A program made the position numbers and the translations under genes. 64,000 nucleotides of DNA from a virus. The stretch's first letter is position 1. Each line of letters opens with the position of its first letter. This document shows positions 1-64,000 of the stretch, in pieces. The DNA is taken from positions 16,915-80,914 of the IMG/VR virus record IMGVR_UViG_3300026382_000175; one strand, written 5' to 3'. Under the pieces are notes generated by a model. It saw nothing but the letters and a program-made list of their open reading frames with translations, ran no database searches and was not told the DNA's origin.

Positions 1-238
1 CACCAAAATTAGAGTAGTGTTGTGAATAGTCTGGTACTGGTATTATTGAGATGTTGGATTGCTTTAAGGAGTAAAGTTCATTAGTTTCAGAGTGGAAAGA
101 TTTAGCTAAAAATCCTTCAGGAGTGTTTTGGTTGGGAGAGTAAACATCAGCTTGAGTTCCATATATCCTTACTAAGACATTAAATACCTTTACAGAAATC
201 TTACTGAGTATTAGTGAAAGGTTGTCTAGAATAGCCAT
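1..238 (-). CDS. 5' part of a gene running off the window edge, probably a head-completion/neck protein
   Basis: Manual translation MAILDNLSLILSKISVKVFNVLVRIYGTQADVYSP... stays open to position 1; ATG overlaps the upstream stop (TAATG). Confidence 0.6.
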   Translation of the reverse strand, partial: MAILDNLSLILSKISVKVFNVLVRIYGTQADVYSPNQNTPEGFLAKSFHSETNELYSLKQSNISIIPVPDYSQHYSNFG

Positions 239-426
239 TACTGTTCTTCCTTATTAGTTGCTGTAAGGAGCTTCAAGGCTCTACTGTAAAGTAAGGTAGA
301 TAAAGTCCTATCTTCTTCATAAAGGAGTAAAGCAGTATTTAATAATTGGATAGCCTCTATAATGTAGAGAGTAGGTTCTTTACTGCTTAACCTAACTATT
401 AATCTTACTATGGCTTGCTTGTCCAT
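238..426 (-). CDS. hypothetical protein
   Basis: 62-aa ORF translationally coupled to the next gene. Confidence 0.6.
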   Translation of the reverse strand: MDKQAIVRLIVRLSSKEPTLYIIEAIQLLNTALLLYEEDRTLSTLLYSRALKLLTATNKEEQ

Positions 427-437
427 TTGAACTCTCT

Positions 438-548
438 AGTATTACGATTAGTTAGATTAGTATTACTAAGTATTACGAATTCTTATTGACCCTAGGGAAT
501 TTTGAATAGCAGTAATACTAAGTAATACGAATTGGCTAAAAATATTAC
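438..548. repeat. AGTATTAC/AGTAATAC box array flanking a central core (site A; homologous to 27721-27791)
   Basis: Boxes at 438, 459, 469 and inverted boxes at 511, 521; ungapped 71-bp alignment to site B with about 14 mismatches. Confidence 0.85.
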
Positions 549-1303
549 TAACCCAGTACAGCCTCTATGTAACCTGCATTCTTAACCCAATCTACTAACT
601 GCTGATCAGTCATTCCATTCTTACCTTTAACTCTCTTATCCCTTACAAACTGAAGGAAAGAGGCTTCATCAGAAAAGCTTTCTACACTACCACTAGGGTA
701 AACTACATCAAAAGTATCTCCATCGTAAGTAATGACTACCTTAGTAGCCTCTTCCTCAGTTTTCTTAAAAATCTTCCTTAAGAGTTGAAGAACTTTAGTC
801 CTCTTCCTACAAATCTCATCTCCTTTCCTATCTCCTGAACAACCATACCTATTGTAGAAGAAGTTTACTCTAGCAACAGCTTGCTTATAATCCTTAGAAG
901 CCTTAGCTACTGTTTTAGCTATTGTCTCAGGGTCTTTAGTAAATAAACCTTCAGGAGGATGCCACTTAGGTTTAACTTTACTTACCCAGTTAGCCTCATC
1001 TATCTCTAAGAGTAGGCTGTTAAGTCTTTCTATTAACCTCATTTCATTAACTCCACAAACCTTTTTAAGTTTCTGTATTAGTGAAAGCGTTTTAGAGCTG
1101 AATTTTCTTTCCTTAGCTAGCTTTATTACTCTACAAACAAAGATTCTCTGGTAGTTAGATTTACAACCAAACTTAAGTATCTCCTCCAACCTTCTCTGAA
1201 GAGAGTCCTCTGGAAGTAAGTGAAGATGATTAATTAGGAAAAGGAAGGAGGCTTGGTCTATGAAGAACTTAGGGAGTTGTTCTTTAACCTTCCTCTCCTC
1301 CAC
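548..1303 (-). CDS. DUF3175-like protein; probably two genes (second start ATG 1042)
   Basis: PPEGLFTKDPETIA...ARVNFFYNR resembles DUF3175; GTG 1303 has SD AAGGAG; internal GGAG plus ATG 1042 begins MRLIERLNSLLLE. Confidence 0.55.
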   Translation of the reverse strand: MEERKVKEQLPKFFIDQASFLFLINHLHLLPEDSLQRRLEEILKFGCKSNYQRIFVCRVIKLAKERKFSSKTLSLIQKLKKVCGVNEMRLIERLNSLLLEIDEANWVSKVKPKWHPPEGLFTKDPETIAKTVAKASKDYKQAVARVNFFYNRYGCSGDRKGDEICRKRTKVLQLLRKIFKKTEEEATKVVITYDGDTFDVVYPSGSVESFSDEASFLQFVRDKRVKGKNGMTDQQLVDWVKNAGYIEAVLG

Positions 1304-1622
1304 TTTGAAGCTCCTTAGCCTTATTCTCAATAAACTCTACCATAGCTTTAAGTCCACCTTCATCTACCTCATAAGAATCAAAGACAATGTTACCATTTTC
1401 ATCTAGCTTAGTATTTACTTGGAGGATTTCTTTACCTGCTACATTAATAGCTACCATATAAGTACCTTGCTCTTCATCAATAGGGTCAAAGTCAAAATAA
1501 GAAGATTCTCTAAGGATAATCCCCATTTTATCGTAGAGGTCTTGAGTAAGAGCTTCTTTAACCTTTTTCTTCCTAGACTTACACCTCTCTACTAAAGCTA
1601 AAAGTCTTTTAGCGTTAGCCAT
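1284..1622 (-). CDS. hypothetical head-region protein
   Basis: 112-aa ORF with strong SD GAGGAGGT. Confidence 0.75.
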   Translation of the reverse strand: MANAKRLLALVERCKSRKKKVKEALTQDLYDKMGIILRESSYFDFDPIDEEQGTYMVAINVAGKEILQVNTKLDENGNIVFDSYEVDEGGLKAMVEFIENKAKELQSGGEEG

Positions 1623-1635
1623 AACTTAACCTCCT

Positions 1636-1827
1636 CTACATAACTGAATCTTTCCAATCTATTGCTAGTGTAGGGCAATTTTGGATACATAACCCACAAT
1701 TTAAACAAGAGGATTCACTTGAACTAGAAAAGTGAGGGTAATCGTTAAGAATTTGAAAACAACCCATAGGACATTCATCTACACAGATATAGCATTGAAT
1801 ACACAACTCGTAATCTATTTTTACCAT
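1636..1827 (-). CDS. 2x[4Fe-4S] ferredoxin
   Basis: Two CxxCxxCxxxCP motifs (CIQCYICVDECP, CLNCGLCIQNCP). Confidence 0.9.
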   Translation of the reverse strand: MVKIDYELCIQCYICVDECPMGCFQILNDYPHFSSSSESSCLNCGLCIQNCPTLAIDWKDSVM

Positions 1828-1829
1828 TC

Positions 1830-2264
1830 CTATCCCTCTACCTCAACTTCTACTTCGCACTCTCCATCTTCCATAGCACAAAGAACTGCATCTTCAGCAG
1901 TAGGATTGGACTTAAGTTGGAGTAGCTTAGCTATTGCATCTACTTTGTTAAGAGCTGAAAAGATAGGATTACCTTGCTCATCTACTAAATCAAAAGTAGG
2001 AGCATCTGAACCATTAAAAATAAGTTTAGCTTTTATAACTTTAGCTTCATTAGATTGTTCAGGCTCTTCTGTAGGTTGTTCTGGTTCTTGGTCATCTACC
2101 TTCCTAGTCATAGGAGTACCACACTTAGGACAATCATAATTAGAGCAAGGTATTCCCATAGGAGCTTCCATCTCATAACCACAGTTAGGACATACGCAAG
2201 TTTTAGTGGGGATTTCTATATCTAACTCCTCTAGTAGAGAAATTATTTCATGTATCTTTGCCAT
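1830..2264 (-). CDS. Cys-rich zinc-ribbon protein
   Basis: CVCPNCG...PC...CPKCGTPM; SD AAGGAGGT. Confidence 0.75.
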   Translation of the reverse strand: MAKIHEIISLLEELDIEIPTKTCVCPNCGYEMEAPMGIPCSNYDCPKCGTPMTRKVDDQEPEQPTEEPEQSNEAKVIKAKLIFNGSDAPTFDLVDEQGNPIFSALNKVDAIAKLLQLKSNPTAEDAVLCAMEDGECEVEVEVEG

Positions 2265-2285
2265 ACCTTAACCTCCTTTATTACT

Positions 2286-2315
2286 GAAAATGGGAGAGGG
2301 TTGGTACCCTCTCCC
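2286..2315 (-). terminator. intrinsic terminator after the major capsid gene
   Basis: 10-bp stem GGGAGAGGGT/ACCCTCTCCC followed by ATTTT on the minus strand. Confidence 0.75.
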
Positions 2316-2323
2316 TATATCAA

Positions 2324-3706
2324 TTAAGCATTCTTAACTTCAAGCTTACCTACGAACTGAGGAACAATAACTTCTACTCCAGCCCATACAGCAACAGCCC
2401 TCTGGTTTGTTAGTGGGTTAGGAGAAAGTGGAATGAGGTCTGTTGTAGTAAGAGGCATATAAGGAGCATAAACTGCTGCACCTTCAAATGGGTTATCAGG
2501 ATTGTAAACTCCTAGTGCTACATTAGCAGGGAGTGCATTAGCATCGTTAACCCTGATAACAGTTACTCCATCAAGAGTACCGAATACATGAGCACCCATT
2601 GCCTTACCATCAGCAATCTTCTCAAATCCAGGGAGAGTTGAAAGAATGGATGCTACCTTAGCACCTGCTATGATAACATTAATAACTCCTCTACCTGCAT
2701 TCTGAACAATAGAACCTTCAAGATCTGCTAATGCATCCTTAGCTGTTTGCTTATGTTCAAAGTAGCTTACTCCATCTGGAGGAGTTTTATCCCAATTAAT
2801 AACTCCACCAGCAGGATTAGCATTCATCTTCCTGATAAGGTCGCCACCAATTTCATTATTAATAGCTACAACCAGGTCTTTAGCTAGTTCATCTTCAGCT
2901 ACAATTCCAAACCTTTGCCTGAGAGCATAGGATTGGAGAAGTCCTACTACTCCTTTAAGAGCATAAATCCTAGCTGTAACAGGTACAGATTCAAATACAG
3001 AACCAATGCTAGGTAGATCTGCTTGAGCTTCTACATCAAGCTGATATCCAACTACAATAGAAGTTCCACTAGCAGGAGCATCAGCAAAGTGGAGTTCTAC
3101 TGTACCAGTTTTGTAGTCAATAGAACCCCAAACTCCTACTCCAAGGATTACTCCATTACCATCATCCTTACCATAAACATTTCCAGCTTTAACTTGGAAA
3201 GTTTCAGGTCTTACAGGAACAGGTTCAATTGTTACTGTGAAGTCTTTAGTAGTACCATCTCCAGTAGCTACTTCTTTATCTGAGATTACATTAGAAGCAA
3301 GTCCACTAGGAAGAACTGCTCCAGTTCTAGGGTCAATAATAGTATCTCCTGTGTCTTGCCTCTTGATTACTTTGAAGTAAACATTTCCACGCTCTTCTTC
3401 AATGTTCTGTACACTAGCTATGAAAGGAATAACAGAGTTACCATAAGCTACTGTGATAACATCAAAAGCTACTTTGGGAAGAGCTCCTAGTGAGCTAAGT
3501 CCATCTTCCCTAACAGTAGCTTCAAGCATTTCCCACTTTTCAAGTTCTTTACCAAGCTGAACTACATCCCAAGCTTGAACTCCTTTAAGCTTACCAAGGA
3601 TAGTATGGGATTCAAGGGTTTCTACCTGCTCACGATACCTTTTAAAGTAGCTCTCTGCTTGTGCTTCTACTTCCCTAAGCTTCTTTTCAATAATGAGTTC
3701 GCTCAT
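2324..3706 (-). CDS. major capsid protein, T4 gp23-like
   Basis: 460 aa after protease/scaffold; gp23-like motifs (AINNEI, GTLDG, YAPYMPL); followed by a terminator. Confidence 0.9.
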   Translation of the reverse strand: MSELIIEKKLREVEAQAESYFKRYREQVETLESHTILGKLKGVQAWDVVQLGKELEKWEMLEATVREDGLSSLGALPKVAFDVITVAYGNSVIPFIASVQNIEEERGNVYFKVIKRQDTGDTIIDPRTGAVLPSGLASNVISDKEVATGDGTTKDFTVTIEPVPVRPETFQVKAGNVYGKDDGNGVILGVGVWGSIDYKTGTVELHFADAPASGTSIVVGYQLDVEAQADLPSIGSVFESVPVTARIYALKGVVGLLQSYALRQRFGIVAEDELAKDLVVAINNEIGGDLIRKMNANPAGGVINWDKTPPDGVSYFEHKQTAKDALADLEGSIVQNAGRGVINVIIAGAKVASILSTLPGFEKIADGKAMGAHVFGTLDGVTVIRVNDANALPANVALGVYNPDNPFEGAAVYAPYMPLTTTDLIPLSPNPLTNQRAVAVWAGVEVIVPQFVGKLEVKNA

Positions 3707-3773
3707 ATTAATCCTCCTTTGCTTGTTTAATTTGGATTGAATTGGATTTAACTAACCTGATAGTGCAGGTTAG

Positions 3774-5159
3774 TTACTTGAGGAATGATTCAGCTATCCT
3801 TACTGTTCTGGGTTTAAGGAACTTGGGAGTATCTTCTTTGGTTTCGTCTACCTTAGATGAGGAAACTTTATACTTATTAACATACTTAGCTGATTCAGTC
3901 ATCCTAGAGAGAACTTCTTTAGCTTCCTCTACTCCTAACTTAGAAACTAACCTTTCTACAACTTCCTTGTCTGCTTTAAACTCTTTAGCTAGTTCCTCTA
4001 CTTGCTTATTGAGTTTTTCCTCCTTGAGCTTAAGGAGAACCTGCTCTATACCTTTAAGGAATTCTTCAACCTCTTCTAATGAACCTACCCTAGACTGGAA
4101 GTCTGCTAGTTTTTCTAGTGTGGATTTAGCTTTTTCTAAGGTTTCCTTAATTTCTTCAGGAGTACCTAACTCAAGGTACTTTTCAAGAGTTTCTTTAGAC
4201 TTGAGGAGAGACTCTTCAACTTCTTCAGGAGAACCTATTTTGAGGTAAGCTTTGAGGATTTCCTCAGACTCTTTTAGAGCCTCTTTAATCTCCTCAGGAG
4301 TACCTAGTACCTCATACTTAACAAGAGTTTCTTTGAGGGATTTGAGCTCCTCTTCTACCTTAGTGAGGCTCTCCTTTACAGATTTAGCTTCCTCTTGGTT
4401 CTTTTGGAGCCCTTCAAGTTGTCTTTTGAGTTCCTCATTTTCCTTAAGAACTTTGTCTAGCTCTTTTTCTAGTTCTACTTTCTCTTTAGTAAGTTGTTCA
4501 AGGACTTGTTCCATAGCCATGCTCTTATCCTCCTTAACCTGAATTTGATTAAAGTTAGTTTGGTTGTCTGATATACTACATATACCTCCTAAACATTCCT
4601 TTAAGTCTTGCTTTATGGATTCAACTAGTTCAGGGTTAGCTTGTAAGAATCCTGGGTCATAAACGAAATCAAAACCTATCAGTTCATACTTATCAGGATT
4701 TAAAGCTGGGACTTTACCAGTAGGGTCTTTACCTTCATATTCTCCAAATGCTCTAGAGGATACATAGAGTTTAGCTCCTGCTCTTAATAAAGTATTAAGA
4801 ACCCTACCAGCAGGAGTGTTAAGAATTAGAGCTTCTCCTATACCTCTACCTTGCTCATCTATGTAGAGGTTAGTTACTATGTGAGAAATCTTACCTTCTG
4901 CTATTGTGTTGTCGTTTATAGGAGTATCATGACCAATAGTTCCAAACATTCGTCTTTCTTTAAGCTTCTTTTGGATATCTGGATTGGATATTACCTTTTC
5001 CCAAAGCTTACGAGGGTAGAAGCGATTGTTTCTAGAGTAACCATCTGGTACAAAGAATTGGCCTTTTACCTTACCTAAGATGTGAATACCATCTACTTCG
5101 TTAGACTCTTGCAGTGTGAACTGAATTTGTGGTTCTATGAGGTCAACTAACCTTTCCAT
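3774..5159 (-). CDS. prohead protease (gp21-like) fused to coiled-coil scaffold
   Basis: NNRFYP, GTIGH, ILNTPAG, VSSRAFG, FDFVYDPGF motifs; C-terminal heptads with GTPEEI repeats; internal SD plus ATG at 4520. Confidence 0.9.
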   Translation of the reverse strand: MERLVDLIEPQIQFTLQESNEVDGIHILGKVKGQFFVPDGYSRNNRFYPRKLWEKVISNPDIQKKLKERRMFGTIGHDTPINDNTIAEGKISHIVTNLYIDEQGRGIGEALILNTPAGRVLNTLLRAGAKLYVSSRAFGEYEGKDPTGKVPALNPDKYELIGFDFVYDPGFLQANPELVESIKQDLKECLGGICSISDNQTNFNQIQVKEDKSMAMEQVLEQLTKEKVELEKELDKVLKENEELKRQLEGLQKNQEEAKSVKESLTKVEEELKSLKETLVKYEVLGTPEEIKEALKESEEILKAYLKIGSPEEVEESLLKSKETLEKYLELGTPEEIKETLEKAKSTLEKLADFQSRVGSLEEVEEFLKGIEQVLLKLKEEKLNKQVEELAKEFKADKEVVERLVSKLGVEEAKEVLSRMTESAKYVNKYKVSSSKVDETKEDTPKFLKPRTVRIAESFLK

Positions 5160-6084
5160 CGTATTTCCTCACTAATTCAAGAAATAGTGAAACTGGGATT
5201 GTTTTTATAATTTGGCACTGAGAACCTTTTATGTTAGAGTAGCTGATACTAGGGTAGTTGTAAGCAACTCTACTCTTCTCTAATGGATCAAATAGTATCT
5301 TAGACTTATCTCCTGATATTATCAATGCATGGTTTACTTTAGGTTCACCTTGCTGTGATAAGGTTATAGAAGGGTTATTACCACAAGACACTAAAGCTAT
5401 TGAGTGAGAGTGATACTTATCAGGGTTGTCATAAACCTGCTTTGCTACCTGAGCATAGCAGGAAGAGTTAGCAGGATTGTTAGAGAGGGCGAAAAGTAGC
5501 ATTTTCTTTAACACATCTTTTACTGTAAACAAGTCCTCTCCTATTATGTCTAGGAGGAATTCTACATCCTCTTTATCAAGTCTATTCTCTATAAGAACCT
5601 TCTTCTCTATTTCCTCTATTAGAGGTAATACTTCTTCAGTAAAGAGCTCGTACTCAACTTCTTCTAAGAGTGGTTTGTAGTAAGCTCCTTCTATATACCA
5701 ATGGGTTTTAAGGCTGGAGAGTAGCTTGAGGAATTCGTATCTTTCTGATGGGGGTAAATAAGATTCACTCCTGAATAACCTAGTAGCTAAGAATCTACCT
5801 AGTGCTCTGTGAAACCTTTTACCAGATATAGATTTGTGCCACTTTCTTAGAGCTAAGAGGTATTTAGTTCTGTACTTTTTCCAGTTCTGCTTTTGGATTA
5901 AAGAACGCTTCCTATCTTTTAACCTTTTCTTTAGAGGTTTACGACGCTTAATAATACCTTGCCAGATTTCTTCAATGGCTTCTTGTGAGAGGTTTTCTAC
6001 ATCATTAAGGGTTTCATATTGGTTTAGTAAACCTGCTTCAGAAAGAAGTAATATTTTGTCGTTTGGGTCTCTAAACTTTATCAT
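5143..6084 (-). CDS. hypothetical head-module protein (basic, possibly prohead core)
   Basis: 313-aa ORF with Arg/Lys-rich segment, adjacent to the protease gene. Confidence 0.65.
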   Translation of the reverse strand: MIKFRDPNDKILLLSEAGLLNQYETLNDVENLSQEAIEEIWQGIIKRRKPLKKRLKDRKRSLIQKQNWKKYRTKYLLALRKWHKSISGKRFHRALGRFLATRLFRSESYLPPSERYEFLKLLSSLKTHWYIEGAYYKPLLEEVEYELFTEEVLPLIEEIEKKVLIENRLDKEDVEFLLDIIGEDLFTVKDVLKKMLLFALSNNPANSSCYAQVAKQVYDNPDKYHSHSIALVSCGNNPSITLSQQGEPKVNHALIISGDKSKILFDPLEKSRVAYNYPSISYSNIKGSQCQIIKTIPVSLFLELVRKYDGKVS

Positions 6085-6809
6085 TGGGTTGCCCTTTTGA
6101 ACTGTTCTAAGTAATCTAGAGCCTTCTTAACTATCCTGCGAGTTAACCTAGAAGTACAAGGAAACTCATCAAAATAAGTCCAATAAGTATTTCCATACTT
6201 TACGAGGGAATTCCTTATCTTTCTACACTGTTCTAGGGTAGAATTAGATAAGTAGTTCCTAAACTGCTTTTCTATAATTGGGTAAACAAAGGCTAAAGTT
6301 GCATAAGTAACAGCAAAAGCTTCAACTTCTATTGGATTAAGATGGTAAACAGGAGACTTCTTTAAAGCATTACCTTTGTGCTGGAAGTAATGAACCAGTT
6401 CATGGAGTAAAGTGCTTAGGAAGGAAGCTAATAACTTTCTCTCTGGAAATTTTACTACCTCATCTTTTAAAAGGTAGATGTGGATAGACTTAGGTTGAGG
6501 TTTATATCTACCAGCTACGCTTTTACTCTCTACAATCCAAAAGTTAACTGAAACGGACTCTCCTTTAGGCAAGGAGAGAGTAAAAGCAAGCCAAACATAA
6601 CTATCAGTATATTCCCAAAACTTAACTCCTAAGTTTGAGTGATGGATGTAGTCTCCTAAACAATAATAGAAGTTTTGAGACCTTTTACAGTACTTTACTC
6701 CCTGCTTTAACTCCTTAACAAACCTACTAGAAAAGTCCAGTAAAGAAGATAAGTCTATTTTGTTAATAAACCTCTCCAATAAGCTTAACACTTGTCTTGA
6801 AAGAGTCAT
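6081..6809 (-). CDS. putative zinc metallopeptidase
   Basis: LLHELVHYFQ (HExxH) plus downstream EVEA. Confidence 0.7.
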   Translation of the reverse strand: MTLSRQVLSLLERFINKIDLSSLLDFSSRFVKELKQGVKYCKRSQNFYYCLGDYIHHSNLGVKFWEYTDSYVWLAFTLSLPKGESVSVNFWIVESKSVAGRYKPQPKSIHIYLLKDEVVKFPERKLLASFLSTLLHELVHYFQHKGNALKKSPVYHLNPIEVEAFAVTYATLAFVYPIIEKQFRNYLSNSTLEQCRKIRNSLVKYGNTYWTYFDEFPCTSRLTRRIVKKALDYLEQFKRATQ

Positions 6810-7381
6810 CTTTTCTTACCACCATACCTGTACTGTTCTGGGTACCAAAGGATTTGACCTTTTACCATACCTGTTTTGAAGAGCTTATTACACACTAATA
6901 CCAGATGTTTACAAAGTGCAGGCACTTTAAAAGGGTTCCTCACCTTATTAGGTACTTTGTTCCAAGGAGATGTTATCCTTGCTAAGCTTGCTCTAATGTA
7001 GAGTGGATAGGCTAAAAAGTATCTAAAGGCTTCACATTGACACCACACTTCACAAGGTAAGTCCCAGTTCCATTCTATATCTTCATTCTTCCTGTGTAAC
7101 TGAATAATACAGTTGAAAAACTTTCCTGGTCTGGTAGCTGATTTAACTCTAGCCCATATGTCTAAAGAAAGTAGGTCTTCAGATAGTTTAAACCTGATTA
7201 TCTTTACTGGTTGAGGAGGAATAGGGTCATACTTGAAAACTTCATAAGGAAAGTTTACATATAGCTGATGTAAGGTTACTTTAGACTTCCTACGCTTCCA
7301 TCTAGGTAACTCTACTATCTGAGATGGATCAGGTTTATTAGACTTTTCTAGCAATCTTAAAACCTCTTGGGATAGGTTCAT
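6806..7381 (-). CDS. SWIM zinc-finger protein
   Basis: CQCEAF...LCKHL signature. Confidence 0.75.
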   Translation of the reverse strand: MNLSQEVLRLLEKSNKPDPSQIVELPRWKRRKSKVTLHQLYVNFPYEVFKYDPIPPQPVKIIRFKLSEDLLSLDIWARVKSATRPGKFFNCIIQLHRKNEDIEWNWDLPCEVWCQCEAFRYFLAYPLYIRASLARITSPWNKVPNKVRNPFKVPALCKHLVLVCNKLFKTGMVKGQILWYPEQYRYGGKKR

Positions 7382-7383
7382 TA

Positions 7384-7887
7384 CTACTTACCTTTAGAAA
7401 GCTTTTTGAGTTCTGTAAAGAGGGTTATAAAGGCTTCTCTCATACCCTTTAATACTGAGTCCTGTTCAAACCTCTTTACTGAGGATAAAGTGTCTTGGGA
7501 AAGCTCTTCTTTAGATATCACTAGTTTAGTTTGTAATCTTTGAGGTAGTCCTGGAACATATTCTCTAGCTTTGGAAAAGCCTGCTGAAACTTGAAGAACC
7601 ACTCTATCAGAAAGCTCATTAGCTAAAACCTGAAGAGAGGCTACTGAGTATCTAGCATCAGGCTTCTTAGAAAAGTCTAACCAGATTCCATCTTTCTTGG
7701 TAAACTTTACTTTTACTATTGCCTCATAAGTAAATGTTCTTCCAGGGAAGATAGCATCTTGAGGGTCAGTAGGCCACTCTGGTATTAGGTACATTAAAAG
7801 TTCTCTTATAAACCATCTTAAGTTTAGGTCTTGCTTATCAGTTAGCTCTTCTAACAAGAGGTTGAGGTTATCTATTAACCTACCCAT
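7384..7887 (-). CDS. hypothetical protein
   Basis: 167-aa ORF, SD GAGGAG. Confidence 0.7.
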   Translation of the reverse strand: MGRLIDNLNLLLEELTDKQDLNLRWFIRELLMYLIPEWPTDPQDAIFPGRTFTYEAIVKVKFTKKDGIWLDFSKKPDARYSVASLQVLANELSDRVVLQVSAGFSKAREYVPGLPQRLQTKLVISKEELSQDTLSSVKRFEQDSVLKGMREAFITLFTELKKLSKGK

Positions 7888-7899
7888 TTACTACTCCTC

Positions 7900-7974
7900 T
7901 TAGATTAATATTGAAGATTGTTGAAGTTTCTCTATTGTGTCTTCGTATAAATCCTTACCTTCTGATGCTAGGAT
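7900..7974 (-). pseudogene. orphan duplicate 3' end of the neck gene 9100-9696
   Basis: Translates ILASEGKDLYEDTIEKLQQSSILI* versus ILASEGQKLYEDTIETLRQTSILL* at the end of 9100-9696. Confidence 0.9.
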
Positions 7975-7979
7975 TAAAA

Positions 7980-9090
7980 TCAGCTTAAATTCCACTTATA
8001 ACCATAGTCTTGTTTAATTGGTTCTGGACAAGAACCAATGTAGTTAAGAAACTTAATAGTCTCATCTGGGTTTAATCTGATAACTGGATATTTCTCTTTT
8101 GAAATATGATACTTAACTTTAATACCTACTTCACTAAACTTCTCAATTAAGAACCCTACATCTTCAAGTAAAAAAAGAATTCGTATAAAGGTGAATATAA
8201 GGTCTTCTTTTCTTATTGTATCTCTTTATCAGACTCCCATCTCCAATATACCAATGTAAACAAACTATTGGAGTTAACTCCAAATCTTTTGGTACTATCT
8301 TTTTACCCTCTGGATACCATCTAAGATATTGCTCTGTTAGGCAAGGATAGGGTTTTGTTATAAAATGATAAGTAACACTGTTAAATCGCTTATGTTCTTT
8401 CCTATAAATTCTTGAACACTCCAAACCTTCATCAATAAACTGTTGTCTTAGCCATTCTATATAATTCTTGTGTTTATCTCCATGTTGATAATAAGCATTT
8501 CCTTTTACTCTCTTATCTTTTGTTAAACAACCATCCCCTAAAAGAAGACCATCCAACATTTGTTTAAATTCTTCTGATAAAGTAAGATTATAATTTTTAA
8601 CAGTTGAACAGGCTTCTTTCTTCTCTCTCCTTTCTATATTGTGTCTTATCAACCAAATTCTTATAGTCTCATCGTCAACGCCTAATTCCTTTGCAATCTG
8701 GCAAGAAGATTTCCTGTTTACTACATACTCCTGATATAACCGATCTTTATCCATATAAGGTTTAAATTCTTCTCTTGTCTTAAACCCAAACTTCTTAAAA
8801 TAAAAGTCCAACGATGGAGGAATAATACCACATTCCCTAGCTATCTGAGATTTAGACTTCTTTAGAACATAATACTGATAATAAAGCCAATCCTTATCCT
8901 TGTAATACTCCTTCTTATTAAGATTTTTCTTTACATTAGGTTCTCTTCTTGGAATGTCAAACCTGATTAACCAATTTCTTATTGTAGCAGGGTCAACTTT
9001 TAACTCTTTTGCTATCTGTCTGGTAGACTTGCCTAATTCCCAATATTGGTGATAAAGCCAATCTTTATCCTTATAAGGTTTGTTTACCAC
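7980..9090 (-). mobile_element. free-standing LAGLIDADG homing endonuclease with N-terminal HTH repeats; +1 frameshift in the T7 run at about 8170-8176
   Basis: LDGLLLGDG and WYIGDG motifs; three YxDKDxLY..Y...KS..QIAxE repeats; removing one T extends the ORF through ...GYKWNLS* to 7980. Confidence 0.85.
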
Positions 9091-9099
9091 TTATAACCT

Positions 9100-9696
9100 C
9101 TACAACAATATTGAGGTTTGTCTTAAGGTTTCAATTGTATCTTCATAAAGCTTTTGTCCTTCAGATGCAAGTATTTCGGAATCATTGGTAATTGGAAGAT
9201 CATTCAATGAAAAGCTTCTCCTACTCCTAGCTAATCCCATTAAGAACTCTGCTGTTATTAAGTCTAGGTAAAGCTCATCCTCAAGTTCTATAAACTTTTT
9301 ACCTGAATCATCAGTTTTGATTTCCCACTCAAACCAAGCTACAACTTCTGCTTTACCATTGAAGTTAGTGTAGAGAGTAGGTTTCCTATACTCCCACTCT
9401 ATAAATGGGGTATTTCCAGATTGAGTAGCTATTTGTAGTAGTGGATTGAATACAGTAGAGTAGCAAGGATTTACATCTGATATGTAGTAAGGTATGTTTT
9501 CAGTAAAAGTGTATTGGTAGTTAGTTAGGGTTATAAAGAGCTTTTCCCTAATAGGTTTATACTTAGAGTAAGTTTTGAGAGTCTTTTTAACTAAAACCTC
9601 AAACTTATCGTAGTCTAGCTCTACATCATCTTTACCTATTAAGAACTGACCTGAACGGATAAGGATTAAGTTAAAGAGCTCTTCCAAGGTTAACAT
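9100..9696 (-). CDS. putative neck/head-completion protein (gp13-like)
   Basis: Position in head module; C-terminal N.SEILASEG..L resembles gp13-type neck proteins. Confidence 0.55.
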   Translation of the reverse strand: MLTLEELFNLILIRSGQFLIGKDDVELDYDKFEVLVKKTLKTYSKYKPIREKLFITLTNYQYTFTENIPYYISDVNPCYSTVFNPLLQIATQSGNTPFIEWEYRKPTLYTNFNGKAEVVAWFEWEIKTDDSGKKFIELEDELYLDLITAEFLMGLARSRRSFSLNDLPITNDSEILASEGQKLYEDTIETLRQTSILL

Positions 9697-9699
9697 TGA

Positions 9700-9948
9700 T
9701 TAATCCTCTTTCTTAGGTTTCCTACCTCTCTTAGGTTTAAAGTCTTGCTTTACCTCTTTAGGAGAATCTTCTTTAATAGATTGAGGTTTAGGTTCTTCAG
9801 TTACTACCTTTAGTACTCCTTTAGTGAGGAGTAGTTTTACTGGAGGTAAGTTAGCTAGGTCTTTAGAGTATTGAGTAGGGAATTCGTATCTTTTGCCTCT
9901 GTAGTTTACTATGACCTTACCTTTAGCAGTAGGTTTTATAGTTTTCAT
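9700..9948 (-). CDS. small basic hypothetical protein
   Basis: 82 aa, KRGRKPK tail, SD AGGAGG. Confidence 0.7.
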   Translation of the reverse strand: MKTIKPTAKGKVIVNYRGKRYEFPTQYSKDLANLPPVKLLLTKGVLKVVTEEPKPQSIKEDSPKEVKQDFKPKRGRKPKKED

Positions 9949-9960
9949 AATTAATCCTCC

Positions 9961-10566
9961 TTAACTTACCTTACACTTTTTAAGCTTAAACTTAGGTTTT
10001 AAAGATTGAGCTTTTACTCTTTTAAGATTAGCTTTAACTATCTCAGGTAATTTACCTTTCCTTACTAGAGGTAATCTTTCTCTACGATTACCTCTTATAA
10101 CATGGTAAGACTCAGGTATTAGCTTACCAGCTAAGAATAGAGCTGATACTACAGATTTCTTAAGCCAAGTTAGAGGTTCATCCCAATCTATTCCTGCTGA
10201 TATAGTGTAGTAAGCTAGTGGAACTTCTAAATTGGTTAGGTTTACTTCTATTGGTTCATCATCTGGACTAACTACTACTGCTAAGACTTCGTTATCTACT
10301 ACTGTAAAGAATACATCTACCTCTTCCTTAGTTTCAGGATTAGTAAACCTGATTAAGAGCTCTCCTGTGTTAGGGTCAAAGGAAAGGATTTTAGGTTCTA
10401 TGTTAGAGTAGCCTAAGTAGTTGAGGTACTCTTTAAACCTGTTTTCCAACTCCTGTATGTCTAACTCTACTTCATCATAGGTTATTAAAGCTAGAGGGTT
10501 GCTAGGAATAACTCCTAGAGTAGATAAGTCTTCTAACATCTGGTTAAGTTGTTGGATTAGCTTCAT
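9961..10566 (-). CDS. putative prohead core protein
   Basis: Directly downstream of the portal gene; acidic N-terminus, basic C-terminus (VIRGNRRER). Confidence 0.5.
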   Translation of the reverse strand: MKLIQQLNQMLEDLSTLGVIPSNPLALITYDEVELDIQELENRFKEYLNYLGYSNIEPKILSFDPNTGELLIRFTNPETKEEVDVFFTVVDNEVLAVVVSPDDEPIEVNLTNLEVPLAYYTISAGIDWDEPLTWLKKSVVSALFLAGKLIPESYHVIRGNRRERLPLVRKGKLPEIVKANLKRVKAQSLKPKFKLKKCKVS

Positions 10567-12058
10567 AGTCTTGTTCCTCTCCAGGGAGTTGAATTAAGGA
10601 GTCTAAACCTATCTTACTGAGTTCGTTGTTAAGGTATTCAGCAAAACCTTCTGTGTTTACATATTGAGAAAGGTTTTCATCACTCTGTAAGTCATTAACA
10701 AACCTGTGGATGTCTGAAAGGTTTTGAGTTATGGTTACTGCGTACTCAATCTTATCTAAGTCGTCTATATTGATGATTGAGTTGGTAAACCTAATTGAAA
10801 AGTCTTCAGGAGTTACTGATATACCTTTGTTAATAAGGTGGATAAGGGTAAGCTCTCTTAATCCATCTACAATAGCTTTCTGTATGTACTTAAGCTTACG
10901 ATAGTACCTAGAGTACCTCTTTAAGATTTCATTCTTAGTACTATCTCCTGAGTTGAAAACAAGCTCAGGAGGAATACCTACACTGGTTAATATAACTTGC
11001 CTTAAGTCCTGAATTGAATCTAACAGGTTGGAGGACTCTTCAGGTTTGTAGTCCAGTTTAGTAATTTGACCTTTCTCTGAGGTAACAGGTATTACTTTTA
11101 TCCTACCAGCTCCTTTTAGGATTTCCACTATTGAGAGCTGGTCTAGGTCTTTATCTACTGATACACCTAGAGAATTAAGCTTCCTCTCTAGTTGTTTAGC
11201 AAAGTCTGAAGCTTCCTCAGGAGACATAGTAGGAGATACATATACTCCTACTACATTACCTTTAGAGAGGAGTTGAATTTGAGAAGCAGGTACTAACTTT
11301 TCTAGTAAGTCAAGTTCTTTAATCTTCTTAATAACTCCTGATGTAAAGAGAGGAGTTCCTATCTTAAGGAAGGAGGGTAGCTTCTTCCTCTCTTCCTCAC
11401 TAAAGTAAGATAAGAACCCTTTACCTAGCCTTAACCTGATTCTTCTAGCATTAACAAAGAATACTACGAAGTCTGTTGGATTATAGTAGAAGTTAGGTTT
11501 GCCTTTATCATCTAACTTGAGGTAGAACTCCAAATCAGTCCCTTTATAGAAAGGTATTACTTCATAAGGTAAATAATCATCTTTGATTTCTACTATACCT
11601 TGACCTTCCTCTATTATTGGCTTAAGAGTGTAAGAACCGAAAGCTATTAGGTCTGGAGTTATGTCCTGTACTAACCTATCTATATCAAACCTAAGTTGAA
11701 AGTCTTCTAGAGCTTTAGCTAATTCTGGATTATCAATATTAGGAGTTATCTCTATAATGTTGTCTGATGATACATCAGGAGTTAATGTATCAAAGGTAAA
11801 TTGGTCTAGGATTACTTCTGCTATATAGGTTTCTCTTACCCTCTCTATTTCCTTGTAAAACTTTTGATAATCCCTAGAAACCTCTAGGTACTTAGAAACT
11901 ACCTCTGTTATTACTTTGTAGTCTTTTTGAGTAAACTGAATTGGAGAGTTAGTTGAATTGGTTTGAGTTGGTTTGTAGTTTTCAGGTAAGTTTAGCTCTA
12001 ACCCTAAACCTGAGAGTATTTTAGATAGCAATCCCATTTTAGTTTCCTTGTCATTCAA
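10544..12058 (-). CDS. portal protein (gp20-like)
   Basis: 504 aa between terminase and protease; VGIPPELV...EILKRYSR pattern of T4-type portals. Confidence 0.8.
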   Translation of the reverse strand: MNDKETKMGLLSKILSGLGLELNLPENYKPTQTNSTNSPIQFTQKDYKVITEVVSKYLEVSRDYQKFYKEIERVRETYIAEVILDQFTFDTLTPDVSSDNIIEITPNIDNPELAKALEDFQLRFDIDRLVQDITPDLIAFGSYTLKPIIEEGQGIVEIKDDYLPYEVIPFYKGTDLEFYLKLDDKGKPNFYYNPTDFVVFFVNARRIRLRLGKGFLSYFSEEERKKLPSFLKIGTPLFTSGVIKKIKELDLLEKLVPASQIQLLSKGNVVGVYVSPTMSPEEASDFAKQLERKLNSLGVSVDKDLDQLSIVEILKGAGRIKVIPVTSEKGQITKLDYKPEESSNLLDSIQDLRQVILTSVGIPPELVFNSGDSTKNEILKRYSRYYRKLKYIQKAIVDGLRELTLIHLINKGISVTPEDFSIRFTNSIINIDDLDKIEYAVTITQNLSDIHRFVNDLQSDENLSQYVNTEGFAEYLNNELSKIGLDSLIQLPGEEQDYEANPTT

Positions 12059-12824
12059 AGGTTAAGTGTTCTATCTTTAGGTTAAAACTTCTTTTAGTAG
12101 CATTAGGTATGTTAGGTAGTTCTATCTTTACAGTACCATTCACACTGGGAGGATAGGCCTGAGCTGAACCATATCCTCCATACTCCATAGAGAAGGAAGG
12201 AACATTTATGTAGTAGGTTTTGTGGAATCTAATCCTAGAATGTTTTCTATCTATTATGTACTTTTGGTCTGCTGTTATTATGAAGTCGTGAGTGTGGCCT
12301 GTTAGGATTATATCTGCATTAGGGAAGATATTACCAAACCTGTGCAAATTGTTTATCTTACCTCCCTTTAACCTGCCTCCTCCTATTCCATGATGCAACA
12401 CTAAGTACCAAGCTGTTTTAGGTAGAGAAACTTTTAAGACTAGAAAGTCTGGAGAATAGAATCTTTCTAAGTTTAGCTTTCTCATTAAGAGGGATAGGAT
12501 ATCTAATCCTACTGATTTGGATATACGGTTCTCGTGGTTTCCACTTACTACTCCTATTATCCTATCTCTAATAGGTTTTAAGACTGAAACTGCTAACCTT
12601 ATCTCTTCATCTATTGACTTAGCCTTGTAAGGATTACCTTTACTACCTATGATAGCTGATTCTAACAAGTCTCCTAATAATACTACCCTAACATTAGGGT
12701 TAGATGTTATATAGTTAAGAACTGAGTGGATTTTGCGTAGGTTACAGGTTTCTGAACCTAAATGTAAGTCTGATAGAGGTAGGAGTTCTATTGAGTCTTG
12801 TTCTTTTATTGTTATGAACTTCAC
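12051..12824 (-). CDS. calcineurin-like metallophosphoesterase
   Basis: DLHLG, GDLLE, GNHE, GHTH motifs. Confidence 0.9.
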   Translation of the reverse strand: MKFITIKEQDSIELLPLSDLHLGSETCNLRKIHSVLNYITSNPNVRVVLLGDLLESAIIGSKGNPYKAKSIDEEIRLAVSVLKPIRDRIIGVVSGNHENRISKSVGLDILSLLMRKLNLERFYSPDFLVLKVSLPKTAWYLVLHHGIGGGRLKGGKINNLHRFGNIFPNADIILTGHTHDFIITADQKYIIDRKHSRIRFHKTYYINVPSFSMEYGGYGSAQAYPPSVNGTVKIELPNIPNATKRSFNLKIEHLTFE

Positions 12825-12840
12825 ATTCAGAACCTCTTAA

Positions 12841-14706
12841 TCAATCAAAATAGCTACCCCAAAACAGTTGAGTTAGAGTTTGGTTTTGTTGAGAGGTATT
12901 ACTTACTTCTGCTTTATGAATCCTTTGGAAAGCTAACTGTTTGATTAAATCTTTATTAGTTACTAAATTCCAATAAACTCCTACTACTGCATCAGCACCA
13001 TCTTTACTACCTTTAGTTCCATCAGGGAACTCTTGAGGGTGATCTATTTTCTTACCTATATCCTCTACATGTAATAACTCTTTAATCAGTAAGTCGTGTT
13101 TAGGTATCCAAACTCTTTCCTCATATATAGCGTCTCTGAAGGAGAGGTAAGGGTCTTTAGTTCTATCTACTGATAAGAGAGCTGTTTTATAACCCATCTG
13201 GGTTAACTGTTGCCTCATATCCTCAGACTGAAACCCATCAATAGTTACCATTGCTATTGGGTAACCTAATCTAGAAAGGTCTACTATGAATTGTCTTATC
13301 TTGTAAAATGGAATTCTCTCCCCTGGTAGAGGTTCTAAATAAGCTACGAAATCTATAACTACTTCTGGTTCAGAAAAAGAGTGTTTTTCTAAAGTTAGTG
13401 GGTCAACTCTTTCTATTGTTTTGTAGCCTTTTATGTAACCTGAAGCTATACCTGTCCTATCTCCTGTTATGGAAAGGTCTATATGAATAACTCTAGGGCA
13501 CTCTTTAAAGAGTGGGTTCTTTAGGTAGTTTATGTTGAAGTAGTTAATTAAGACATCTGATTTGTCGTTAAAGGATAATCTAATTATCTGTTGGTTAACA
13601 GGGTTAGTAACTGAAGCTTGTTTTATGAGTATGTTTTTAGTTTTGAATATCCTATGGGTTGAACCTACTGAATAACCAGCTAAGTCTCTTATGGCATTGT
13701 GTAAGTCTAACTCAAATTTATCCTTTAGCTCTATTGGAACTTCTATTACCTTAGTTTCATCTATGTATTGCAGTTGGGACTCATCTTCTATTATGAATGG
13801 ATCAGTAGTTTCATCTCCTATGAAAACCTTAAAGGTTTCACCTGAATAAATACCTAGATGTTTCTTAACTTCCCATATAGGGTATTGGAAGATTATTACT
13901 CCTTGCTTACCTCTTACCTTTTCTGCATGCTGGGAAACGAAATCAGTAGGAGATTTCTCAGAAGACACTAAGCAAAGATGTCCTGGAAGTTTGCCACCAG
14001 CTTGAGCAAACCTAGATTCCATTCTTCTAAGGAGTGCATTGTAAGACTCTTGAGCTTGGTTAGATATTACATCAAAGTTAGCTTCATCAAGTATTCCTCC
14101 AAATACAGCCATACCAAGAGTGTGGGTAAACCTAGAACCTGCTACTATACCTATGTTATTAACAAATCTGATTTCAGATGTTTTCCTATTCTCAGCATCT
14201 AAATGTTCTTGGAAGAACTCTGAGTTAGCTATTAGGTTCTTAAATGGTTCATATAAAACCTGATCAGCCAATCCTAGTGTAGCGTTGAAGAGAGCTATTA
14301 CTATCCTATCAGTAGGAATTAAGTTAAACTTTTTATGAGGATTTTCCAATAGGAGAAGTTTATAAAGATCATAAAGTGTTATAACCCTTGCTATTGAACT
14401 CTTGCCAACCCCTATCGCACCTCGCAAGATGCACTCATAATAAGGAGAGTAGAATGGGTTAGGAAAGATTGTTTTTAGAGCTTCTTTCCATAATGGGTAT
14501 ATCTTACCTCCTAAAGAAAGGCCTAAATACTTAGGATGTTCTATAAAGGTTATTATGTCTACTGGAACTTCTTTATAGCCCTCTAATTCAGCATATAGTT
14601 GGAATAAAGATTGAGGGTCATTTTGGAACTTCTCTATTAGCTTCTTTAGTATAGACCTCTCTTTAGGAGGTAAGGTTTTTAGTTTATTGATTAGTTGGTT
14701 TAGCAT
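12841..14706 (-). CDS. terL: terminase large subunit
   Basis: Walker A GAIGVGKS, Walker B ILDEANF, nuclease IHIDLS...D, C-terminal KIDHP...GSKDGADA. Confidence 0.9.
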   Translation of the reverse strand: MLNQLINKLKTLPPKERSILKKLIEKFQNDPQSLFQLYAELEGYKEVPVDIITFIEHPKYLGLSLGGKIYPLWKEALKTIFPNPFYSPYYECILRGAIGVGKSSIARVITLYDLYKLLLLENPHKKFNLIPTDRIVIALFNATLGLADQVLYEPFKNLIANSEFFQEHLDAENRKTSEIRFVNNIGIVAGSRFTHTLGMAVFGGILDEANFDVISNQAQESYNALLRRMESRFAQAGGKLPGHLCLVSSEKSPTDFVSQHAEKVRGKQGVIIFQYPIWEVKKHLGIYSGETFKVFIGDETTDPFIIEDESQLQYIDETKVIEVPIELKDKFELDLHNAIRDLAGYSVGSTHRIFKTKNILIKQASVTNPVNQQIIRLSFNDKSDVLINYFNINYLKNPLFKECPRVIHIDLSITGDRTGIASGYIKGYKTIERVDPLTLEKHSFSEPEVVIDFVAYLEPLPGERIPFYKIRQFIVDLSRLGYPIAMVTIDGFQSEDMRQQLTQMGYKTALLSVDRTKDPYLSFRDAIYEERVWIPKHDLLIKELLHVEDIGKKIDHPQEFPDGTKGSKDGADAVVGVYWNLVTNKDLIKQLAFQRIHKAEVSNTSQQNQTLTQLFWGSYFD

Positions 14707-14736
14707 TATTGAACTCTTTTAGAGTGTTATGGATTT

Positions 14737-14812
14737 GCAAGGTAGGAGAAGGGAGGACTGGGACTCCCTTTACCTGAGTGGCCAACTCAGGCTCTCCTAC
14801 CCTGCCCCAGTC
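14737..14812 (-). ncRNA. GC-rich structured element: three-way junction with pseudoknot
   Basis: 13-bp stem with one G-U pair on the minus strand, two inner hairpins, loop UCCCAGUC complementary to upstream GACUGGG. Confidence 0.6.
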
Positions 14813-14855
14813 TGATATATGGGTTGTGAGGAATAATGTTTTGAGGTTGTATTAG

Positions 14856-15335
14856 CTATACTTCTAGATGTTCTACTACTGAACTTAGTATTTCCTTTAG
14901 GGTATTTCTGGTTTCTTGATTTATCTCTAGTTGCTCTAGTATAGAAGAGTCTTCTTCAGTTTCTACTACTCTTAACTCTACTGATTGAGATAACTTAGAA
15001 AGTTCTTTTAGGATTGGTACTAAGGACTTAAGGTTATTGAATACTGAGTTATAAGCTTGAACTAATCCATTATAGAACTCTACCTGTTCTATGAAGTTAG
15101 AGAAGTTAGCGTTAGAAAGTAATTCGTCTTCTAGGGTTTCAAGTTTCTCTCCTAGTTTTATCAGACGAGACATGTACTTTTTTATCATTAACCTTGTAAA
15201 AGAAGCTACTTCTAACTTTAGGGAATCTAAGTCTGGGTCTAGTTTGAAATCCTTGGAATTACCTTCTAGGTAGTCTCTTAGAGAGGTTAGTTGTTTATCT
15301 AGTTCTGATTGAACCTTTATGTTAGGCTTTTTCAT
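14856..15335 (-). CDS. putative terminase small subunit
   Basis: 159-aa helical protein immediately upstream of terL; positional call only. Confidence 0.5.
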   Translation of the reverse strand: MKKPNIKVQSELDKQLTSLRDYLEGNSKDFKLDPDLDSLKLEVASFTRLMIKKYMSRLIKLGEKLETLEDELLSNANFSNFIEQVEFYNGLVQAYNSVFNNLKSLVPILKELSKLSQSVELRVVETEEDSSILEQLEINQETRNTLKEILSSVVEHLEV

Positions 15336-15354
15336 TAGCTACCTCTTTAAGGTT

Positions 15355-15389
15355 AAAGAAAGGGTAGAGGGTTATTTCCTCTACCCTTT
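15355..15389 (-). terminator. intrinsic terminator
   Basis: 12-bp inverted repeat AAAGGGTAGAGG/CCTCTACCCTTT with TTTCTTT tail on the minus strand. Confidence 0.85.
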
Positions 15390-15515
15390 AACTCTCCTGG
15401 TCAGGGAGGAGAGATGAGGGGGAAGGAGGTCAGAATGGAATACAAAGTAAAGAGAATAGTTCAAGAAGGGAGAGTATTATTTAGCCTTAGCTAACCTAGT
15501 TAAGGTAAGTTAACT
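15355..15515 (-). ncRNA. candidate dual-target antisense RNA (targets 44710-44731 and 25450-25494)
   Basis: 15397-15418 identical to the sigma-gene RBS/start; 15424-15465 matches the PrimPol RBS/start with only G-U-compatible substitutions; terminator downstream. Confidence 0.7.
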
Positions 15516-15535
15516 CTATTATAATAACTTGATAA

Positions 15536-15970
15536 TTATAATGGTACTTGATTAGGTAGGTTAGAAATTAAAGTTTGGATTGGATTGTTTATGTAGGAAT
15601 AGGATTTAACTATACTTTGGATTAGATTAGCTAATGAACAGTCTTGGTCAAACTGGTAGTTTATTTCGTACTTCTCATTAAACTTGGACTCATCTATTAA
15701 TAAGGAAAACTTTAGGTCTTTAGCTTTTATGTGGGTTAGGATTAGTTCTAATAAAGTAAGCATAAGGCTTCTGCTTACTTTAAGTCTTAACTTTTTATCA
15801 AACTGATAATACTTAAGAGGAATGGTTAGCATTAGTCCAGAGTTAATATCATTGGCTGTAAAGTGGTATTTAGGATAGCGTAGTGTGGAAGAGTAGGTTA
15901 GGTTTAGCAAGTAGGTTTTCCTTTTGCCCTTCTTTAATCTCCTTATGAAGTCTCTTTCTATAATCAACAT
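15536..15970 (-). CDS. hypothetical protein
   Basis: 144-aa ORF, SD AGGAG. Confidence 0.65.
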   Translation of the reverse strand: MLIIERDFIRRLKKGKRKTYLLNLTYSSTLRYPKYHFTANDINSGLMLTIPLKYYQFDKKLRLKVSRSLMLTLLELILTHIKAKDLKFSLLIDESKFNEKYEINYQFDQDCSLANLIQSIVKSYSYINNPIQTLISNLPNQVPL

Positions 15971-15983
15971 GATTAGCTCTCCT

Positions 15984-16508
15984 TTATACGTAAACTGGAG
16001 ATAAACAGTAGTTAAGGAAGAAGTCTAACCAAGTTCCTATGTAATCATTATTAACGATGTAGAAAGGTAAAGATTCAGGTCTTTTAGGTAAGTAAAGGTT
16101 TAAAAGGTTGGAGAAGTCTGGTATTCTGTTTAAGTGATCAATGTTTACTATTGCTAAGGGTCGCATGTTATTGGTAGCAAATACTATCATTGGGAATGGA
16201 AATACTCCAAAGTGTTCATAGTACTTATGAGAGGCTACTTCTAATTGGTTAACCCAATCCTTTAGTTCCGATGTAAAGGTTAGGAGTTGGTTGGCTGAAA
16301 CTCTAGAACGCTTTTTACACTCTACTATTAAGTGAGGTCTTTTTATTGTGTCTGGAGAGAATACTATGTCTGAGTAGTCAACCTGGTAAGTACCTGAAGA
16401 TAAGGCTCTGTGGCATTCATGTTTTTTAAGATTCCAACACTCTCTAAAGATTTTAGCTACCCTCTCTTCAAACTGCTTTCCCTTATTCTTAGACCTATTT
16501 CTACCCAT
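15984..16508 (-). CDS. Holliday junction resolvase (PD-(D/E)xK, Hjc-like)
   Basis: SKNKGKQFEERVAK...SDIV...IVECKK. Confidence 0.85.
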   Translation of the reverse strand: MGRNRSKNKGKQFEERVAKIFRECWNLKKHECHRALSSGTYQVDYSDIVFSPDTIKRPHLIVECKKRSRVSANQLLTFTSELKDWVNQLEVASHKYYEHFGVFPFPMIVFATNNMRPLAIVNIDHLNRIPDFSNLLNLYLPKRPESLPFYIVNNDYIGTWLDFFLNYCLSPVYV

Positions 16509-16680
16509 ACTTACTTCTCCTTATTAACCTCTTTAGAATCTTTACCAGTTTGATTTTCTCTGAATCAGTTAATAATCTCCAACCTAATCTATTGTCGTAA
16601 ACTTGAACCTTAAAACAGTTTTGGCAAAATCTGTAATACTTTGACTTGACTTTAACCTCCTCCCACTGATGGTTGCACAC
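16501..16680 (-). CDS. small zinc-ribbon-like protein (59 aa, absent from ORF track)
   Basis: GTG start with GGAG SD; MCNHQWEE...FCQNCFK; fills the nrdB-resolvase gap. Confidence 0.7.
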   Translation of the reverse strand: MCNHQWEEVKVKSKYYRFCQNCFKVQVYDNRLGWRLLTDSEKIKLVKILKRLIRRSKYG

Positions 16681-16691
16681 AATTCACTCCA

Positions 16692-17798
16692 CTAATCAAA
16701 GTTAATCTTGTCTATATCTTCTTCACTTACAGGTATGTGAGCATAATCAATAGCTCCAGTTTCAAAGAAAGAGGTTTTGTCTTGAGTTAAGAGTTTTTCT
16801 ATATCCTCAAATGGATTTCTGTTAACATCAAATATCGGAGATATGCCTAATAAGGCTAACCTTTGGTTAGTTAAGGTTTGAATGTAGTCTTTAATGTTCT
16901 GTTCAGTCATTAATGGAACTTCTCCTGCTACTGAATTAGTATAAAATTCAATATCTGCTTCTGCACTCCTACCAAATATCTCTTTAATTTCTTCTTCGTT
17001 GTAGTAATATCCTCTATCCCTCCACTCTTTTAGAATGTAAGTAAATAGAGGAATATGGAGAACTTCATCCTTTCTGATCTGGGTTATCTGTTGATTAGAG
17101 CCTTGAAGAATGCCCAATTTATAAGCAAAAATATGGAAAGTATTAAATCCTGTAAAGAACACTACTCCTTCAATAGCTAAATCGTTTACCATAGCTCTAA
17201 AAACAGCTCTTTGGAGAGTTTCTTGTCTGTAAGAAAGTTGATTTAGATTATTCTCATCTACTATTCCTCTGTTAACTAAATCATTAAGAGCTTGAAAATC
17301 CCTAGTTATAGCGTAATTCCTCTTAAGAAGAGGTTCAAAATGCTTGAACTTGTAGTAAACCTCATTAATCTTCTTGTCATCTTCCCCAAACACTGATTTA
17401 AGTATATACTGGTAAGACTCTCTGTGAAGGGATTCAATAGCTGTATGCCAATAGAGAGCTGTTTTTATTTCCTCATCAGCCATTACTCTTAACAGTGTTG
17501 AAGTATTATTAGGAACTATTGAGTCTAGGAGAATTAGAAAGGATATAACATACTCAAAGGTATCCTTTATACCTTTAGGTAAGTCATCAAACTGCTTTTT
17601 GTCCTCAGACATAGATATTTCCTCTGGTCTCCAAAGAATAGACATAGCTTGCTTAATCCACTCTATTGCATAAGAGTGTTTGTTCAGGTTGAGGTTGGCT
17701 AGTCCTGTAGACTTTTCTACTACTTCATCAGTCCAGATTAATTCACTGAAGTTGTCATTACCATTTGGATTAAACACTTGAGGAAACCTACTTACCAT
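16692..17798 (-). CDS. nrdB: ribonucleotide reductase class I beta subunit
   Basis: WRPEEI, ESLHRESY (radical Tyr), EGVVF, DEVLH dimetal ligands. Confidence 0.95.
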   Translation of the reverse strand: MVSRFPQVFNPNGNDNFSELIWTDEVVEKSTGLANLNLNKHSYAIEWIKQAMSILWRPEEISMSEDKKQFDDLPKGIKDTFEYVISFLILLDSIVPNNTSTLLRVMADEEIKTALYWHTAIESLHRESYQYILKSVFGEDDKKINEVYYKFKHFEPLLKRNYAITRDFQALNDLVNRGIVDENNLNQLSYRQETLQRAVFRAMVNDLAIEGVVFFTGFNTFHIFAYKLGILQGSNQQITQIRKDEVLHIPLFTYILKEWRDRGYYYNEEEIKEIFGRSAEADIEFYTNSVAGEVPLMTEQNIKDYIQTLTNQRLALLGISPIFDVNRNPFEDIEKLLTQDKTSFFETGAIDYAHIPVSEEDIDKINFD

Positions 17799-17828
17799 CT
17801 TTTCTAACCTCCTTAGTAGAGTAGTATA

Positions 17829-20267
17829 TTAATTAGCACAGCTTACACACTCTTCTTTAGCTTGTTCTCCTTCTGCTTTAGCTACTATCCTAGCATAGTA
17901 AAGAGCTTTTATTCCACTCTTCCAAGCCTTATAGATAAACTGACCTAGTATCCTACCCACTTCTTCTTTTGGAATGAAACCATCTCTTATGTTAACTGGA
18001 TAATCAAAAGAAATTCCTGAGTCTATATACTTTTGTATAAACGAAACTATCTCTATTACATCGTATAAGTCCTGCTCAGTAAACTTTGAATACTCATCAT
18101 AATAAAACCAACCTTCTGTAATATATCTAGGAAATACTACATAAACTCCAGTAGACTGCTTTTCAGTCTGAATAAGGTTAAACGGAGGAAAAATACTTGC
18201 AGTAGTTCCTGCGTAAATAGATGTAGAAGTATTAGGAGGAGCATTTAACAGCATTGTATTCCTGATTCCATATTTCTGAATATCTTCTATCAACTCATCA
18301 ACTTCACCCCTATCTACATCAAATTCAACAACAGGAGAAACTTCAAAACCTTCTCCATAAGGGATTTGGCCTAAGAGTACTTCGTTCCACTTAGTTTCAC
18401 TATACTTATTTGTTCTACCTTTCTCTTTAGCTAAATCTACACTAGCTCTTATAGAGTAAAATGCTATCCTACCAAATATCTGCTTAAGCAAGTTAAACAA
18501 CTCATCTTTGTTAACATTTCTACTAGTTAACCTGTAAGCGTATAATTTATTGTCGTCTATTGACTTCCTAATGAGTAAGTCTGCTAGTCCTACAAACCCT
18601 ATTCCTAAAGTTCTGTAGTCCTGATTGTGCTTTTTAATCTCATAGATAGGATGACCTGCTATGTCAAGAATGTTGTCCATATACCTAACTACTAACCTCA
18701 TCAAAGAACTTAATTTCTGATTATCCTGTAAATAACCTAGCTCATACAAAACTGGTAAGTTGAGGGAAAGAAGGTTGCAAGAGTGTACATAACCTAAATC
18801 TTCTATCTTTTCATCAGGTTTCTTACCTTCAGGGTTTGAGTTAGAAAAAGGAGAGTAAGACTCTACACAAAGGTTCCCACACTTAATTTGCTCCTTGAAG
18901 GGAGAATACTGATTTACTGTGTCTACAAAGAAGATATAAGGCATTCCTGATGCCAATATGTTCTTTATTAATTGTCTATAAATTTCCCTAACCTTATAAA
19001 CTTTACCTCTTATCTTTCCTTGCTTAACTAACTCCTCTGCTTTCGTATAATTTTCCTCAAACTCTTTCCCCCAACAGTTTACCAAGTCAATACCACACTT
19101 CATTTTCAACTCATAGTGGTCTATGAGTGTCCAATCTTTATTCTCTTTAACCCTCTCCATAAACAAGTCTGGTACTACTACTTGAGGGTAGAGGGAGAAC
19201 ATTTTCATTCTTATTTCCCCAATAGGATTACGCATAGCCATAAAGTCCAATATATCCATATGCCATATAGGGAGAGCTACTGTACCAGCTCCTTTGCGTT
19301 TTCCAAGCTGATCTATCGTATCTAACATATCGTCAAGTATCTTACACCACTTTAACACTGATACTGATTTACCTTTATTCCCTTGTATATAACTTCCATT
19401 AGGTCTTACTTCTCCAAGATAAATACCTAACCCTCCTCCTCTTTTACTAATCTCTGCAACTTGCCAAAATGAATACATAATACTTTCAAGGTTATCGTGA
19501 ATATCAAGGATATTACAAGATGATAAATTACCTTTAGCTCTTCTAAGGTTAGAAAGTTGAGGAGTAGCTGGAATTATTACCCTATCAAGTAATAGTTTAT
19601 AAAACTTTTTAACATTATTCATGAATAATTCTTTATTTTGCTTATAATCTGGAAGAAAACCAAGAATAGAAATTAAGAGGAGAGCTTCGGCAAAAGTTTC
19701 AACAGGTTTATTATTATAAGTCAATATATATGATTTTGAGAATTTTACTACCTGATAGTAAAAGTCATTCCACATAAAATAAGGAAAGTTATAATTATAA
19801 TCTAACTGAACCTTTTTAGCATACTCATAGAGTTCTTCAAGAATGTCATTAGAGATTTTAAGTATTCTCTCATCATAAATACCTAATTCTATATACTTTT
19901 TTAAGTGAAAAATCCAATCGTTAGCATCTTGAAAAAACCCGTAATCATCAGTAAAAGTGTCATACTCCCTTTCTCTATGTAATCTTATGTCTTTTATCCA
20001 ATCTAATAAATAAAACCTACCTGCTAGAATAGAATAGTCTTTAATTCTACCTTTATCTGATATTGAAAGCTTATTAGCAGTAGCTATTAAATTTTGTTGG
20101 ATTTCTTTAGTAGTAATACCAGACTTAAGAGTAAAGCGAAATTCTTTCCAAAATTGCTCATCATCTATATTTAGACCTTGCCTGCAAAAGTTATACATCT
20201 TAATAATCTTATCCATACTGAAAGGTTCTTTATGACCGTCTCTCTTTACAACTTCAATTCCTATCAT
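17829..20267 (-). CDS. nrdA: ribonucleotide reductase class I alpha subunit with ATP cone
   Basis: VVKRDG ATP cone, PATP, LSSC, GNLCVE, PPNTSTS, LYY, C-terminal CVSC. Confidence 0.95.
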   Translation of the reverse strand: MIGIEVVKRDGHKEPFSMDKIIKMYNFCRQGLNIDDEQFWKEFRFTLKSGITTKEIQQNLIATANKLSISDKGRIKDYSILAGRFYLLDWIKDIRLHREREYDTFTDDYGFFQDANDWIFHLKKYIELGIYDERILKISNDILEELYEYAKKVQLDYNYNFPYFMWNDFYYQVVKFSKSYILTYNNKPVETFAEALLLISILGFLPDYKQNKELFMNNVKKFYKLLLDRVIIPATPQLSNLRRAKGNLSSCNILDIHDNLESIMYSFWQVAEISKRGGGLGIYLGEVRPNGSYIQGNKGKSVSVLKWCKILDDMLDTIDQLGKRKGAGTVALPIWHMDILDFMAMRNPIGEIRMKMFSLYPQVVVPDLFMERVKENKDWTLIDHYELKMKCGIDLVNCWGKEFEENYTKAEELVKQGKIRGKVYKVREIYRQLIKNILASGMPYIFFVDTVNQYSPFKEQIKCGNLCVESYSPFSNSNPEGKKPDEKIEDLGYVHSCNLLSLNLPVLYELGYLQDNQKLSSLMRLVVRYMDNILDIAGHPIYEIKKHNQDYRTLGIGFVGLADLLIRKSIDDNKLYAYRLTSRNVNKDELFNLLKQIFGRIAFYSIRASVDLAKEKGRTNKYSETKWNEVLLGQIPYGEGFEVSPVVEFDVDRGEVDELIEDIQKYGIRNTMLLNAPPNTSTSIYAGTTASIFPPFNLIQTEKQSTGVYVVFPRYITEGWFYYDEYSKFTEQDLYDVIEIVSFIQKYIDSGISFDYPVNIRDGFIPKEEVGRILGQFIYKAWKSGIKALYYARIVAKAEGEQAKEECVSCAN

Positions 20268-21352
20268 CTATTAACCTCCTCCTTAAGAATTTTCTCATCA
20301 AATAATCCAATTTCTAAATTAAATCTTGCATAATAATCTTTATCTCCATACTCTACATAAACATATTTAACATCTTTATTCCAATCATTACTTTGCATTT
20401 GTTTATATTTATCTTGAATATCTAAAATCCTAATAGTAAATCCTCCCTTATCATACAAACCTAACTTATCATCTCCTATAACTTTAATATATTGACCTAA
20501 AAATTCAGGTTGATATTTGTATAAAAGCTCAAGTTCTGCTTTAGCTACTTCTCTTATTTGTTCTTGAGCTTGTTTTGAATATCTTTCTACATAAAAATTC
20601 CTTGCACATTTGTAATCTTTCATTACCCAAAATACAGTATAAAGAGATTGAGGTAATACAGAACGGGCTACTTCAGGTTTATAGCCTATTTTAAGCAAAA
20701 TCTTATACATACTTTCAAGTTCTTGATAAAAATAACTAAGCTCTTGGAATGTTAAACCTGTTGCTTCATTAAGCAACCCATCTGGATACCAAAACTCAAA
20801 TTCTACTTTATCAGGTTTTACATATCTACGAGAAAGTTCTAAATATGAGCAACACCTATGACGATGATATTGACTTCTTACAAAGAGAGGAACTTTAACT
20901 TTAAAAGTAGCTATTGTTTGTTTGTGCCATTTTATAAAATTTTCTAAATCCTTTTCAGACGCAGAATCACTATCAAGTCTACTTGAAATTTGAGATAATA
21001 CAAAATGCTTAAAATTCCTTTGATGTAACTCCTCTTCAAACGTAAAAATTCTTTTATTTCTCAGAGAATGCTCAATACCAATATAAAAATACGAATCATC
21101 TTTTCTCATAGGAAATCTAATAAATTCAAATGGACTTTTATGCCCTTTTTTAATAAGAAAATCCCAAAGTTTTTTAGGATTTTTAGCCATTTCATTACCA
21201 TAGCTGATTGATGCTACTACTGATACAGCTTCCTCTCTTGATTCTTGATTAAGATTGGATAAAGAAAAATCCCATAGTTCCACAAATCCTTTTACAGGAG
21301 AGTAATCATAAATCTCCTTTTTAGCTATTTTCTTTAAATACTTCAGTCTCAT
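20264..21352 (-). CDS. thyX: flavin-dependent thymidylate synthase
   Basis: GHKSPFE, RHRCCSYLELSRRY, EVARSVLP, AQEQIR. Confidence 0.92.
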   Translation of the reverse strand: MRLKYLKKIAKKEIYDYSPVKGFVELWDFSLSNLNQESREEAVSVVASISYGNEMAKNPKKLWDFLIKKGHKSPFEFIRFPMRKDDSYFYIGIEHSLRNKRIFTFEEELHQRNFKHFVLSQISSRLDSDSASEKDLENFIKWHKQTIATFKVKVPLFVRSQYHRHRCCSYLELSRRYVKPDKVEFEFWYPDGLLNEATGLTFQELSYFYQELESMYKILLKIGYKPEVARSVLPQSLYTVFWVMKDYKCARNFYVERYSKQAQEQIREVAKAELELLYKYQPEFLGQYIKVIGDDKLGLYDKGGFTIRILDIQDKYKQMQSNDWNKDVKYVYVEYGDKDYYARFNLEIGLFDEKILKEEVNR

Positions 21353-21370
21353 CTTTTAGCCTCCTTCCAT

Positions 21371-21802
21371 CTAAACTTCTACAGGTTCAATTACAAAACT
21401 AACTTCATTCCCTTCTTTAGTTAAAGTCCAAAATACTGGATAAGACTTACCAAACCTGATAGCATATAAGCGTGAAATCAAGTCTTCCAAAATCTTTACC
21501 AGTTCAGCATTCCTAATAGAGGTTTTAACCTCTGTAGGTGAAACCAAATGATTAATTGCTGATACTATTACTTTGTAGTAATGATAGAAATTCACAACAT
21601 CATCTTCTAACAAGGAAATAAGTTCCATATAATCAGAATTGTCCATTATGTTGTCCATAAAGCTAATAAACTTAGAAGGAGTTAGAACCAAATTCAAATC
21701 TGCATTCTCATAAAGAATAGAGACCCTAAACTTCCCTATCTTCTCATCAAAGGTAATTTGAATTTCTTGTATATCTCCTGTAAAAAATTCTAGCAGTCTC
21801 AT
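21371..21802 (-). CDS. hypothetical protein
   Basis: Likely start ATG 21802 after GGAGGTGGAG. Confidence 0.65.
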   Translation of the reverse strand: MRLLEFFTGDIQEIQITFDEKIGKFRVSILYENADLNLVLTPSKFISFMDNIMDNSDYMELISLLEDDVVNFYHYYKVIVSAINHLVSPTEVKTSIRNAELVKILEDLISRLYAIRFGKSYPVFWTLTKEGNEVSFVIEPVEV

Positions 21803-21824
21803 TACTCCACCTCCATACATTTAG

Positions 21825-22049
21825 TTAAATTGATCTTGTATTGTCAATACAAATCAAATTATCCTTTTTAACTAACTCCTTTGCACATTTCTCACATAAA
21901 TATTTAAGAAGAGTTCCAAAACCTTTCTTAAGACTAGAAAAGCTTTTACCCTCTTTAAGAGAGTAACAATACCTTGTCATAATAAAACCACACTTATTAC
22001 ACCTTAATGCAGTTCCTTCATAAAGTTTATATTTACACAATGCTTTCAT
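21825..22049 (-). CDS. small Cys-rich (zinc-finger) protein
   Basis: CNKC...CEKC. Confidence 0.6.
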   Translation of the reverse strand: MKALCKYKLYEGTALRCNKCGFIMTRYCYSLKEGKSFSSLKKGFGTLLKYLCEKCAKELVKKDNLICIDNTRSI

Positions 22050-22453
22050 CTCACTTCCTCCTCTTCCTCAATTGAAAGAACATTCCTCAAGTTTATAAAA
22101 GCTGGGACATCCTTAGCCTGTTCAAACTCTAGCATTAGTCCAGCATCCTTAAACTTCTCCCAAAATCTGTTCATGTATTGAACTCCAACTATTGGAATAT
22201 TCAGGACTAGTCCATCAAAAGTTTCTACTTTTAGTCTTAACTTAAAGTCGTATAGCTGGGTCTCCTCTACATAAACTGATTCAGCTCCACTCAGACTTAT
22301 CCAATTCCTCTTACCTTTACTTTCGTAATAAAAGCTGTCCTTACAGTTCAGAACTGCTGTAAACAACCTTCTGTAATCCTTCCAAGATTCCAGCTCAACA
22401 GTTTTAACTAAATTGCTGTAAACTACCTTAGCTTTAATGTAAGTTTTAGCCAT
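22046..22453 (-). CDS. hypothetical protein
   Basis: Likely start ATG 22453 after AAGGAGGT. Confidence 0.65.
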   Translation of the reverse strand: MAKTYIKAKVVYSNLVKTVELESWKDYRRLFTAVLNCKDSFYYESKGKRNWISLSGAESVYVEETQLYDFKLRLKVETFDGLVLNIPIVGVQYMNRFWEKFKDAGLMLEFEQAKDVPAFINLRNVLSIEEEEEVR

Positions 22454-22646
22454 CTTTAACCTCCTTATCATCTAGAATATTAATCTCTTTAACAGCCTTC
22501 ACCTTGATTGTATAACCATAATCCAAAATAATCCAATCCTCCTCATCTTCTTTTTCAATTCCTTCAATCATCCCCACAAAGCTACTATCCTTCAAGATGA
22601 TTTCACAAAGCTTTCCAATGTATTTCTCGTACTTTTTCTTAACCAT
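22446..22646 (-). CDS. small Sm/SH3-like hypothetical protein
   Basis: KYIGKLCEIILKDSSFVGMIEG; SD GGGAGG. Confidence 0.6.
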   Translation of the reverse strand: MVKKKYEKYIGKLCEIILKDSSFVGMIEGIEKEDEEDWIILDYGYTIKVKAVKEINILDDKEVKDG

Positions 22647-22670
22647 ATCAACCCTCCCTACTCTTCAATT

Positions 22671-23123
22671 TTATTGATTTGTAGTATATTTCGTAAATTT
22701 CTTCAACATTGCTTCTGCAAATTCTTCTAGATCTAGCAATTGCCTTACTACATCTTTAGCATCTTCATATATTTCTCTCGTAGTCCACTTCTTGCATATC
22801 TTAGCCAACTCATTATTTTCATCATAATACCCTTTCCAATCAAAAGGATGTGCATAATCCCAACCATACCACCAATACCCTTTTGGTAAGTAAACTCCAT
22901 CACCTTTACTTGAAAAGGTAAAACCTCCATGAACACTAATAATACTTAAATCACCATAATCAAAACCAGCTAATATGTGATTCTCAGGAAGCCCTACATA
23001 AGCTACTGGGTGAGTTCCTAAAGACATTCCTATAATCCTAAAACCAAGACACTCTTCATCAAAGAGTGTTTCAGGTTTGTCTAACATCTCTTTCTGGTAA
23101 ATCATTTCCTTAAACTTCTTCAT
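22671..23123 (-). CDS. conserved phage hypothetical protein
   Basis: HPVAYV...VHGGFTFS...WWYGWDYAH motif common in phage proteins. Confidence 0.75.
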   Translation of the reverse strand: MKKFKEMIYQKEMLDKPETLFDEECLGFRIIGMSLGTHPVAYVGLPENHILAGFDYGDLSIISVHGGFTFSSKGDGVYLPKGYWWYGWDYAHPFDWKGYYDENNELAKICKKWTTREIYEDAKDVVRQLLDLEEFAEAMLKKFTKYTTNQ

Positions 23124-23154
23124 CTCAACTCCCCTCTCAAACCTGTTTACTAAA

Positions 23155-23339
23155 CTAAACTCAAATCAGGGAGAATTTCAGGCTGGTTAATCTAAACTTT
23201 CTACTCACTATTAACTAAACCAATCTACCCTAGAATTTCAGGTTAAACCTATCCAACTATCCCTATCTTAAAATTAAACTCTCTTACTATCAAATTTCAG
23301 GTTGGTAGTAACCTGAAATTCTAATCCAATCCAGTTTAG
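23155..23339. promoter_or_regulatory. divergent cluster of four phage-type promoters CCTGAA-N16-GTTTAG (three minus, one plus)
   Basis: Minus copies 23155-23182, 23215-23242, 23274-23301 (GTTTAA variant); plus copy 23312-23339; located at the strand switch. Confidence 0.85.
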
Positions 23340-23370
23340 TTTTATAGATACCAATCAGAAGGAGGTTAGT

Positions 23371-23580
23371 ATGAGTAAGAAAACTTACCAGTCCTTACAA
23401 GAGTGGTTATCCACTACTAATCCTATGAACAAGCACTACCTAGCTCAGATTATTTCCCTAATAACTATGTTAGAAGTAGGAGATGAGATTAGTTTAGGAT
23501 TAGTTAAGATTAAGAAGGAGTCTCATACTGATAATGGTTATACTTTCTCAGTTAGTATAGATAGTTCTCTATTAGAGTAA
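23371..23580 (+). CDS. hypothetical protein
   Basis: 69 aa, SD AAGGAGGT. Confidence 0.75.
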   Translation: MSKKTYQSLQEWLSTTNPMNKHYLAQIISLITMLEVGDEISLGLVKIKKESHTDNGYTFSVSIDSSLLE

Positions 23581-23651
23581 TCCCCTATTTTTCAGTAGGT
23601 TTCTTAAGTATTACAACAACTTTCCCAATCTAGTAAGCTAGAGGAGGAGTT

Positions 23652-24725
23652 ATGATTAGGTTTGAGGAGTATGAAGAGGTATTAGTAAAGTTACAGGATA
23701 ATTTAGATGATGAAAATAGTACTCTAACTTTCCTAGATGTATTAACTAAGTTAATAAGGGATTTATTAGGTACTCATTACAGTAAGTACAGCTGGGTAAG
23801 AGGACTTAACTTTGATGAGATAGCTCCTCAGATAGCTTTAGACTACTACCTTAAGGTAAAATCTGGTTTAAGGATTAACAAGTGGGGAATTTACTTGAGA
23901 AAGAGCTTAGCTAGTGATTTGGTAAAGTTTGCTCATCCTAAAGATGTGAGCTTTGATGACTTGCTTAAAACTCCTTACACTAAAGATGAGGAAGATGACA
24001 AGGATTACCTAGTAGAAATCCAAGAACTGTGGAAAACCCTTTTCCCTCACTTAACTAAATCTGAAATCTTAATCTTAATAGAGCTCTCTACTGAGTATAA
24101 ACTCTCTCCTTATGACAAGGTAAGAGGATTAGCTAAGTACTCTTACAGGAAAAGAATAGAACTAGCTAAAGTCTTAATGAAGTTAACTTACTACTACAGA
24201 ACTAAGGAGGTAAGCATGAACAGGGTAACATCTAACTCACTAGTAAGAACTTTAGCTGGAATTATGATTTCTCCTCTATTCCTAGTTCTAGACCTAGAAG
24301 ACATGGCTAAGGTAATAGCTACTCTAGGAGGACAAACTGTACGCATTCCTACCTACACAGAACTACAAAAGTTAATCCCACTCATCATCCTCTTCTATGA
24401 ACACAAAATCAACAACAAATCCCTCTCAGAACTCTCTAAAAAGTTCAACCTAGACCGTAAAGACCTTTCCCTAATCCTAAACATCCTAAACCAAGTAAAG
24501 CTCTCAGATTACGAAAAGAAGAACCTAATCATTACCCTTTCCAAGCTTACCCAATTGGTAAATGCTCAAGACTCCTTCATATCTCAAAGACTACAGGAGA
24601 TAGAAGATAAGCTCAGAAAGAACTCCAAAACAGCTCTAGAACTCTACAAATCCCTCTCTAAGGAAGAAGCTAAAGGATTAGAAGACCTAATCAAGCTAAC
24701 TACTGAGATAGTTAAATTACTCTAA
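23652..24725 (+). CDS. putative transcription regulator: sigma-region-2-like N-terminus plus Mor-like HTH C-terminus
   Basis: VIATLGGQTVRIPT...KSLSELSKKFNL resembles the Mor/C family; in-frame AAGGAGGT plus ATG at 24216. Confidence 0.55.
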   Translation: MIRFEEYEEVLVKLQDNLDDENSTLTFLDVLTKLIRDLLGTHYSKYSWVRGLNFDEIAPQIALDYYLKVKSGLRINKWGIYLRKSLASDLVKFAHPKDVSFDDLLKTPYTKDEEDDKDYLVEIQELWKTLFPHLTKSEILILIELSTEYKLSPYDKVRGLAKYSYRKRIELAKVLMKLTYYYRTKEVSMNRVTSNSLVRTLAGIMISPLFLVLDLEDMAKVIATLGGQTVRIPTYTELQKLIPLIILFYEHKINNKSLSELSKKFNLDRKDLSLILNILNQVKLSDYEKKNLIITLSKLTQLVNAQDSFISQRLQEIEDKLRKNSKTALELYKSLSKEEAKGLEDLIKLTTEIVKLL

Positions 24726-25340
24726 CCTACTCTACACTATCCTACTTACTTATCTTATACTCTCAACACTGCTATACTACTAATCTTACTAACCTAGTTA
24801 CTCTACTTAACCCTGTTATCCAATCCTATTAGTTAGCTTACTATTCCAGTACTTTAGTTTTGAGTTAGATAGTTAGTTATATCGCTATATACCCTTCTGA
24901 TATTGATATAGTTATACTGATATCCCCCTTTTTCAGTAGGTATTACTTGATTTACAATAGCTTTCTAGTATTACTTATTCAGTTAGATAATTTTTGATTA
25001 GTAGTATAGTTAGTATATAGATAATCCCCCCATTTTCAGTAGGTTTTCCTTGTATTCCATAGGTTATCTCATTATTCGTAGAATACTAATCTGATAGAGA
25101 TATACTGGTAATGGTATAGGTAACAGGTATAGAGTTAGGTAAGTAGGTTAGATAGTACTCTTATACTACTATAAGTATAGATAATCCCCCCCATTTTCAG
25201 TAGGTTTCTTAAGTATAGCAATATCTATCTCAGAATTAGTAATAGAAAACTTATGAATTACTATAACTAAGAGAAATAGAGATATGGGAAAACTAAGTAA
25301 TTCAAGGAGTTATACATATTAGGGAAAATTATCTAACTAA
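24726..25340. promoter_or_regulatory. candidate replication origin with iteron-like CCCC(N)TTTTCAGTAGGT repeats
   Basis: Copies at about 24921, 25021, 25181 (fourth at 23578); C-rich to G-rich strand switch; upstream of the PrimPol-like gene. Confidence 0.55.
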
Positions 25341-25344
25341 CCTA

Positions 25345-25430
25345 CCTGAAACTCTAACTCAGACTAGTTTAGTTATATAGAGTGGGAAAGTTATATACCC
25401 AACCTGAAATTCTAATCCAATTCTGTTTAG
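25345..25430 (+). promoter_or_regulatory. two tandem CCTGAA-N16-GTTTAG promoters
   Basis: 25345-25372 and 25403-25430. Confidence 0.8.
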
Positions 25431-25463
25431 TTTAGTAGAATAGGTTAACAGGAGGTTGTAAGT

Positions 25464-27698
25464 ATGGAATATAGAGTAGAGAGGATAGTTCAGGTTAGTA
25501 GATATAAGAAGTTGGGAGAAGAGGTAGATAGGACTACTGGTATAGTTTTTGTTAAGTATTACGATAGGCATAAGAAAACTGAGTTTTCAGCCTTCAAAAG
25601 TAAAGAAGATGCTAGGAAGTACTGGGAATATTGGATTGGACACGACCCAGAGGCTTTAAAGTTCTACATAAGCAGTGCTACGATAGAGGGAGAGTTTTCA
25701 GACTTTACCAGAGATGTAATAGAGTTTGAAACTCCTAATGGTAATAGATATCTCTCCTACTACAAAACAGATTTCTCCTTTGGTAAGGATTCTAACTTTA
25801 CCTTTGGAGTTCATGTTCCTAAAGGTACTACTCCTTACTATCCTACTGGTTGGTGGAATCTAAATGTACCTATGAAACCAGAAGACAAATTGATAATAGG
25901 AGTAGGTTCTCAGGTTAATATGGGTAAAGCTTTCACTAAAGAGCTAACCATAGATGAGTTCATAAAACTTATGGAAGCTAAAGGTAAGTTCTACACTCCC
26001 TTTGTCTTTGAGAATAACAAGAGGAATAAAGCTAACGCTTACAGACCTGAAAATTCATTAACAATGATCTGCATTGACGTAGACGATGATTTGAATTTGA
26101 TAGATATTCTGAAAGAAAAAGATAAAAATGGGTTTGTTAATTCCTTTCTTAATAGAGTTACCTACTACCTAGAGCAAGTTAGTAAGAGTGGAGAAGGTTA
26201 TCACTTCTTTGTACCTGTAAAGGTAAAAGACACTCAGCAACTCTTAAAAATTCTCAACTACCTTCAGCTAGAGTACAAAGGAATAGCAGATATTTCAGTA
26301 TTTGAACCAGCTAGGCTAATCTTCTCCTCTCCTTACAGGATAAAAGAGGTTTCTAGGATAGCAGTTACTAGGAACTTTTATGCTGATGTAGAGCTTACCC
26401 AATTAGAACCAGCTTCAGAGAGGTTAGAAAGAATCAAATCTCATCAGCTAACTATTGAGGGTCATAAGAACTATGTGAGGAATGATGGAGCTCTCTACAT
26501 AAGAACCTATGTAGATGGAGATAGGTTAGTTAAGTGGTTTGAGGAAAAGCATGGAAAACTAACTAGTAAAAAGCTTTTCTCAGTTCAAGTTACTTCTAAT
26601 CGCCAATCTATTTCCTCTATAAGCAACGAAAATAGTAAGGTAAGTACTAAACCCTTAGGTAGGGGTAAAAAGTCCGATAATGGCCAAATAGATAAACGAG
26701 GAGGCAAATTTTGGGATGAGTTAAAAGCTAGTACCATAGCAACTGTGAAAGGAGATTTAAATCCAGTTTCAGATAAGAGTAAGGTAAGGGAATACCAGAG
26801 TGGGTTAATAGGATTGATTAAAGAGCTTTCCAAGTTAGCAGGATTTAAGTTCTATGAGTTCAACAGGTATGACAAAGATGGAAATGTAGTAGGTAATTAT
26901 TACCAAATTTCAGTATCTCCTGATGAGAAATCTCCTATGGATATATTTCTGTATGATAACAACCCTGAGTTTTTCTACTTTCAATCTAAAAACGCTTTAA
27001 GACACTTCCCTAAGATATTTGAGGAGATAGTTAGCTATACTACTGATGGAAGACCTTGCTTACACATATCTTGGCTAATTAAACTGTTAAGCTTTATTTC
27101 CAAGAACTTCAAACCAGACTTCAACACAGCTAAGATTAAGGACTTGATTAAGAAGTATGGAATACATGAGAAGTATCTCTATTCTCACTTTGAGGAAGTA
27201 GAAGGATATGTAGTAGAGCTAATCAAAGCTCTTATCAAGAAGAAAGGTAAACCTGTAAGAGTATCTAAATACATTCCTAAAGAAATTATTAGCAAATCTA
27301 GAGTGTGGAGAAGTTTTAGGAAAGAGTTGGAAAGCTTAGGCTTTGTGTTTGAAAGGAAAAGAGGAGGGTTAGTAGTATATTGGGACGAAGAGAAAAAGAA
27401 AGACATTGATTACCTGAAGTATAACTCTAAAGGGCTTTCTCCTAAACTGAGGAAAACCTTTAAGAAGTTCTTTGCAGTGGTAAGTCAGGAAACTTGGTTT
27501 GAAGAGATAGTAGTAATACTAGAAGAAAACTGGGTTAAGCATATGGTTTATTGGGTTAGGAAGATGGTAGGAGAGGAGTTGAGAAAGTGGGAAATGATGT
27601 TTAAACGAAAACTGCGAAGTGGAGAAATGTTGTGGTATGAGGATAAACAAAAGCCTATTAGTGCTTTGTCCTATGTGATTACTAGGATGGTAGCTTGA
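25464..27698 (+). CDS. AEP-superfamily primase-polymerase / replication initiator-like protein
   Basis: IDVDD, SKSGEGYH and D..vfEPARL correspond to AEP motifs I-III. Confidence 0.65.
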   Translation: MEYRVERIVQVSRYKKLGEEVDRTTGIVFVKYYDRHKKTEFSAFKSKEDARKYWEYWIGHDPEALKFYISSATIEGEFSDFTRDVIEFETPNGNRYLSYYKTDFSFGKDSNFTFGVHVPKGTTPYYPTGWWNLNVPMKPEDKLIIGVGSQVNMGKAFTKELTIDEFIKLMEAKGKFYTPFVFENNKRNKANAYRPENSLTMICIDVDDDLNLIDILKEKDKNGFVNSFLNRVTYYLEQVSKSGEGYHFFVPVKVKDTQQLLKILNYLQLEYKGIADISVFEPARLIFSSPYRIKEVSRIAVTRNFYADVELTQLEPASERLERIKSHQLTIEGHKNYVRNDGALYIRTYVDGDRLVKWFEEKHGKLTSKKLFSVQVTSNRQSISSISNENSKVSTKPLGRGKKSDNGQIDKRGGKFWDELKASTIATVKGDLNPVSDKSKVREYQSGLIGLIKELSKLAGFKFYEFNRYDKDGNVVGNYYQISVSPDEKSPMDIFLYDNNPEFFYFQSKNALRHFPKIFEEIVSYTTDGRPCLHISWLIKLLSFISKNFKPDFNTAKIKDLIKKYGIHEKYLYSHFEEVEGYVVELIKALIKKKGKPVRVSKYIPKEIISKSRVWRSFRKELESLGFVFERKRGGLVVYWDEEKKKDIDYLKYNSKGLSPKLRKTFKKFFAVVSQETWFEEIVVILEENWVKHMVYWVRKMVGEELRKWEMMFKRKLRSGEMLWYEDKQKPISALSYVITRMVA

Positions 27699-27700
27699 CC

Positions 27701-27813
27701 AGTATTATGTATTACTCAAAAAGTATTACTTAGTAATATTAAGTTTTGTTGATCCTAGCAAATTTTGAATACCAGTAATACTTAGTATTACTGATTTCAC
27801 AAATCGTAATACT
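27701..27813. repeat. AGTATTAC/AGTAATAC box array (site B; homologous to 458-528)
   Basis: Boxes at 27722, 27732, 27774, 27784, 27806 around core TTGATCCTAGCAAATTTTGAATA. Confidence 0.85.
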
Positions 27814-27824
27814 GCTAAAGTTAG

Positions 27825-27852
27825 CCTGAAATTCTAAGGTTAGTTGGTTTAG
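27825..27852 (+). promoter_or_regulatory. CCTGAA-N16-GTTTAG promoter
   Basis: Exact consensus upstream of 27880. Confidence 0.8.
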
Positions 27853-27879
27853 TTTAGTAAACAATTTTAGGAGGTTGTT

Positions 27880-28086
27880 ATGACTAGAGTACTAAACATC
27901 TCAGGAGAGTGGGATGGGAAGGAAATAGTAGGTCATCTAAACTTTAGTGCAGGAGAGTTTTGGTTAGACATTAGTCAAAATGGGAGAATGGTAGAAATCA
28001 ATGAAGGGGAATTTGCACTAGCCAAGTTCTTACAGCTTCTCCTAGATGAATTGGGAGAGGAATTTCTAACTGAACTTAAGAAGTAA
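27880..28086 (+). CDS. hypothetical protein
   Basis: 68 aa, SD AGGAGGT. Confidence 0.75.
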   Translation: MTRVLNISGEWDGKEIVGHLNFSAGEFWLDISQNGRMVEINEGEFALAKFLQLLLDELGEEFLTELKK

Positions 28087-28125
28087 ATTGAATTGGAATT
28101 CATAAAACTTAACAGGAGGATAGTT

Positions 28126-29061
28126 ATGGGATTCAAGAAACCAGACCTAAATGCTATTAGGCAAATGCAAGAGCAGTTCCAATCTTCAAAATCTAACCAA
28201 ACTGATTACAGGTGGGCTAGCTTACCTGAGAAAGGAGAAACTATCAAAGTAAGATTCCTACCTCCAGTAGGAGAAATGAACTTACCTTTCTTCAAGCTTT
28301 ATAAACACTACCAAGTACCTAATCCAGAAGGAGAAGGTACTCTTAATTTCACTTGTCTTAGGACTTGGAATATGGAGTGTCCTATATGCTCTAAAATTGA
28401 GCACTTAAAGAGGAAGTTTGGAGATGATTTCGTTAATCAGTGGTATGCTAGTATGAGAGGCTTCTTTAATGTGCTAATCAAAGATGATCCTAACTATGTA
28501 TCAGGACTACCTTACATTTTAGGTATGCCTAAGTCAGGTTTAATTTGGTTTTTAGGAATAATGGGAGATGAGGACTATGGAGACATAACTGATCCTTATA
28601 CAGGCTTTTGGGTTAAGATTAGCAGAATGGATAACAACCAGCTTAGGTTTGACATAGTTCCTAAACCTAGTCCAATAGCCTCTACTGATGAGGAAATTAA
28701 CCAAATAGCAGAGCAGTGTTTTGACCTTACTAAGATTTGGAGAAACCCTGATGATGAGTACATTATAACAGCTAACAAGATAGCTGATAGGATTGAAGCA
28801 ATAGTTAAAGAGAAAGCAGGATTACTAGAAACAGGTAAAAGCGTAGTAGAAACTCCCAACCAAGTTAATCCTAATCCTGTTAACATTACTAAACCTACTC
28901 CAGTTCCTCAACCAACTCAACCTAAAGTTGAACCTAATCAATCTTCTGTTCAGAAGCCTCCAGGAGCTCCAGATTGCTTTGGTAACTTCAATGAAAGTGA
29001 CACTAGATGTCTAATTTGTATCCACGAAATAGAATGTAGGCAAGCTACTCAAGGAGGGTAA
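28126..29061 (+). CDS. single-stranded DNA-binding protein (gp32-like)
   Basis: VRFLPP, C...CPIC zinc site, DITDPYTG; start ATG 28126 after AGGAGG. Confidence 0.8.
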   Translation: MGFKKPDLNAIRQMQEQFQSSKSNQTDYRWASLPEKGETIKVRFLPPVGEMNLPFFKLYKHYQVPNPEGEGTLNFTCLRTWNMECPICSKIEHLKRKFGDDFVNQWYASMRGFFNVLIKDDPNYVSGLPYILGMPKSGLIWFLGIMGDEDYGDITDPYTGFWVKISRMDNNQLRFDIVPKPSPIASTDEEINQIAEQCFDLTKIWRNPDDEYIITANKIADRIEAIVKEKAGLLETGKSVVETPNQVNPNPVNITKPTPVPQPTQPKVEPNQSSVQKPPGAPDCFGNFNESDTRCLICIHEIECRQATQGG

Positions 29062-29062
29062 A

Positions 29063-29347
29063 ATGTTTAAAATACTTTACATCAATTCTGAACTAGAACC
29101 TAGTATTCAAGCTTCAATTAGGAGAAGATATCAGGACTATTTAACAGATAACCCATTACTAGCGATAGTAGAAGTTTCTAATGTAGAAGCTCCTAAGATT
29201 GTTAATGAAACGACTGAGGGGGAGAGGTTGGTTATCCCTCCCTCTCTTTTGGATTCAGTTATGGAAGAAGTTTTATATGCTTTAGAGAATCAAGATGGTA
29301 AATATTTGATTTCTTTTATGGAAGGTTTAGTTAAGCAAAACAATTAG
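29063..29347 (+). CDS. hypothetical protein
   Basis: 94-aa ORF in operon. Confidence 0.65.
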   Translation: MFKILYINSELEPSIQASIRRRYQDYLTDNPLLAIVEVSNVEAPKIVNETTEGERLVIPPSLLDSVMEEVLYALENQDGKYLISFMEGLVKQNN

Positions 29348-29359
29348 GAGAGGTTAAGC

Positions 29360-30496
29360 ATGGCTAAAAAGGATGTTGATATTTTTGAAACTGGTTCTGC
29401 TTTAGATAAGATTAAAGAGTTAGCTAGTACTTCTTCTCTTACCTACGAGACTGGTATATATCCTCTAGATGCTTTGTTATCAGGAGGGATTCATTCAGGT
29501 AAGATTTATGAGGTATTTGGTAAGGAAAGCTCTGGTAAATCTACTTTAGCTCTGCACTTAGCTAAAGCATATTTAGACTTTTGGAAAGATGAAGGTAATG
29601 TACTTTGGATAGAGAGTGAGAGTGCTTTTGATGTTCAAAGGGCTGTTGCATTTGGAATAGATTTGTCTAAAGTATTAGTTCAAGAAGTAGAGATAGTTGA
29701 AGATGGATTTGAGTTAATAGAGAAGGTTCTAAAGAAGGCTGAGCAAGTAGGTAGGAAAGTGTTTATAGTGTGGGACACTATTGCCTCTTGTTCAACTAAG
29801 AAGGAAAAGGATGATGGTCAATTTGGAGGAGGTATTTCTGAGAAAGCTAGGATGATAAGAAGCCTCTTGAGGAGAATTACCATTCCTCTAGGTAAAACTG
29901 ATTCAGTGTTACTTTTTGTTAACCAAGTGTACGATGTTATAGGTAGCTATACCAATGAGGTGGAAAGTCCTGGAGGTAGAGGTATTAAGTTCCACGCTTC
30001 TACCAGAATTCTAATAGAACAGAAAGCTCAGATTAAGAAAGTAGTTAACAATGTAGAAATTCCAGTAGGAATTAAGTCCAAGCTTACTCTTAAGAAGAAC
30101 AAGTTAGGACTTCCAGGACTTTCAACTATGTTAGTTATATTTGGAGAGAAAGGAATAGATAAGTGGGCTACTATAACAGATTTCCTTAAGCAACTACCTG
30201 AGGTTAAGAAGAGTGGAGCTTGGTTTACATTAGAGTTACCTGATGGAAATTCTATTAAGTTTCAGAATGAAAAACTCTTAAAACAAAAGGTAGAGGAAAA
30301 TCCTGAACTAGAGGAATTCATTAAGTACCTCATCTATAAGTACTATGCTGAACTTTCTATGTTTATGAAAATCAAGTTTTATGATTGGTTAATAGAGGTA
30401 GAAACTAAGTGGTATGGTAAACCTATTACCCAACTAAATGAAGAGGAAGAGAAGCTTTACCAAACTTTTAAAGAGGTAAAGGATGAAATTGGTTGA
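29360..30496 (+). CDS. recA: RecA/UvsX-like recombinase
   Basis: GKESSGKST, FVNQV, SPGGRGIKFHAS, GAWF. Confidence 0.92.
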   Translation: MAKKDVDIFETGSALDKIKELASTSSLTYETGIYPLDALLSGGIHSGKIYEVFGKESSGKSTLALHLAKAYLDFWKDEGNVLWIESESAFDVQRAVAFGIDLSKVLVQEVEIVEDGFELIEKVLKKAEQVGRKVFIVWDTIASCSTKKEKDDGQFGGGISEKARMIRSLLRRITIPLGKTDSVLLFVNQVYDVIGSYTNEVESPGGRGIKFHASTRILIEQKAQIKKVVNNVEIPVGIKSKLTLKKNKLGLPGLSTMLVIFGEKGIDKWATITDFLKQLPEVKKSGAWFTLELPDGNSIKFQNEKLLKQKVEENPELEEFIKYLIYKYYAELSMFMKIKFYDWLIEVETKWYGKPITQLNEEEEKLYQTFKEVKDEIG

Positions 30497-30956
30497 AGAG
30501 CTTAAATCTTTATTGGACTTGCTTTATGAAAAAGCAAGGAAGGTTTCTGATGTAGAGAATAAAGTTACAGGTTTGTGGTATCAAGTAATTAAGCACTTGA
30601 TTAAACTATACCAGTATCAAGACCCTTACGATAGAGATAAACATATAAGAGATTTAGCAACCTATGTGTATGATATACTGGAGTATTTAGACTCTTCCAA
30701 ATCTCCAGTTTCAGAAAGAAAGCTAAGAAAGTGGTTCAATTGGGATAACATAGATAGGAGTATAAAGATTAAAATCAGGCAAGTACATAACAGGTACACA
30801 GCTATTAGACCTAAGTTGTCTGATGAAGAAACTATTAAGATAGTTAAAGACAAACTAGCCCAACTTTTACCTTGCTTGTCTAACATAGACATTGATTGTG
30901 TAGAGAGTTGGATTAATCAGATTAGAGCTGAGGTTCAAAATGAGGATAATTCTTAA
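30483..30956 (+). CDS. DUF29-like paralog 1
   Basis: GLWYQVIKHLIKLY; similar to 38852 and 46398. Confidence 0.6.
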   Translation: MKLVEELKSLLDLLYEKARKVSDVENKVTGLWYQVIKHLIKLYQYQDPYDRDKHIRDLATYVYDILEYLDSSKSPVSERKLRKWFNWDNIDRSIKIKIRQVHNRYTAIRPKLSDEETIKIVKDKLAQLLPCLSNIDIDCVESWINQIRAEVQNEDNS

Positions 30957-32457
30957 AGATAAATTTTGCTACATTGAAGGCTCTCCTTGGGAAATAAGGA
31001 GAGCCAAATCTATCTTAACTTGGAGAGATAAGAATACAGGATTTTCTTATTATCTGTTTAGAGAGTTAGAGAAGAATAAACTACTGGAAACTTATTGGGG
31101 AATTTACTTTTACTTAAAAGATTGGGTTAAACACGAGTTAGTTTTAGAGACTGATTACTACCCAATCTTGCTTAGATTAGGTAAAGTTCAACCTAAGTTA
31201 GTTAAGGAAATTGATTCTAACCTTCTTCCAGGAATTACTCTATTTCCTCATCAGTTAGTAGGAGTTAGAAAAGCTTTACTCTATAAAACTGGAGTAATAG
31301 AAGTTGCTACTGGTGGTGGAAAAACTGAAATGTTTATAGCTACAATAAAGTGGATTTTGGAGAACGAAAATTCTGATGCTAGGTTCCTTGTAGTAGTTCC
31401 TTCAGAGTTCTTACTGAACCAAACTTATGAAAGGTTCTTGAAAAGAGGATTTTCTAAATCTCAGTTAGGTAAGTATTATGGTAAGCAAAAGAAGTTAGGT
31501 CAAATAACAATAAGATTGATAAACTCTGTTAACAAAGCTTTTGATGAAAACAATCCAGATTTAGGTTTTCTCAATTGGCATAAAGAACTGTATGGATTAG
31601 TAATTGATGAGGCTCATCACATTAGAGGAGAAACTTATAAAAGACTTCTCCTTAACTCTATGCATGCTGAGTACATTCTAGGTTATTCAGGTTCACCTTA
31701 TAAGGAAACTGTGGAAACCAACTTTGGAGACGCTATTATCCAAGCTATTACAGGAGGAGTTATTTACAGAGTACCTATGTCTTACTTGGTAAAGGAAGGA
31801 TTGTTAGCTCAAATGTATGTTTACTTTGAGAAATTAGGAGGACAGTTTGCTCAGTTTCCTACTTTATGGAATGAAGTTTATACTAAGTATATAGTTGAGA
31901 ACAAAGAGCGTAATGAGAAAATTATTGAGTGGATTAGGTTCTTCCAAGAGTGGAAAGTTCCAACTTTAGTATTAGTTCAAAGATTAGCTCATGGTAAAAA
32001 GCTACTTAACATGCTTAATGATGATAAATCAGTTTGTATATTTGGAGGAGGAGAGTGTTATATCTGTGAACATGGAGGATTGGTTAACATAGGAGAGATA
32101 GATTACTCAGAGCTTAAGAGGAAAGTAGAGAATGGAGAAATCCTAACGATTATAGCTTCCCAAGTTATGGATGAAGGAGTTGATTTACCTGAAGTAGGAG
32201 CAGTTATAATGGCTGGAGCAGGTAAGTCTTCTATTAAGCTAAAGCAAAGGATAGGTAGAGGAGCTAGGAAAGGTTCTACAGGAGTTAGTTTTTTGGTTGA
32301 CTTCAAAGATATTGGTCATGTTTACCTTTATGCTCAGTATAAGAAAAGGAAGGAACTTTATCAAGAACAAGCTATTGAAGAGATAGATAATTCAGTTGAA
32401 TTTAAGAAGAAGGTAATAGAAGTTTATGGAAAGGAGGTAGAAAATGAAAAGATTTGA
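30940..32457 (+). CDS. SF2 helicase (UvsW-like)
   Basis: ATGGGKT, DEAHH, SGS, EGVDLP, QRIGRGAR. Confidence 0.92.
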   Translation: MRIILKDKFCYIEGSPWEIRRAKSILTWRDKNTGFSYYLFRELEKNKLLETYWGIYFYLKDWVKHELVLETDYYPILLRLGKVQPKLVKEIDSNLLPGITLFPHQLVGVRKALLYKTGVIEVATGGGKTEMFIATIKWILENENSDARFLVVVPSEFLLNQTYERFLKRGFSKSQLGKYYGKQKKLGQITIRLINSVNKAFDENNPDLGFLNWHKELYGLVIDEAHHIRGETYKRLLLNSMHAEYILGYSGSPYKETVETNFGDAIIQAITGGVIYRVPMSYLVKEGLLAQMYVYFEKLGGQFAQFPTLWNEVYTKYIVENKERNEKIIEWIRFFQEWKVPTLVLVQRLAHGKKLLNMLNDDKSVCIFGGGECYICEHGGLVNIGEIDYSELKRKVENGEILTIIASQVMDEGVDLPEVGAVIMAGAGKSSIKLKQRIGRGARKGSTGVSFLVDFKDIGHVYLYAQYKKRKELYQEQAIEEIDNSVEFKKKVIEVYGKEVENEKI

Positions 32458-32794
32458 AGTTAAACACATTTATGGTAAGTATGAAGGTGATAGAGGAGAA
32501 CTCCTTTATCGCCACACTACTTGTGATGAAGAAGGAAGAGAATACAATGTAGAGATTAGAAAGATTGATGAAGAAACTTGTTTGGTAGAAGTTACTTCTA
32601 TGGATGAATCACAACCAGAAGGTTGTGAAGTTTTAGTTAAAGCAGTTGGAGCAGATAATGTATTTATTGAAGCTTATGAACCTCGTGAACATTGGCAAGT
32701 TGTATTTGAACTTGAAGAAAATAATGAGGAGAAAGAAATAAAAATTGGATTGGGATTATTGCATCTATTAGATTTGCAAATTAAACCTCTCTAA
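32444..32794 (+). CDS. hypothetical protein
   Basis: 116 aa, SD AAGGAGGT. Confidence 0.7.
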   Translation: MKRFEVKHIYGKYEGDRGELLYRHTTCDEEGREYNVEIRKIDEETCLVEVTSMDESQPEGCEVLVKAVGADNVFIEAYEPREHWQVVFELEENNEEKEIKIGLGLLHLLDLQIKPL

Positions 32795-32862
32795 CTTGAG
32801 CTTAGTCTATTATAGAGACTAAGTAGTAAAAAGCTTGTGTTTAAGGTTGGTGGAGGAGTGGT

Positions 32863-33339
32863 ATGTTTAGTTTACTAGAGCTGATTCCTAAAAGTGTAGC
32901 TGAGAAGCTTAAAACTCTTCAGGTTAAAGAACTTAACAGGTATGTTCAATACTTAAAGGAAACTGTTAAGGAAAGGGTAATAACTCTTTTGCATTACAGA
33001 AACCACAACTTAGAAGCTCTATCTTCTATACCTGAATTTCCTTACCAAGTAGGTTTATTTTGGGTAGGACAGTTAGACTCTAGGAGGAGGCTAGAACAAG
33101 ATAGAGATGACCCTTTAGTTATTCAAACCGTTTGGAATAAGGACATTTTCCTATTCCCTACTCTAGTGTTCCAATCTCAACAAGATTTAGAAAATTGGTT
33201 AGATAACCAAATCTGGGATAATCAACCTTTTTTGTATAGGGAGGGTAAGGTTTACTACTATGAAAACTTCTTACCTTTAGGAGATAAGAGGTATTCTTCA
33301 ATATCAATATTTTACAATAAGCTGTATCCTCTTTTGTGA
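32863..33339 (+). CDS. hypothetical protein
   Basis: 158 aa, SD GGAGGAG. Confidence 0.7.
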   Translation: MFSLLELIPKSVAEKLKTLQVKELNRYVQYLKETVKERVITLLHYRNHNLEALSSIPEFPYQVGLFWVGQLDSRRRLEQDRDDPLVIQTVWNKDIFLFPTLVFQSQQDLENWLDNQIWDNQPFLYREGKVYYYENFLPLGDKRYSSISIFYNKLYPLL

Positions 33340-33347
33340 GGTGAATT

Positions 33348-33533
33348 ATGCCATGTATCCCTTACTGGGAACTGATAAGAGGAAAGTGGGTGTTCAAAAT
33401 CTTAATAGTAAGTGATAGGGATAAGGTTATTTACGATGGAGAATTCAACAAGAAGGATCAAAAGCTACTTAAACTGATTGAAGAGTACTCAGATGATTTT
33501 GAAAGGTTTAAACAAAGGTATTTGGAGGGCTAG
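33348..33533 (+). CDS. hypothetical protein
   Basis: 61 aa, SD GAGGTG. Confidence 0.65.
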   Translation: MPCIPYWELIRGKWVFKILIVSDRDKVIYDGEFNKKDQKLLKLIEEYSDDFERFKQRYLEG

Positions 33534-33535
33534 GT

Positions 33536-33982
33536 ATGTTGGATAAAGTACTATTTTATTCAGAGAAAGTGCTTGAAAGTATAGGTATAAAGAGAGAGTG
33601 GCAATATAGAAGCCTTAATGTAGTTAGTTTAATAGGATTATTAATTGGGATAATAGTTTCATTAACTTATCCTTTCAAATATTCAGCTAATGATTACCTT
33701 TTACTATGGATTCTCAGAGGAGTTGGAATAGTTATTGTTGGGTTTGTTTTCCACATATTCTACTTTTTGTTAGGAGCTTGTTTAGATGAAATAAATGATG
33801 AAGATATTAATTTTGCTGAGTTGATTGGGCTTATAATATTTCTTATAACACTTTTTGTAGTTTCAGTTGTATTAGGTAGTTGTGTTGGTATTGTAGGGAT
33901 ACTAATAACCTTTCTGTTCCAGAAATTAACTAAAGTTAAAGTTAGAAATATTTTCCTTTTTCTTAAGGGAGGTACAAAATGA
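33536..33982 (+). CDS. membrane protein
   Basis: Three to four hydrophobic segments. Confidence 0.7.
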   Translation: MLDKVLFYSEKVLESIGIKREWQYRSLNVVSLIGLLIGIIVSLTYPFKYSANDYLLLWILRGVGIVIVGFVFHIFYFLLGACLDEINDEDINFAELIGLIIFLITLFVVSVVLGSCVGIVGILITFLFQKLTKVKVRNIFLFLKGGTK

Positions 33983-34293
33983 AATATAAGTGGTGGGATA
34001 AATTAGATAATGCTACTAAAGAGTTTCTTGAAGACAATGGGTGTTTTCCTTTTGGGGTTGAATTGAATTTTGTTTATAAAGCAGATAGAAAGCGTTTTGA
34101 TATTGAGAGGTGGCTAAATACTGAATTAAATATTTGTCATCCTGTTAAGAACGCATTGGAAAAGTTACCAAATGTAGTTAAGGTAACTAAATGTGAATTA
34201 GATGAGAATGGTGTTTTACATATAGAACTAGAACTTCTTAGAAAAGCTTCTGGTATTAGCTCTAGAAATGAAGCTAAAGATAATGGAAGTTAG
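33979..34293 (+). CDS. hypothetical protein
   Basis: 104 aa, ATGA overlap; 3' end may be frameshifted. Confidence 0.6.
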   Translation: MKYKWWDKLDNATKEFLEDNGCFPFGVELNFVYKADRKRFDIERWLNTELNICHPVKNALEKLPNVVKVTKCELDENGVLHIELELLRKASGISSRNEAKDNGS

Positions 34294-34341
34294 AAGCAAA
34301 GAAATTTACTATTTCCAAAATATCCAAAAGGAGGGTTAGCT

Positions 34342-34929
34342 ATGCTAGTTCCAGTACTTACTACCAACATGGTTTATATCCCTGATTTTTGTCCTCAGTG
34401 TGGTAATTCTTTATCAGTTAAGTTTTCATTTGAAAATGGTATGCCTTTCATAGCTTGTGATAACTGTGACTACAAGAGAGAGTTCATTCTCTTTAAAGAA
34501 TGTCCTAAGTGTGGAGGTAAAATGAAGTACATTCATAAACACAACAAGTTTAAATGTGATGGTTGTAATACTTGGTATGAAGTAGAGTTGAAAGAGTCTG
34601 ATTCTTCTAGAAGAAGAAATTTCCAAATATTGGAAACTCTTTTAAATAAGGAAAATTTTAAGGGGATTGATTTAGCAGAATTCTCAAAAGATTTAATTGT
34701 CCCTTTTCCAGATTCTAATAGTGAGGTAGAAATTCAGAATATTTGGAAAGAAATATTTAGTGAGTCTCTACAAAAGGAAATAATTGATCACATTCTGAAT
34801 TCAGAACAATTTGAGAAAGGAATAGAGAAAAAGATAGCAGAATATGTTACTGAGAAATTGAAAGAACAAATTAGCATACAAGTAATTGATGATATAGTTA
34901 GTGCTCTTGAGACTTATAAAAGAATTTAA
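34342..34929 (+). CDS. double zinc-ribbon protein
   Basis: CPQC, CDNC, CPKC, CDGC. Confidence 0.75.
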   Translation: MLVPVLTTNMVYIPDFCPQCGNSLSVKFSFENGMPFIACDNCDYKREFILFKECPKCGGKMKYIHKHNKFKCDGCNTWYEVELKESDSSRRRNFQILETLLNKENFKGIDLAEFSKDLIVPFPDSNSEVEIQNIWKEIFSESLQKEIIDHILNSEQFEKGIEKKIAEYVTEKLKEQISIQVIDDIVSALETYKRI

Positions 34930-34939
34930 GAGGGATTGA

Positions 34940-35137
34940 ATGATAATGAGGATTAAAGCTTGGATAGGGAAAGAATGTCACTGTAACTATTGTGGAAGTT
35001 CTGTAATATTTACTAATGATAGTTCTAAAGGTAGAGATTATTTTCTTTATTGTTGTAACAAGGATTGTCCTTATCATAAAGGGCAACCTGTTTACGATGA
35101 TGAATTTCCTGAGTGGCTTTACTTAAAAGATGATTAG
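34940..35137 (+). CDS. small zinc-finger protein
   Basis: CNYC...CCNKDC. Confidence 0.65.
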   Translation: MIMRIKAWIGKECHCNYCGSSVIFTNDSSKGRDYFLYCCNKDCPYHKGQPVYDDEFPEWLYLKDD

Positions 35138-35146
35138 AGGCCTAAA

Positions 35147-36142
35147 ATGGTTCTTAAAAACTTTCCCTTTGACTATAAGGTTAAGCCTTCAGACCCTAAC
35201 GAAATTCAAATTTGTTGTCCTTTCTGTGAGAAGTTAGGTAAGACTCCTGATACTAAATACCACTTATACATTCACTTAAAGAAAAAGGTATTTCACTGTT
35301 TTAGGTGTGGTAAGTCTGGTAAGTTCAGAACCTTAAACCAACTTATAAGAATTCTAACAGGTAAAAGTCCTAATCTGCTTGAGAGCGATTGGGATGAAAT
35401 TATTAAGGAAGCTTTAAGCTACTTTGACAAATCTTTCTATTTACCTGAAACTTCCCAAGCTCAAGAAGTTTTAGACCTGAATATTATTTCCTACCCAGTT
35501 AGTAAAACTCTTACTCCAATAGCTTACAACTACCTTAAGAGTAGGAATCTAAGCGATTCTGAGATAGAGGAATATCAGATAAGGGTTGGTAAGTCTTACC
35601 AAGTTGATAACAAAACTATAAGGAAGTGGAAAGGTAGGGTTTTATTCCCATTCTTTGAGAATGGTCAAGTTATTTACTTAGTAGGTAGGACTTATACCAA
35701 CCAAGAGCCTAAATACCTCAACTCTAAAGGTAATCGTAGAGATAAGCTATTCCCTAGCAGAACTTTCAAAACTTCTGAAATCATAGTTTGTGAAGGTATA
35801 TTTGATGTAATCAATGCTAAAAGGACTACTGGAATATACAGCGTAGCTACATTAGGTAAAGAGATAACAGAAGAGCAGGTTAACATTATGGTAGAGAATG
35901 GAGTTAGAACAGTTTACCTAGCATTAGACCCAGACTTAACTATTAAAGAATGGCAAAAGAACATCTGGAAATTCCTAGTTAAAGGTTGTAAGGTTTATCC
36001 AGTATTACTCCCACAAGGTTATGATGTAGACTCTATTGGAAGTAGGTTTCCTTATTACCTAGAGTTAGCTTTGAAGAAAAATTTTCTATCAACCCTCTTA
36101 TTTCAGCCTGAAATTCTAGTTCAAACCTGTTTAGTTTATTAA
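35147..36142 (+). CDS. DNA primase (zinc finger plus TOPRIM)
   Basis: CPFC...CFRC, PKYLNS, VCEGIFD, LDPD. Confidence 0.9.
   Translation: MVLKNFPFDYKVKPSDPNEIQICCPFCEKLGKTPDTKYHLYIHLKKKVFHCFRCGKSGKFRTLNQLIRILTGKSPNLLESDWDEIIKEALSYFDKSFYLPETSQAQEVLDLNIISYPVSKTLTPIAYNYLKSRNLSDSEIEEYQIRVGKSYQVDNKTIRKWKGRVLFPFFENGQVIYLVGRTYTNQEPKYLNSKGNRRDKLFPSRTFKTSEIIVCEGIFDVINAKRTTGIYSVATLGKEITEEQVNIMVENGVRTVYLALDPDLTIKEWQKNIWKFLVKGCKVYPVLLPQGYDVDSIGSRFPYYLELALKKNFLSTLLFQPEILVQTCLVY
36107..36134 (+). promoter_or_regulatory. CCTGAA-N16-GTTTAG promoter
   Basis: Exact consensus at the primase 3' end. Confidence 0.8.
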
Positions 36143-36164
36143 ACAGGTTGATAGGAGGGTTGAT

Positions 36165-36473
36165 ATGTATGGGGTATATCCTTTCCCTTTAAGGAACAAA
36201 GAAGTAGCTAATGTTCTAAAGTTTTTCTTAGAAGCTTATAAGAAAGGTTCTACCTACTGTCCTATCTGTGGAGGGTATGGGTTTATAGTTCATGGGTTTG
36301 ACTCAGTTGGTAATCCTCTTAACGAAACTAAGTGTAACTACTGTAATGGTAGTGGAAGAGTAATTCTTGATAAGTTTGTTGAGGTTTTAGAGAAGGATTT
36401 AGAGTTAGCTAAGGAATTAAATCAAGAAGACAATCCAAGAGAAGAAGATGAAATAGATGATATTGAATTCTAA
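36165..36473 (+). CDS. DnaJ-type zinc-finger protein
   Basis: CPICGGYG...CNYCNGSG. Confidence 0.75.
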   Translation: MYGVYPFPLRNKEVANVLKFFLEAYKKGSTYCPICGGYGFIVHGFDSVGNPLNETKCNYCNGSGRVILDKFVEVLEKDLELAKELNQEDNPREEDEIDDIEF

Positions 36474-36492
36474 TCAAATCAGGAGGATAACG

Positions 36493-36570
36493 ATGAGCAT
36501 TATGGATAAGTTTTACCTTCATGCATTAGTATCAAAGCTGTTAAAACCCTTCCTCAGGAGGTCAATATGA
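36493..36570 (+). CDS. 25-aa peptide (absent from ORF track)
   Basis: SD AGGAGG; MSIMDKFYLHALVSKLLKPFLRRSI; ATGA overlap with the next gene. Confidence 0.65.
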   Translation: MSIMDKFYLHALVSKLLKPFLRRSI

Positions 36571-36752
36571 GTACTAGGAAAAAGGTTTTAGTAAAAACTA
36601 GTCAACCTTTGTTAGACTTAGGGAAGATCAAGAAAAATGTTTACCAAGTATTAGAGAGTACTCCTAATGGAATTATAGTAGAGGCTTCCCAATTTCAAAT
36701 TGAAATGCTAAAAGCAGAAGGATTTGAAGTTTTAGAGGAAGTAAACGAATAA
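36567..36752 (+). CDS. hypothetical protein
   Basis: 61 aa, SD AGGAGGT. Confidence 0.7.
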   Translation: MSTRKKVLVKTSQPLLDLGKIKKNVYQVLESTPNGIIVEASQFQIEMLKAEGFEVLEEVNE

Positions 36753-36765
36753 AGGAGGGTTAGGT

Positions 36766-37137
36766 ATGAATTGGAAGTACTTTGCTATGGTAGGAGTAGA
36801 GAAAGAGTTTGATTCACTTGATAACCAAGTTGTTTATCATGTTTATGTTAGCGATGATTTTGAGAAGAGTTCTGAAGTAGTTGGAGTAGGAGATGGTTAT
36901 GATGTTATTAACGAAGTTTCTTTTGTTCCAAGATCAGTAGGAAAGATTAAAGGTAAAGAATTTATTGTTACTGATACTGCTTACCTAGATTCTGATCCAT
37001 TTATTGCTCAGATTCTAATTCCTGTTTTAAAGAACTTCCAAGTTGAAAAGATCAAGATGACATCGTGGATATCTGATCAAGTTAGAGATCTTCTTACTTC
37101 TGCTGGATTCAAGGTTGAAGGAGGTAAGCAATGGTAG
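36766..37137 (+). CDS. hypothetical protein
   Basis: 123 aa, SD AAGGAGG. Confidence 0.7.
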   Translation: MNWKYFAMVGVEKEFDSLDNQVVYHVYVSDDFEKSSEVVGVGDGYDVINEVSFVPRSVGKIKGKEFIVTDTAYLDSDPFIAQILIPVLKNFQVEKIKMTSWISDQVRDLLTSAGFKVEGGKQW

Positions 37138-37829
37138 AGTTATTCAAGGAAGTAATAGAATTACAAGATAAACTAAATTCCAATATTGACCCTAACTGGA
37201 AGACTAACAGGGTTTTAGAAGATTGGGTAATAGCTACTAATCAAGAATTTGCTGAGCTTATGGATAGCCTTCCTTGGGCTTGGTGGAAAAAGCAATCTGA
37301 AATAGGCATAAACAATGTTAGGTTGGAGTTAGTTGATATTTTCCACTTTCTCCTTTCCTTTGCTATACAAGGAGCATATTTAGTAGGAGTGGATAAGGAA
37401 GATTTAGCTCATTACATCCACTTCCAAGCCATCAAAGAACCCTCTACCCATTCTCTTAATCCCAGAACTTTAATGAAGCTTTACAGGGAGATGTTGTTTG
37501 AGATAGGACTCTTTACAACTCATAAAGACAAAGTTTACTTAGACTTGTATTTTGGAACTTTCTTTGAGATGGTAAAAACTGCTGGCATGTCTATTGAAAA
37601 GTTGTTAAAACTCTACTTAGGTAAGAATGCTTTAAATCAACTCAGGAAAGATTTTGGTTATAAGGAAGGTAAATACATTAAAGATTGGAATGGTAGAGAA
37701 GATAATGAAGTTATGATGGAATTGTTAGATAACTTAGAACCTTCTTTTGAAGTTATTTACAGAACTCTAAAAGAATACTATGAAACCAATGTTTTGAGAG
37801 AGGTTGCAAATGAAGTTCGTAAAGGTTAA
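37131..37829 (+). CDS. dut: dimeric all-alpha dUTPase
   Basis: WAWWKKQ, ELVDIFHF, KNALNQLR, GYKEGKYIKDWNGREDNE. Confidence 0.92.
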   Translation: MVELFKEVIELQDKLNSNIDPNWKTNRVLEDWVIATNQEFAELMDSLPWAWWKKQSEIGINNVRLELVDIFHFLLSFAIQGAYLVGVDKEDLAHYIHFQAIKEPSTHSLNPRTLMKLYREMLFEIGLFTTHKDKVYLDLYFGTFFEMVKTAGMSIEKLLKLYLGKNALNQLRKDFGYKEGKYIKDWNGREDNEVMMELLDNLEPSFEVIYRTLKEYYETNVLREVANEVRKG

Positions 37830-37998
37830 AGAAGGAGTTTATGTTAACTTAGCTAATGTTACTGATATCAGGATAGAAGGAAGGGAGAATAATTATGTTG
37901 TGGTATTTTACAACAAGGAAGATATAATCACTAAAAGTGAAGGGTTTACTTCATTTGAGGAAGCTGAAGCTTTCGTAAGGAGGGTTATCAATGAATAA
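37804..37998 (+). CDS. hypothetical protein
   Basis: ORF in operon; likely start MKFVKV. Confidence 0.65.
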   Translation: MQMKFVKVKEGVYVNLANVTDIRIEGRENNYVVVFYNKEDIITKSEGFTSFEEAEAFVRRVINE

Positions 37999-38851
37999 CC
38001 ATTACCACTTTATAGATGGTAATTACCTTATGCATCGTTCTATCCATAAAGGTCAAGGATTAACTCACAATAATATTTTTACAGGAGGAGCTTACATCTT
38101 CCTTAGAACCCTTTTTTCTATTGGAAGCTTATCCAATATGATAGTAGTTTTTGATGGAGGTCACTCTAAAAGGAGGAAGCAATTATTAGAAACCTACAAA
38201 GTTAAGGAAAAGCATGACGATGAGTTTAGACAACAGTTCTCTACTACTCAGAAAATTCTAAAAGAGATTTTGCCTGCTTTAGGTATAGCTGTGGTTCAAA
38301 TTTCAGAGCAAGAGGCTGATGATATTATCTATTGGCTTACTACTAGGTTTTATCAAGGTAAGTCAACAGTCCATACTGATGATGAGGATTACCTACAATT
38401 ATTACAATGGAATGTTAAAGTTCACAGGCCTATGAAAGGAGAGTACTACGAATCTGAACAAGATTTTATAGACAAATATGGTTACCATTCTAAATACCTA
38501 GCTTTAAAGAAAGCTCTAATGGGAGACTCTTCAGACAACATTCCTGGAGTTAGAGGGATAGGAGACAAGAGAGCTACCCAGATTGTTAAGGAGATGTTTA
38601 AGCTAAACCTAGAACCTGAAATTCCTAACTTGGAGAGTTTAGTTAAACAGAGGAAGGAAACTTGGGCTAGGAAGGTATTAGATAATCTAGATATAGTAGA
38701 AAGAAATCTAAAGCTGATTGACTTTAGGTATGTTGACTTAGCTGATGTTAACATTCAGTTAGACTTCACTAAGAAAGATTTAATGTTAGCTACTAGGTTA
38801 TTTGGTAAGTATGGGTTTAAGAGTTTGTTATCCAAGTTAGTGGAGGTATAG
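37991..38851 (+). CDS. 5'-3' exonuclease / flap endonuclease (T4 RNase H-like)
   Basis: IDGN, VFDGG, EADD, GDSSDNIPGVRGIG. Confidence 0.92.
   Translation: MNNHYHFIDGNYLMHRSIHKGQGLTHNNIFTGGAYIFLRTLFSIGSLSNMIVVFDGGHSKRRKQLLETYKVKEKHDDEFRQQFSTTQKILKEILPALGIAVVQISEQEADDIIYWLTTRFYQGKSTVHTDDEDYLQLLQWNVKVHRPMKGEYYESEQDFIDKYGYHSKYLALKKALMGDSSDNIPGVRGIGDKRATQIVKEMFKLNLEPEIPNLESLVKQRKETWARKVLDNLDIVERNLKLIDFRYVDLADVNIQLDFTKKDLMLATRLFGKYGFKSLLSKLVEV
38615..38642 (+). promoter_or_regulatory. intragenic CCTGAA-N16-GTTTAG promoter
   Basis: Exact consensus inside the flap nuclease gene, upstream of helicase and polymerase. Confidence 0.7.
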
Positions 38852-39301
38852 ATGGAACTAATAAGAGAGTTGTTAGATTTATTAGACCAGTTAGAAGAAG
38901 CTAATCAGATTAAAAAGCAAACTCAAGGTTTATGGGATCAGATACTAAGCCATATGGTTAAGTTATACCTCTTTGAGAAAGATGACGATAAGAGAAAACA
39001 CATCAAGGATATTACAGTTTGGGCTAAAGACATTTTGAGAAAACTTAAGAGGAGTAGCTCTAACATTTCTTATGGTAAACTGTACGATTGGTATGATTTA
39101 GATAGAATTGAAGAAAACATTAGAGATGAAATTCTCTACTGGAAGTCTGAGTATCTTTCTGAACCAGTTAGAAGTGATGAAGAGGTTATTGACATTGTTA
39201 AGACTAAAATGATGAAGTTGTTAAGATGCCTAAGCGATAAAAGTTTAAACTGTGTTCTTGATTGGAGAGACCAGATAAAAGATGATTTGAAAGTTTGGTA
39301 A
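38852..39301 (+). CDS. DUF29-like paralog 2
   Basis: GLWDQILSHMVKLY; aligns along its length with 30483. Confidence 0.6.
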   Translation: MELIRELLDLLDQLEEANQIKKQTQGLWDQILSHMVKLYLFEKDDDKRKHIKDITVWAKDILRKLKRSSSNISYGKLYDWYDLDRIEENIRDEILYWKSEYLSEPVRSDEEVIDIVKTKMMKLLRCLSDKSLNCVLDWRDQIKDDLKVW

Positions 39302-39326
39302 ATAACAATTAACAAAGAGGTTCAGG

Positions 39327-40619
39327 ATGAGTGAGAAACCCAAGCTTTATTCAAAGGAATTCCAATTTCAGGTTCTTTGTGCTTTAGTACAAGACCCTCT
39401 CTTTAGGTTAGACTTTTTAATGCTCTTAAGTCAAGAGATGTTTGAACCTCCTTACAACTTGTTCTTCCAAGTCCTTCAGAGTTTATCTCCTGGTGAGAAC
39501 TTTCAACCTAAGCAATATCTGTTAGAGATAACCAATTACTTAGTTCAGGTTGGATTAGATGATGAAAAGCAGAGAGAAATCATTTTAGAAGCTAAAAGGC
39601 TTTTTAAAGAGTCTGTAGATGTTTCCTATGTAAAGGAAAGAGTAATCTACTTCCTTAAAGAGGTAGAAGTAAAGAGCTTTCTATCCGAGATTCCAAGATT
39701 GGTTATGGAGGGTAAAGTAGGTTTTGTATTAGAAAAATTTGAATATATAAGTAGTATAGGAGCCTCTACTAGTAATGCTGTTAGCTTAGGAGACTTGGAT
39801 TTAGTTAGAGAGGAGCTAATAAAAAGGTACTCTCCTAGTGTATTAGTTTCAACAGGATTCCCTACCTTAGATAACATTTTCTATGGAGGATTTGCTCCAG
39901 GAGAAATACATGTAGTTCAAGCTCCTCCTAAAGCTGGTAAATCTGCTTTAGGAGTTAATGTAGGAGCTATTAATGTTTTGTTAGGAAAGAAAGTTTTGCA
40001 TGTTACTTTAGAGTTAACTCACTATGAAGTACTTATGAGGTATGTTCAAAGAATAGCTAGTATTAGCTATACAGATATACTTAAAATGGAAGAAGATGAA
40101 TGGAACTTACTAAAAGAAAGGATTTATAATCAAGTTTTGAAAGATTATCTCTTTGTGCTCTACTATCCTGAGAAGTCTGCTTCAGCTATGGAAATTCACA
40201 GTTGGTTAACTAGGCAAAAGGTAGTAAGGGAATGGAAACCTGATTTCATAATTATAGACTACGACGATTGTTTACTACCTTCAACTGGTAGTAAAGATAG
40301 CTTATATGAAGACTCAGGAGATATTTACTCAGACTTAATCAAATTAGCTGTAAAGTGGGATGTTCCCATCCTAACTTTTTCTCAACCAGTAAGAGATGCT
40401 TGGAGTAAACCTGATAAAGGAGAACCAATAGAACCTAACGACCTTGCACATTCAGCAAGGAAGGCTCACAGAAGTTGGAGTATTAGTTCACTGAACTTTA
40501 AAACAGGTTCTGAAGAAGGTTTCTTCTATCTTGGGTTTAACAGGAGAGGTAAGAGTGGAGTAAGAATTCCACTAAAAAGGAAGCTAGAAATTATGTATAT
40601 GGGGGAGATACAATCGTAA
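39327..40619 (+). CDS. replicative helicase (DnaB/gp41-like)
   Basis: STGFPTLD, APPKAGKS, TLEL, IIIDY, TFSQ. Confidence 0.9.
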   Translation: MSEKPKLYSKEFQFQVLCALVQDPLFRLDFLMLLSQEMFEPPYNLFFQVLQSLSPGENFQPKQYLLEITNYLVQVGLDDEKQREIILEAKRLFKESVDVSYVKERVIYFLKEVEVKSFLSEIPRLVMEGKVGFVLEKFEYISSIGASTSNAVSLGDLDLVREELIKRYSPSVLVSTGFPTLDNIFYGGFAPGEIHVVQAPPKAGKSALGVNVGAINVLLGKKVLHVTLELTHYEVLMRYVQRIASISYTDILKMEEDEWNLLKERIYNQVLKDYLFVLYYPEKSASAMEIHSWLTRQKVVREWKPDFIIIDYDDCLLPSTGSKDSLYEDSGDIYSDLIKLAVKWDVPILTFSQPVRDAWSKPDKGEPIEPNDLAHSARKAHRSWSISSLNFKTGSEEGFFYLGFNRRGKSGVRIPLKRKLEIMYMGEIQS

Positions 40620-40634
40620 AGAAGGAGGATAATA

Positions 40635-40898
40635 ATGGTTAAGTATATTCAAGTAATTCCTACTGAAAAACTACTTTCAGCTATTATGCAAGGATACAGA
40701 ACTATTACTGGAAATCCTCTAGTAATAGCTAAGTATTTCTCTAACATTGAAGTTTGGATTACTAATTCCTTGAAGGAAGGGTTGAAAGAGGTTGAAATTA
40801 ATTTACCTCTTAATGAGAAGTGGAAGTTTGGTATGTATAATGACAAAAAGTTTTATGTTAAGAATGATGAAAAGAACTATTTAGTTGAACTTAAGTAG
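40635..40898 (+). CDS. hypothetical protein
   Basis: 87 aa, SD AAGGAGG. Confidence 0.7.
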   Translation: MVKYIQVIPTEKLLSAIMQGYRTITGNPLVIAKYFSNIEVWITNSLKEGLKEVEINLPLNEKWKFGMYNDKKFYVKNDEKNYLVELK

Positions 40899-40912
40899 AG
40901 TGAGGGGGCGAA

Positions 40913-43900
40913 ATGAACTCCAGATGTGAAATCTGTAAACTTTATAAGCAATGCAAGACTCACTTTGTTAAGCCCAGAGGTAATTTAGAAAATCCTAATA
41001 TTATAATAGTAGGAGAAGCCCCTGGGTGTGTTTCTGGAGACACATTAATAGAAGTTGCTTTTAGGGATGTATCCAAATATCCAAAAGGAATACCTATAAG
41101 AGAGTTAGTGGGGAAGAAGGACTTTTATGTCTATTCTTATGATATTGAAAAAGATAGACTGGTTCTTGGGAAAGTTAAGAAGGTATGGAAGACTGGAACG
41201 AAAATGACTTACAAGGTTACTTATAAGTGGAAAGCTGCTACTCAAGACGGTGAGGTGAAATGGTTTGAAGATTCTATTATTGTAACTTCTAATCATAAGT
41301 TCTTACTTAAAAAAGCTAAACCAAAAGATCCGTTTAAAGGTATTAATACAAATGTGGAATATGAATACCTTTCTATTGATGAAGGGTTAACCGTAGGACA
41401 TAGTATAATGCCATTCTACAGACGCTTTTATAGTGAAAGAGATAAGCGATACACTTTTATAGGTGTATCACATGACACTATGCAACCAGAACATAAGTTC
41501 TTAATGGAGTTTTTAACTGGAAAAGATTTAGGAGGAAGAAAGTATAATGTCCATCATAAAGATGGAAATGGTTTGAATAATACTTTGGAAAATCTTGAAG
41601 TTCTTACTGTAGCTGAACATGCAAGGATTCACAAGTTAGAATCTAACCCTATGCACGACCCTGTTGTAAGAGAAAAACATAGGCAAGTTCTTTCTTCCAA
41701 AGAGTATAGGGAAAATATGAGTAGAATTATGAAAGAAAAGTTGAGGTCAGATAAAGAATTATATGAAAGAAGAGTAAAGCAACTTTTAGAAGCAGGTAAG
41801 AAAACAAGATTTAAGAAAGGTGAACTTGATCCTGTTAATTACTATAAAAGACTTCTTTCTTATGTGAGAAAAGGTAAGAGAACTCTAGAATGGGTAGAAG
41901 AGAGATTCAAATCTAAGTTTCCAGATTTACCATTTCCACCCATAGATAACCATATTATTGTTTCTATTGAACCTTATGGAGTGATAGATGTTTACGATAT
42001 GGAAGTAGAAAAGTATCATAATTTTGTAGCTAATGGAATTATTATTCATAATTCCACTGAAGATAAGCAAGGGAAACCTTTTGTAGGTAAATCAGGTAAA
42101 TTATTAGAAGAAGTATTTAGGCTCTTCAATAAGAAATTTGAAGAAGTTTGCTACATAACTAATGTAGTTAAGTGTTGTCCTTATGCAGACCTTTTTAATC
42201 CTAGTAAAGGAGTTAGGCCTCCTACTGATAAGGAAATAGAATGTTGCCTTCCTTTTCTGTTAGAAGAACTAGAAAAGTTTAAGGGTAAAGATGTCGTTAT
42301 AATGCCTTTAGGTAATACTGCTTTGAAAGGATTAGGTATAAAAGGTAAGATTTCTGAGTTAGCTGGTAAAGAACTAAAGTGGAATGGGTTTAAGGTTATT
42401 CCTAACTTTCATCCTGCTTCTATTTTAAGGAACCCTAAGTGGAAGCAAAAGTTTATATCAGTATTTGGTAAAGTACTAGACAATAGGCAAGTGGAGTGGG
42501 AGAATTTAATTAAACCTTTACAACCTAAAGAAGCTATCAACTTTTTACAGAAGAAACTTGAGGAGAAACCTGAATGGTTTTGTTTTGATATAGAAACAGA
42601 TGGACTTAATCCATTTAAAAATAGAATAATTATGCTTACTTTTTCATTTCCAAATGACCCTTATGGTTATGTAGTTCCTTTATATCAAAAAGACCCTTTA
42701 CCAGGAGATAATTATGATGTTTTTAATGTTGTAGTAGATAATATTTCTAAGCAAAAGGTATTACAACTTACAAAACAGTTATTAGAAACTATTCCTGTTA
42801 TTGGGCATAACATTAAATTTGATTTAAAATTTATGGTAACTAAAACAGGTTTGGATTTATCCAAAGTTAAAGTAAAAGACGACACATTATTTTTAGCTCA
42901 TTTTGTATTTAACAAGGTTCAACTTGGAGAGACTTTACAACTTAAAGACATAGCTGTTAAGGTATTAGGTTTAGATGGTAGATGGGATGAAGAAGTTAAG
43001 GAATATTTAAAGTCAAGGTATCGTCTAAGGAAAGATAGACATTATGGAAATATTCCAACTTCTTTACTAATTAAGTATGCTGGATTTGATATTCTCTTTA
43101 CTAAAGAGATTTATTTAGTGCTTTCTGAGAGAGTTAAAGTATTTAACTGTGACGAGATTAGGGAAGCTCTTAATAAGGCTACAATTATGATAGCTGAATC
43201 TGAAATAAAAGGAGTTAAGGTAGATAAACAAGTTAGAGATTTTCTTGACTATAAATATCAGTCTGAAATAGAAAGAGCTGAAAAAGAGTTACAGGAATTA
43301 CCTAAAATTAAGAAATGGAAAGAACTAAGAAAAGTATCTTGGTTTAATCCTTCTTCTCAAAAACATCAAAAGGAGGTAGCATTTAAAGTCTACCAATTAC
43401 CTGTAGTAGAAACAACTCAAAAAGGACAGCCTTCTTTAGGTAAGAATGCTATTAACATATATTTCTCCTCTCTTCCAGAAGGTTCAGAAGAAAAACGATT
43501 TATAGAATTGTTTTACAGAATAAAACTTTTCAAAAAATTAAAGTCAACCTACATAGATGGATTTATAAGTAGTATAGACGACCTAGGGATGTATCATCCT
43601 GAATTCAACATAGCAGGAACAATAACAGGTAGATGGTCATCAGGATGGCATACTGTTGCATCAAAGTCCGACATTAAGAGAATGTTTGTTAGTAGGTGGA
43701 AAGATAAAGGAGGACTTATAGTTAGCTTTGATTATTCTCAGTTAGAGGTTAGAATTGCCTCAAGTCTTTCCAATGAAACTAAACTCATAGAAGCTTATAA
43801 GCAAGGGATAGATGTTCATAAAAGAACTGCTTCTATGATATTTAATAAGCCTATGGAAGAGATTACTAAGCAAGAGAGGAAGATTGCTAAAACTGTTGTG

Positions 43901-44626
43901 TTTGGAATTCTTTATGGTAAAACAGCTAAGTCCTTAGCTGAGGATTTTAACATTAGCTTAGAGGAAGCTCAGCAATGGATGGATAATCTATTTGGAGGTT
44001 ACTCCAATCTTAGAAAGTGGATAGAGAATCAGCACAGGTTTGTTTTACAAAATGGTTTTGTTGTAACAGCATTCAATAGAATTATTCCAGTTCCAATGGC
44101 TTTTGAATCTGATAAGTGGAAGAAAGAGGAAGCTAAGCGTAAAGCTGTTAACTATCCTGTTCAATCCTCAGCTTCTGATTTAACTACTACAAGTGCAGTT
44201 AGACTTTGGGAGAATATGAAAAAATTAAATCTGAAGTCTGTTCTTATAGGAACTGTTCACGATGCTATTGTTATAGATGTTTACCTTGGAGAGTTAATTA
44301 CAGTTTTTAACCTTGTGATTAAAAATGCTGAAATAATACCTATGAAAAAATATGAGTGGTTAACTTGTCCTATTAGGATAGATGCTACTATGGGAGATGG
44401 AAGCTGGTTTGGAGGAATAGAATGGGAAAGAAAAGTAGTTACTCCAGATTACCTTGAATTAGAAGGAACAGGATTTGTAAGAGATTTACTGATGTTTAAA
44501 CAGTTAATGGAAATGAGTTATAATTTTGAATATGAAAAGATAGGTGAAGAAGAATTTAATGAACCCAGTCTTGATCAGTTTATTTACTCCCCTAAGAAAG
44601 AAGTATGGAGGGTTAAAATTTGGTAG
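40913..44626 (+). CDS. polA: family A DNA polymerase with N-terminal family-4 UDG-like domain and 3'-5' exonuclease; contains an intein
   Basis: GEAPG..E..GKPFVG and HPA (UDG); DIET and HNIKFD (exo); DYSQLE, KTVVFGILYG, VHDA (PolA motifs A-C). Confidence 0.95.
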   Translation: MNSRCEICKLYKQCKTHFVKPRGNLENPNIIIVGEAPGCVSGDTLIEVAFRDVSKYPKGIPIRELVGKKDFYVYSYDIEKDRLVLGKVKKVWKTGTKMTYKVTYKWKAATQDGEVKWFEDSIIVTSNHKFLLKKAKPKDPFKGINTNVEYEYLSIDEGLTVGHSIMPFYRRFYSERDKRYTFIGVSHDTMQPEHKFLMEFLTGKDLGGRKYNVHHKDGNGLNNTLENLEVLTVAEHARIHKLESNPMHDPVVREKHRQVLSSKEYRENMSRIMKEKLRSDKELYERRVKQLLEAGKKTRFKKGELDPVNYYKRLLSYVRKGKRTLEWVEERFKSKFPDLPFPPIDNHIIVSIEPYGVIDVYDMEVEKYHNFVANGIIIHNSTEDKQGKPFVGKSGKLLEEVFRLFNKKFEEVCYITNVVKCCPYADLFNPSKGVRPPTDKEIECCLPFLLEELEKFKGKDVVIMPLGNTALKGLGIKGKISELAGKELKWNGFKVIPNFHPASILRNPKWKQKFISVFGKVLDNRQVEWENLIKPLQPKEAINFLQKKLEEKPEWFCFDIETDGLNPFKNRIIMLTFSFPNDPYGYVVPLYQKDPLPGDNYDVFNVVVDNISKQKVLQLTKQLLETIPVIGHNIKFDLKFMVTKTGLDLSKVKVKDDTLFLAHFVFNKVQLGETLQLKDIAVKVLGLDGRWDEEVKEYLKSRYRLRKDRHYGNIPTSLLIKYAGFDILFTKEIYLVLSERVKVFNCDEIREALNKATIMIAESEIKGVKVDKQVRDFLDYKYQSEIERAEKELQELPKIKKWKELRKVSWFNPSSQKHQKEVAFKVYQLPVVETTQKGQPSLGKNAINIYFSSLPEGSEEKRFIELFYRIKLFKKLKSTYIDGFISSIDDLGMYHPEFNIAGTITGRWSSGWHTVASKSDIKRMFVSRWKDKGGLIVSFDYSQLEVRIASSLSNETKLIEAYKQGIDVHKRTASMIFNKPMEEITKQERKIAKTVVFGILYGKTAKSLAEDFNISLEEAQQWMDNLFGGYSNLRKWIENQHRFVLQNGFVVTAFNRIIPVPMAFESDKWKKEEAKRKAVNYPVQSSASDLTTTSAVRLWENMKKLNLKSVLIGTVHDAIVIDVYLGELITVFNLVIKNAEIIPMKKYEWLTCPIRIDATMGDGSWFGGIEWERKVVTPDYLELEGTGFVRDLLMFKQLMEMSYNFEYEKIGEEEFNEPSLDQFIYSPKKEVWRVKIW
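41027..42052 (+). mobile_element. 342-aa intein with HNH endonuclease
   Basis: Starts CVSGDT, block B VTSNHKF, HNH VHHKDGNGLNN..ENL, ends YDMEVEKYHNFVANGIIIHN followed by Ser. Confidence 0.95.
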
Positions 44627-44650
44627 TAGGTAGGAAATTTACCTACTTTG
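44625..44650 (+). terminator. probable terminator after polA
   Basis: AGTAGGTA/TACCTACT stem with a short T tract. Confidence 0.5.
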
Positions 44651-44662
44651 TAAGAAAACCAC

Positions 44663-44690
44663 TTGCCTTCTCTTGAAAAAGGCCTATAAT
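44663..44690 (+). promoter_or_regulatory. host sigma70-type promoter for the phage sigma gene
   Basis: TTGCCT-N16-TATAAT. Confidence 0.65.
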
Positions 44691-44726
44691 TATAGATAAG
44701 GAAACAAAACTGGTCAGGGAGGAGAG

Positions 44727-45377
44727 ATGAGAAAGGTAGAAAGGTTTGAAAACTCAGAGTTAAACTCACTCCAAGCAATTATCTACAAATTCTTACAGAG
44801 GAAACCTGAAAACTTAGACTTTGATGAACTTTATCAGGAACTTTTCCTTAAAGGGTTAGAGTTATTAAAAGACCCAAAAGTTCAAACTCTTAATGAGACT
44901 GAGAAGTGGAAGTATATCAAAACTGCTTTACATAACCACATAAAAGACCTTTTAAATGCTCAACCTAAAGAAGTACCTCTTTCAGAAGTAGTAGAACCTG
45001 AAAGTCAACTTTCCTTTATAGAACAAGTATTATCGCCCTATACTAATGTTAGCAAGTCTCCAATTCCAGTGGTTAAATTTATTAATCCAGAAACCTATGC
45101 TATTGGTAAGGAATTGATTGATAAAATAATGGCTTGGGCTGAAACTCAAGATGAAGGGACAAGAATTTTCTTTGAAGAGTATTTTAATCCAAGTCCTGAA
45201 GTGTTAGAGTATATGGAAAAACAAACTAATAAGGGAACTTGGAAAAATAGGAAGTTTGAACCTCTATTCTTAGCAAAGGTGTTAACTGAAATAGGTAAGT
45301 GGAAGTATAAAGATGGTAGAGATAAGTGGTTGAAAATAAAAAGAAAAATGATTAGGGATTTAGGGTTGGCTTTTTAG
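44727..45377 (+). CDS. putative ECF-like RNA polymerase sigma factor
   Basis: DFDELYQELFLK...KYIKTALHNHIKDLL matches sigma region 2; NPE linker; own promoter and terminator. Confidence 0.7.
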   Translation: MRKVERFENSELNSLQAIIYKFLQRKPENLDFDELYQELFLKGLELLKDPKVQTLNETEKWKYIKTALHNHIKDLLNAQPKEVPLSEVVEPESQLSFIEQVLSPYTNVSKSPIPVVKFINPETYAIGKELIDKIMAWAETQDEGTRIFFEEYFNPSPEVLEYMEKQTNKGTWKNRKFEPLFLAKVLTEIGKWKYKDGRDKWLKIKRKMIRDLGLAF

Positions 45378-45393
45378 CCAACCCTAAATTTTT
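45358..45393 (+). terminator. intrinsic terminator
   Basis: 14-bp stem ATTTAGGGTTGGCT/AGCCAACCCTAAAT followed by TTTT. Confidence 0.85.
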
Positions 45394-45427
45394 CAGTATT
45401 TCTTATTTTTCTAGAAGGAGGTTTAAA

Positions 45428-46387
45428 ATGAAAATTCTTTATTACTCTGATATTCATTTTAGGGAAAAAGGGTCATTTATTCCTTGGAACAGGCAAGAGA
45501 ATCGCTTCACAAAGGAGTTAAATCGTATCTTAAATTCAATGTACTGGTTATCAGAGATTGTAGAGGTTGAAAAACCTGATTTATTACTTTGCTTAGGAGA
45601 TATATTCAACAATTTGGTAATCCAATCATCCTCTACACTTGATGCTTCTGGTTTAGCGTTTTCTCAGCTAAAGAAAACTTGTAAAAGGTTAGGTATAGAG
45701 CATTGGCTTATTCCAGGAAATCACGACTATTACGGTAGGTATAACAATGCTATCTACTCTATCAGAGTGTTAGAAGGATTCTTTGATAGGGTTTTTTATG
45801 AACCTGTTTATGAGGATAATACTTTATACTTACCTTACTTTACAGATGAAACTAAAGCCTACGAGGAAATCTTATTAAGAGAACCTAAGAAAGTTATAAC
45901 TCACTTAACTTTTAATGGAGCTGATGTAGGTAAGGTTAGAATACAAGGGTTAGCTTTGCCTAAAGGAGTTAAAGCTATTTCTGGTCATGTCCACATTCCT
46001 CAAGAAACGCCTGAATTTCTCTATATAGGAAGTTTAGTTCAATTGAGTTGGGTAGAAGGTACTAAGCATGGTGTTTATGTAGAGGAGAAAGGGAAGTTTA
46101 GATTTATCCAAAATCCAGTTGGTAAGCAAATTGTTAAGATTAGCAAGTTGGAAGAAATAGATAAGTATGATAAGGATAATACTGGATTTATCTTAGAGGC
46201 TACTCAACTCCCAGACAAGTTGCCTAGTGGAGTAGATATTCAGGTTAAGATAGTAAAGCAGGCTAATAAGGAAGTACCAGTTGAATATGAGTTAGATAGT
46301 TTCCAATCTCCTATTGAGCTGTTAGAACAAGAAGTGAAGGGAGTTTATCCTGATAAGGTTAAGCTATTGAAGGAACTGCTTAAGTGA
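45428..46387 (+). CDS. SbcD/Mre11-like nuclease (gp47-like)
   Basis: SDIH, GDIF, GNHD, GHVH; upstream of an SbcC-like gene. Confidence 0.88.
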   Translation: MKILYYSDIHFREKGSFIPWNRQENRFTKELNRILNSMYWLSEIVEVEKPDLLLCLGDIFNNLVIQSSSTLDASGLAFSQLKKTCKRLGIEHWLIPGNHDYYGRYNNAIYSIRVLEGFFDRVFYEPVYEDNTLYLPYFTDETKAYEEILLREPKKVITHLTFNGADVGKVRIQGLALPKGVKAISGHVHIPQETPEFLYIGSLVQLSWVEGTKHGVYVEEKGKFRFIQNPVGKQIVKISKLEEIDKYDKDNTGFILEATQLPDKLPSGVDIQVKIVKQANKEVPVEYELDSFQSPIELLEQEVKGVYPDKVKLLKELLK

Positions 46388-46397
46388 GAGGTAAGTT

Positions 46398-46880
46398 ATG
46401 AAGAGACTAGTAGAGGAATTAATGGAGTTAATTCAAGAGTTAGCTTATAGGGATAAGAAAGAAGTTGAAACTAGATTAACTGACCAGTTTAGACCTTTAG
46501 TAGAACATCTAACCAAAATTTATCTTTACAGAGATAACTATAATCTTAATGGTTGGTTAAGAACTGTTAAGAACATCGTGGGTAGGATGATTGATATAGT
46601 ATTCCTATCCAATGTTAAGATTACTACCAACAGGTTAAAGAAGTGGTTCTATTTCAACAAAATAGATGAGTACTTAGATATTGTTTTGGATATAGTGAAG
46701 AGTGATGTTGATGAATTACCTCTTGCTAGCGATGATTATACTGTTAAGTGTTTTGTTAAAAGAAGGCTTGAAGAAGTGTTTGAAATCTTGGAGAAAAGAG
46801 ACATCAATAAGTTAGAGAAGCTGATTGAAACTATTAAGTCTGATGTTCGCAATTTTAACTACGATTGTTCTGAGAGGTAG
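46398..46880 (+). CDS. DUF29-like paralog 3
   Basis: LVEHLTKIYLY....NGWLRTV resembles the DUF29 L..HLLK..Y...W..TI motif. Confidence 0.6.
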   Translation: MKRLVEELMELIQELAYRDKKEVETRLTDQFRPLVEHLTKIYLYRDNYNLNGWLRTVKNIVGRMIDIVFLSNVKITTNRLKKWFYFNKIDEYLDIVLDIVKSDVDELPLASDDYTVKCFVKRRLEEVFEILEKRDINKLEKLIETIKSDVRNFNYDCSER

Positions 46881-46883
46881 ATA

Positions 46884-48488
46884 ATGATTAGGTTTCAAAG
46901 TTACCACATAGAAAACTTCCAATCTATCAAGGAACTCTCTGTTAATCTTGATACCAACAAAGTTTACTGTGTAGTAGGTAAGAATGGTTCAGGCAAGTCT
47001 TCTATGTTTGAAGGCTTAATTTGGATTCTCTATGGTAAAGCTAGAACCAATAACTTTATTAGACAAGGTTCAGCTTACTGTTGTGGTAGTGTAGAGCTTA
47101 CTATTAACGATAAACCTATTGTTATTTCCAGATATAAGAACCATCCTGAATATGGTTCTACTGTTAGAATAAAGATAGATGGTAAAGATTTAGTACTACA
47201 TACTATTAGAGAAGCTAACAAGAAGATTGAAGAGCTTATAGGTAGTTATGAACTCTTCCAGTCTTGCGTAATCCTTACTCAAGGTTTGCCTTACGACTTT
47301 ACTTCCCTCACTCCTACTACCAGAAAAGTGGTTTTTGAAGAGCTAATAGGTATAGCTTACTGGGATAAGTGGAAAGAAAAGTTACAGAAGAAGCTTAAGG
47401 AAGTTCAAACTCAACTTAACCAGATTCTACTAGAAATTTCTAATCTTGAGAATAAGCAAAACTATCTGCAAGGTAAGTTAGAGGAGTTAGAAAACCAAAC
47501 TGGTTTAGACTCTATTAAACAAGAACTCTCTGAAACTGAATCTACTAAGTCTAAGATAGAATCAGAACTTAACAACCTACCTAATATAGAGCTTACCTCT
47601 ATCCAAAACCAACTTTCCCAATTAGAAAGGAAGTTAACCTTATTCCAAAAAGAATATCAAGAGAAGTTTTCTATCATACAGTCTGGTATATGCCCAACCT
47701 GTGGTCAACCTTATCCTGATAGCTTAATAAAGCAAGTTGAAGAAAGGTTAAAGATTCTTAAGGATAGTATAGTCAAGCTAAAACAACTTAAATCTCAGTT
47801 AGAATCGCAAAGAGAGATTGCCTATAAGAGACAAAATTTACTCACTCAATACCAAACCCTTATGAGAAGGATAAACTCTCTTAAAGAGGCAATAGATAAA
47901 TCTCAGAGTGATGTTAAAGGTAAGTTAGAAGAGATAACCAGAGAATTAGACTTGATCCAAACTGAATTAAAAGACTTACAAGCTAAACAAAATGAATTGG
48001 AATCTGATATAGAATTCCTTAATTATGTTATAGATTTACTTAAACCTTCTTCTCAGTTTAGAACCAACTTGCTTAATAGGTATGTAGAAGCTCTTAATAC
48101 AATTCTAGCAGATTTCCCTATTGAGTTTGAAATTAGATTCAAGTTAGGTAGAGGATTGGATTTAGAGATTAAGAGGAATAACCAGATATTGGATTTAAAA
48201 CAGTTGTCTGGAGGAGAAAGGAGGAAGGTTAGTATTGTTATTCTTTTAGCTTTACAGCAGTTAATGGAAAGGATAGGAGGGATTAGAACTAACCTTTTAG
48301 TAGTAGACGAAATCTTTGATGCACTAGATTTAGAAAACCTTCAGTTTGCAGTGGAGCTATTTACAGGGTTTGAAGGAGAGAAATCAGTATTCATTATTAC
48401 CCATAATGAAATGTTAAAAGAAATGGTTTCTAATGTTATAGAAGTGGAAAAGGTTGATGGAATTTCACAATATCAAAATATACCTTAG
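46884..48488 (+). CDS. SbcC/Rad50-like ATPase (gp46-like)
   Basis: GKNGSGKS, CPTC zinc hook, LSGGE, VVDE, ITH. Confidence 0.92.
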   Translation: MIRFQSYHIENFQSIKELSVNLDTNKVYCVVGKNGSGKSSMFEGLIWILYGKARTNNFIRQGSAYCCGSVELTINDKPIVISRYKNHPEYGSTVRIKIDGKDLVLHTIREANKKIEELIGSYELFQSCVILTQGLPYDFTSLTPTTRKVVFEELIGIAYWDKWKEKLQKKLKEVQTQLNQILLEISNLENKQNYLQGKLEELENQTGLDSIKQELSETESTKSKIESELNNLPNIELTSIQNQLSQLERKLTLFQKEYQEKFSIIQSGICPTCGQPYPDSLIKQVEERLKILKDSIVKLKQLKSQLESQREIAYKRQNLLTQYQTLMRRINSLKEAIDKSQSDVKGKLEEITRELDLIQTELKDLQAKQNELESDIEFLNYVIDLLKPSSQFRTNLLNRYVEALNTILADFPIEFEIRFKLGRGLDLEIKRNNQILDLKQLSGGERRKVSIVILLALQQLMERIGGIRTNLLVVDEIFDALDLENLQFAVELFTGFEGEKSVFIITHNEMLKEMVSNVIEVEKVDGISQYQNIP

Positions 48489-48501
48489 AGGGGGTTATGT
48501 A

Positions 48502-49227
48502 ATGAGTTGGAAAGATAAATTTCCAAAGGAAAATCGTTATTATGAAACTGAAAACGGTATTTTATACTGTGGAGATTGTTTAGAAATTATAAAAGAATTT
48601 CCAAAAGAAAGTGCGGATTTAATACTAACTGATCCTCCTTATGGAGTTAATTCAAATGAAACAAATGGAATTGATTATAAAGACGAGTTTTATGATGTGT
48701 GTAAGGTGTCAAAAGAACTATTTAGGGTACTAAAGAACAATACCAGAGCTTATGTTTTTACTGCTCAGAAAACTTTTATAAATGTAGTAAAAGGCTTTGA
48801 GAAAAATGGATTTGAATTACACCAAACTTTAATTTGGTTCAAACCTAACCTTGCTGGAGGAACAAAGAAAAAGGTTTATGACTTTACTTCCGTGTATGAG
48901 CAGATTTTGAATTTCCATAAAGGAAAACCTGTTAGAATAAAGAGAGTAGATGGTTTTAATAATTTTGATGTATTAAGATATACTCAACCACAATCTAATT
49001 TTAAGACTGACAAAAGATACCATATTCACCAAAAACCTCTAAAATTAATTGGGCATTTGGTAGTTGTATCAACTAATGAGTATGATTTAATTTTAGACCC
49101 ATTTGCAGGAGTAGGAACTACTTTAGTAGCTTGTGAAAAGTTGAATAGAAGATGGATAGGAATAGAAATTAATGAGAAATATTGTGAAATAGCTAAAAAG
49201 AGATTTAACCTGATTTTCTCTAGCTAA
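48502..49227 (+). CDS. beta-class N6-adenine/N4-cytosine DNA methyltransferase
   Basis: TDPPY, HQKP, DPFAGVGTT; likely start ATG 48502. Confidence 0.92.
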   Translation: MSWKDKFPKENRYYETENGILYCGDCLEIIKEFPKESADLILTDPPYGVNSNETNGIDYKDEFYDVCKVSKELFRVLKNNTRAYVFTAQKTFINVVKGFEKNGFELHQTLIWFKPNLAGGTKKKVYDFTSVYEQILNFHKGKPVRIKRVDGFNNFDVLRYTQPQSNFKTDKRYHIHQKPLKLIGHLVVVSTNEYDLILDPFAGVGTTLVACEKLNRRWIGIEINEKYCEIAKKRFNLIFSS

Positions 49228-49292
49228 CCTGTTTAGTTTAGTAGAAAGGTAAGCCAACCTACAACCTGAAATTTAACCTGAATCAGGTTTAG
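49209..49292 (+). promoter_or_regulatory. two tandem phage-type promoters
   Basis: CCTGAT-N16-GTTTAG 49209-49236 and CCTGAA-N16-GTTTAG 49265-49292. Confidence 0.8.
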
Positions 49293-49325
49293 TTTAATAG
49301 AAAGTTAAGCGATGAGGAGGGTACT

Positions 49326-49583
49326 ATGGGTAGAAGAAAATTAGAGGGGATACTAAGGAAGTTTAACGCTATTGTTAAGGAAATCCAAGAGGGTAAGGAG
49401 TATTCTGAAGTTTTATTTGAAGTTAAGGCTTCTGATAGGGTTAGCTGGGAAGTGTTAGCTATGGTAGGTAAAGATTGGTCTGAGGTTCTCTACACCAGGA
49501 AGAAAGGAGAGTGTTTAACCTCTTTAACTTGGAAGGAAAGAGAGGTTCTTAACAACTTTGTTAAGGAACTTAGAATGCTTTAA
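49326..49583 (+). CDS. hypothetical protein
   Basis: 85 aa, SD GAGGAGG. Confidence 0.7.
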   Translation: MGRRKLEGILRKFNAIVKEIQEGKEYSEVLFEVKASDRVSWEVLAMVGKDWSEVLYTRKKGECLTSLTWKEREVLNNFVKELRML

Positions 49584-49604
49584 AGAAAGTAAGGATGGAG
49601 GAAG

Positions 49605-50343
49605 ATGAGAGTTAATGTTGTTTATGCTAAGTCTTTCTTTGGTTTTGAGGAAATAGAAGATGAAACAGTAGATTTAATATTTGCTGATCCTCCTTATGGT
49701 ATAAGTAGAAATGAAATCCTAAATAATCCTTTGATAGGGGTATGAACCTAAAAAAGGAGACTGGGATTTAGTTTCAGAAGAATATTTAGAAGAGTTTGCT
49801 GAGCAGTTAGTATCAGGTGCAAAAAGAGTTCTCAAACCTGGAGGTAATATAGTTATATCAGGAGTGTACGGTTCATTAATCCCTTACTTCTTGAAGTTAG
49901 AGAAATATGGTTTTCAGTTTAGACATCACATTATTTGGCACAAAACTAATCCAGCTCCTTCAGTTCACAGGAGAAGTTTAGTTTACTCCAACGAAATATT
50001 ACTCTGGTTCAATAAACCAGGAAAATGGTACTTTGATTATGAGTTGTCTAAGACTTATAACAACGGTAAACAACTTCACGATGTCTGGAATATTCCTGCT
50101 GTAAGAAAACAAGCTGGAGTTACAAGAAAGCCTCCTAAGCTATTAGAGATGATAGTTAGGATTTTATCTCCTGAAGGAGGATTAGTGGTTGACCCTTGCG
50201 TAGGTTCAGGCACTACTATTGAAGTAGCTAGAGAGTGGAATAGGAATTTCATAGCTTATGAGATAGGAGAAGAACAACTCAATTTACTTAAAACCAAGGG
50301 ATTTGAAGTAGTGAGGAATGAAGATGAAAGCTATAATCGTTGA
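49605..50343 (+). pseudogene. second beta-class DNA methyltransferase split by a +1 frameshift at G4 (49737-49740)
   Basis: 49605-49745 encodes ...DLIFADPPYG...; removing one G joins it to KRVLKPGG...DPCVGSGTT. Confidence 0.85.
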
Positions 50344-50875
50344 AGGAGCAGATGGGTTAGGTAAGACTACCATCAGTAAGTACTTAGCTCAAGTATTAGA
50401 ATGGGATTGGATTAGACAACCTAATCCTAATAGTATTTTAGGTTGGATAAAAAGAGAAGTAAAGGAGAATTTTGATTGGAATCCAGTAGAAAGACAATTG
50501 TTACATACTTGTTCTAACTTAGTTGATTATTTAACGGTAAAAGAAAATACAGTATTTGATAGATTTTGGTTGTCTACCTATGTGTACTCTAAAATGTTAG
50601 GTATAGATGATAAGATTGTTAACACTTTAGTAAAGATTAATCGTGATGTGTTTGAAAAAGTATTTAGCGAATATAAAGTAGTTATCCTTACTGGAAACCA
50701 ACCTTTTATTAAAGCTGATAGGGATTACTATGAGAAGAAAGGCAAGTGGGACTTTTTAAACAACCTATACAGGAATCTACCAGTTCAATTTCCTGATTTA
50801 GACATTAAGGTTGTAGATGTTACTAACAAAACTATTTCTGGTGTACTTTATGAAATTTTGGAAAAGTTAGATTAA
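50318..50875 (+). CDS. thymidylate/dNMP kinase
   Basis: EGADGLGKTT, FDRFWLSTYVY. Confidence 0.85.
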   Translation: MKMKAIIVEGADGLGKTTISKYLAQVLEWDWIRQPNPNSILGWIKREVKENFDWNPVERQLLHTCSNLVDYLTVKENTVFDRFWLSTYVYSKMLGIDDKIVNTLVKINRDVFEKVFSEYKVVILTGNQPFIKADRDYYEKKGKWDFLNNLYRNLPVQFPDLDIKVVDVTNKTISGVLYEILEKLD

Positions 50876-50964
50876 TTAGGTTTTACAAAATTTCAACGGA
50901 AGATTTGGAACAGTTGAAGTTAATAGCATTGTGGAAAAAAGAGGGTAGATTTTAAGAAAAAAGG

Positions 50965-50993
50965 TTGACATTTTCTCTTAATCTGGTTATATT
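50965..50993 (+). promoter_or_regulatory. host sigma70-type promoter
   Basis: TTGACA-N17-TATATT with A-tract upstream. Confidence 0.8.
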
Positions 50994-51021
50994 TAAAGAA
51001 AACGGATTAGGAGGTGTGAAG

Positions 51022-51363
51022 ATGAAAGAAAGAGTAAATAATTGGTACCTTTCTAAAAAGGAAGACTGGAACCCAGTAGAAGTAGTGACTCCTAGAACTA
51101 GAGAAAAGATATCCTTCTTTTATGATTATGAATCTGATACACAGTATCCGATTTTGCAACCTCCTAATACTCACATAAAAGTGTATGAGTATGGAAGACG
51201 GTCAATTTGGGGTGGAGAAATTCTTCCCACCCTTGTTGTTGCTTCACCACATTATGCTCTGTACTATGATCCTTCTATGAAAAAGGTTTTCCTCTTTAGA
51301 GGGAAGACAGGAATCAGTAAAGCATTTACCTTCGCAAAGAACATGGCAAACAGACATAATTAA
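51022..51363 (+). CDS. hypothetical early protein
   Basis: Start ATG 51022 after AGGAGGTG; the track start falls on the -35 box. Confidence 0.75.
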   Translation: MKERVNNWYLSKKEDWNPVEVVTPRTREKISFFYDYESDTQYPILQPPNTHIKVYEYGRRSIWGGEILPTLVVASPHYALYYDPSMKKVFLFRGKTGISKAFTFAKNMANRHN

Positions 51364-51386
51364 AATCCTTCTAAAAGGAGGTTAAG

Positions 51387-52142
51387 ATGGAATTGAAGTA
51401 CACTGAACCTGTTAATGGTAAGGAAAGGGTTATTAAGCTAGTTGACATCAACTTAATTGAACCTTCTCCACTACAAAGGGAAATTAGCGAAAAGCATGTT
51501 GACAACTTAGTTAAGTCTATGACCAAGCTAGGTTTCTTAGACCCTCTTATTGGATATGAAAGTAATGGTAAGTACTGGATTGTTAATGGTCAGCATAGGC
51601 TAATGGCTCTAAAGAAGTTAGGAGTTAGTGGAGAAATACCAGTTTTAGTAATTCCATTTGAAGATGCTAAGTACATACTTGACATGAACATTGAAAAAGC
51701 TCCTAATATCAAGGATAAGTCAATTGAAGCTCTAAAGGTTTATAAAGAGTTTATCAAAACTGTACCAAACGAAACTGAGTTTATAGTGGAAGATACTATT
51801 GGAGAAATGTGCTTAGTAACCTTTGGACTGTGCTACGCCACGGATAGTCGTTTTCCAGCTTCTACTTTCTACAACCTGATTAAGAAAATTGACAAAGCTG
51901 AAAATGTTCCTCTTTCAGAAGGATTAGCTCTAAGACAGGAAAGAGCTAATAAGTTAATGGAACTCAGAGAAATTTTCAACCAGAAAAAGCAGGAATTTAT
52001 TGAAGCTGGTTATGATAAGTATCAGGTGGGTAATATTGTTATTAGTTTATCCAATCCTTGGGGAAGGAAGAGGTTGATAGAAGAGAACTTTGATGAAGGG
52101 ATTGATATGATTATTGAAAAAATGAAAAGCCTTACTCCTTAA
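51387..52142 (+). CDS. ParB/Srx-domain protein
   Basis: PSPLQRE...GFLDPL...NGQHRLMA. Confidence 0.85.
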   Translation: MELKYTEPVNGKERVIKLVDINLIEPSPLQREISEKHVDNLVKSMTKLGFLDPLIGYESNGKYWIVNGQHRLMALKKLGVSGEIPVLVIPFEDAKYILDMNIEKAPNIKDKSIEALKVYKEFIKTVPNETEFIVEDTIGEMCLVTFGLCYATDSRFPASTFYNLIKKIDKAENVPLSEGLALRQERANKLMELREIFNQKKQEFIEAGYDKYQVGNIVISLSNPWGRKRLIEENFDEGIDMIIEKMKSLTP

Positions 52143-52155
52143 ACTAGTTTAACTT

Positions 52156-52181
52156 AGAGCTCCCCAAGAAGGGAGCTCTTA
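52156..52181 (+). terminator. hairpin / probable terminator
   Basis: AGAGCTCCC/GGGAGCTCT stem. Confidence 0.6.
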
Positions 52182-52216
52182 TCCTTAACCTAACTAAGTT
52201 AAGAGGAGTTAATGTT

Positions 52217-52402
52217 ATGGGATTTAAGGAACTGGAAAGGGATTGTAAGGTTAATAAAGATTGGAAACTGAAGTGTCCAGTATGCCAATCCTCTTATTTG
52301 GAAATTTCAGAGTTCCCAGAGTTTGAAAAGCTTTTGTGTACTTGCAATAAGTGTGGGATTGATTTTATTGTTCACGCAAAGAATTATAAGAAAGCTGAAT
52401 AG
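52217..52402 (+). CDS. small zinc-ribbon protein
   Basis: CPVC...CNKC, SD GAGGAG. Confidence 0.65.
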   Translation: MGFKELERDCKVNKDWKLKCPVCQSSYLEISEFPEFEKLLCTCNKCGIDFIVHAKNYKKAE

Positions 52403-52412
52403 TGAGGTAGAT

Positions 52413-53075
52413 ATGAAATCCAAACTTTTACTAGGTTCTATCTTAGCCTTACTAGGGCTTAATTCTATTCTAACTTTGTCTTATGTTCACTCTTCCTTGC
52501 AGGAAGCTAAAACACTTATAAAGCAGGTACAGGTTCAGCAGAAGGAGACTCAAGCTAAGCTTAATCAAGAACTTAATGAAGTAAGGAGTAGGTTAGTTAA
52601 CTTAGAGGCTAAAGTTAATCATTGTGAGACTAAACCAAAACCTTCAGTCCTTAATAAACTAGAGTCATTTATCAAAAGAGTAAATCCTAAACTTCCTTCT
52701 AACCAAGTTAGTCTGATAGCTAAAAGTTTAGTAGAATCTAGTAAAGAGTTTAATGTACCTCTATCTATATTAATAGCAATAGCTTGGCAAGAATCTCATT
52801 TTAATCCTTATGCGTGTTCTAACTATGGATGTATAGGAATAATGCAAGTTAATCCTAAAGTGTGGTCTGAGACTCTTAACATTCCTGAATCTGTGTTAGT
52901 TTATCCTGATGTTAACATTAAAGTTGGAGCTTATATCTTAAGGTACTATTACAACCAGACTGGTAGTTGGAAAGAGGCCATTAGAAGGTATTATGGGATT
53001 TCTCCTTACGCTAAAATATATCATGAAAAGGTTTCCAAGAAAATTAGCTTGGTTAAAACTCAGCTGTTTATGTAA
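52413..53075 (+). CDS. membrane-anchored lytic transglycosylase (SLT)
   Basis: N-terminal TM, coiled coil, QESHFNP, GIMQV, NIKVG..IL; start ATG 52413. Confidence 0.88.
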   Translation: MKSKLLLGSILALLGLNSILTLSYVHSSLQEAKTLIKQVQVQQKETQAKLNQELNEVRSRLVNLEAKVNHCETKPKPSVLNKLESFIKRVNPKLPSNQVSLIAKSLVESSKEFNVPLSILIAIAWQESHFNPYACSNYGCIGIMQVNPKVWSETLNIPESVLVYPDVNIKVGAYILRYYYNQTGSWKEAIRRYYGISPYAKIYHEKVSKKISLVKTQLFM

Positions 53076-53083
53076 TACTGAGT

Positions 53084-53111
53084 ACAGCCTAGCTACTGTT
53101 AGCTAGGCTGT
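53084..53111. terminator. hairpin between convergent operons
   Basis: 12-bp inverted repeat ACAGCCTAGCTA/TAGCTAGGCTGT. Confidence 0.75.
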
Positions 53112-53399
53112 GTTGCTATTCTCTGAACAACTAACAACAATATGATTTAAACACCCTACCACTACATCTCCACACCTAGCCTGTCCTATCTTATTAACCC
53201 TTACAGTATCAGAACAAGTAACAATAATACCTAAATGTCCACAATTCCCTATAACTAGATCATAACATCTAGCGTTCCCTTTTTGATTAGTACTAGTATT
53301 ACCAGAACAATTAACAATAATTCCTACTGTACCTATACACCCATCATGACAACAACACACTCCAGCTGTTAAATCAGTACATCTAGCTAATCCCTTCAT
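53103..53399 (-). CDS. PAAR-like spike tip protein (Cys-rich)
   Basis: Three ARC.D repeats (LARCTD, NARCYD, QARCGD) in 98 aa. Confidence 0.75.
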   Translation of the reverse strand: MKGLARCTDLTAGVCCCHDGCIGTVGIIVNCSGNTSTNQKGNARCYDLVIGNCGHLGIIVTCSDTVRVNKIGQARCGDVVVGCLNHIVVSCSENSNTA

Positions 53400-54092
53400 C
53401 TAAACAATCTCCTGTAAATCATTTAGGTAATCTTGGAACTTTTCTTTAGGAGAAAGTGTTTTGTTAACCACATAACTAGCTTTGTCTTTTACATCTTTAG
53501 GAACATTTAAGGTTTCTTGATAAATCTGATGAGCAGATTCGTTGAAGATAGAACTAGCAGAAAGAGCATCTTGCTGAACAGCACTTAAACAGTTAAGGAA
53601 GTTAGAGACTTCTTTAATAACATTAATAATATCGCTAATTAAATCCTTCACTCCTCCTAATACAGAGGATAGCTTACTAGCAATATTCCCTATCTCTTCT
53701 ATTAGAGAATTTAAGTACTCTGAATTAGAGTTTAATGCATCACAAGGGTTATTAGCTTCAGAAATTTCCTGTAACTTGCTGTTAAGTTTATCTAAGTTGC
53801 TAACAGGAGAACCAGAAGTGAGTAAATCTTGAGCTTTCTTAAGGAGTTCTGATTGAACATCTATTCCATCAAATTCTTTAGCTATACACTGTACTAAATC
53901 TGTTGCTGTTTTGTAAGCTGAACTGCAAGCATCAATTAAAGAATCAGTAACACTATCTAAATAGCTTTCTAATTCATCTAATACTGAATTACAGTTTAAG
54001 TTAGGATCGGATTCTACTAAAGACCTAATTTGTTTAATCTTATCTTTAGCTTGCAGGTACTTAGTATAGTAAGCAGTATCAAAAACTCCCAT
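53400..54092 (-). CDS. hypothetical helical protein, baseplate region
   Basis: 230 aa adjacent to the PAAR-like gene. Confidence 0.6.
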   Translation of the reverse strand: MGVFDTAYYTKYLQAKDKIKQIRSLVESDPNLNCNSVLDELESYLDSVTDSLIDACSSAYKTATDLVQCIAKEFDGIDVQSELLKKAQDLLTSGSPVSNLDKLNSKLQEISEANNPCDALNSNSEYLNSLIEEIGNIASKLSSVLGGVKDLISDIINVIKEVSNFLNCLSAVQQDALSASSIFNESAHQIYQETLNVPKDVKDKASYVVNKTLSPKEKFQDYLNDLQEIV

Positions 54093-54163
54093 CTATTCCT
54101 ACTCCTCAGTTAGCTTTAATCACAATTAAGTTTCTTATTATACAATTATTCCACATGAATCTT

Positions 54164-54727
54164 TTATTCAATTACTCCTTTTTCAATTAGTTTAAATCCA
54201 TTAGCTAAGCACAATTCATATACATCTTCAGGAGATTGTCTCCAGTAAGGTATTTCTTCTGGTAGAACACCTAAGTATTGTAAGATAAAGCAAGTTCCAG
54301 TAGAACATACAAACTTACCATTAGGTTCTGATTCCTTACCTTTGATAACAAATTTAATTATTTCAGTATAGTCGTAAGGTAATCCTGCTTGACAAATAAA
54401 ATCCAATATCTTGAAATATTCAGTATAAGTTTCATAGTCTACTTCTTTACCCAAGACTACATAAGGAGTACCTTTGGTATGGTAGCTAGGAGTAGTTAAT
54501 TGCCACTTAGCTCCAAAGATTCCTAAGTACTTATGTCTAGTATTTTCCCAAGCTTCTACTCTATAATAACCATCTAAATCAAATCCTACATGAGAGAACT
54601 TACTCCTAGTAAACCACTTAATAAGTTTGGATATCAAAGAAATGCCTTGAAAGAATATTACCCTGATTAGATAAGGCTTTTCAGAATCAAGGAATATCTG
54701 CTGGAGTTGAGAAGTCTTAAAGACCAT
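54164..54727 (-). CDS. permuted papain-like (YiiX/NlpC-P60) protein
   Basis: SKFSHVG (His before Cys), PYDY, FVCS. Confidence 0.75.
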   Translation of the reverse strand: MVFKTSQLQQIFLDSEKPYLIRVIFFQGISLISKLIKWFTRSKFSHVGFDLDGYYRVEAWENTRHKYLGIFGAKWQLTTPSYHTKGTPYVVLGKEVDYETYTEYFKILDFICQAGLPYDYTEIIKFVIKGKESEPNGKFVCSTGTCFILQYLGVLPEEIPYWRQSPEDVYELCLANGFKLIEKGVIE

Positions 54728-54734
54728 TTCAACC

Positions 54735-55310
54735 TCACCTACTTAGTTTGAAATAGTAGTAGTTAATCTTATCTACATAAGTAATAGTCTCCCTACAATG
54801 CTTTCCAGTAAACTTGCATAAGTTTTCCCTAAACTCCTTCCAATAGTAAGGCCTTCCTGCATCCTTCCACACTTTATAAATCCATCCCATACCAGCATTA
54901 TAACTAGCAAATATGTAGTTAAGCTTTTCTAAGTATTCTAGTTTTGGAAACTTCTTCCTCCACCACTTAGCTATTATCCAATCAAACTTAATACCAGTAG
55001 CTATATTAACTTCTGGAATAAGGAGTAGGTTAGGGTTTTTAATACCTAGCCATTTACCTGTTTGAGGCATAATCTGCATTAATCCTAGAGCACCTACATA
55101 ACTCTTAGCTTTAGGGTTTAGCAAACTCTCTTGAATTGCTTGAGCTTTAAACCATCTCCAGTCCAACCACCAAAAATACCTTTTACCATACCTTTGAAAA
55201 TAAACATCATATTTATGGTTGTTTATTACTTGGTCAATAGTTAACCCTTGAGCAGTATTAAAAAATCCTATAAACAGCCAAATAAGAAAAATCAGAATTG
55301 ACTTCTTCAT
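54735..55310 (-). CDS. secreted lytic transglycosylase, probable endolysin
   Basis: Signal peptide; QES, GALGLMQIMP, ASYNAG, ETITYV. Confidence 0.88.
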   Translation of the reverse strand: MKKSILIFLIWLFIGFFNTAQGLTIDQVINNHKYDVYFQRYGKRYFWWLDWRWFKAQAIQESLLNPKAKSYVGALGLMQIMPQTGKWLGIKNPNLLLIPEVNIATGIKFDWIIAKWWRKKFPKLEYLEKLNYIFASYNAGMGWIYKVWKDAGRPYYWKEFRENLCKFTGKHCRETITYVDKINYYYFKLSR

Positions 55311-55320
55311 AGCTTTCTAC

Positions 55321-55575
55321 CTAAAGCATGAAGTTGGTAAAAGCATAGATTAATCCTAAAGCTATTAATCCTATTATTAATCCTGAATAAATAGCTACTG
55401 CAATATTGCCTTCTTCAAATACCTTCTTGTGGATAATCTCAAACTCTTTTTGGAAAATGTGGAGTACGCTCATTCTAGTTAAGGTTATGGTAACTAGTGA
55501 TAGCATTATGAACAGTACTAATCCCAAAAGTTTAGAAATAGTTAACATTTGAATCGGATTAAGGGTTTCCATCAC
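55321..55575 (-). CDS. two-TM membrane protein (DUF350-like or holin candidate)
   Basis: GNIAVAI motif, two TM segments, next to the endolysin. Confidence 0.55.
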   Translation of the reverse strand: MMETLNPIQMLTISKLLGLVLFIMLSLVTITLTRMSVLHIFQKEFEIIHKKVFEEGNIAVAIYSGLIIGLIALGLIYAFTNFML

Positions 55576-55584
55576 TTTACTCCT

Positions 55585-56376
55585 TTAGTAAGTTATTGCT
55601 AACTTTGTTAGTCCTTCTTGCTCTAAATACCACTTAACAATGGTTCTAGATTCAGGGCTAGGGTTAATGTAATATATTTTGAACTTGGTTTCTGGGAATT
55701 CTGAAAGTACTAAGTTAAAAATGTTAATCTCCTTATTAAGGTAAAATACCTCTGGTAATATGAAGACATGAGGGTCATTTTGTAAGAATGAATCCAATGA
55801 GGTTACTTCACAGATAGAATAGGCTAATCCACCTGATAAAAGCATCCCTATATTATCAATAGTTTCTTCATAAGGTAGATTCAAATCTAATATATACCTT
55901 AAGCGTTTGATAAAAACTTGGAATACTTTAGAGTGAGTTTTAAGGAATAAATTGGCTAATTCATGATTATGGTTTCTTAACTCTTCTGAATACTTTTCTT
56001 CAACTTCTCTAGCAGTCTCTAAAATAGGTTCAGGGTATAAAGAACAATTACGATAAGCTAAGATTGAGATGTAGTTGATTAATTGATGATACCACAAAGA
56101 CCACAAAGAATATTTTAGCCTTATTATGTTGTAAGTTTCAGGATAAAACTTCAGTCTACAATACCTCATTTCCATAAATGTATTAGAAATAGTTCTAGCT
56201 ATGATAGACAACCACTTACATCCACTAGCAGTTATCCTCAAATCTGTATCAACTTGTTCAAATGGAGGATTTTCTTTTATCTCAGGATAGTGAATGTTGA
56301 GGAGGATTTCCTTCATACTGATAATAGAACAGGTATCTAGTCCACAGGATTTGTCACAAGTCATTAGCTCCTCCAA
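55585..56376 (-). CDS. hypothetical protein
   Basis: 263-aa ORF in the lysis region. Confidence 0.65.
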   Translation of the reverse strand: MEELMTCDKSCGLDTCSIISMKEILLNIHYPEIKENPPFEQVDTDLRITASGCKWLSIIARTISNTFMEMRYCRLKFYPETYNIIRLKYSLWSLWYHQLINYISILAYRNCSLYPEPILETAREVEEKYSEELRNHNHELANLFLKTHSKVFQVFIKRLRYILDLNLPYEETIDNIGMLLSGGLAYSICEVTSLDSFLQNDPHVFILPEVFYLNKEINIFNLVLSEFPETKFKIYYINPSPESRTIVKWYLEQEGLTKLAITY

Positions 56377-56771
56377 GTGATATTCTTAACATTATCAGAT
56401 ATTTCATCTAGCTTCTTTGGAATATCTTCCTCTAGCTTTTTCTTCATGCTATTCAGTAAGGATTTTACTTCCTCTAGTTTTTCAGTGATTAGTTGATTAT
56501 TAGCATCATTAGTCCTATCTCTAGATTCTATTAGTTTTTCTATACTGTTAATAAGGTTCTCAATATTCTTAAACTGAAGTTCTAATACTTTTTCATCAGT
56601 TTTAGGTTTATCAATTGGAACTGATATGATAAGTTTTGCCATAAATCCATAAAAAGTCCTAGTTAAGAAATATCCCCCTACTCCTCCTGCTCCCATAGAC
56701 ATAGAAACTACAACCAATTTCCAAGTTGGGTATTCTCTAATTGCCTTGTCCATTAGTTCTACTATTTCCAT
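56364..56771 (-). CDS. TM plus coiled-coil protein (holin/antiholin candidate)
   Basis: One hydrophobic segment followed by heptads. Confidence 0.5.
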   Translation of the reverse strand: MEIVELMDKAIREYPTWKLVVVSMSMGAGGVGGYFLTRTFYGFMAKLIISVPIDKPKTDEKVLELQFKNIENLINSIEKLIESRDRTNDANNQLITEKLEEVKSLLNSMKKKLEEDIPKKLDEISDNVKNITWRS

Positions 56772-57069
56772 TTGATACTCCTTGTTGGGTGATCAATCTA
56801 CAAGACTGTAAATAATTTTGGAGAAGAATTAAGTACTGAGAAACTTGATAAGCAGAATCTGAATCATAGCAGTAATAGACTTTATTGTTCAGGTTAACTT
56901 TATATAAATTAACCTGAGGAGGTTGAGGTGGATTGGGAAGTTTAGGTAAATCACATTTATAAACAACTTTGGTTTTATAAACCACTTTAGGTTGACTGGG
57001 TTGAGTAGTAATACAACTACTTAGCAGTAGAGGAATTATTAGAAATAAAATCCTTAAATTGGAGAACAT
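56737..57069 (-). CDS. o-spanin-like lipoprotein
   Basis: Lipobox LLSSC, Pro-rich, overlaps the i-spanin 3' end. Confidence 0.75.
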   Translation of the reverse strand: MFSNLRILFLIIPLLLSSCITTQPSQPKVVYKTKVVYKCDLPKLPNPPQPPQVNLYKVNLNNKVYYCYDSDSAYQVSQYLILLQNYLQSCRLITQQGVSNGNSRTNGQGN

Positions 57070-57469
57070 TGCTTACCTCATCACTAGGATTAACTTCTAC
57101 CTTAATAGTTTGGTTCTTTAAAACTTTGTTAGTATGTTCTAATTTGTGGATAGTAGTTTTTAACTTAGTTAGCTTAGTGATTAAAGAATCTCTTTCTCTA
57201 ATTACTTGTTCACAAGTTTGTCTGTAAGAGTTATAAGTGGAGTAACAGGCTGTAAGTTGAGATTGAATAACTTTGAGTTGGCTGTTAAGGTTATCTATGG
57301 TAGCTTGTTTTTGTTTAATTTGTTGCTTAAGGGAGATAATTTTGTTTTGTAATATCTCAGTCTCTATCTTAAAGAATGTTAGTTCTCCCCAAATGAAGAT
57401 TGTTGATAATAATGCTATACCAGTTCTGCTGAATAGAAACTTTACGAGTATTGTTAAAATTGGTAGCAT
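57017..57469 (-). CDS. i-spanin-like protein
   Basis: N-terminal TM and long coiled coil. Confidence 0.7.
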   Translation of the reverse strand: MLPILTILVKFLFSRTGIALLSTIFIWGELTFFKIETEILQNKIISLKQQIKQKQATIDNLNSQLKVIQSQLTACYSTYNSYRQTCEQVIRERDSLITKLTKLKTTIHKLEHTNKVLKNQTIKVEVNPSDEVSNVLQFKDFISNNSSTAK

Positions 57470-57479
57470 TGATTACCTC

Positions 57480-57845
57480 TTAGTAGGATTTATACATAGG
57501 AATAACCCATACCTTAACAGTTCCTTCAGAAGATAAATCGCCACTCATAGAAATATTAACCTGTAAAGCTTCCTCATTTTGAGCCATAGGAAGGTAAATC
57601 CTATACTTGCCTGCATTAAGAGCTCTTTTATATTCAACTAAGTTAGAACCATCATCCTGCTGAATAGGAAATATTTCACCTGTGGTAACTTCTTTAGCTC
57701 CAAAAGAAACAGTAATAGAATCTTCACTACCTTTAGTATAATCAATGTAAACCATGCAATCCCTTCTAGAATTCTCTACTTCTACTGAAATGCTACTATT
57801 AGATTCAGCAATCTTATTTCCATTCTTATCAAATACTTGGATCAT
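57480..57845 (-). CDS. hypothetical virion-associated protein
   Basis: 121 aa, beta-rich, SD GAGGTG. Confidence 0.65.
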   Translation of the reverse strand: MIQVFDKNGNKIAESNSSISVEVENSRRDCMVYIDYTKGSEDSITVSFGAKEVTTGEIFPIQQDDGSNLVEYKRALNAGKYRIYLPMAQNEEALQVNISMSGDLSSEGTVKVWVIPMYKSY

Positions 57846-57855
57846 TTCTCACCTC

Positions 57856-58269
57856 TTAAGGTAGAAATTTAGTAAGAGGGATATACTTCTCCCTAGTTGC
57901 AAAATAGATCTTATTATCAGGAATAGAGGAATCATTAAGGATTTGTTTATGTAGTTGCTTGATTATACCTAACCAACCAGTCCTAATTCCAACCTTGAGT
58001 AGTTGTTCCCAACTTTCCCTCAAGTCAAATACCTTACAAAGATTCTCTAGTTCAGTATTAAAATCAGATACCCCTTCTAAAATCTTGGCTGAGGACTCAT
58101 AAATAAGTTGACCTATTTTATCTACTGTAAGAGAACCTTTAGAGTAAGTTACAAGTTTGGTAGTGTGAAGTTTCCAATCAGCTTCATCGCTCCTTTGCTT
58201 CCATTCAGGGTAATAACGATGTATATAAACAGTGGTTAACTGAGATAAGACTAATTCCCTTTCAATCAT
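57856..58269 (-). CDS. hypothetical protein (tail-fibre associated)
   Basis: 137 aa, YPEWKQ motif, positional. Confidence 0.55.
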   Translation of the reverse strand: MIERELVLSQLTTVYIHRYYPEWKQRSDEADWKLHTTKLVTYSKGSLTVDKIGQLIYESSAKILEGVSDFNTELENLCKVFDLRESWEQLLKVGIRTGWLGIIKQLHKQILNDSSIPDNKIYFATREKYIPLTKFLP

Positions 58270-58284
58270 AACTTAACTCCTCAA

Positions 58285-59700
58285 TTATTTCTTGAACTCT
58301 TCTTGAGAACCAATTGAATCCATCTCAGTATGCCAATCTACATAAAGTATCGGTAATTCACTGTTGAAAGTGTCATCATTATCAGTCCCTAACCTAGTTA
58401 ATCTGTGGAATACTATCTGGGATAGTGATTTAACTTGGTCAATAGCTCCAAAGTTAAGCAAAACATGTTTACCAATCATATCTTCCGTTATTTCAAAAGT
58501 TTTGGTTATAGTTTTAACATTCTTGTCCGTAGTACTAACTTGCTGATATTCTGAACCAGTATTTATAATTTCTACTGGAATAATTTCCCACTCCAGTTTC
58601 AACCTAACCTTTCCAGGATTAGCATCAGGAGGAATGAAAGAATGTATATGAAACATGCAATTACTATCATATTTAACTGAGTGGTTGAACTGAGTAAAGA
58701 ATGAGATGGAGCTAATAGTATTAGGAGGAAAAGCTAGAGTAGTGAAGGTGGGAGAAATAACTTCAGCATATACAGTGTAATAATCAAGAGGTATTGCATC
58801 AATAGGAACTTGTATGTCATAGTAAGGAGTTTCAGATAAGTTAGTTATTTGAACTAACTTATTTCCTTTTTCATCAGTAGTTACAGAGATATCAATATCA
58901 CTTTCATTAAAGTATCTTCTAACACAAATATAATCTACTAATAGTGGGTTGGATGTAGTGTCTGAGTCACAAACAAATTGGAGGTATTCCCCACCTTTGT
59001 AAAGGATACTTACTGATTTAACTGTTTTATTAACAGTTAGGTTCTTAAAGATAGTCTGGGTAGGTGTTAAAATAGCTTGATAATCATTCCACTTATTAGG
59101 TTGTTGAGAACCATTAGGATAACACAAACTAGTACAGATAGAATGATTACCAGTTCCTTTATCAGAAATTAAATAAAGGGAGCCCAGTCTAATACCTGAG
59201 TCAAAGTCCATATCTTTGGAATACATATTCCATTCTATTACTACATTAGTGGGAATGGATATCTTAGACTTAGTACCAAGGATGTTATTTCCTCCATTTA
59301 CCTTTAAATGACTGTTAGCGTCAAGCCCTCCATACTGGTAAGTCCAAGTATCTTCATCTAAGATATCAAAATCATCGTAAAGGAGGAATACAGCTTTATT
59401 GTTAGCACTACCTGAACCTGGAACGAATTTATAGGTTTTAGTCTCTCTGGGATTAAGAGATGTTTTTATCCAAACTTTATTCTTGTAGACTGCGTATTCA
59501 GTCTTCTGTTCATATTTGGTGGAAGCTAAAGCATATTCAATTATGTTAGGATCACCAGTAATCCTATTAGTTAACTGATCATTAAAGACTGTAGCATTAC
59601 CTGTTAATCTTAAAGAACCATCAGGAGCAAATTCAAATCCAATAGGAAAGGAGGGAGACCCTCCCTTACCTCCTCTGAAAAAGAAGTTTCCTAAACTCAC
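58285..59700 (-). CDS. tail-associated protein with DUF2341-like/lectin insert
   Basis: KVWIK...N.KAVFLLYDDF...VDYICVRRY pattern. Confidence 0.55.
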   Translation of the reverse strand: MSLGNFFFRGGKGGSPSFPIGFEFAPDGSLRLTGNATVFNDQLTNRITGDPNIIEYALASTKYEQKTEYAVYKNKVWIKTSLNPRETKTYKFVPGSGSANNKAVFLLYDDFDILDEDTWTYQYGGLDANSHLKVNGGNNILGTKSKISIPTNVVIEWNMYSKDMDFDSGIRLGSLYLISDKGTGNHSICTSLCYPNGSQQPNKWNDYQAILTPTQTIFKNLTVNKTVKSVSILYKGGEYLQFVCDSDTTSNPLLVDYICVRRYFNESDIDISVTTDEKGNKLVQITNLSETPYYDIQVPIDAIPLDYYTVYAEVISPTFTTLAFPPNTISSISFFTQFNHSVKYDSNCMFHIHSFIPPDANPGKVRLKLEWEIIPVEIINTGSEYQQVSTTDKNVKTITKTFEITEDMIGKHVLLNFGAIDQVKSLSQIVFHRLTRLGTDNDDTFNSELPILYVDWHTEMDSIGSQEEFKK

Positions 59701-59776
59701 TTCTACCTCATTTAATATTGTTTAGAAGTAATAAATGAAACATTAGTTGTCTGATTAAATGATAGTTGTGTATCTA

Positions 59777-60193
59777 TTATTTACTCTCCTTAATACCATA
59801 AATCTCTTTAAAGAGTTTACCTATCTTATCTTGTCTATCCATAAGTTTATCTATTAACTCTTTACCATTTATTAGAAACTCTACATCAGCACGAGTTTGA
59901 ATTGAATGATATTTGCTAAATGCATATTCAATCATTTCACGAGTTTCCTTATCCATCTTATCTTTGATTTCATTTGGGATGGCCTCTTCCCAAATCCTTG
60001 AAAGGAGAGCAAATATAAGGGAAATCATCTTGGCATTGTCTGCGACTGAATCATGTAGGTCAAATACTTCTTCATTTACTCTATAACGTAGCTGGTACTT
60101 CTTATGTCCGTAAGGCTTTTCGTCAGGGATTTCTTTAATCACCCTCTTAAACATGAAAGGTTTTACTTGCTTCTTTTCAATTTTGAATTTCAT
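59777..60193 (-). CDS. hypothetical protein (possible fibre chaperone)
   Basis: Likely start ATG 60193 after AAGGAGG. Confidence 0.65.
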   Translation of the reverse strand: MKFKIEKKQVKPFMFKRVIKEIPDEKPYGHKKYQLRYRVNEEVFDLHDSVADNAKMISLIFALLSRIWEEAIPNEIKDKMDKETREMIEYAFSKYHSIQTRADVEFLINGKELIDKLMDRQDKIGKLFKEIYGIKESK

Positions 60194-60212
60194 TGTATCC
60201 TCCTTATTAAAA

Positions 60213-60339
60213 TAAATAAAGGACTGGAGAATTACTCTCCAGTCCACAAGTCAATTTTGAAGTTATTTACATAAGTATCTTCAATACCTTCAAGTTTGAT
60301 TCTCAACGCTCTACCTTTCTTATTAACAGCTTGGTATCT
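60213..60339. repeat. 127-bp direct repeat, copy 1 (identical to 63874-64000), includes a terminator hairpin
   Basis: Base-by-base identity at offset 3661; GGACTGGAGA/TCTCCAGTCC stem with TTTATTT tail on the minus strand. Confidence 0.95.
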
Positions 60340-63300
60340 TGATTTAATAACATCTTGGTCTGATAAGTAGGTTCTATATTGTAGAGTTTGAGGTTCTGTT
60401 CTTTGAGGAATGATAACTGAGGTTATTGTTGAAGATTGTTCTGGAACTGTAACCACAAACCTAAGAGGCTTTCCACCTACATTAAATACTGTAGAATCGC
60501 TTAGGATGTCAGTGTTGATGCTATCAAAACTTGCAGAATCATTACTAATGTAAGATCTATGGTCGTGGCTATTCGGATTAAGATTTTCTTGCTGTTTACT
60601 AGGGGTATAAAGTGAAAAGTAAACTGTTTTCTCACCAACGGTTATTGACGACGGAACCTTGTCAAAGTCTAGTGGGAGTAATATCAGGTAATCTTCTGTT
60701 GAGGAATAACCACAAATTGCTATGCAATTGTTTGACACATGAATGTCCCTAACTTGGGAAAAATCTGATGCTGTAATGACTAAAAGTTTCTGTTCATTAA
60801 AATCAAAGATGGCTGGATGTTGAGTGGAGCTCTCAACAAAATAACCTGCACCTATTAGTTTATCTCCGTTTGTAGAAAGTTTTGAAATGCGAACTGTATT
60901 GTTCAAATCACTTAAGTAGTATATATATGGCTTTGTGTTAACTGAATCAAAAATCAACCTATCACCAGTTACAATTTTACCAGGTGCAACTGAACTAAAC
61001 TGTACTGATGTCCCATAATATATTTGTTGGTAAGATACGTTAATCAAGTTCAAATCACTAGTGATGTATATTGCTCTTCCGTTAGATTTTTCATAACCAA
61101 CAGCTGTTATTCCATCATGTGTTAAATAAATATCGTAGATTCTTATATTACCTCCTGTAAATCTCTTTCCTGTTGCAAACATAAGATTATGATTTAGTTT
61201 CCTAATGAAACCATAATCTGCTGAATCACCAGATTCATATCCACAAACAAAAATACCTTCTTCATAAACTTCAATATCTGTTAAAGTGGACACAGAGTCT
61301 TTTGCTATTACTACTTCTAATGTTTCGGGATTTATCTTGAGATAGTAACCTAAATTATGATTATCCGAACCAATTGCATAAATATAACCATCAAAATACT
61401 TCATTGATGTGATGGTAATATAACAATTATGCGTATCATCTCGTAGTACTACAGCTTTCTTAAGATTACCAAATTTGTCAAATTTAAACATACAAGATTC
61501 TGCTCCTACATAAACATCAAAACCTACTTGTAAAACTGAACTAAAGTTATGTCTAGTATTCCCATCCTCACTAAATACGAGAGCAAAATCGTTCGTAATA
61601 TCATAAGATGTTACTTGAACAGTATTCCCATTTACTATCAATTCATCACCAACTTTTAGTATGTTACTTAAGTCTTCAGCTAACTCAAAACTGTTAGTTG
61701 TAGCATTCTGAATCTTGTCACTAATGTCTTTATCTTTCCAAAGACATCTATCAGGTGTGGACTCCATCGCAACATAAACTTTGGTTGGTTCTTTCCAAGC
61801 TCTTTGTGGAGGATTGGTAAGGTTGAAGGAGGAAATGTCTGATTGATAGTAGGGATAAACAGAGTCAGGTAAAGAATACTGTAAAACAACATTATTTGGG
61901 TATTCACTAACAACAAACATCTTGTGTCCATCTGAACTAAAGAAAAGCCCATTCAAAGAGGATTCTCCCTCAACGCTAACAGTAGTTGTATGTTTAGCAG
62001 TTGTGATATCCCAAGGTTTACTAAGCGAAAATTCAACAATTTTTGAGCCACTATGACCAGTAACGAATAATTTCTTACCATTAGGAGAGAAGAAAAGCTG
62101 ATGGGGAGGGTTAAAAAAGCTTGACATATCCAAACTCACACCTGAATAACTCATTGTTGTAACATCCCAAGGAACAGATAAGTTATACAGGCGTATGCTT
62201 TTTGTTGTACCTTCTGAAACAAAAAGCATATTTCCTTCTGTGTTAAAGAACATACCTAAAAATGCGTTAGCACTATCAGAAGAAAAATCTTTATAACCTG
62301 CAGATACACGACTAGTTATATCCCATGGTGTAGTTAAAGTGAACTTATTTAATCTATGTTTATCTTGAGAATAAATAAATACTGCTGTTCCGTCCTCTTT
62401 AAAAAAGATAGCTGTAGGATCTAAAAAATCCATTTCAGCTATCTTATTAAAAGACGAAATATCCCAGGGATTAGACAAACGAAACTGGTAAATTTTATTA
62501 GTATCGGTGCTGGGTGATGTTATATACATATACTGTCCATCACTTGAGAAAAATACATTGTTTGGGAAATCAGTTACACTACTTATATCTTTGCTGATTT
62601 CAAGCACAGCCTCACTAATGTGCGACTCATTAAGACTAACACCTTCTATCTCTCCTTCCTTAACTCCATCCACACTGTTATACAGTATAACTTTTTCACC
62701 AGTCACAACTTCATCCATTGTTTTTAAGGTATTCTTATCAGAACCTGATAATACTTTAATCTCTTTGAGCTTTTCAGTAACAGTTACCTGATATTGATAC
62801 CAATCATTATCAGTTTCTTCTTGTTCAAAAGGAATAGATACCCAGACTGAAGGAAAGTCCTTCTTAAACGCCTTCTGAGGAACAGTTGATAGAGAGAAAG
62901 AAGAAATATCAATAGAACAACGGAAAAGGGAATATTGATAAACCTTGTCAGTTCCAGAATCTATGGTATACAATAAACATCCATCAGAAGATATACACAT
63001 TCCATATGAGCCTGTTACTTTAAACGCAACTCCACTATATGTTGCAGAAGAAACATCCCAAGGTTCAGATAGGTTATACTGATATACCTGTTTGTTTCCC
63101 CCACCAAAAACGAACATTTTTGTCCCATCTACGGAAAAGGCCAAGTCTCTGGGGGAATCTTGTGATTGTATGGAAAAACTTTTATTACTATAACTTGCAG
63201 TAGATAAGTCCCAGGGAGTGGAAAGGTTATATTGAAGAATGGAGGAATTTTTAATATCTCCCACCCAGAACTTTGTTCCATCAGGACTGAAAAATAGTCC

Positions 63301-63852
63301 AGCAGGTTGAGTTGTTTGAGATGCCAAAGAGAAAGTAACGTTAGCATAATTTGCTGTGCTAACGTCCCATGGAGTTGTCAAGTTATACTGGTATATTTTA
63401 CCTGTTGTCCATTCGGAAACATACATCTTTTTACCATCTGGAGAGAAGAACAAACCTTGAGGAGCATCTTGGGTTAGCTCTGAATTCAAAGAAAACTCCT
63501 TACTAAATTTCGCAGATGATACATCCCAAGCTCTCTCTAATTCATATTGAAATATAGTCTTTTCACTACCACCAACCACATACATTGTGGAACCATTAGA
63601 AGAAAACCTTACAAAGGCTGGGGAAGAAGTTTGGGCACTAATATCATAATTAATTCCAGTATCCCCAGCTTCGCTCAAATCCCAAGGAGCTCCTTGTTCA
63701 GTAACACTGCCAGCATTGCCATTAATATATTTATTACCGTCAAACAAAACGATTTCTTCATTTTCCTTTATTTTAGCAATAGTTATGAGAGTTGTTGCGT
63801 CTGAACCAGACAAAATGGGTATCTCCTTCCAACCACCTTTCAATGCTTTCAT
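60232..63852 (-). CDS. tail fibre / receptor-binding protein with beta-propeller repeats
   Basis: Many F(S)xDG...Y.L..PWD.S.A repeats in two blocks plus a third propeller; likely start ATG 63852 after GGAGGAG. Confidence 0.8.
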   Translation of the reverse strand: MKALKGGWKEIPILSGSDATTLITIAKIKENEEIVLFDGNKYINGNAGSVTEQGAPWDLSEAGDTGINYDISAQTSSPAFVRFSSNGSTMYVVGGSEKTIFQYELERAWDVSSAKFSKEFSLNSELTQDAPQGLFFSPDGKKMYVSEWTTGKIYQYNLTTPWDVSTANYANVTFSLASQTTQPAGLFFSPDGTKFWVGDIKNSSILQYNLSTPWDLSTASYSNKSFSIQSQDSPRDLAFSVDGTKMFVFGGGNKQVYQYNLSEPWDVSSATYSGVAFKVTGSYGMCISSDGCLLYTIDSGTDKVYQYSLFRCSIDISSFSLSTVPQKAFKKDFPSVWVSIPFEQEETDNDWYQYQVTVTEKLKEIKVLSGSDKNTLKTMDEVVTGEKVILYNSVDGVKEGEIEGVSLNESHISEAVLEISKDISSVTDFPNNVFFSSDGQYMYITSPSTDTNKIYQFRLSNPWDISSFNKIAEMDFLDPTAIFFKEDGTAVFIYSQDKHRLNKFTLTTPWDITSRVSAGYKDFSSDSANAFLGMFFNTEGNMLFVSEGTTKSIRLYNLSVPWDVTTMSYSGVSLDMSSFFNPPHQLFFSPNGKKLFVTGHSGSKIVEFSLSKPWDITTAKHTTTVSVEGESSLNGLFFSSDGHKMFVVSEYPNNVVLQYSLPDSVYPYYQSDISSFNLTNPPQRAWKEPTKVYVAMESTPDRCLWKDKDISDKIQNATTNSFELAEDLSNILKVGDELIVNGNTVQVTSYDITNDFALVFSEDGNTRHNFSSVLQVGFDVYVGAESCMFKFDKFGNLKKAVVLRDDTHNCYITITSMKYFDGYIYAIGSDNHNLGYYLKINPETLEVVIAKDSVSTLTDIEVYEEGIFVCGYESGDSADYGFIRKLNHNLMFATGKRFTGGNIRIYDIYLTHDGITAVGYEKSNGRAIYITSDLNLINVSYQQIYYGTSVQFSSVAPGKIVTGDRLIFDSVNTKPYIYYLSDLNNTVRISKLSTNGDKLIGAGYFVESSTQHPAIFDFNEQKLLVITASDFSQVRDIHVSNNCIAICGYSSTEDYLILLPLDFDKVPSSITVGEKTVYFSLYTPSKQQENLNPNSHDHRSYISNDSASFDSINTDILSDSTVFNVGGKPLRFVVTVPEQSSTITSVIIPQRTEPQTLQYRTYLSDQDVIKSRYQAVNKKGRALRIKLEGIEDTYVNNFKIDLWTGE

Positions 63853-63873
63853 ATACTCCTCCATTAATTAGTG

Positions 63874-64000
63874 TAAATAAAGGACTGGAGAATTACTCTC
63901 CAGTCCACAAGTCAATTTTGAAGTTATTTACATAAGTATCTTCAATACCTTCAAGTTTGATTCTCAACGCTCTACCTTTCTTATTAACAGCTTGGTATCT
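63874..64000. repeat. 127-bp direct repeat, copy 2: 3' end and terminator of an upstream paralogous fibre gene (truncated by window)
   Basis: Encodes RYQAVNKKGRALRIKLEGIEDTYVNNFKIDLWTGE*, identical to the end of 60232-63852. Confidence 0.9.

Follow-up and report, generated by a model that had tools for sequence, protein, structure and literature searches.

The 200-nt gap between two minus-strand open reading frames (ORFs) of a virus genome carries, side by side, copies of the translation start regions of two distant genes, a 216-aa sigma-like gene and a 744-aa replication-type gene. Each copy has the orientation of its target, a start codon of a plus-strand ORF in either case. Since local transcription is directed the other way, an RNA made locally would be antisense to both start regions. 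The reading that we favour, at somewhat better than an even chance, is that the minus-strand RNA of the gap is an antisense RNA that would end before the terminase-side genes and occlude the two start regions.

The window, that is, the whole stretch of 64,000 nucleotides that was analysed, corresponds to bases 16915-80914 of one virus record of 80,914 bp with a GC content of about 34%, and the public runs containing it are labelled as hydrothermal-vent metagenomes. Its minus-strand genes run from 23123 down to 548 and its plus-strand genes from 23652 to 53075. Both neighbours of the gap are on the minus strand, as the initial annotation had stated, and the order of the leftward genes (Table 1) therefore makes the gap the border between nucleotide-metabolism genes and terminase-side genes. 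The 159-aa protein gave no family match, and the region 14000-18000 had no DNA match in the phage GenBank collection. Among the DNA contigs of four runs compared, one X3 contig spans 15300-15677, with 15 differences and 3 gaps.

Table 1. Features of the gap, its surroundings and the two target genes (window coordinates)
Feature	Position	Strand	Remarks
Gap	15336-15535		200 nt, between two minus-strand ORFs
thyX		-	Leftward block; Thy1, E 2e-28
Both ribonucleotide reductase subunits (nrd) and PDDEXK nuclease		-	Leftward block
144-aa ORF	15536-15970	-	No assigned function; upstream neighbour of the gap; final gene of the thyX-nrd-PDDEXK run
159-aa ORF	14856-15335	-	Downstream neighbour of the gap; small-terminase position, ahead of the 621-aa gene
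621-aa protein		-	Leftward block; weak large-terminase match (phrog_9, E 9.7e-7)
Metallophosphoesterase		-	Leftward block
504-aa protein		-	Leftward block; very weak portal match
Module 1	15392-15418	-	Plus-sense copy (15397-15418) of leader, SD and ATG of the 216-aa gene
Module 2	15424-15465	-	Plus-sense copy of the 744-aa gene: SD (15424-15432) and first 31 nt (15435-15465)
GC-rich terminal hairpin	15359-15389	-	Stem 15362-15370 / 15378-15386, extended by AAA/TTT; 12 pairs
Best-conserved gap block	15466-15535	-	Candidate promoter, CTAAG-N-AAATA motif, imperfect palindrome, two TATAAT boxes
Candidate promoter	15503-15476	-	TTAACT (15503-15498), 16 nt, AATAAT (15481-15476); 9/12 site, promoter scan
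CTAAG-N-AAATA motif	15490-15478	-	Present in this gap in 4/4 genomes
TATAAT boxes	15518-15525 and 15535-15542		Readable on both strands
Target 1	44663-44731	+	TTGCCT (44663-44668), 16 nt, TATAAT (44685-44690); leader of about 30 nt; ATG at 44727
Target 2	25450-25494	+	ATG at 25464; the first 31 nt of the 744-aa gene, with the SD ahead of them

Three related IMG/VR contigs, obtained from protein-anchored scans, were compared with the genome studied (G000), so that the comparison covers four genomes. The closest to G000 is G001 (84,995 bp, neighbouring proteins 96-100% identical), followed by G002 (88,755 bp, with a 159-aa protein 96% identical and a 744-aa protein 56-58% identical) and G003 (58,829 bp and 66% complete, with a 157-aa protein 74% identical and a 744-aa protein 52-54% identical). 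The 144-aa gene was found in G000 and G001 only, and in G002 and G003, which lack it, the gap is therefore the one between the PDDEXK gene and the 159-aa-type gene. A metagenome scan gave no relatives beyond these three and a scan of GTDB genomes gave none, whereas a viral scan with the 744-aa alignment added one contig, L042, which at 7.4 kb is too short to contain the terminase-side gap. The gap comparison leaves out contigs coding for P0004, P0006, P0018 and P0019, and all counts exclude G004 (98.8 kb, GC 23%), in which low-complexity matches swamp the screen and which has no homologue of the 744-aa protein.

Direct reading and a script agree that module 1 is identical to the start of the 216-aa gene over 22/22 nt (15397-15418 versus 44710-44731) and that module 2 matches the start of the 744-aa gene at 26/31 positions (15435-15465 versus 25464-25494); the Shine-Dalgarno (SD) sequence of the latter gene is matched at 7/9 positions (15424-15432 versus 25450-25458). 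When the gap was compared by BLAST with all 80,914 bp of the genome, the two copies were the top non-self matches (22/22, E 1.7e-6, and 25/29, E 1e-3), the third-ranking one having an E value of 0.019. The initial annotation, which had described both copies and remarked that every substitution is A for G or C for T, was accurate in the two respects, as all 7 differences between gap and targets in G000 are of this kind, and 3 of the 5 in module 2 are synonymous. The genome contains 46 exact repeats of at least 16 nt, and the 22-mer is the sole one outside the promoter-like and iteron-like families to link a gap with a distant start codon. A search of all called start regions, each within its own genome (E <= 0.01), turned up sense copies between opposite-strand genes in this gap alone, in each of G000, G001 and G003; module 2 of G000 escapes the screen because it has no exact 9-mer.

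The same two genes stand out in terms of predicted pairing. With RNAduplex, the 744-aa and 216-aa genes rank 1 and 2 of 110 start regions in G000, with -61.4 and -61.1 kcal/mol, the third-best start region reaching -41.8 kcal/mol and 0 of 40 shuffles matching the top two. These putative targets are located 10 kb (25464) and 29 kb (44727) from the gap. The further suggestion that the 5′ part of the RNA (15466-15510) is directed against a third gene found no backing in the genome, either by BLAST (best E at least 0.28) or by RNAduplex with a 135-nt RNA.

Regarding the targets themselves, the promoter of target 1 is of sigma-70 type by eye, and module 1 would pair with positions 44710-44731 of the 216-aa gene. 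The label of sigma factor given to this gene is weakly supported, by signals that are faint and consistent with each other: the protein has no Pfam or PHROG match, its similarity to TIGR02937 (E 1.7e-4, 21.3 bits) is below the cut-off of 42.9, sigma factors make up 6 of the 10 weak matches of its profile against PDB (best E 0.017), Sigma70_r2 is found in 1 of 8 remote homologues (E 3e-8), and the Atlas lead agrees with the label. In G001, the counterpart of 44560-44738, with 97% identity, has a 236-aa ORF behind it, and the sigma-like homologue (74% nucleotide identity) comes about 1 kb later. This leader is directly ahead of the sigma-like gene in G000 only, as compared with G001, and it should therefore be regarded as the leader of a unit that contains the sigma-like gene. 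The 744-aa protein gave no Pfam, PHROG, NCBIfam or PDB sequence match, so that its earlier designation as a PrimPol is not backed by any of these sources; its Atlas lead to RepB_primase scores only 0.88 and its AlphaFold model is poor (pLDDT 51.9). The invariant positions of the protein are D205, D207, S242-G243, G245 and H247, a D-x-D and SG-x-G-x-H arrangement that we take to resemble motifs I and II of AEP (primase-polymerase) proteins. Just ahead of the 744-aa gene, a promoter-like motif occurs twice (25343-25381 and 25401-25439); this repeated motif has 8 plus-strand copies, with inverted matches at 23133-23304.

The minus-strand RNA of the gap is predicted to fold as an unpaired module-2 region, a 7-bp hairpin in module 1 and a 12-bp terminal hairpin. 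Module 2 is unpaired in the centroid folds, and the module-1 hairpin (CUCUCCU / loop CCCUGACC / AGGAGAG), which had already been proposed, was recovered in both the MFE and the centroid folds, with 15392-15398 pairing with 15407-15413; its loop CCCUGACC is C-rich and its 3′ arm lies outside the copied 22 nt. Counting G.U pairs in the hairpins was tried as a test of strand, which it did not settle, as one pair favours each strand. No Rfam match at the gathering score was obtained for the whole window, and the region 15200-15700 gave only a chance match (E 0.28).

The terminal hairpin may be an intrinsic terminator and form the 3′ end of the putative antisense RNA. Among all 36-nt windows of the genome it ranks third in strength; the strongest (45355-45390) corresponds to the end of the sigma-like gene, itself closed by a strong candidate terminator hairpin, and other strong ones are found at the ends of operons or gene blocks. 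A terminator scan called none, this hairpin included, whose U tract is short or interrupted; it was probably missed because the A/U arms lengthen the stem and leave a short U tail. Thus, of the strong intrinsic terminator initially described, the hairpin is real and its action as a terminator is plausible. Since it ends 25 nt ahead of the ATG of the 159-aa gene, expression of the downstream genes would need read-through. The predicted layout of the minus-strand RNA is alike in all four genomes, with a CU-rich stretch left unpaired and a GC hairpin at the end (z from -2.4 to -3.9); in G001, G002 and G003 the hairpin is found at the same place with different sequences.

As the minus strand codes for genes on both sides of the gap, an RNA with the antisense modules would be expected whenever the leftward block is transcribed. 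A candidate promoter lies in the best-conserved block of the gap (15466-15535), which is near-identical in G001, where its part 15466-15510 extends the homology to the 744-aa gene. The CTAAG-N-AAATA motif of the block is located 102-143 nt ahead of the 159-aa-type gene; outside this gap, the four genomes have it in a single intergenic place, in G000. The motif may be a promoter or a protein site. The TATAAT boxes noted upstream at the outset do exist, but promoter-like sites are not above chance in number (3 found versus 3.1 expected, and 49 versus 61 in a second scan), and TTATAAT and related words do not constitute a general intergenic motif.

A hairpin in front of the terminase-side genes could also mean that the gap acts mainly in cis, as a leader or attenuator of the operon for packaging and structure, with CU-rich anti-SD stretches and the hairpin controlling whether the 159-aa gene is read into or translated. 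The resemblance to distant start regions would then be either secondary or a means of sensing those mRNAs. Such a role would fit a hairpin that every downstream transcript must pass and the location of the gap at the border between nucleotide-metabolism and terminase/portal-side genes, as well as the conserved motif and the palindrome that lie upstream in 4/4 genomes. The 5′UTR-derived non-coding RNAs of phage PhiKZ, with a possible premature terminator before a start codon, offer a parallel (PMC8545117). The MFE fold, moreover, pairs part of module 2 with the SD of the 159-aa gene, but this pairing is missing from the centroid fold, and no antiterminator gene was identified. A generic anti-SD element explains neither an identity of 22-42 nt that reaches into coding sequence nor the way in which the copies track their own genes, and we consider the cis-acting reading quite unlikely as the main explanation.

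This tracking is seen in the related genomes. By BLAST against its own genome, 38/42 positions of the G001 gap agree with its own 744-aa gene (E 4e-11) and 20/21 with its own leader (E 4e-4); the gap of G003 matches the start of its own 744-aa gene at 19/19 (E 4.8e-5), and also the starts of its DnaB-like gene (15/15; labelled through the Pfam match of the homologue in the window) and of a 74-aa gene (13/13). RNAduplex places the 744-aa gene and the 236-aa gene behind the leader at ranks 1 and 2 of 117 in G001 (0/40 shuffles), and the 744-aa gene at rank 1 of 83 in G003, where 0 of 40 shuffles reach it. The gap of G002 matched only internal palindromes within its own genome by BLAST; RNAduplex puts its sigma-like gene first of 117, at an energy that 10 of 40 shuffles also attain, which amounts to a weak likeness at most. 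The start regions of the 744-aa gene clearly differ among G000/G001, G002, G003 and L042, and the gap of G003 gave no match to the genomes G000, G001 and G002 at E <= 0.05. An otherwise unalignable gap that nevertheless carries a perfect copy of its own gene start is not what a neutral relic would leave. Taken together, the three related genomes give partial support for a function of the gap copies.

The opposite reading, that the copies are decaying, non-functional scars of illegitimate or short-homology recombination, perhaps at SD microhomologies, can draw on module 2, which looks like a fragment in decay: it measures 42 nt in G001 and 31 nt in G000, where the distal part is scrambled and there is a 1-nt frame shift. 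These two genomes have 5/31 differences in module 2 and 86% identity over the gap as a whole, figures close to the divergence at 4-fold sites of six neighbouring genes (7.2-16.9%; nrdA was left out because its genes are out of register, with a nucleotide identity of 0.67), so that the G000-G001 pair gives no sign of purifying selection on module 2. The synonymous differences of G000 and the lack of a copy in G002, whether lost or never there, point the same way, and the leader is itself a mosaic junction, as G001 has the extra 236-aa gene behind it. Furthermore, the 50-nt and 29-nt repeats of G002 are leader/promoter cassettes duplicated elsewhere in that genome, and therefore recombination does move such pieces in this group.

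A neutral relic cannot, however, have remained 19/19 in G003 with an unalignable gap and a 744-aa protein of 52-54% identity, and some cause would be required for the same gene start to be inserted independently at one locus. Every module contains a start codon, which by our rough estimate would be so in about 5% of random fragments of 20-40 nt, and an extra CTCTC beyond the copied 22 nt completes the module-1 hairpin. In G001, the gap copy and the leader have a 1-base insertion in common (GGAGGAAGAG versus GGAGGAGAG), one extra A within the stretch from SD to ATG, which both G000 copies lack. This common indel is the clearest matched change, and its position in the middle of only about 21 matching bases makes gene conversion unlikely. 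For these reasons we hold the recombination-scar explanation to be unlikely.

Not every difference between gap and target speaks for pairing. The leader of G001 has a T where both gaps and the leader of G000 have a C, which would leave a G.U pair, but the argument that substitutions are confined to those tolerated as G-U wobbles fails in G001, as in its module 2 all 4 differences from its own gene have G in the gap and A in the gene, giving C.A mismatches; overall, 8 differences are wobble-compatible and 4 disruptive, without a significant excess. The gap copy of G000 is closer to the gene of G001 (29/31) than to its own, and it also matches the gene of G003 at 25/31 positions, whereas the starts of the G000 and G003 genes share 20/31; the gap copy of G000 thus looks like an older state, from which the G000 gene would since have changed A to G three times. 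As to compensatory changes in relatives, which had been proposed as a check, the paired indel of G001 and the 19/19 copy of G003 speak for them, and the C.A mismatches of G001, the near-neutral drift of module 2 and the lack of a copy in G002 against them. The overall proposal of a dual-target antisense RNA fares similarly: orientation, the two top RNAduplex ranks and the own-start copies of G001 and G003 support it, while the C.A mismatches and the near-neutral drift of module 2 do not.

A third possibility is that the plus strand or the DNA itself matters, either through decoy starts and mini-ORFs or through duplicate protein-binding sites, such as an operator or a second origin. Sequence alone cannot separate selection for identity from selection for complementarity; iteron-like repeats (families D4 and D5) occur just upstream of the 744-aa gene, and the first 24 nt or so of this gene are unusually conserved across relatives. 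Nevertheless, there is no convincing plus-strand promoter, the sole plus-strand match being a 9/12 site 380 nt away, and the mini-ORF frames and their SD differ between G000 and G001; in the case of the plus-strand 26-aa ORF (15414-15494), neither frame nor SD is kept in G001. The part common to the three copies is limited to the ATG and 9 nt, and a DNA site would leave the other module, which comes from the leader of another gene, unexplained. We regard a role of the plus strand or of the DNA as highly improbable.

The antisense RNA that we favour would be produced either as the 3′ end of the thyX-nrd-PDDEXK-orf144 message or as a short transcript from a promoter in 15466-15535, and would end at the hairpin 15359-15389. 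Its unpaired CU-rich body would carry the two modules made from copied target start regions: module 1 would pair with the whole SD/AUG part of the leader of the sigma-like gene (22 bp), and module 2 with the SD and the first 10 codons of the 744-aa gene. This pairing would block 30S binding, and duplexes of such length would probably also invite cleavage by double-strand RNases. Strong leftward transcription would then result in less sigma-like factor and less replication protein, with a net effect of negative feedback or of an early-to-late shut-off. The direction and timing of this effect, like the synthesis of the RNA, its end at the hairpin and its pairing in vivo, are inferred from sequence.

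A bolder version of the same idea is a reciprocal, RNA-only switch from early to late expression between the gap RNA and the two early messages. The leader of the packaging and structural genes would have been built from the captured starts of a sigma-like factor and a replication initiator; pairing would silence both messages and at the same time remodel the leader (hairpin 1, the terminator and the SD of the 159-aa gene), letting transcription and translation run into the terminase and head genes. During evolution, such an element would renew itself by re-copying the start regions, much as the microRNA genes of plants originate as inverted copies of the genes that they target. In any case, we judge such a switch very unlikely.

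If real, the antisense RNA of the gap would be a phage regulator that lowers two master functions together, a sigma-like transcription factor and a replication protein, from the place where metabolic genes give way to packaging genes. It would demonstrate, too, that regulators can arise, and stay current, by copying the ribosome-binding region of the target itself, and would provide a simple rule for recognising RNA regulators in the sequence of uncultured phages, namely, to look for gaps whose non-coding strand carries start regions copied in the sense orientation. A limited search of the literature found no description of such a layout.

By analogy, the gap RNA would work like a base-pairing small RNA derived from an mRNA 3′ end or an intergenic region, of which CpxQ, SroC and DapZ are examples. 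As in these sRNAs, a coding transcript would end in a terminal hairpin with an unpaired seed immediately before it, and the complementarity is to the SD/AUG of mRNAs from other loci, with more than one target per RNA. Unlike them, with their seeds of 7-12 nt, the complementarity of the gap is 22-42 nt long and visibly copied from the targets, and the element, known here from its sequence, is encoded by a phage and aimed at the phage's own genes. Among phages, c4 of P1/P7 and CI of P4 are antisense RNAs that have their target sites within their own operon transcript and control lysogeny. The targets of the gap are instead on the other strand, in separate units with promoter-like sequences of their own, at 10 and 29 kb. 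Small RNAs from mRNA 3′ ends and intergenic regions are reviewed in PMC9438474.

Phage RNAs acting in trans on phage messages include VpdS of VP882 and 24B_1 of Phi24B (PMC12197685). The putative gap RNA is like VpdS, 24B_1, c4 and CI in that an RNA encoded by a phage would pair at a distance from its own locus and lower the expression of phage genes for regulation or replication, and unlike all of them in sitting at a border before terminase-side genes; VpdS and 24B_1 belong to temperate phages and have short seeds or the size of a microRNA. PMC12197685 also describes the cis-antisense RNAs OOP, aQ and P22 sar of lambdoid phages. With these the gap would share long near-perfect duplexes over a start region, a translation block and a probable cleavage by RNase III, all of them predicted here; however, OOP, aQ and sar are transcribed opposite the target gene itself, whereas the antisense sequence of the gap is a displaced copy.

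The location of the gap recalls the late leader of lambda, with its pR'-6S RNA-tR' layout. In both cases a short leader with a strong terminator, a candidate one here, immediately precedes late packaging and structural genes; the gap differs in that no Q-like antiterminator was identified, and lambda 6S is not known to be an antisense RNA to early genes. PMC12197685 lists lambda 6S among the Hfq-dependent phage sRNAs, with no function assigned, and UTR-derived non-coding RNAs of unknown function in PhiKZ are described in PMC8545117. On its sequence, the gap RNA would be neither a cis-antisense RNA nor a c4/CI-type RNA nor a member of an Rfam family, and what sets it apart from the known systems is the combination of long pairing blocks derived from the targets, two distant targets and a position just before the packaging genes.

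The leader of the sigma-like gene (216 aa), whose copy lies in the gap that would be transcribed into the candidate antisense RNA, is a mosaic junction, since a 236-aa gene separates leader and sigma-like gene in the related vent-phage genomes G001 and G002 and is absent from the phage under study (G000). In G002, a promoter-plus-leader cassette, whose promoter reads by eye as TTGACA-17-TATATT, precedes the 236-aa gene and also a different gene of 113 aa, and the occurrence of this cassette at two loci shows that regulatory cassettes get duplicated in this phage group. A hairpin that scores -23.4 kcal/mol over a 36-nt window, the top value in the genome, closes the sigma-like gene and, together with a promoter-like site upstream, makes that gene a self-contained unit.

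In G003, a third related vent-phage genome, the CU-rich part of the gap has further matches, one of 15/15 to the start region of the gene for a DnaB-like helicase and one of 13/13 to that of a 74-aa gene, so that a single gap RNA could reach several replication-block genes in this genome.

Features of the phage and its relatives (window, positions in the 64,000-nt stretch; genome, positions in the whole 80,914-bp record)
Feature	Coordinates	Remarks
Promoter-plus-leader cassette	G002 2176-2255 and 83690-83769	Exact repeats of 50 nt and 29 nt
CU-rich gap stretch, matches to start regions	G003 2298-2324, 5423-5448, 14170-14188	
Strongest hairpin of the genome	window 45338-45409	Very end of sigma-like gene; followed by T run
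236-aa gene between leader and sigma-like gene	L005 1669-2379 (G001)	Absent from G000 (window 44727, start codon of sigma-like gene)
Promoter-like motif, ~39 nt	window 23133-23348, 25343-25439, 27823-27861, 36105-36143, 38613-38651, 49207-49301	AACCTGAAATTCTAA + ~9 nt + GTTTAGTTTAGTAGA
Family-A DNA polymerase, 1237 aa	window 40913-44626	UDG domain, 3'-5' exonuclease, intein with HNH endonuclease
Near-identical repeats, 127-134 nt	window 60206-60339 and 63867-64000	Either side of 1210-aa gene
Repeated pieces of 1210-aa gene	genome 1-117 and 77246-77362	Exact repeats, 23-117 nt
Iteron-like repeats	window 23573-23627, 24924-24965, 25017-25071, 25178-25232	CCCC.ATTTTCAGTAGGTTT...; large non-coding stretch upstream of 744-aa gene

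The HNH-endonuclease intein of the DNA polymerase lies near the N-terminus of the protein. Pieces of the 1210-aa gene recur at the start of the contig. The repeats in and around this gene may stem from variation of the tail-fibre type, from an assembly join at repeats, or from a mechanism that generates diversity.

The promoter-like motif occurs in eight plus-strand copies, preceding the replication-type 744-aa gene and further plus-strand genes, and has inverted matches in a divergent region (window 23133-23304). It is a candidate phage-specific promoter, of which the sigma-like factor is perhaps the user, and the non-coding stretch with the iteron-like repeats is a candidate origin.
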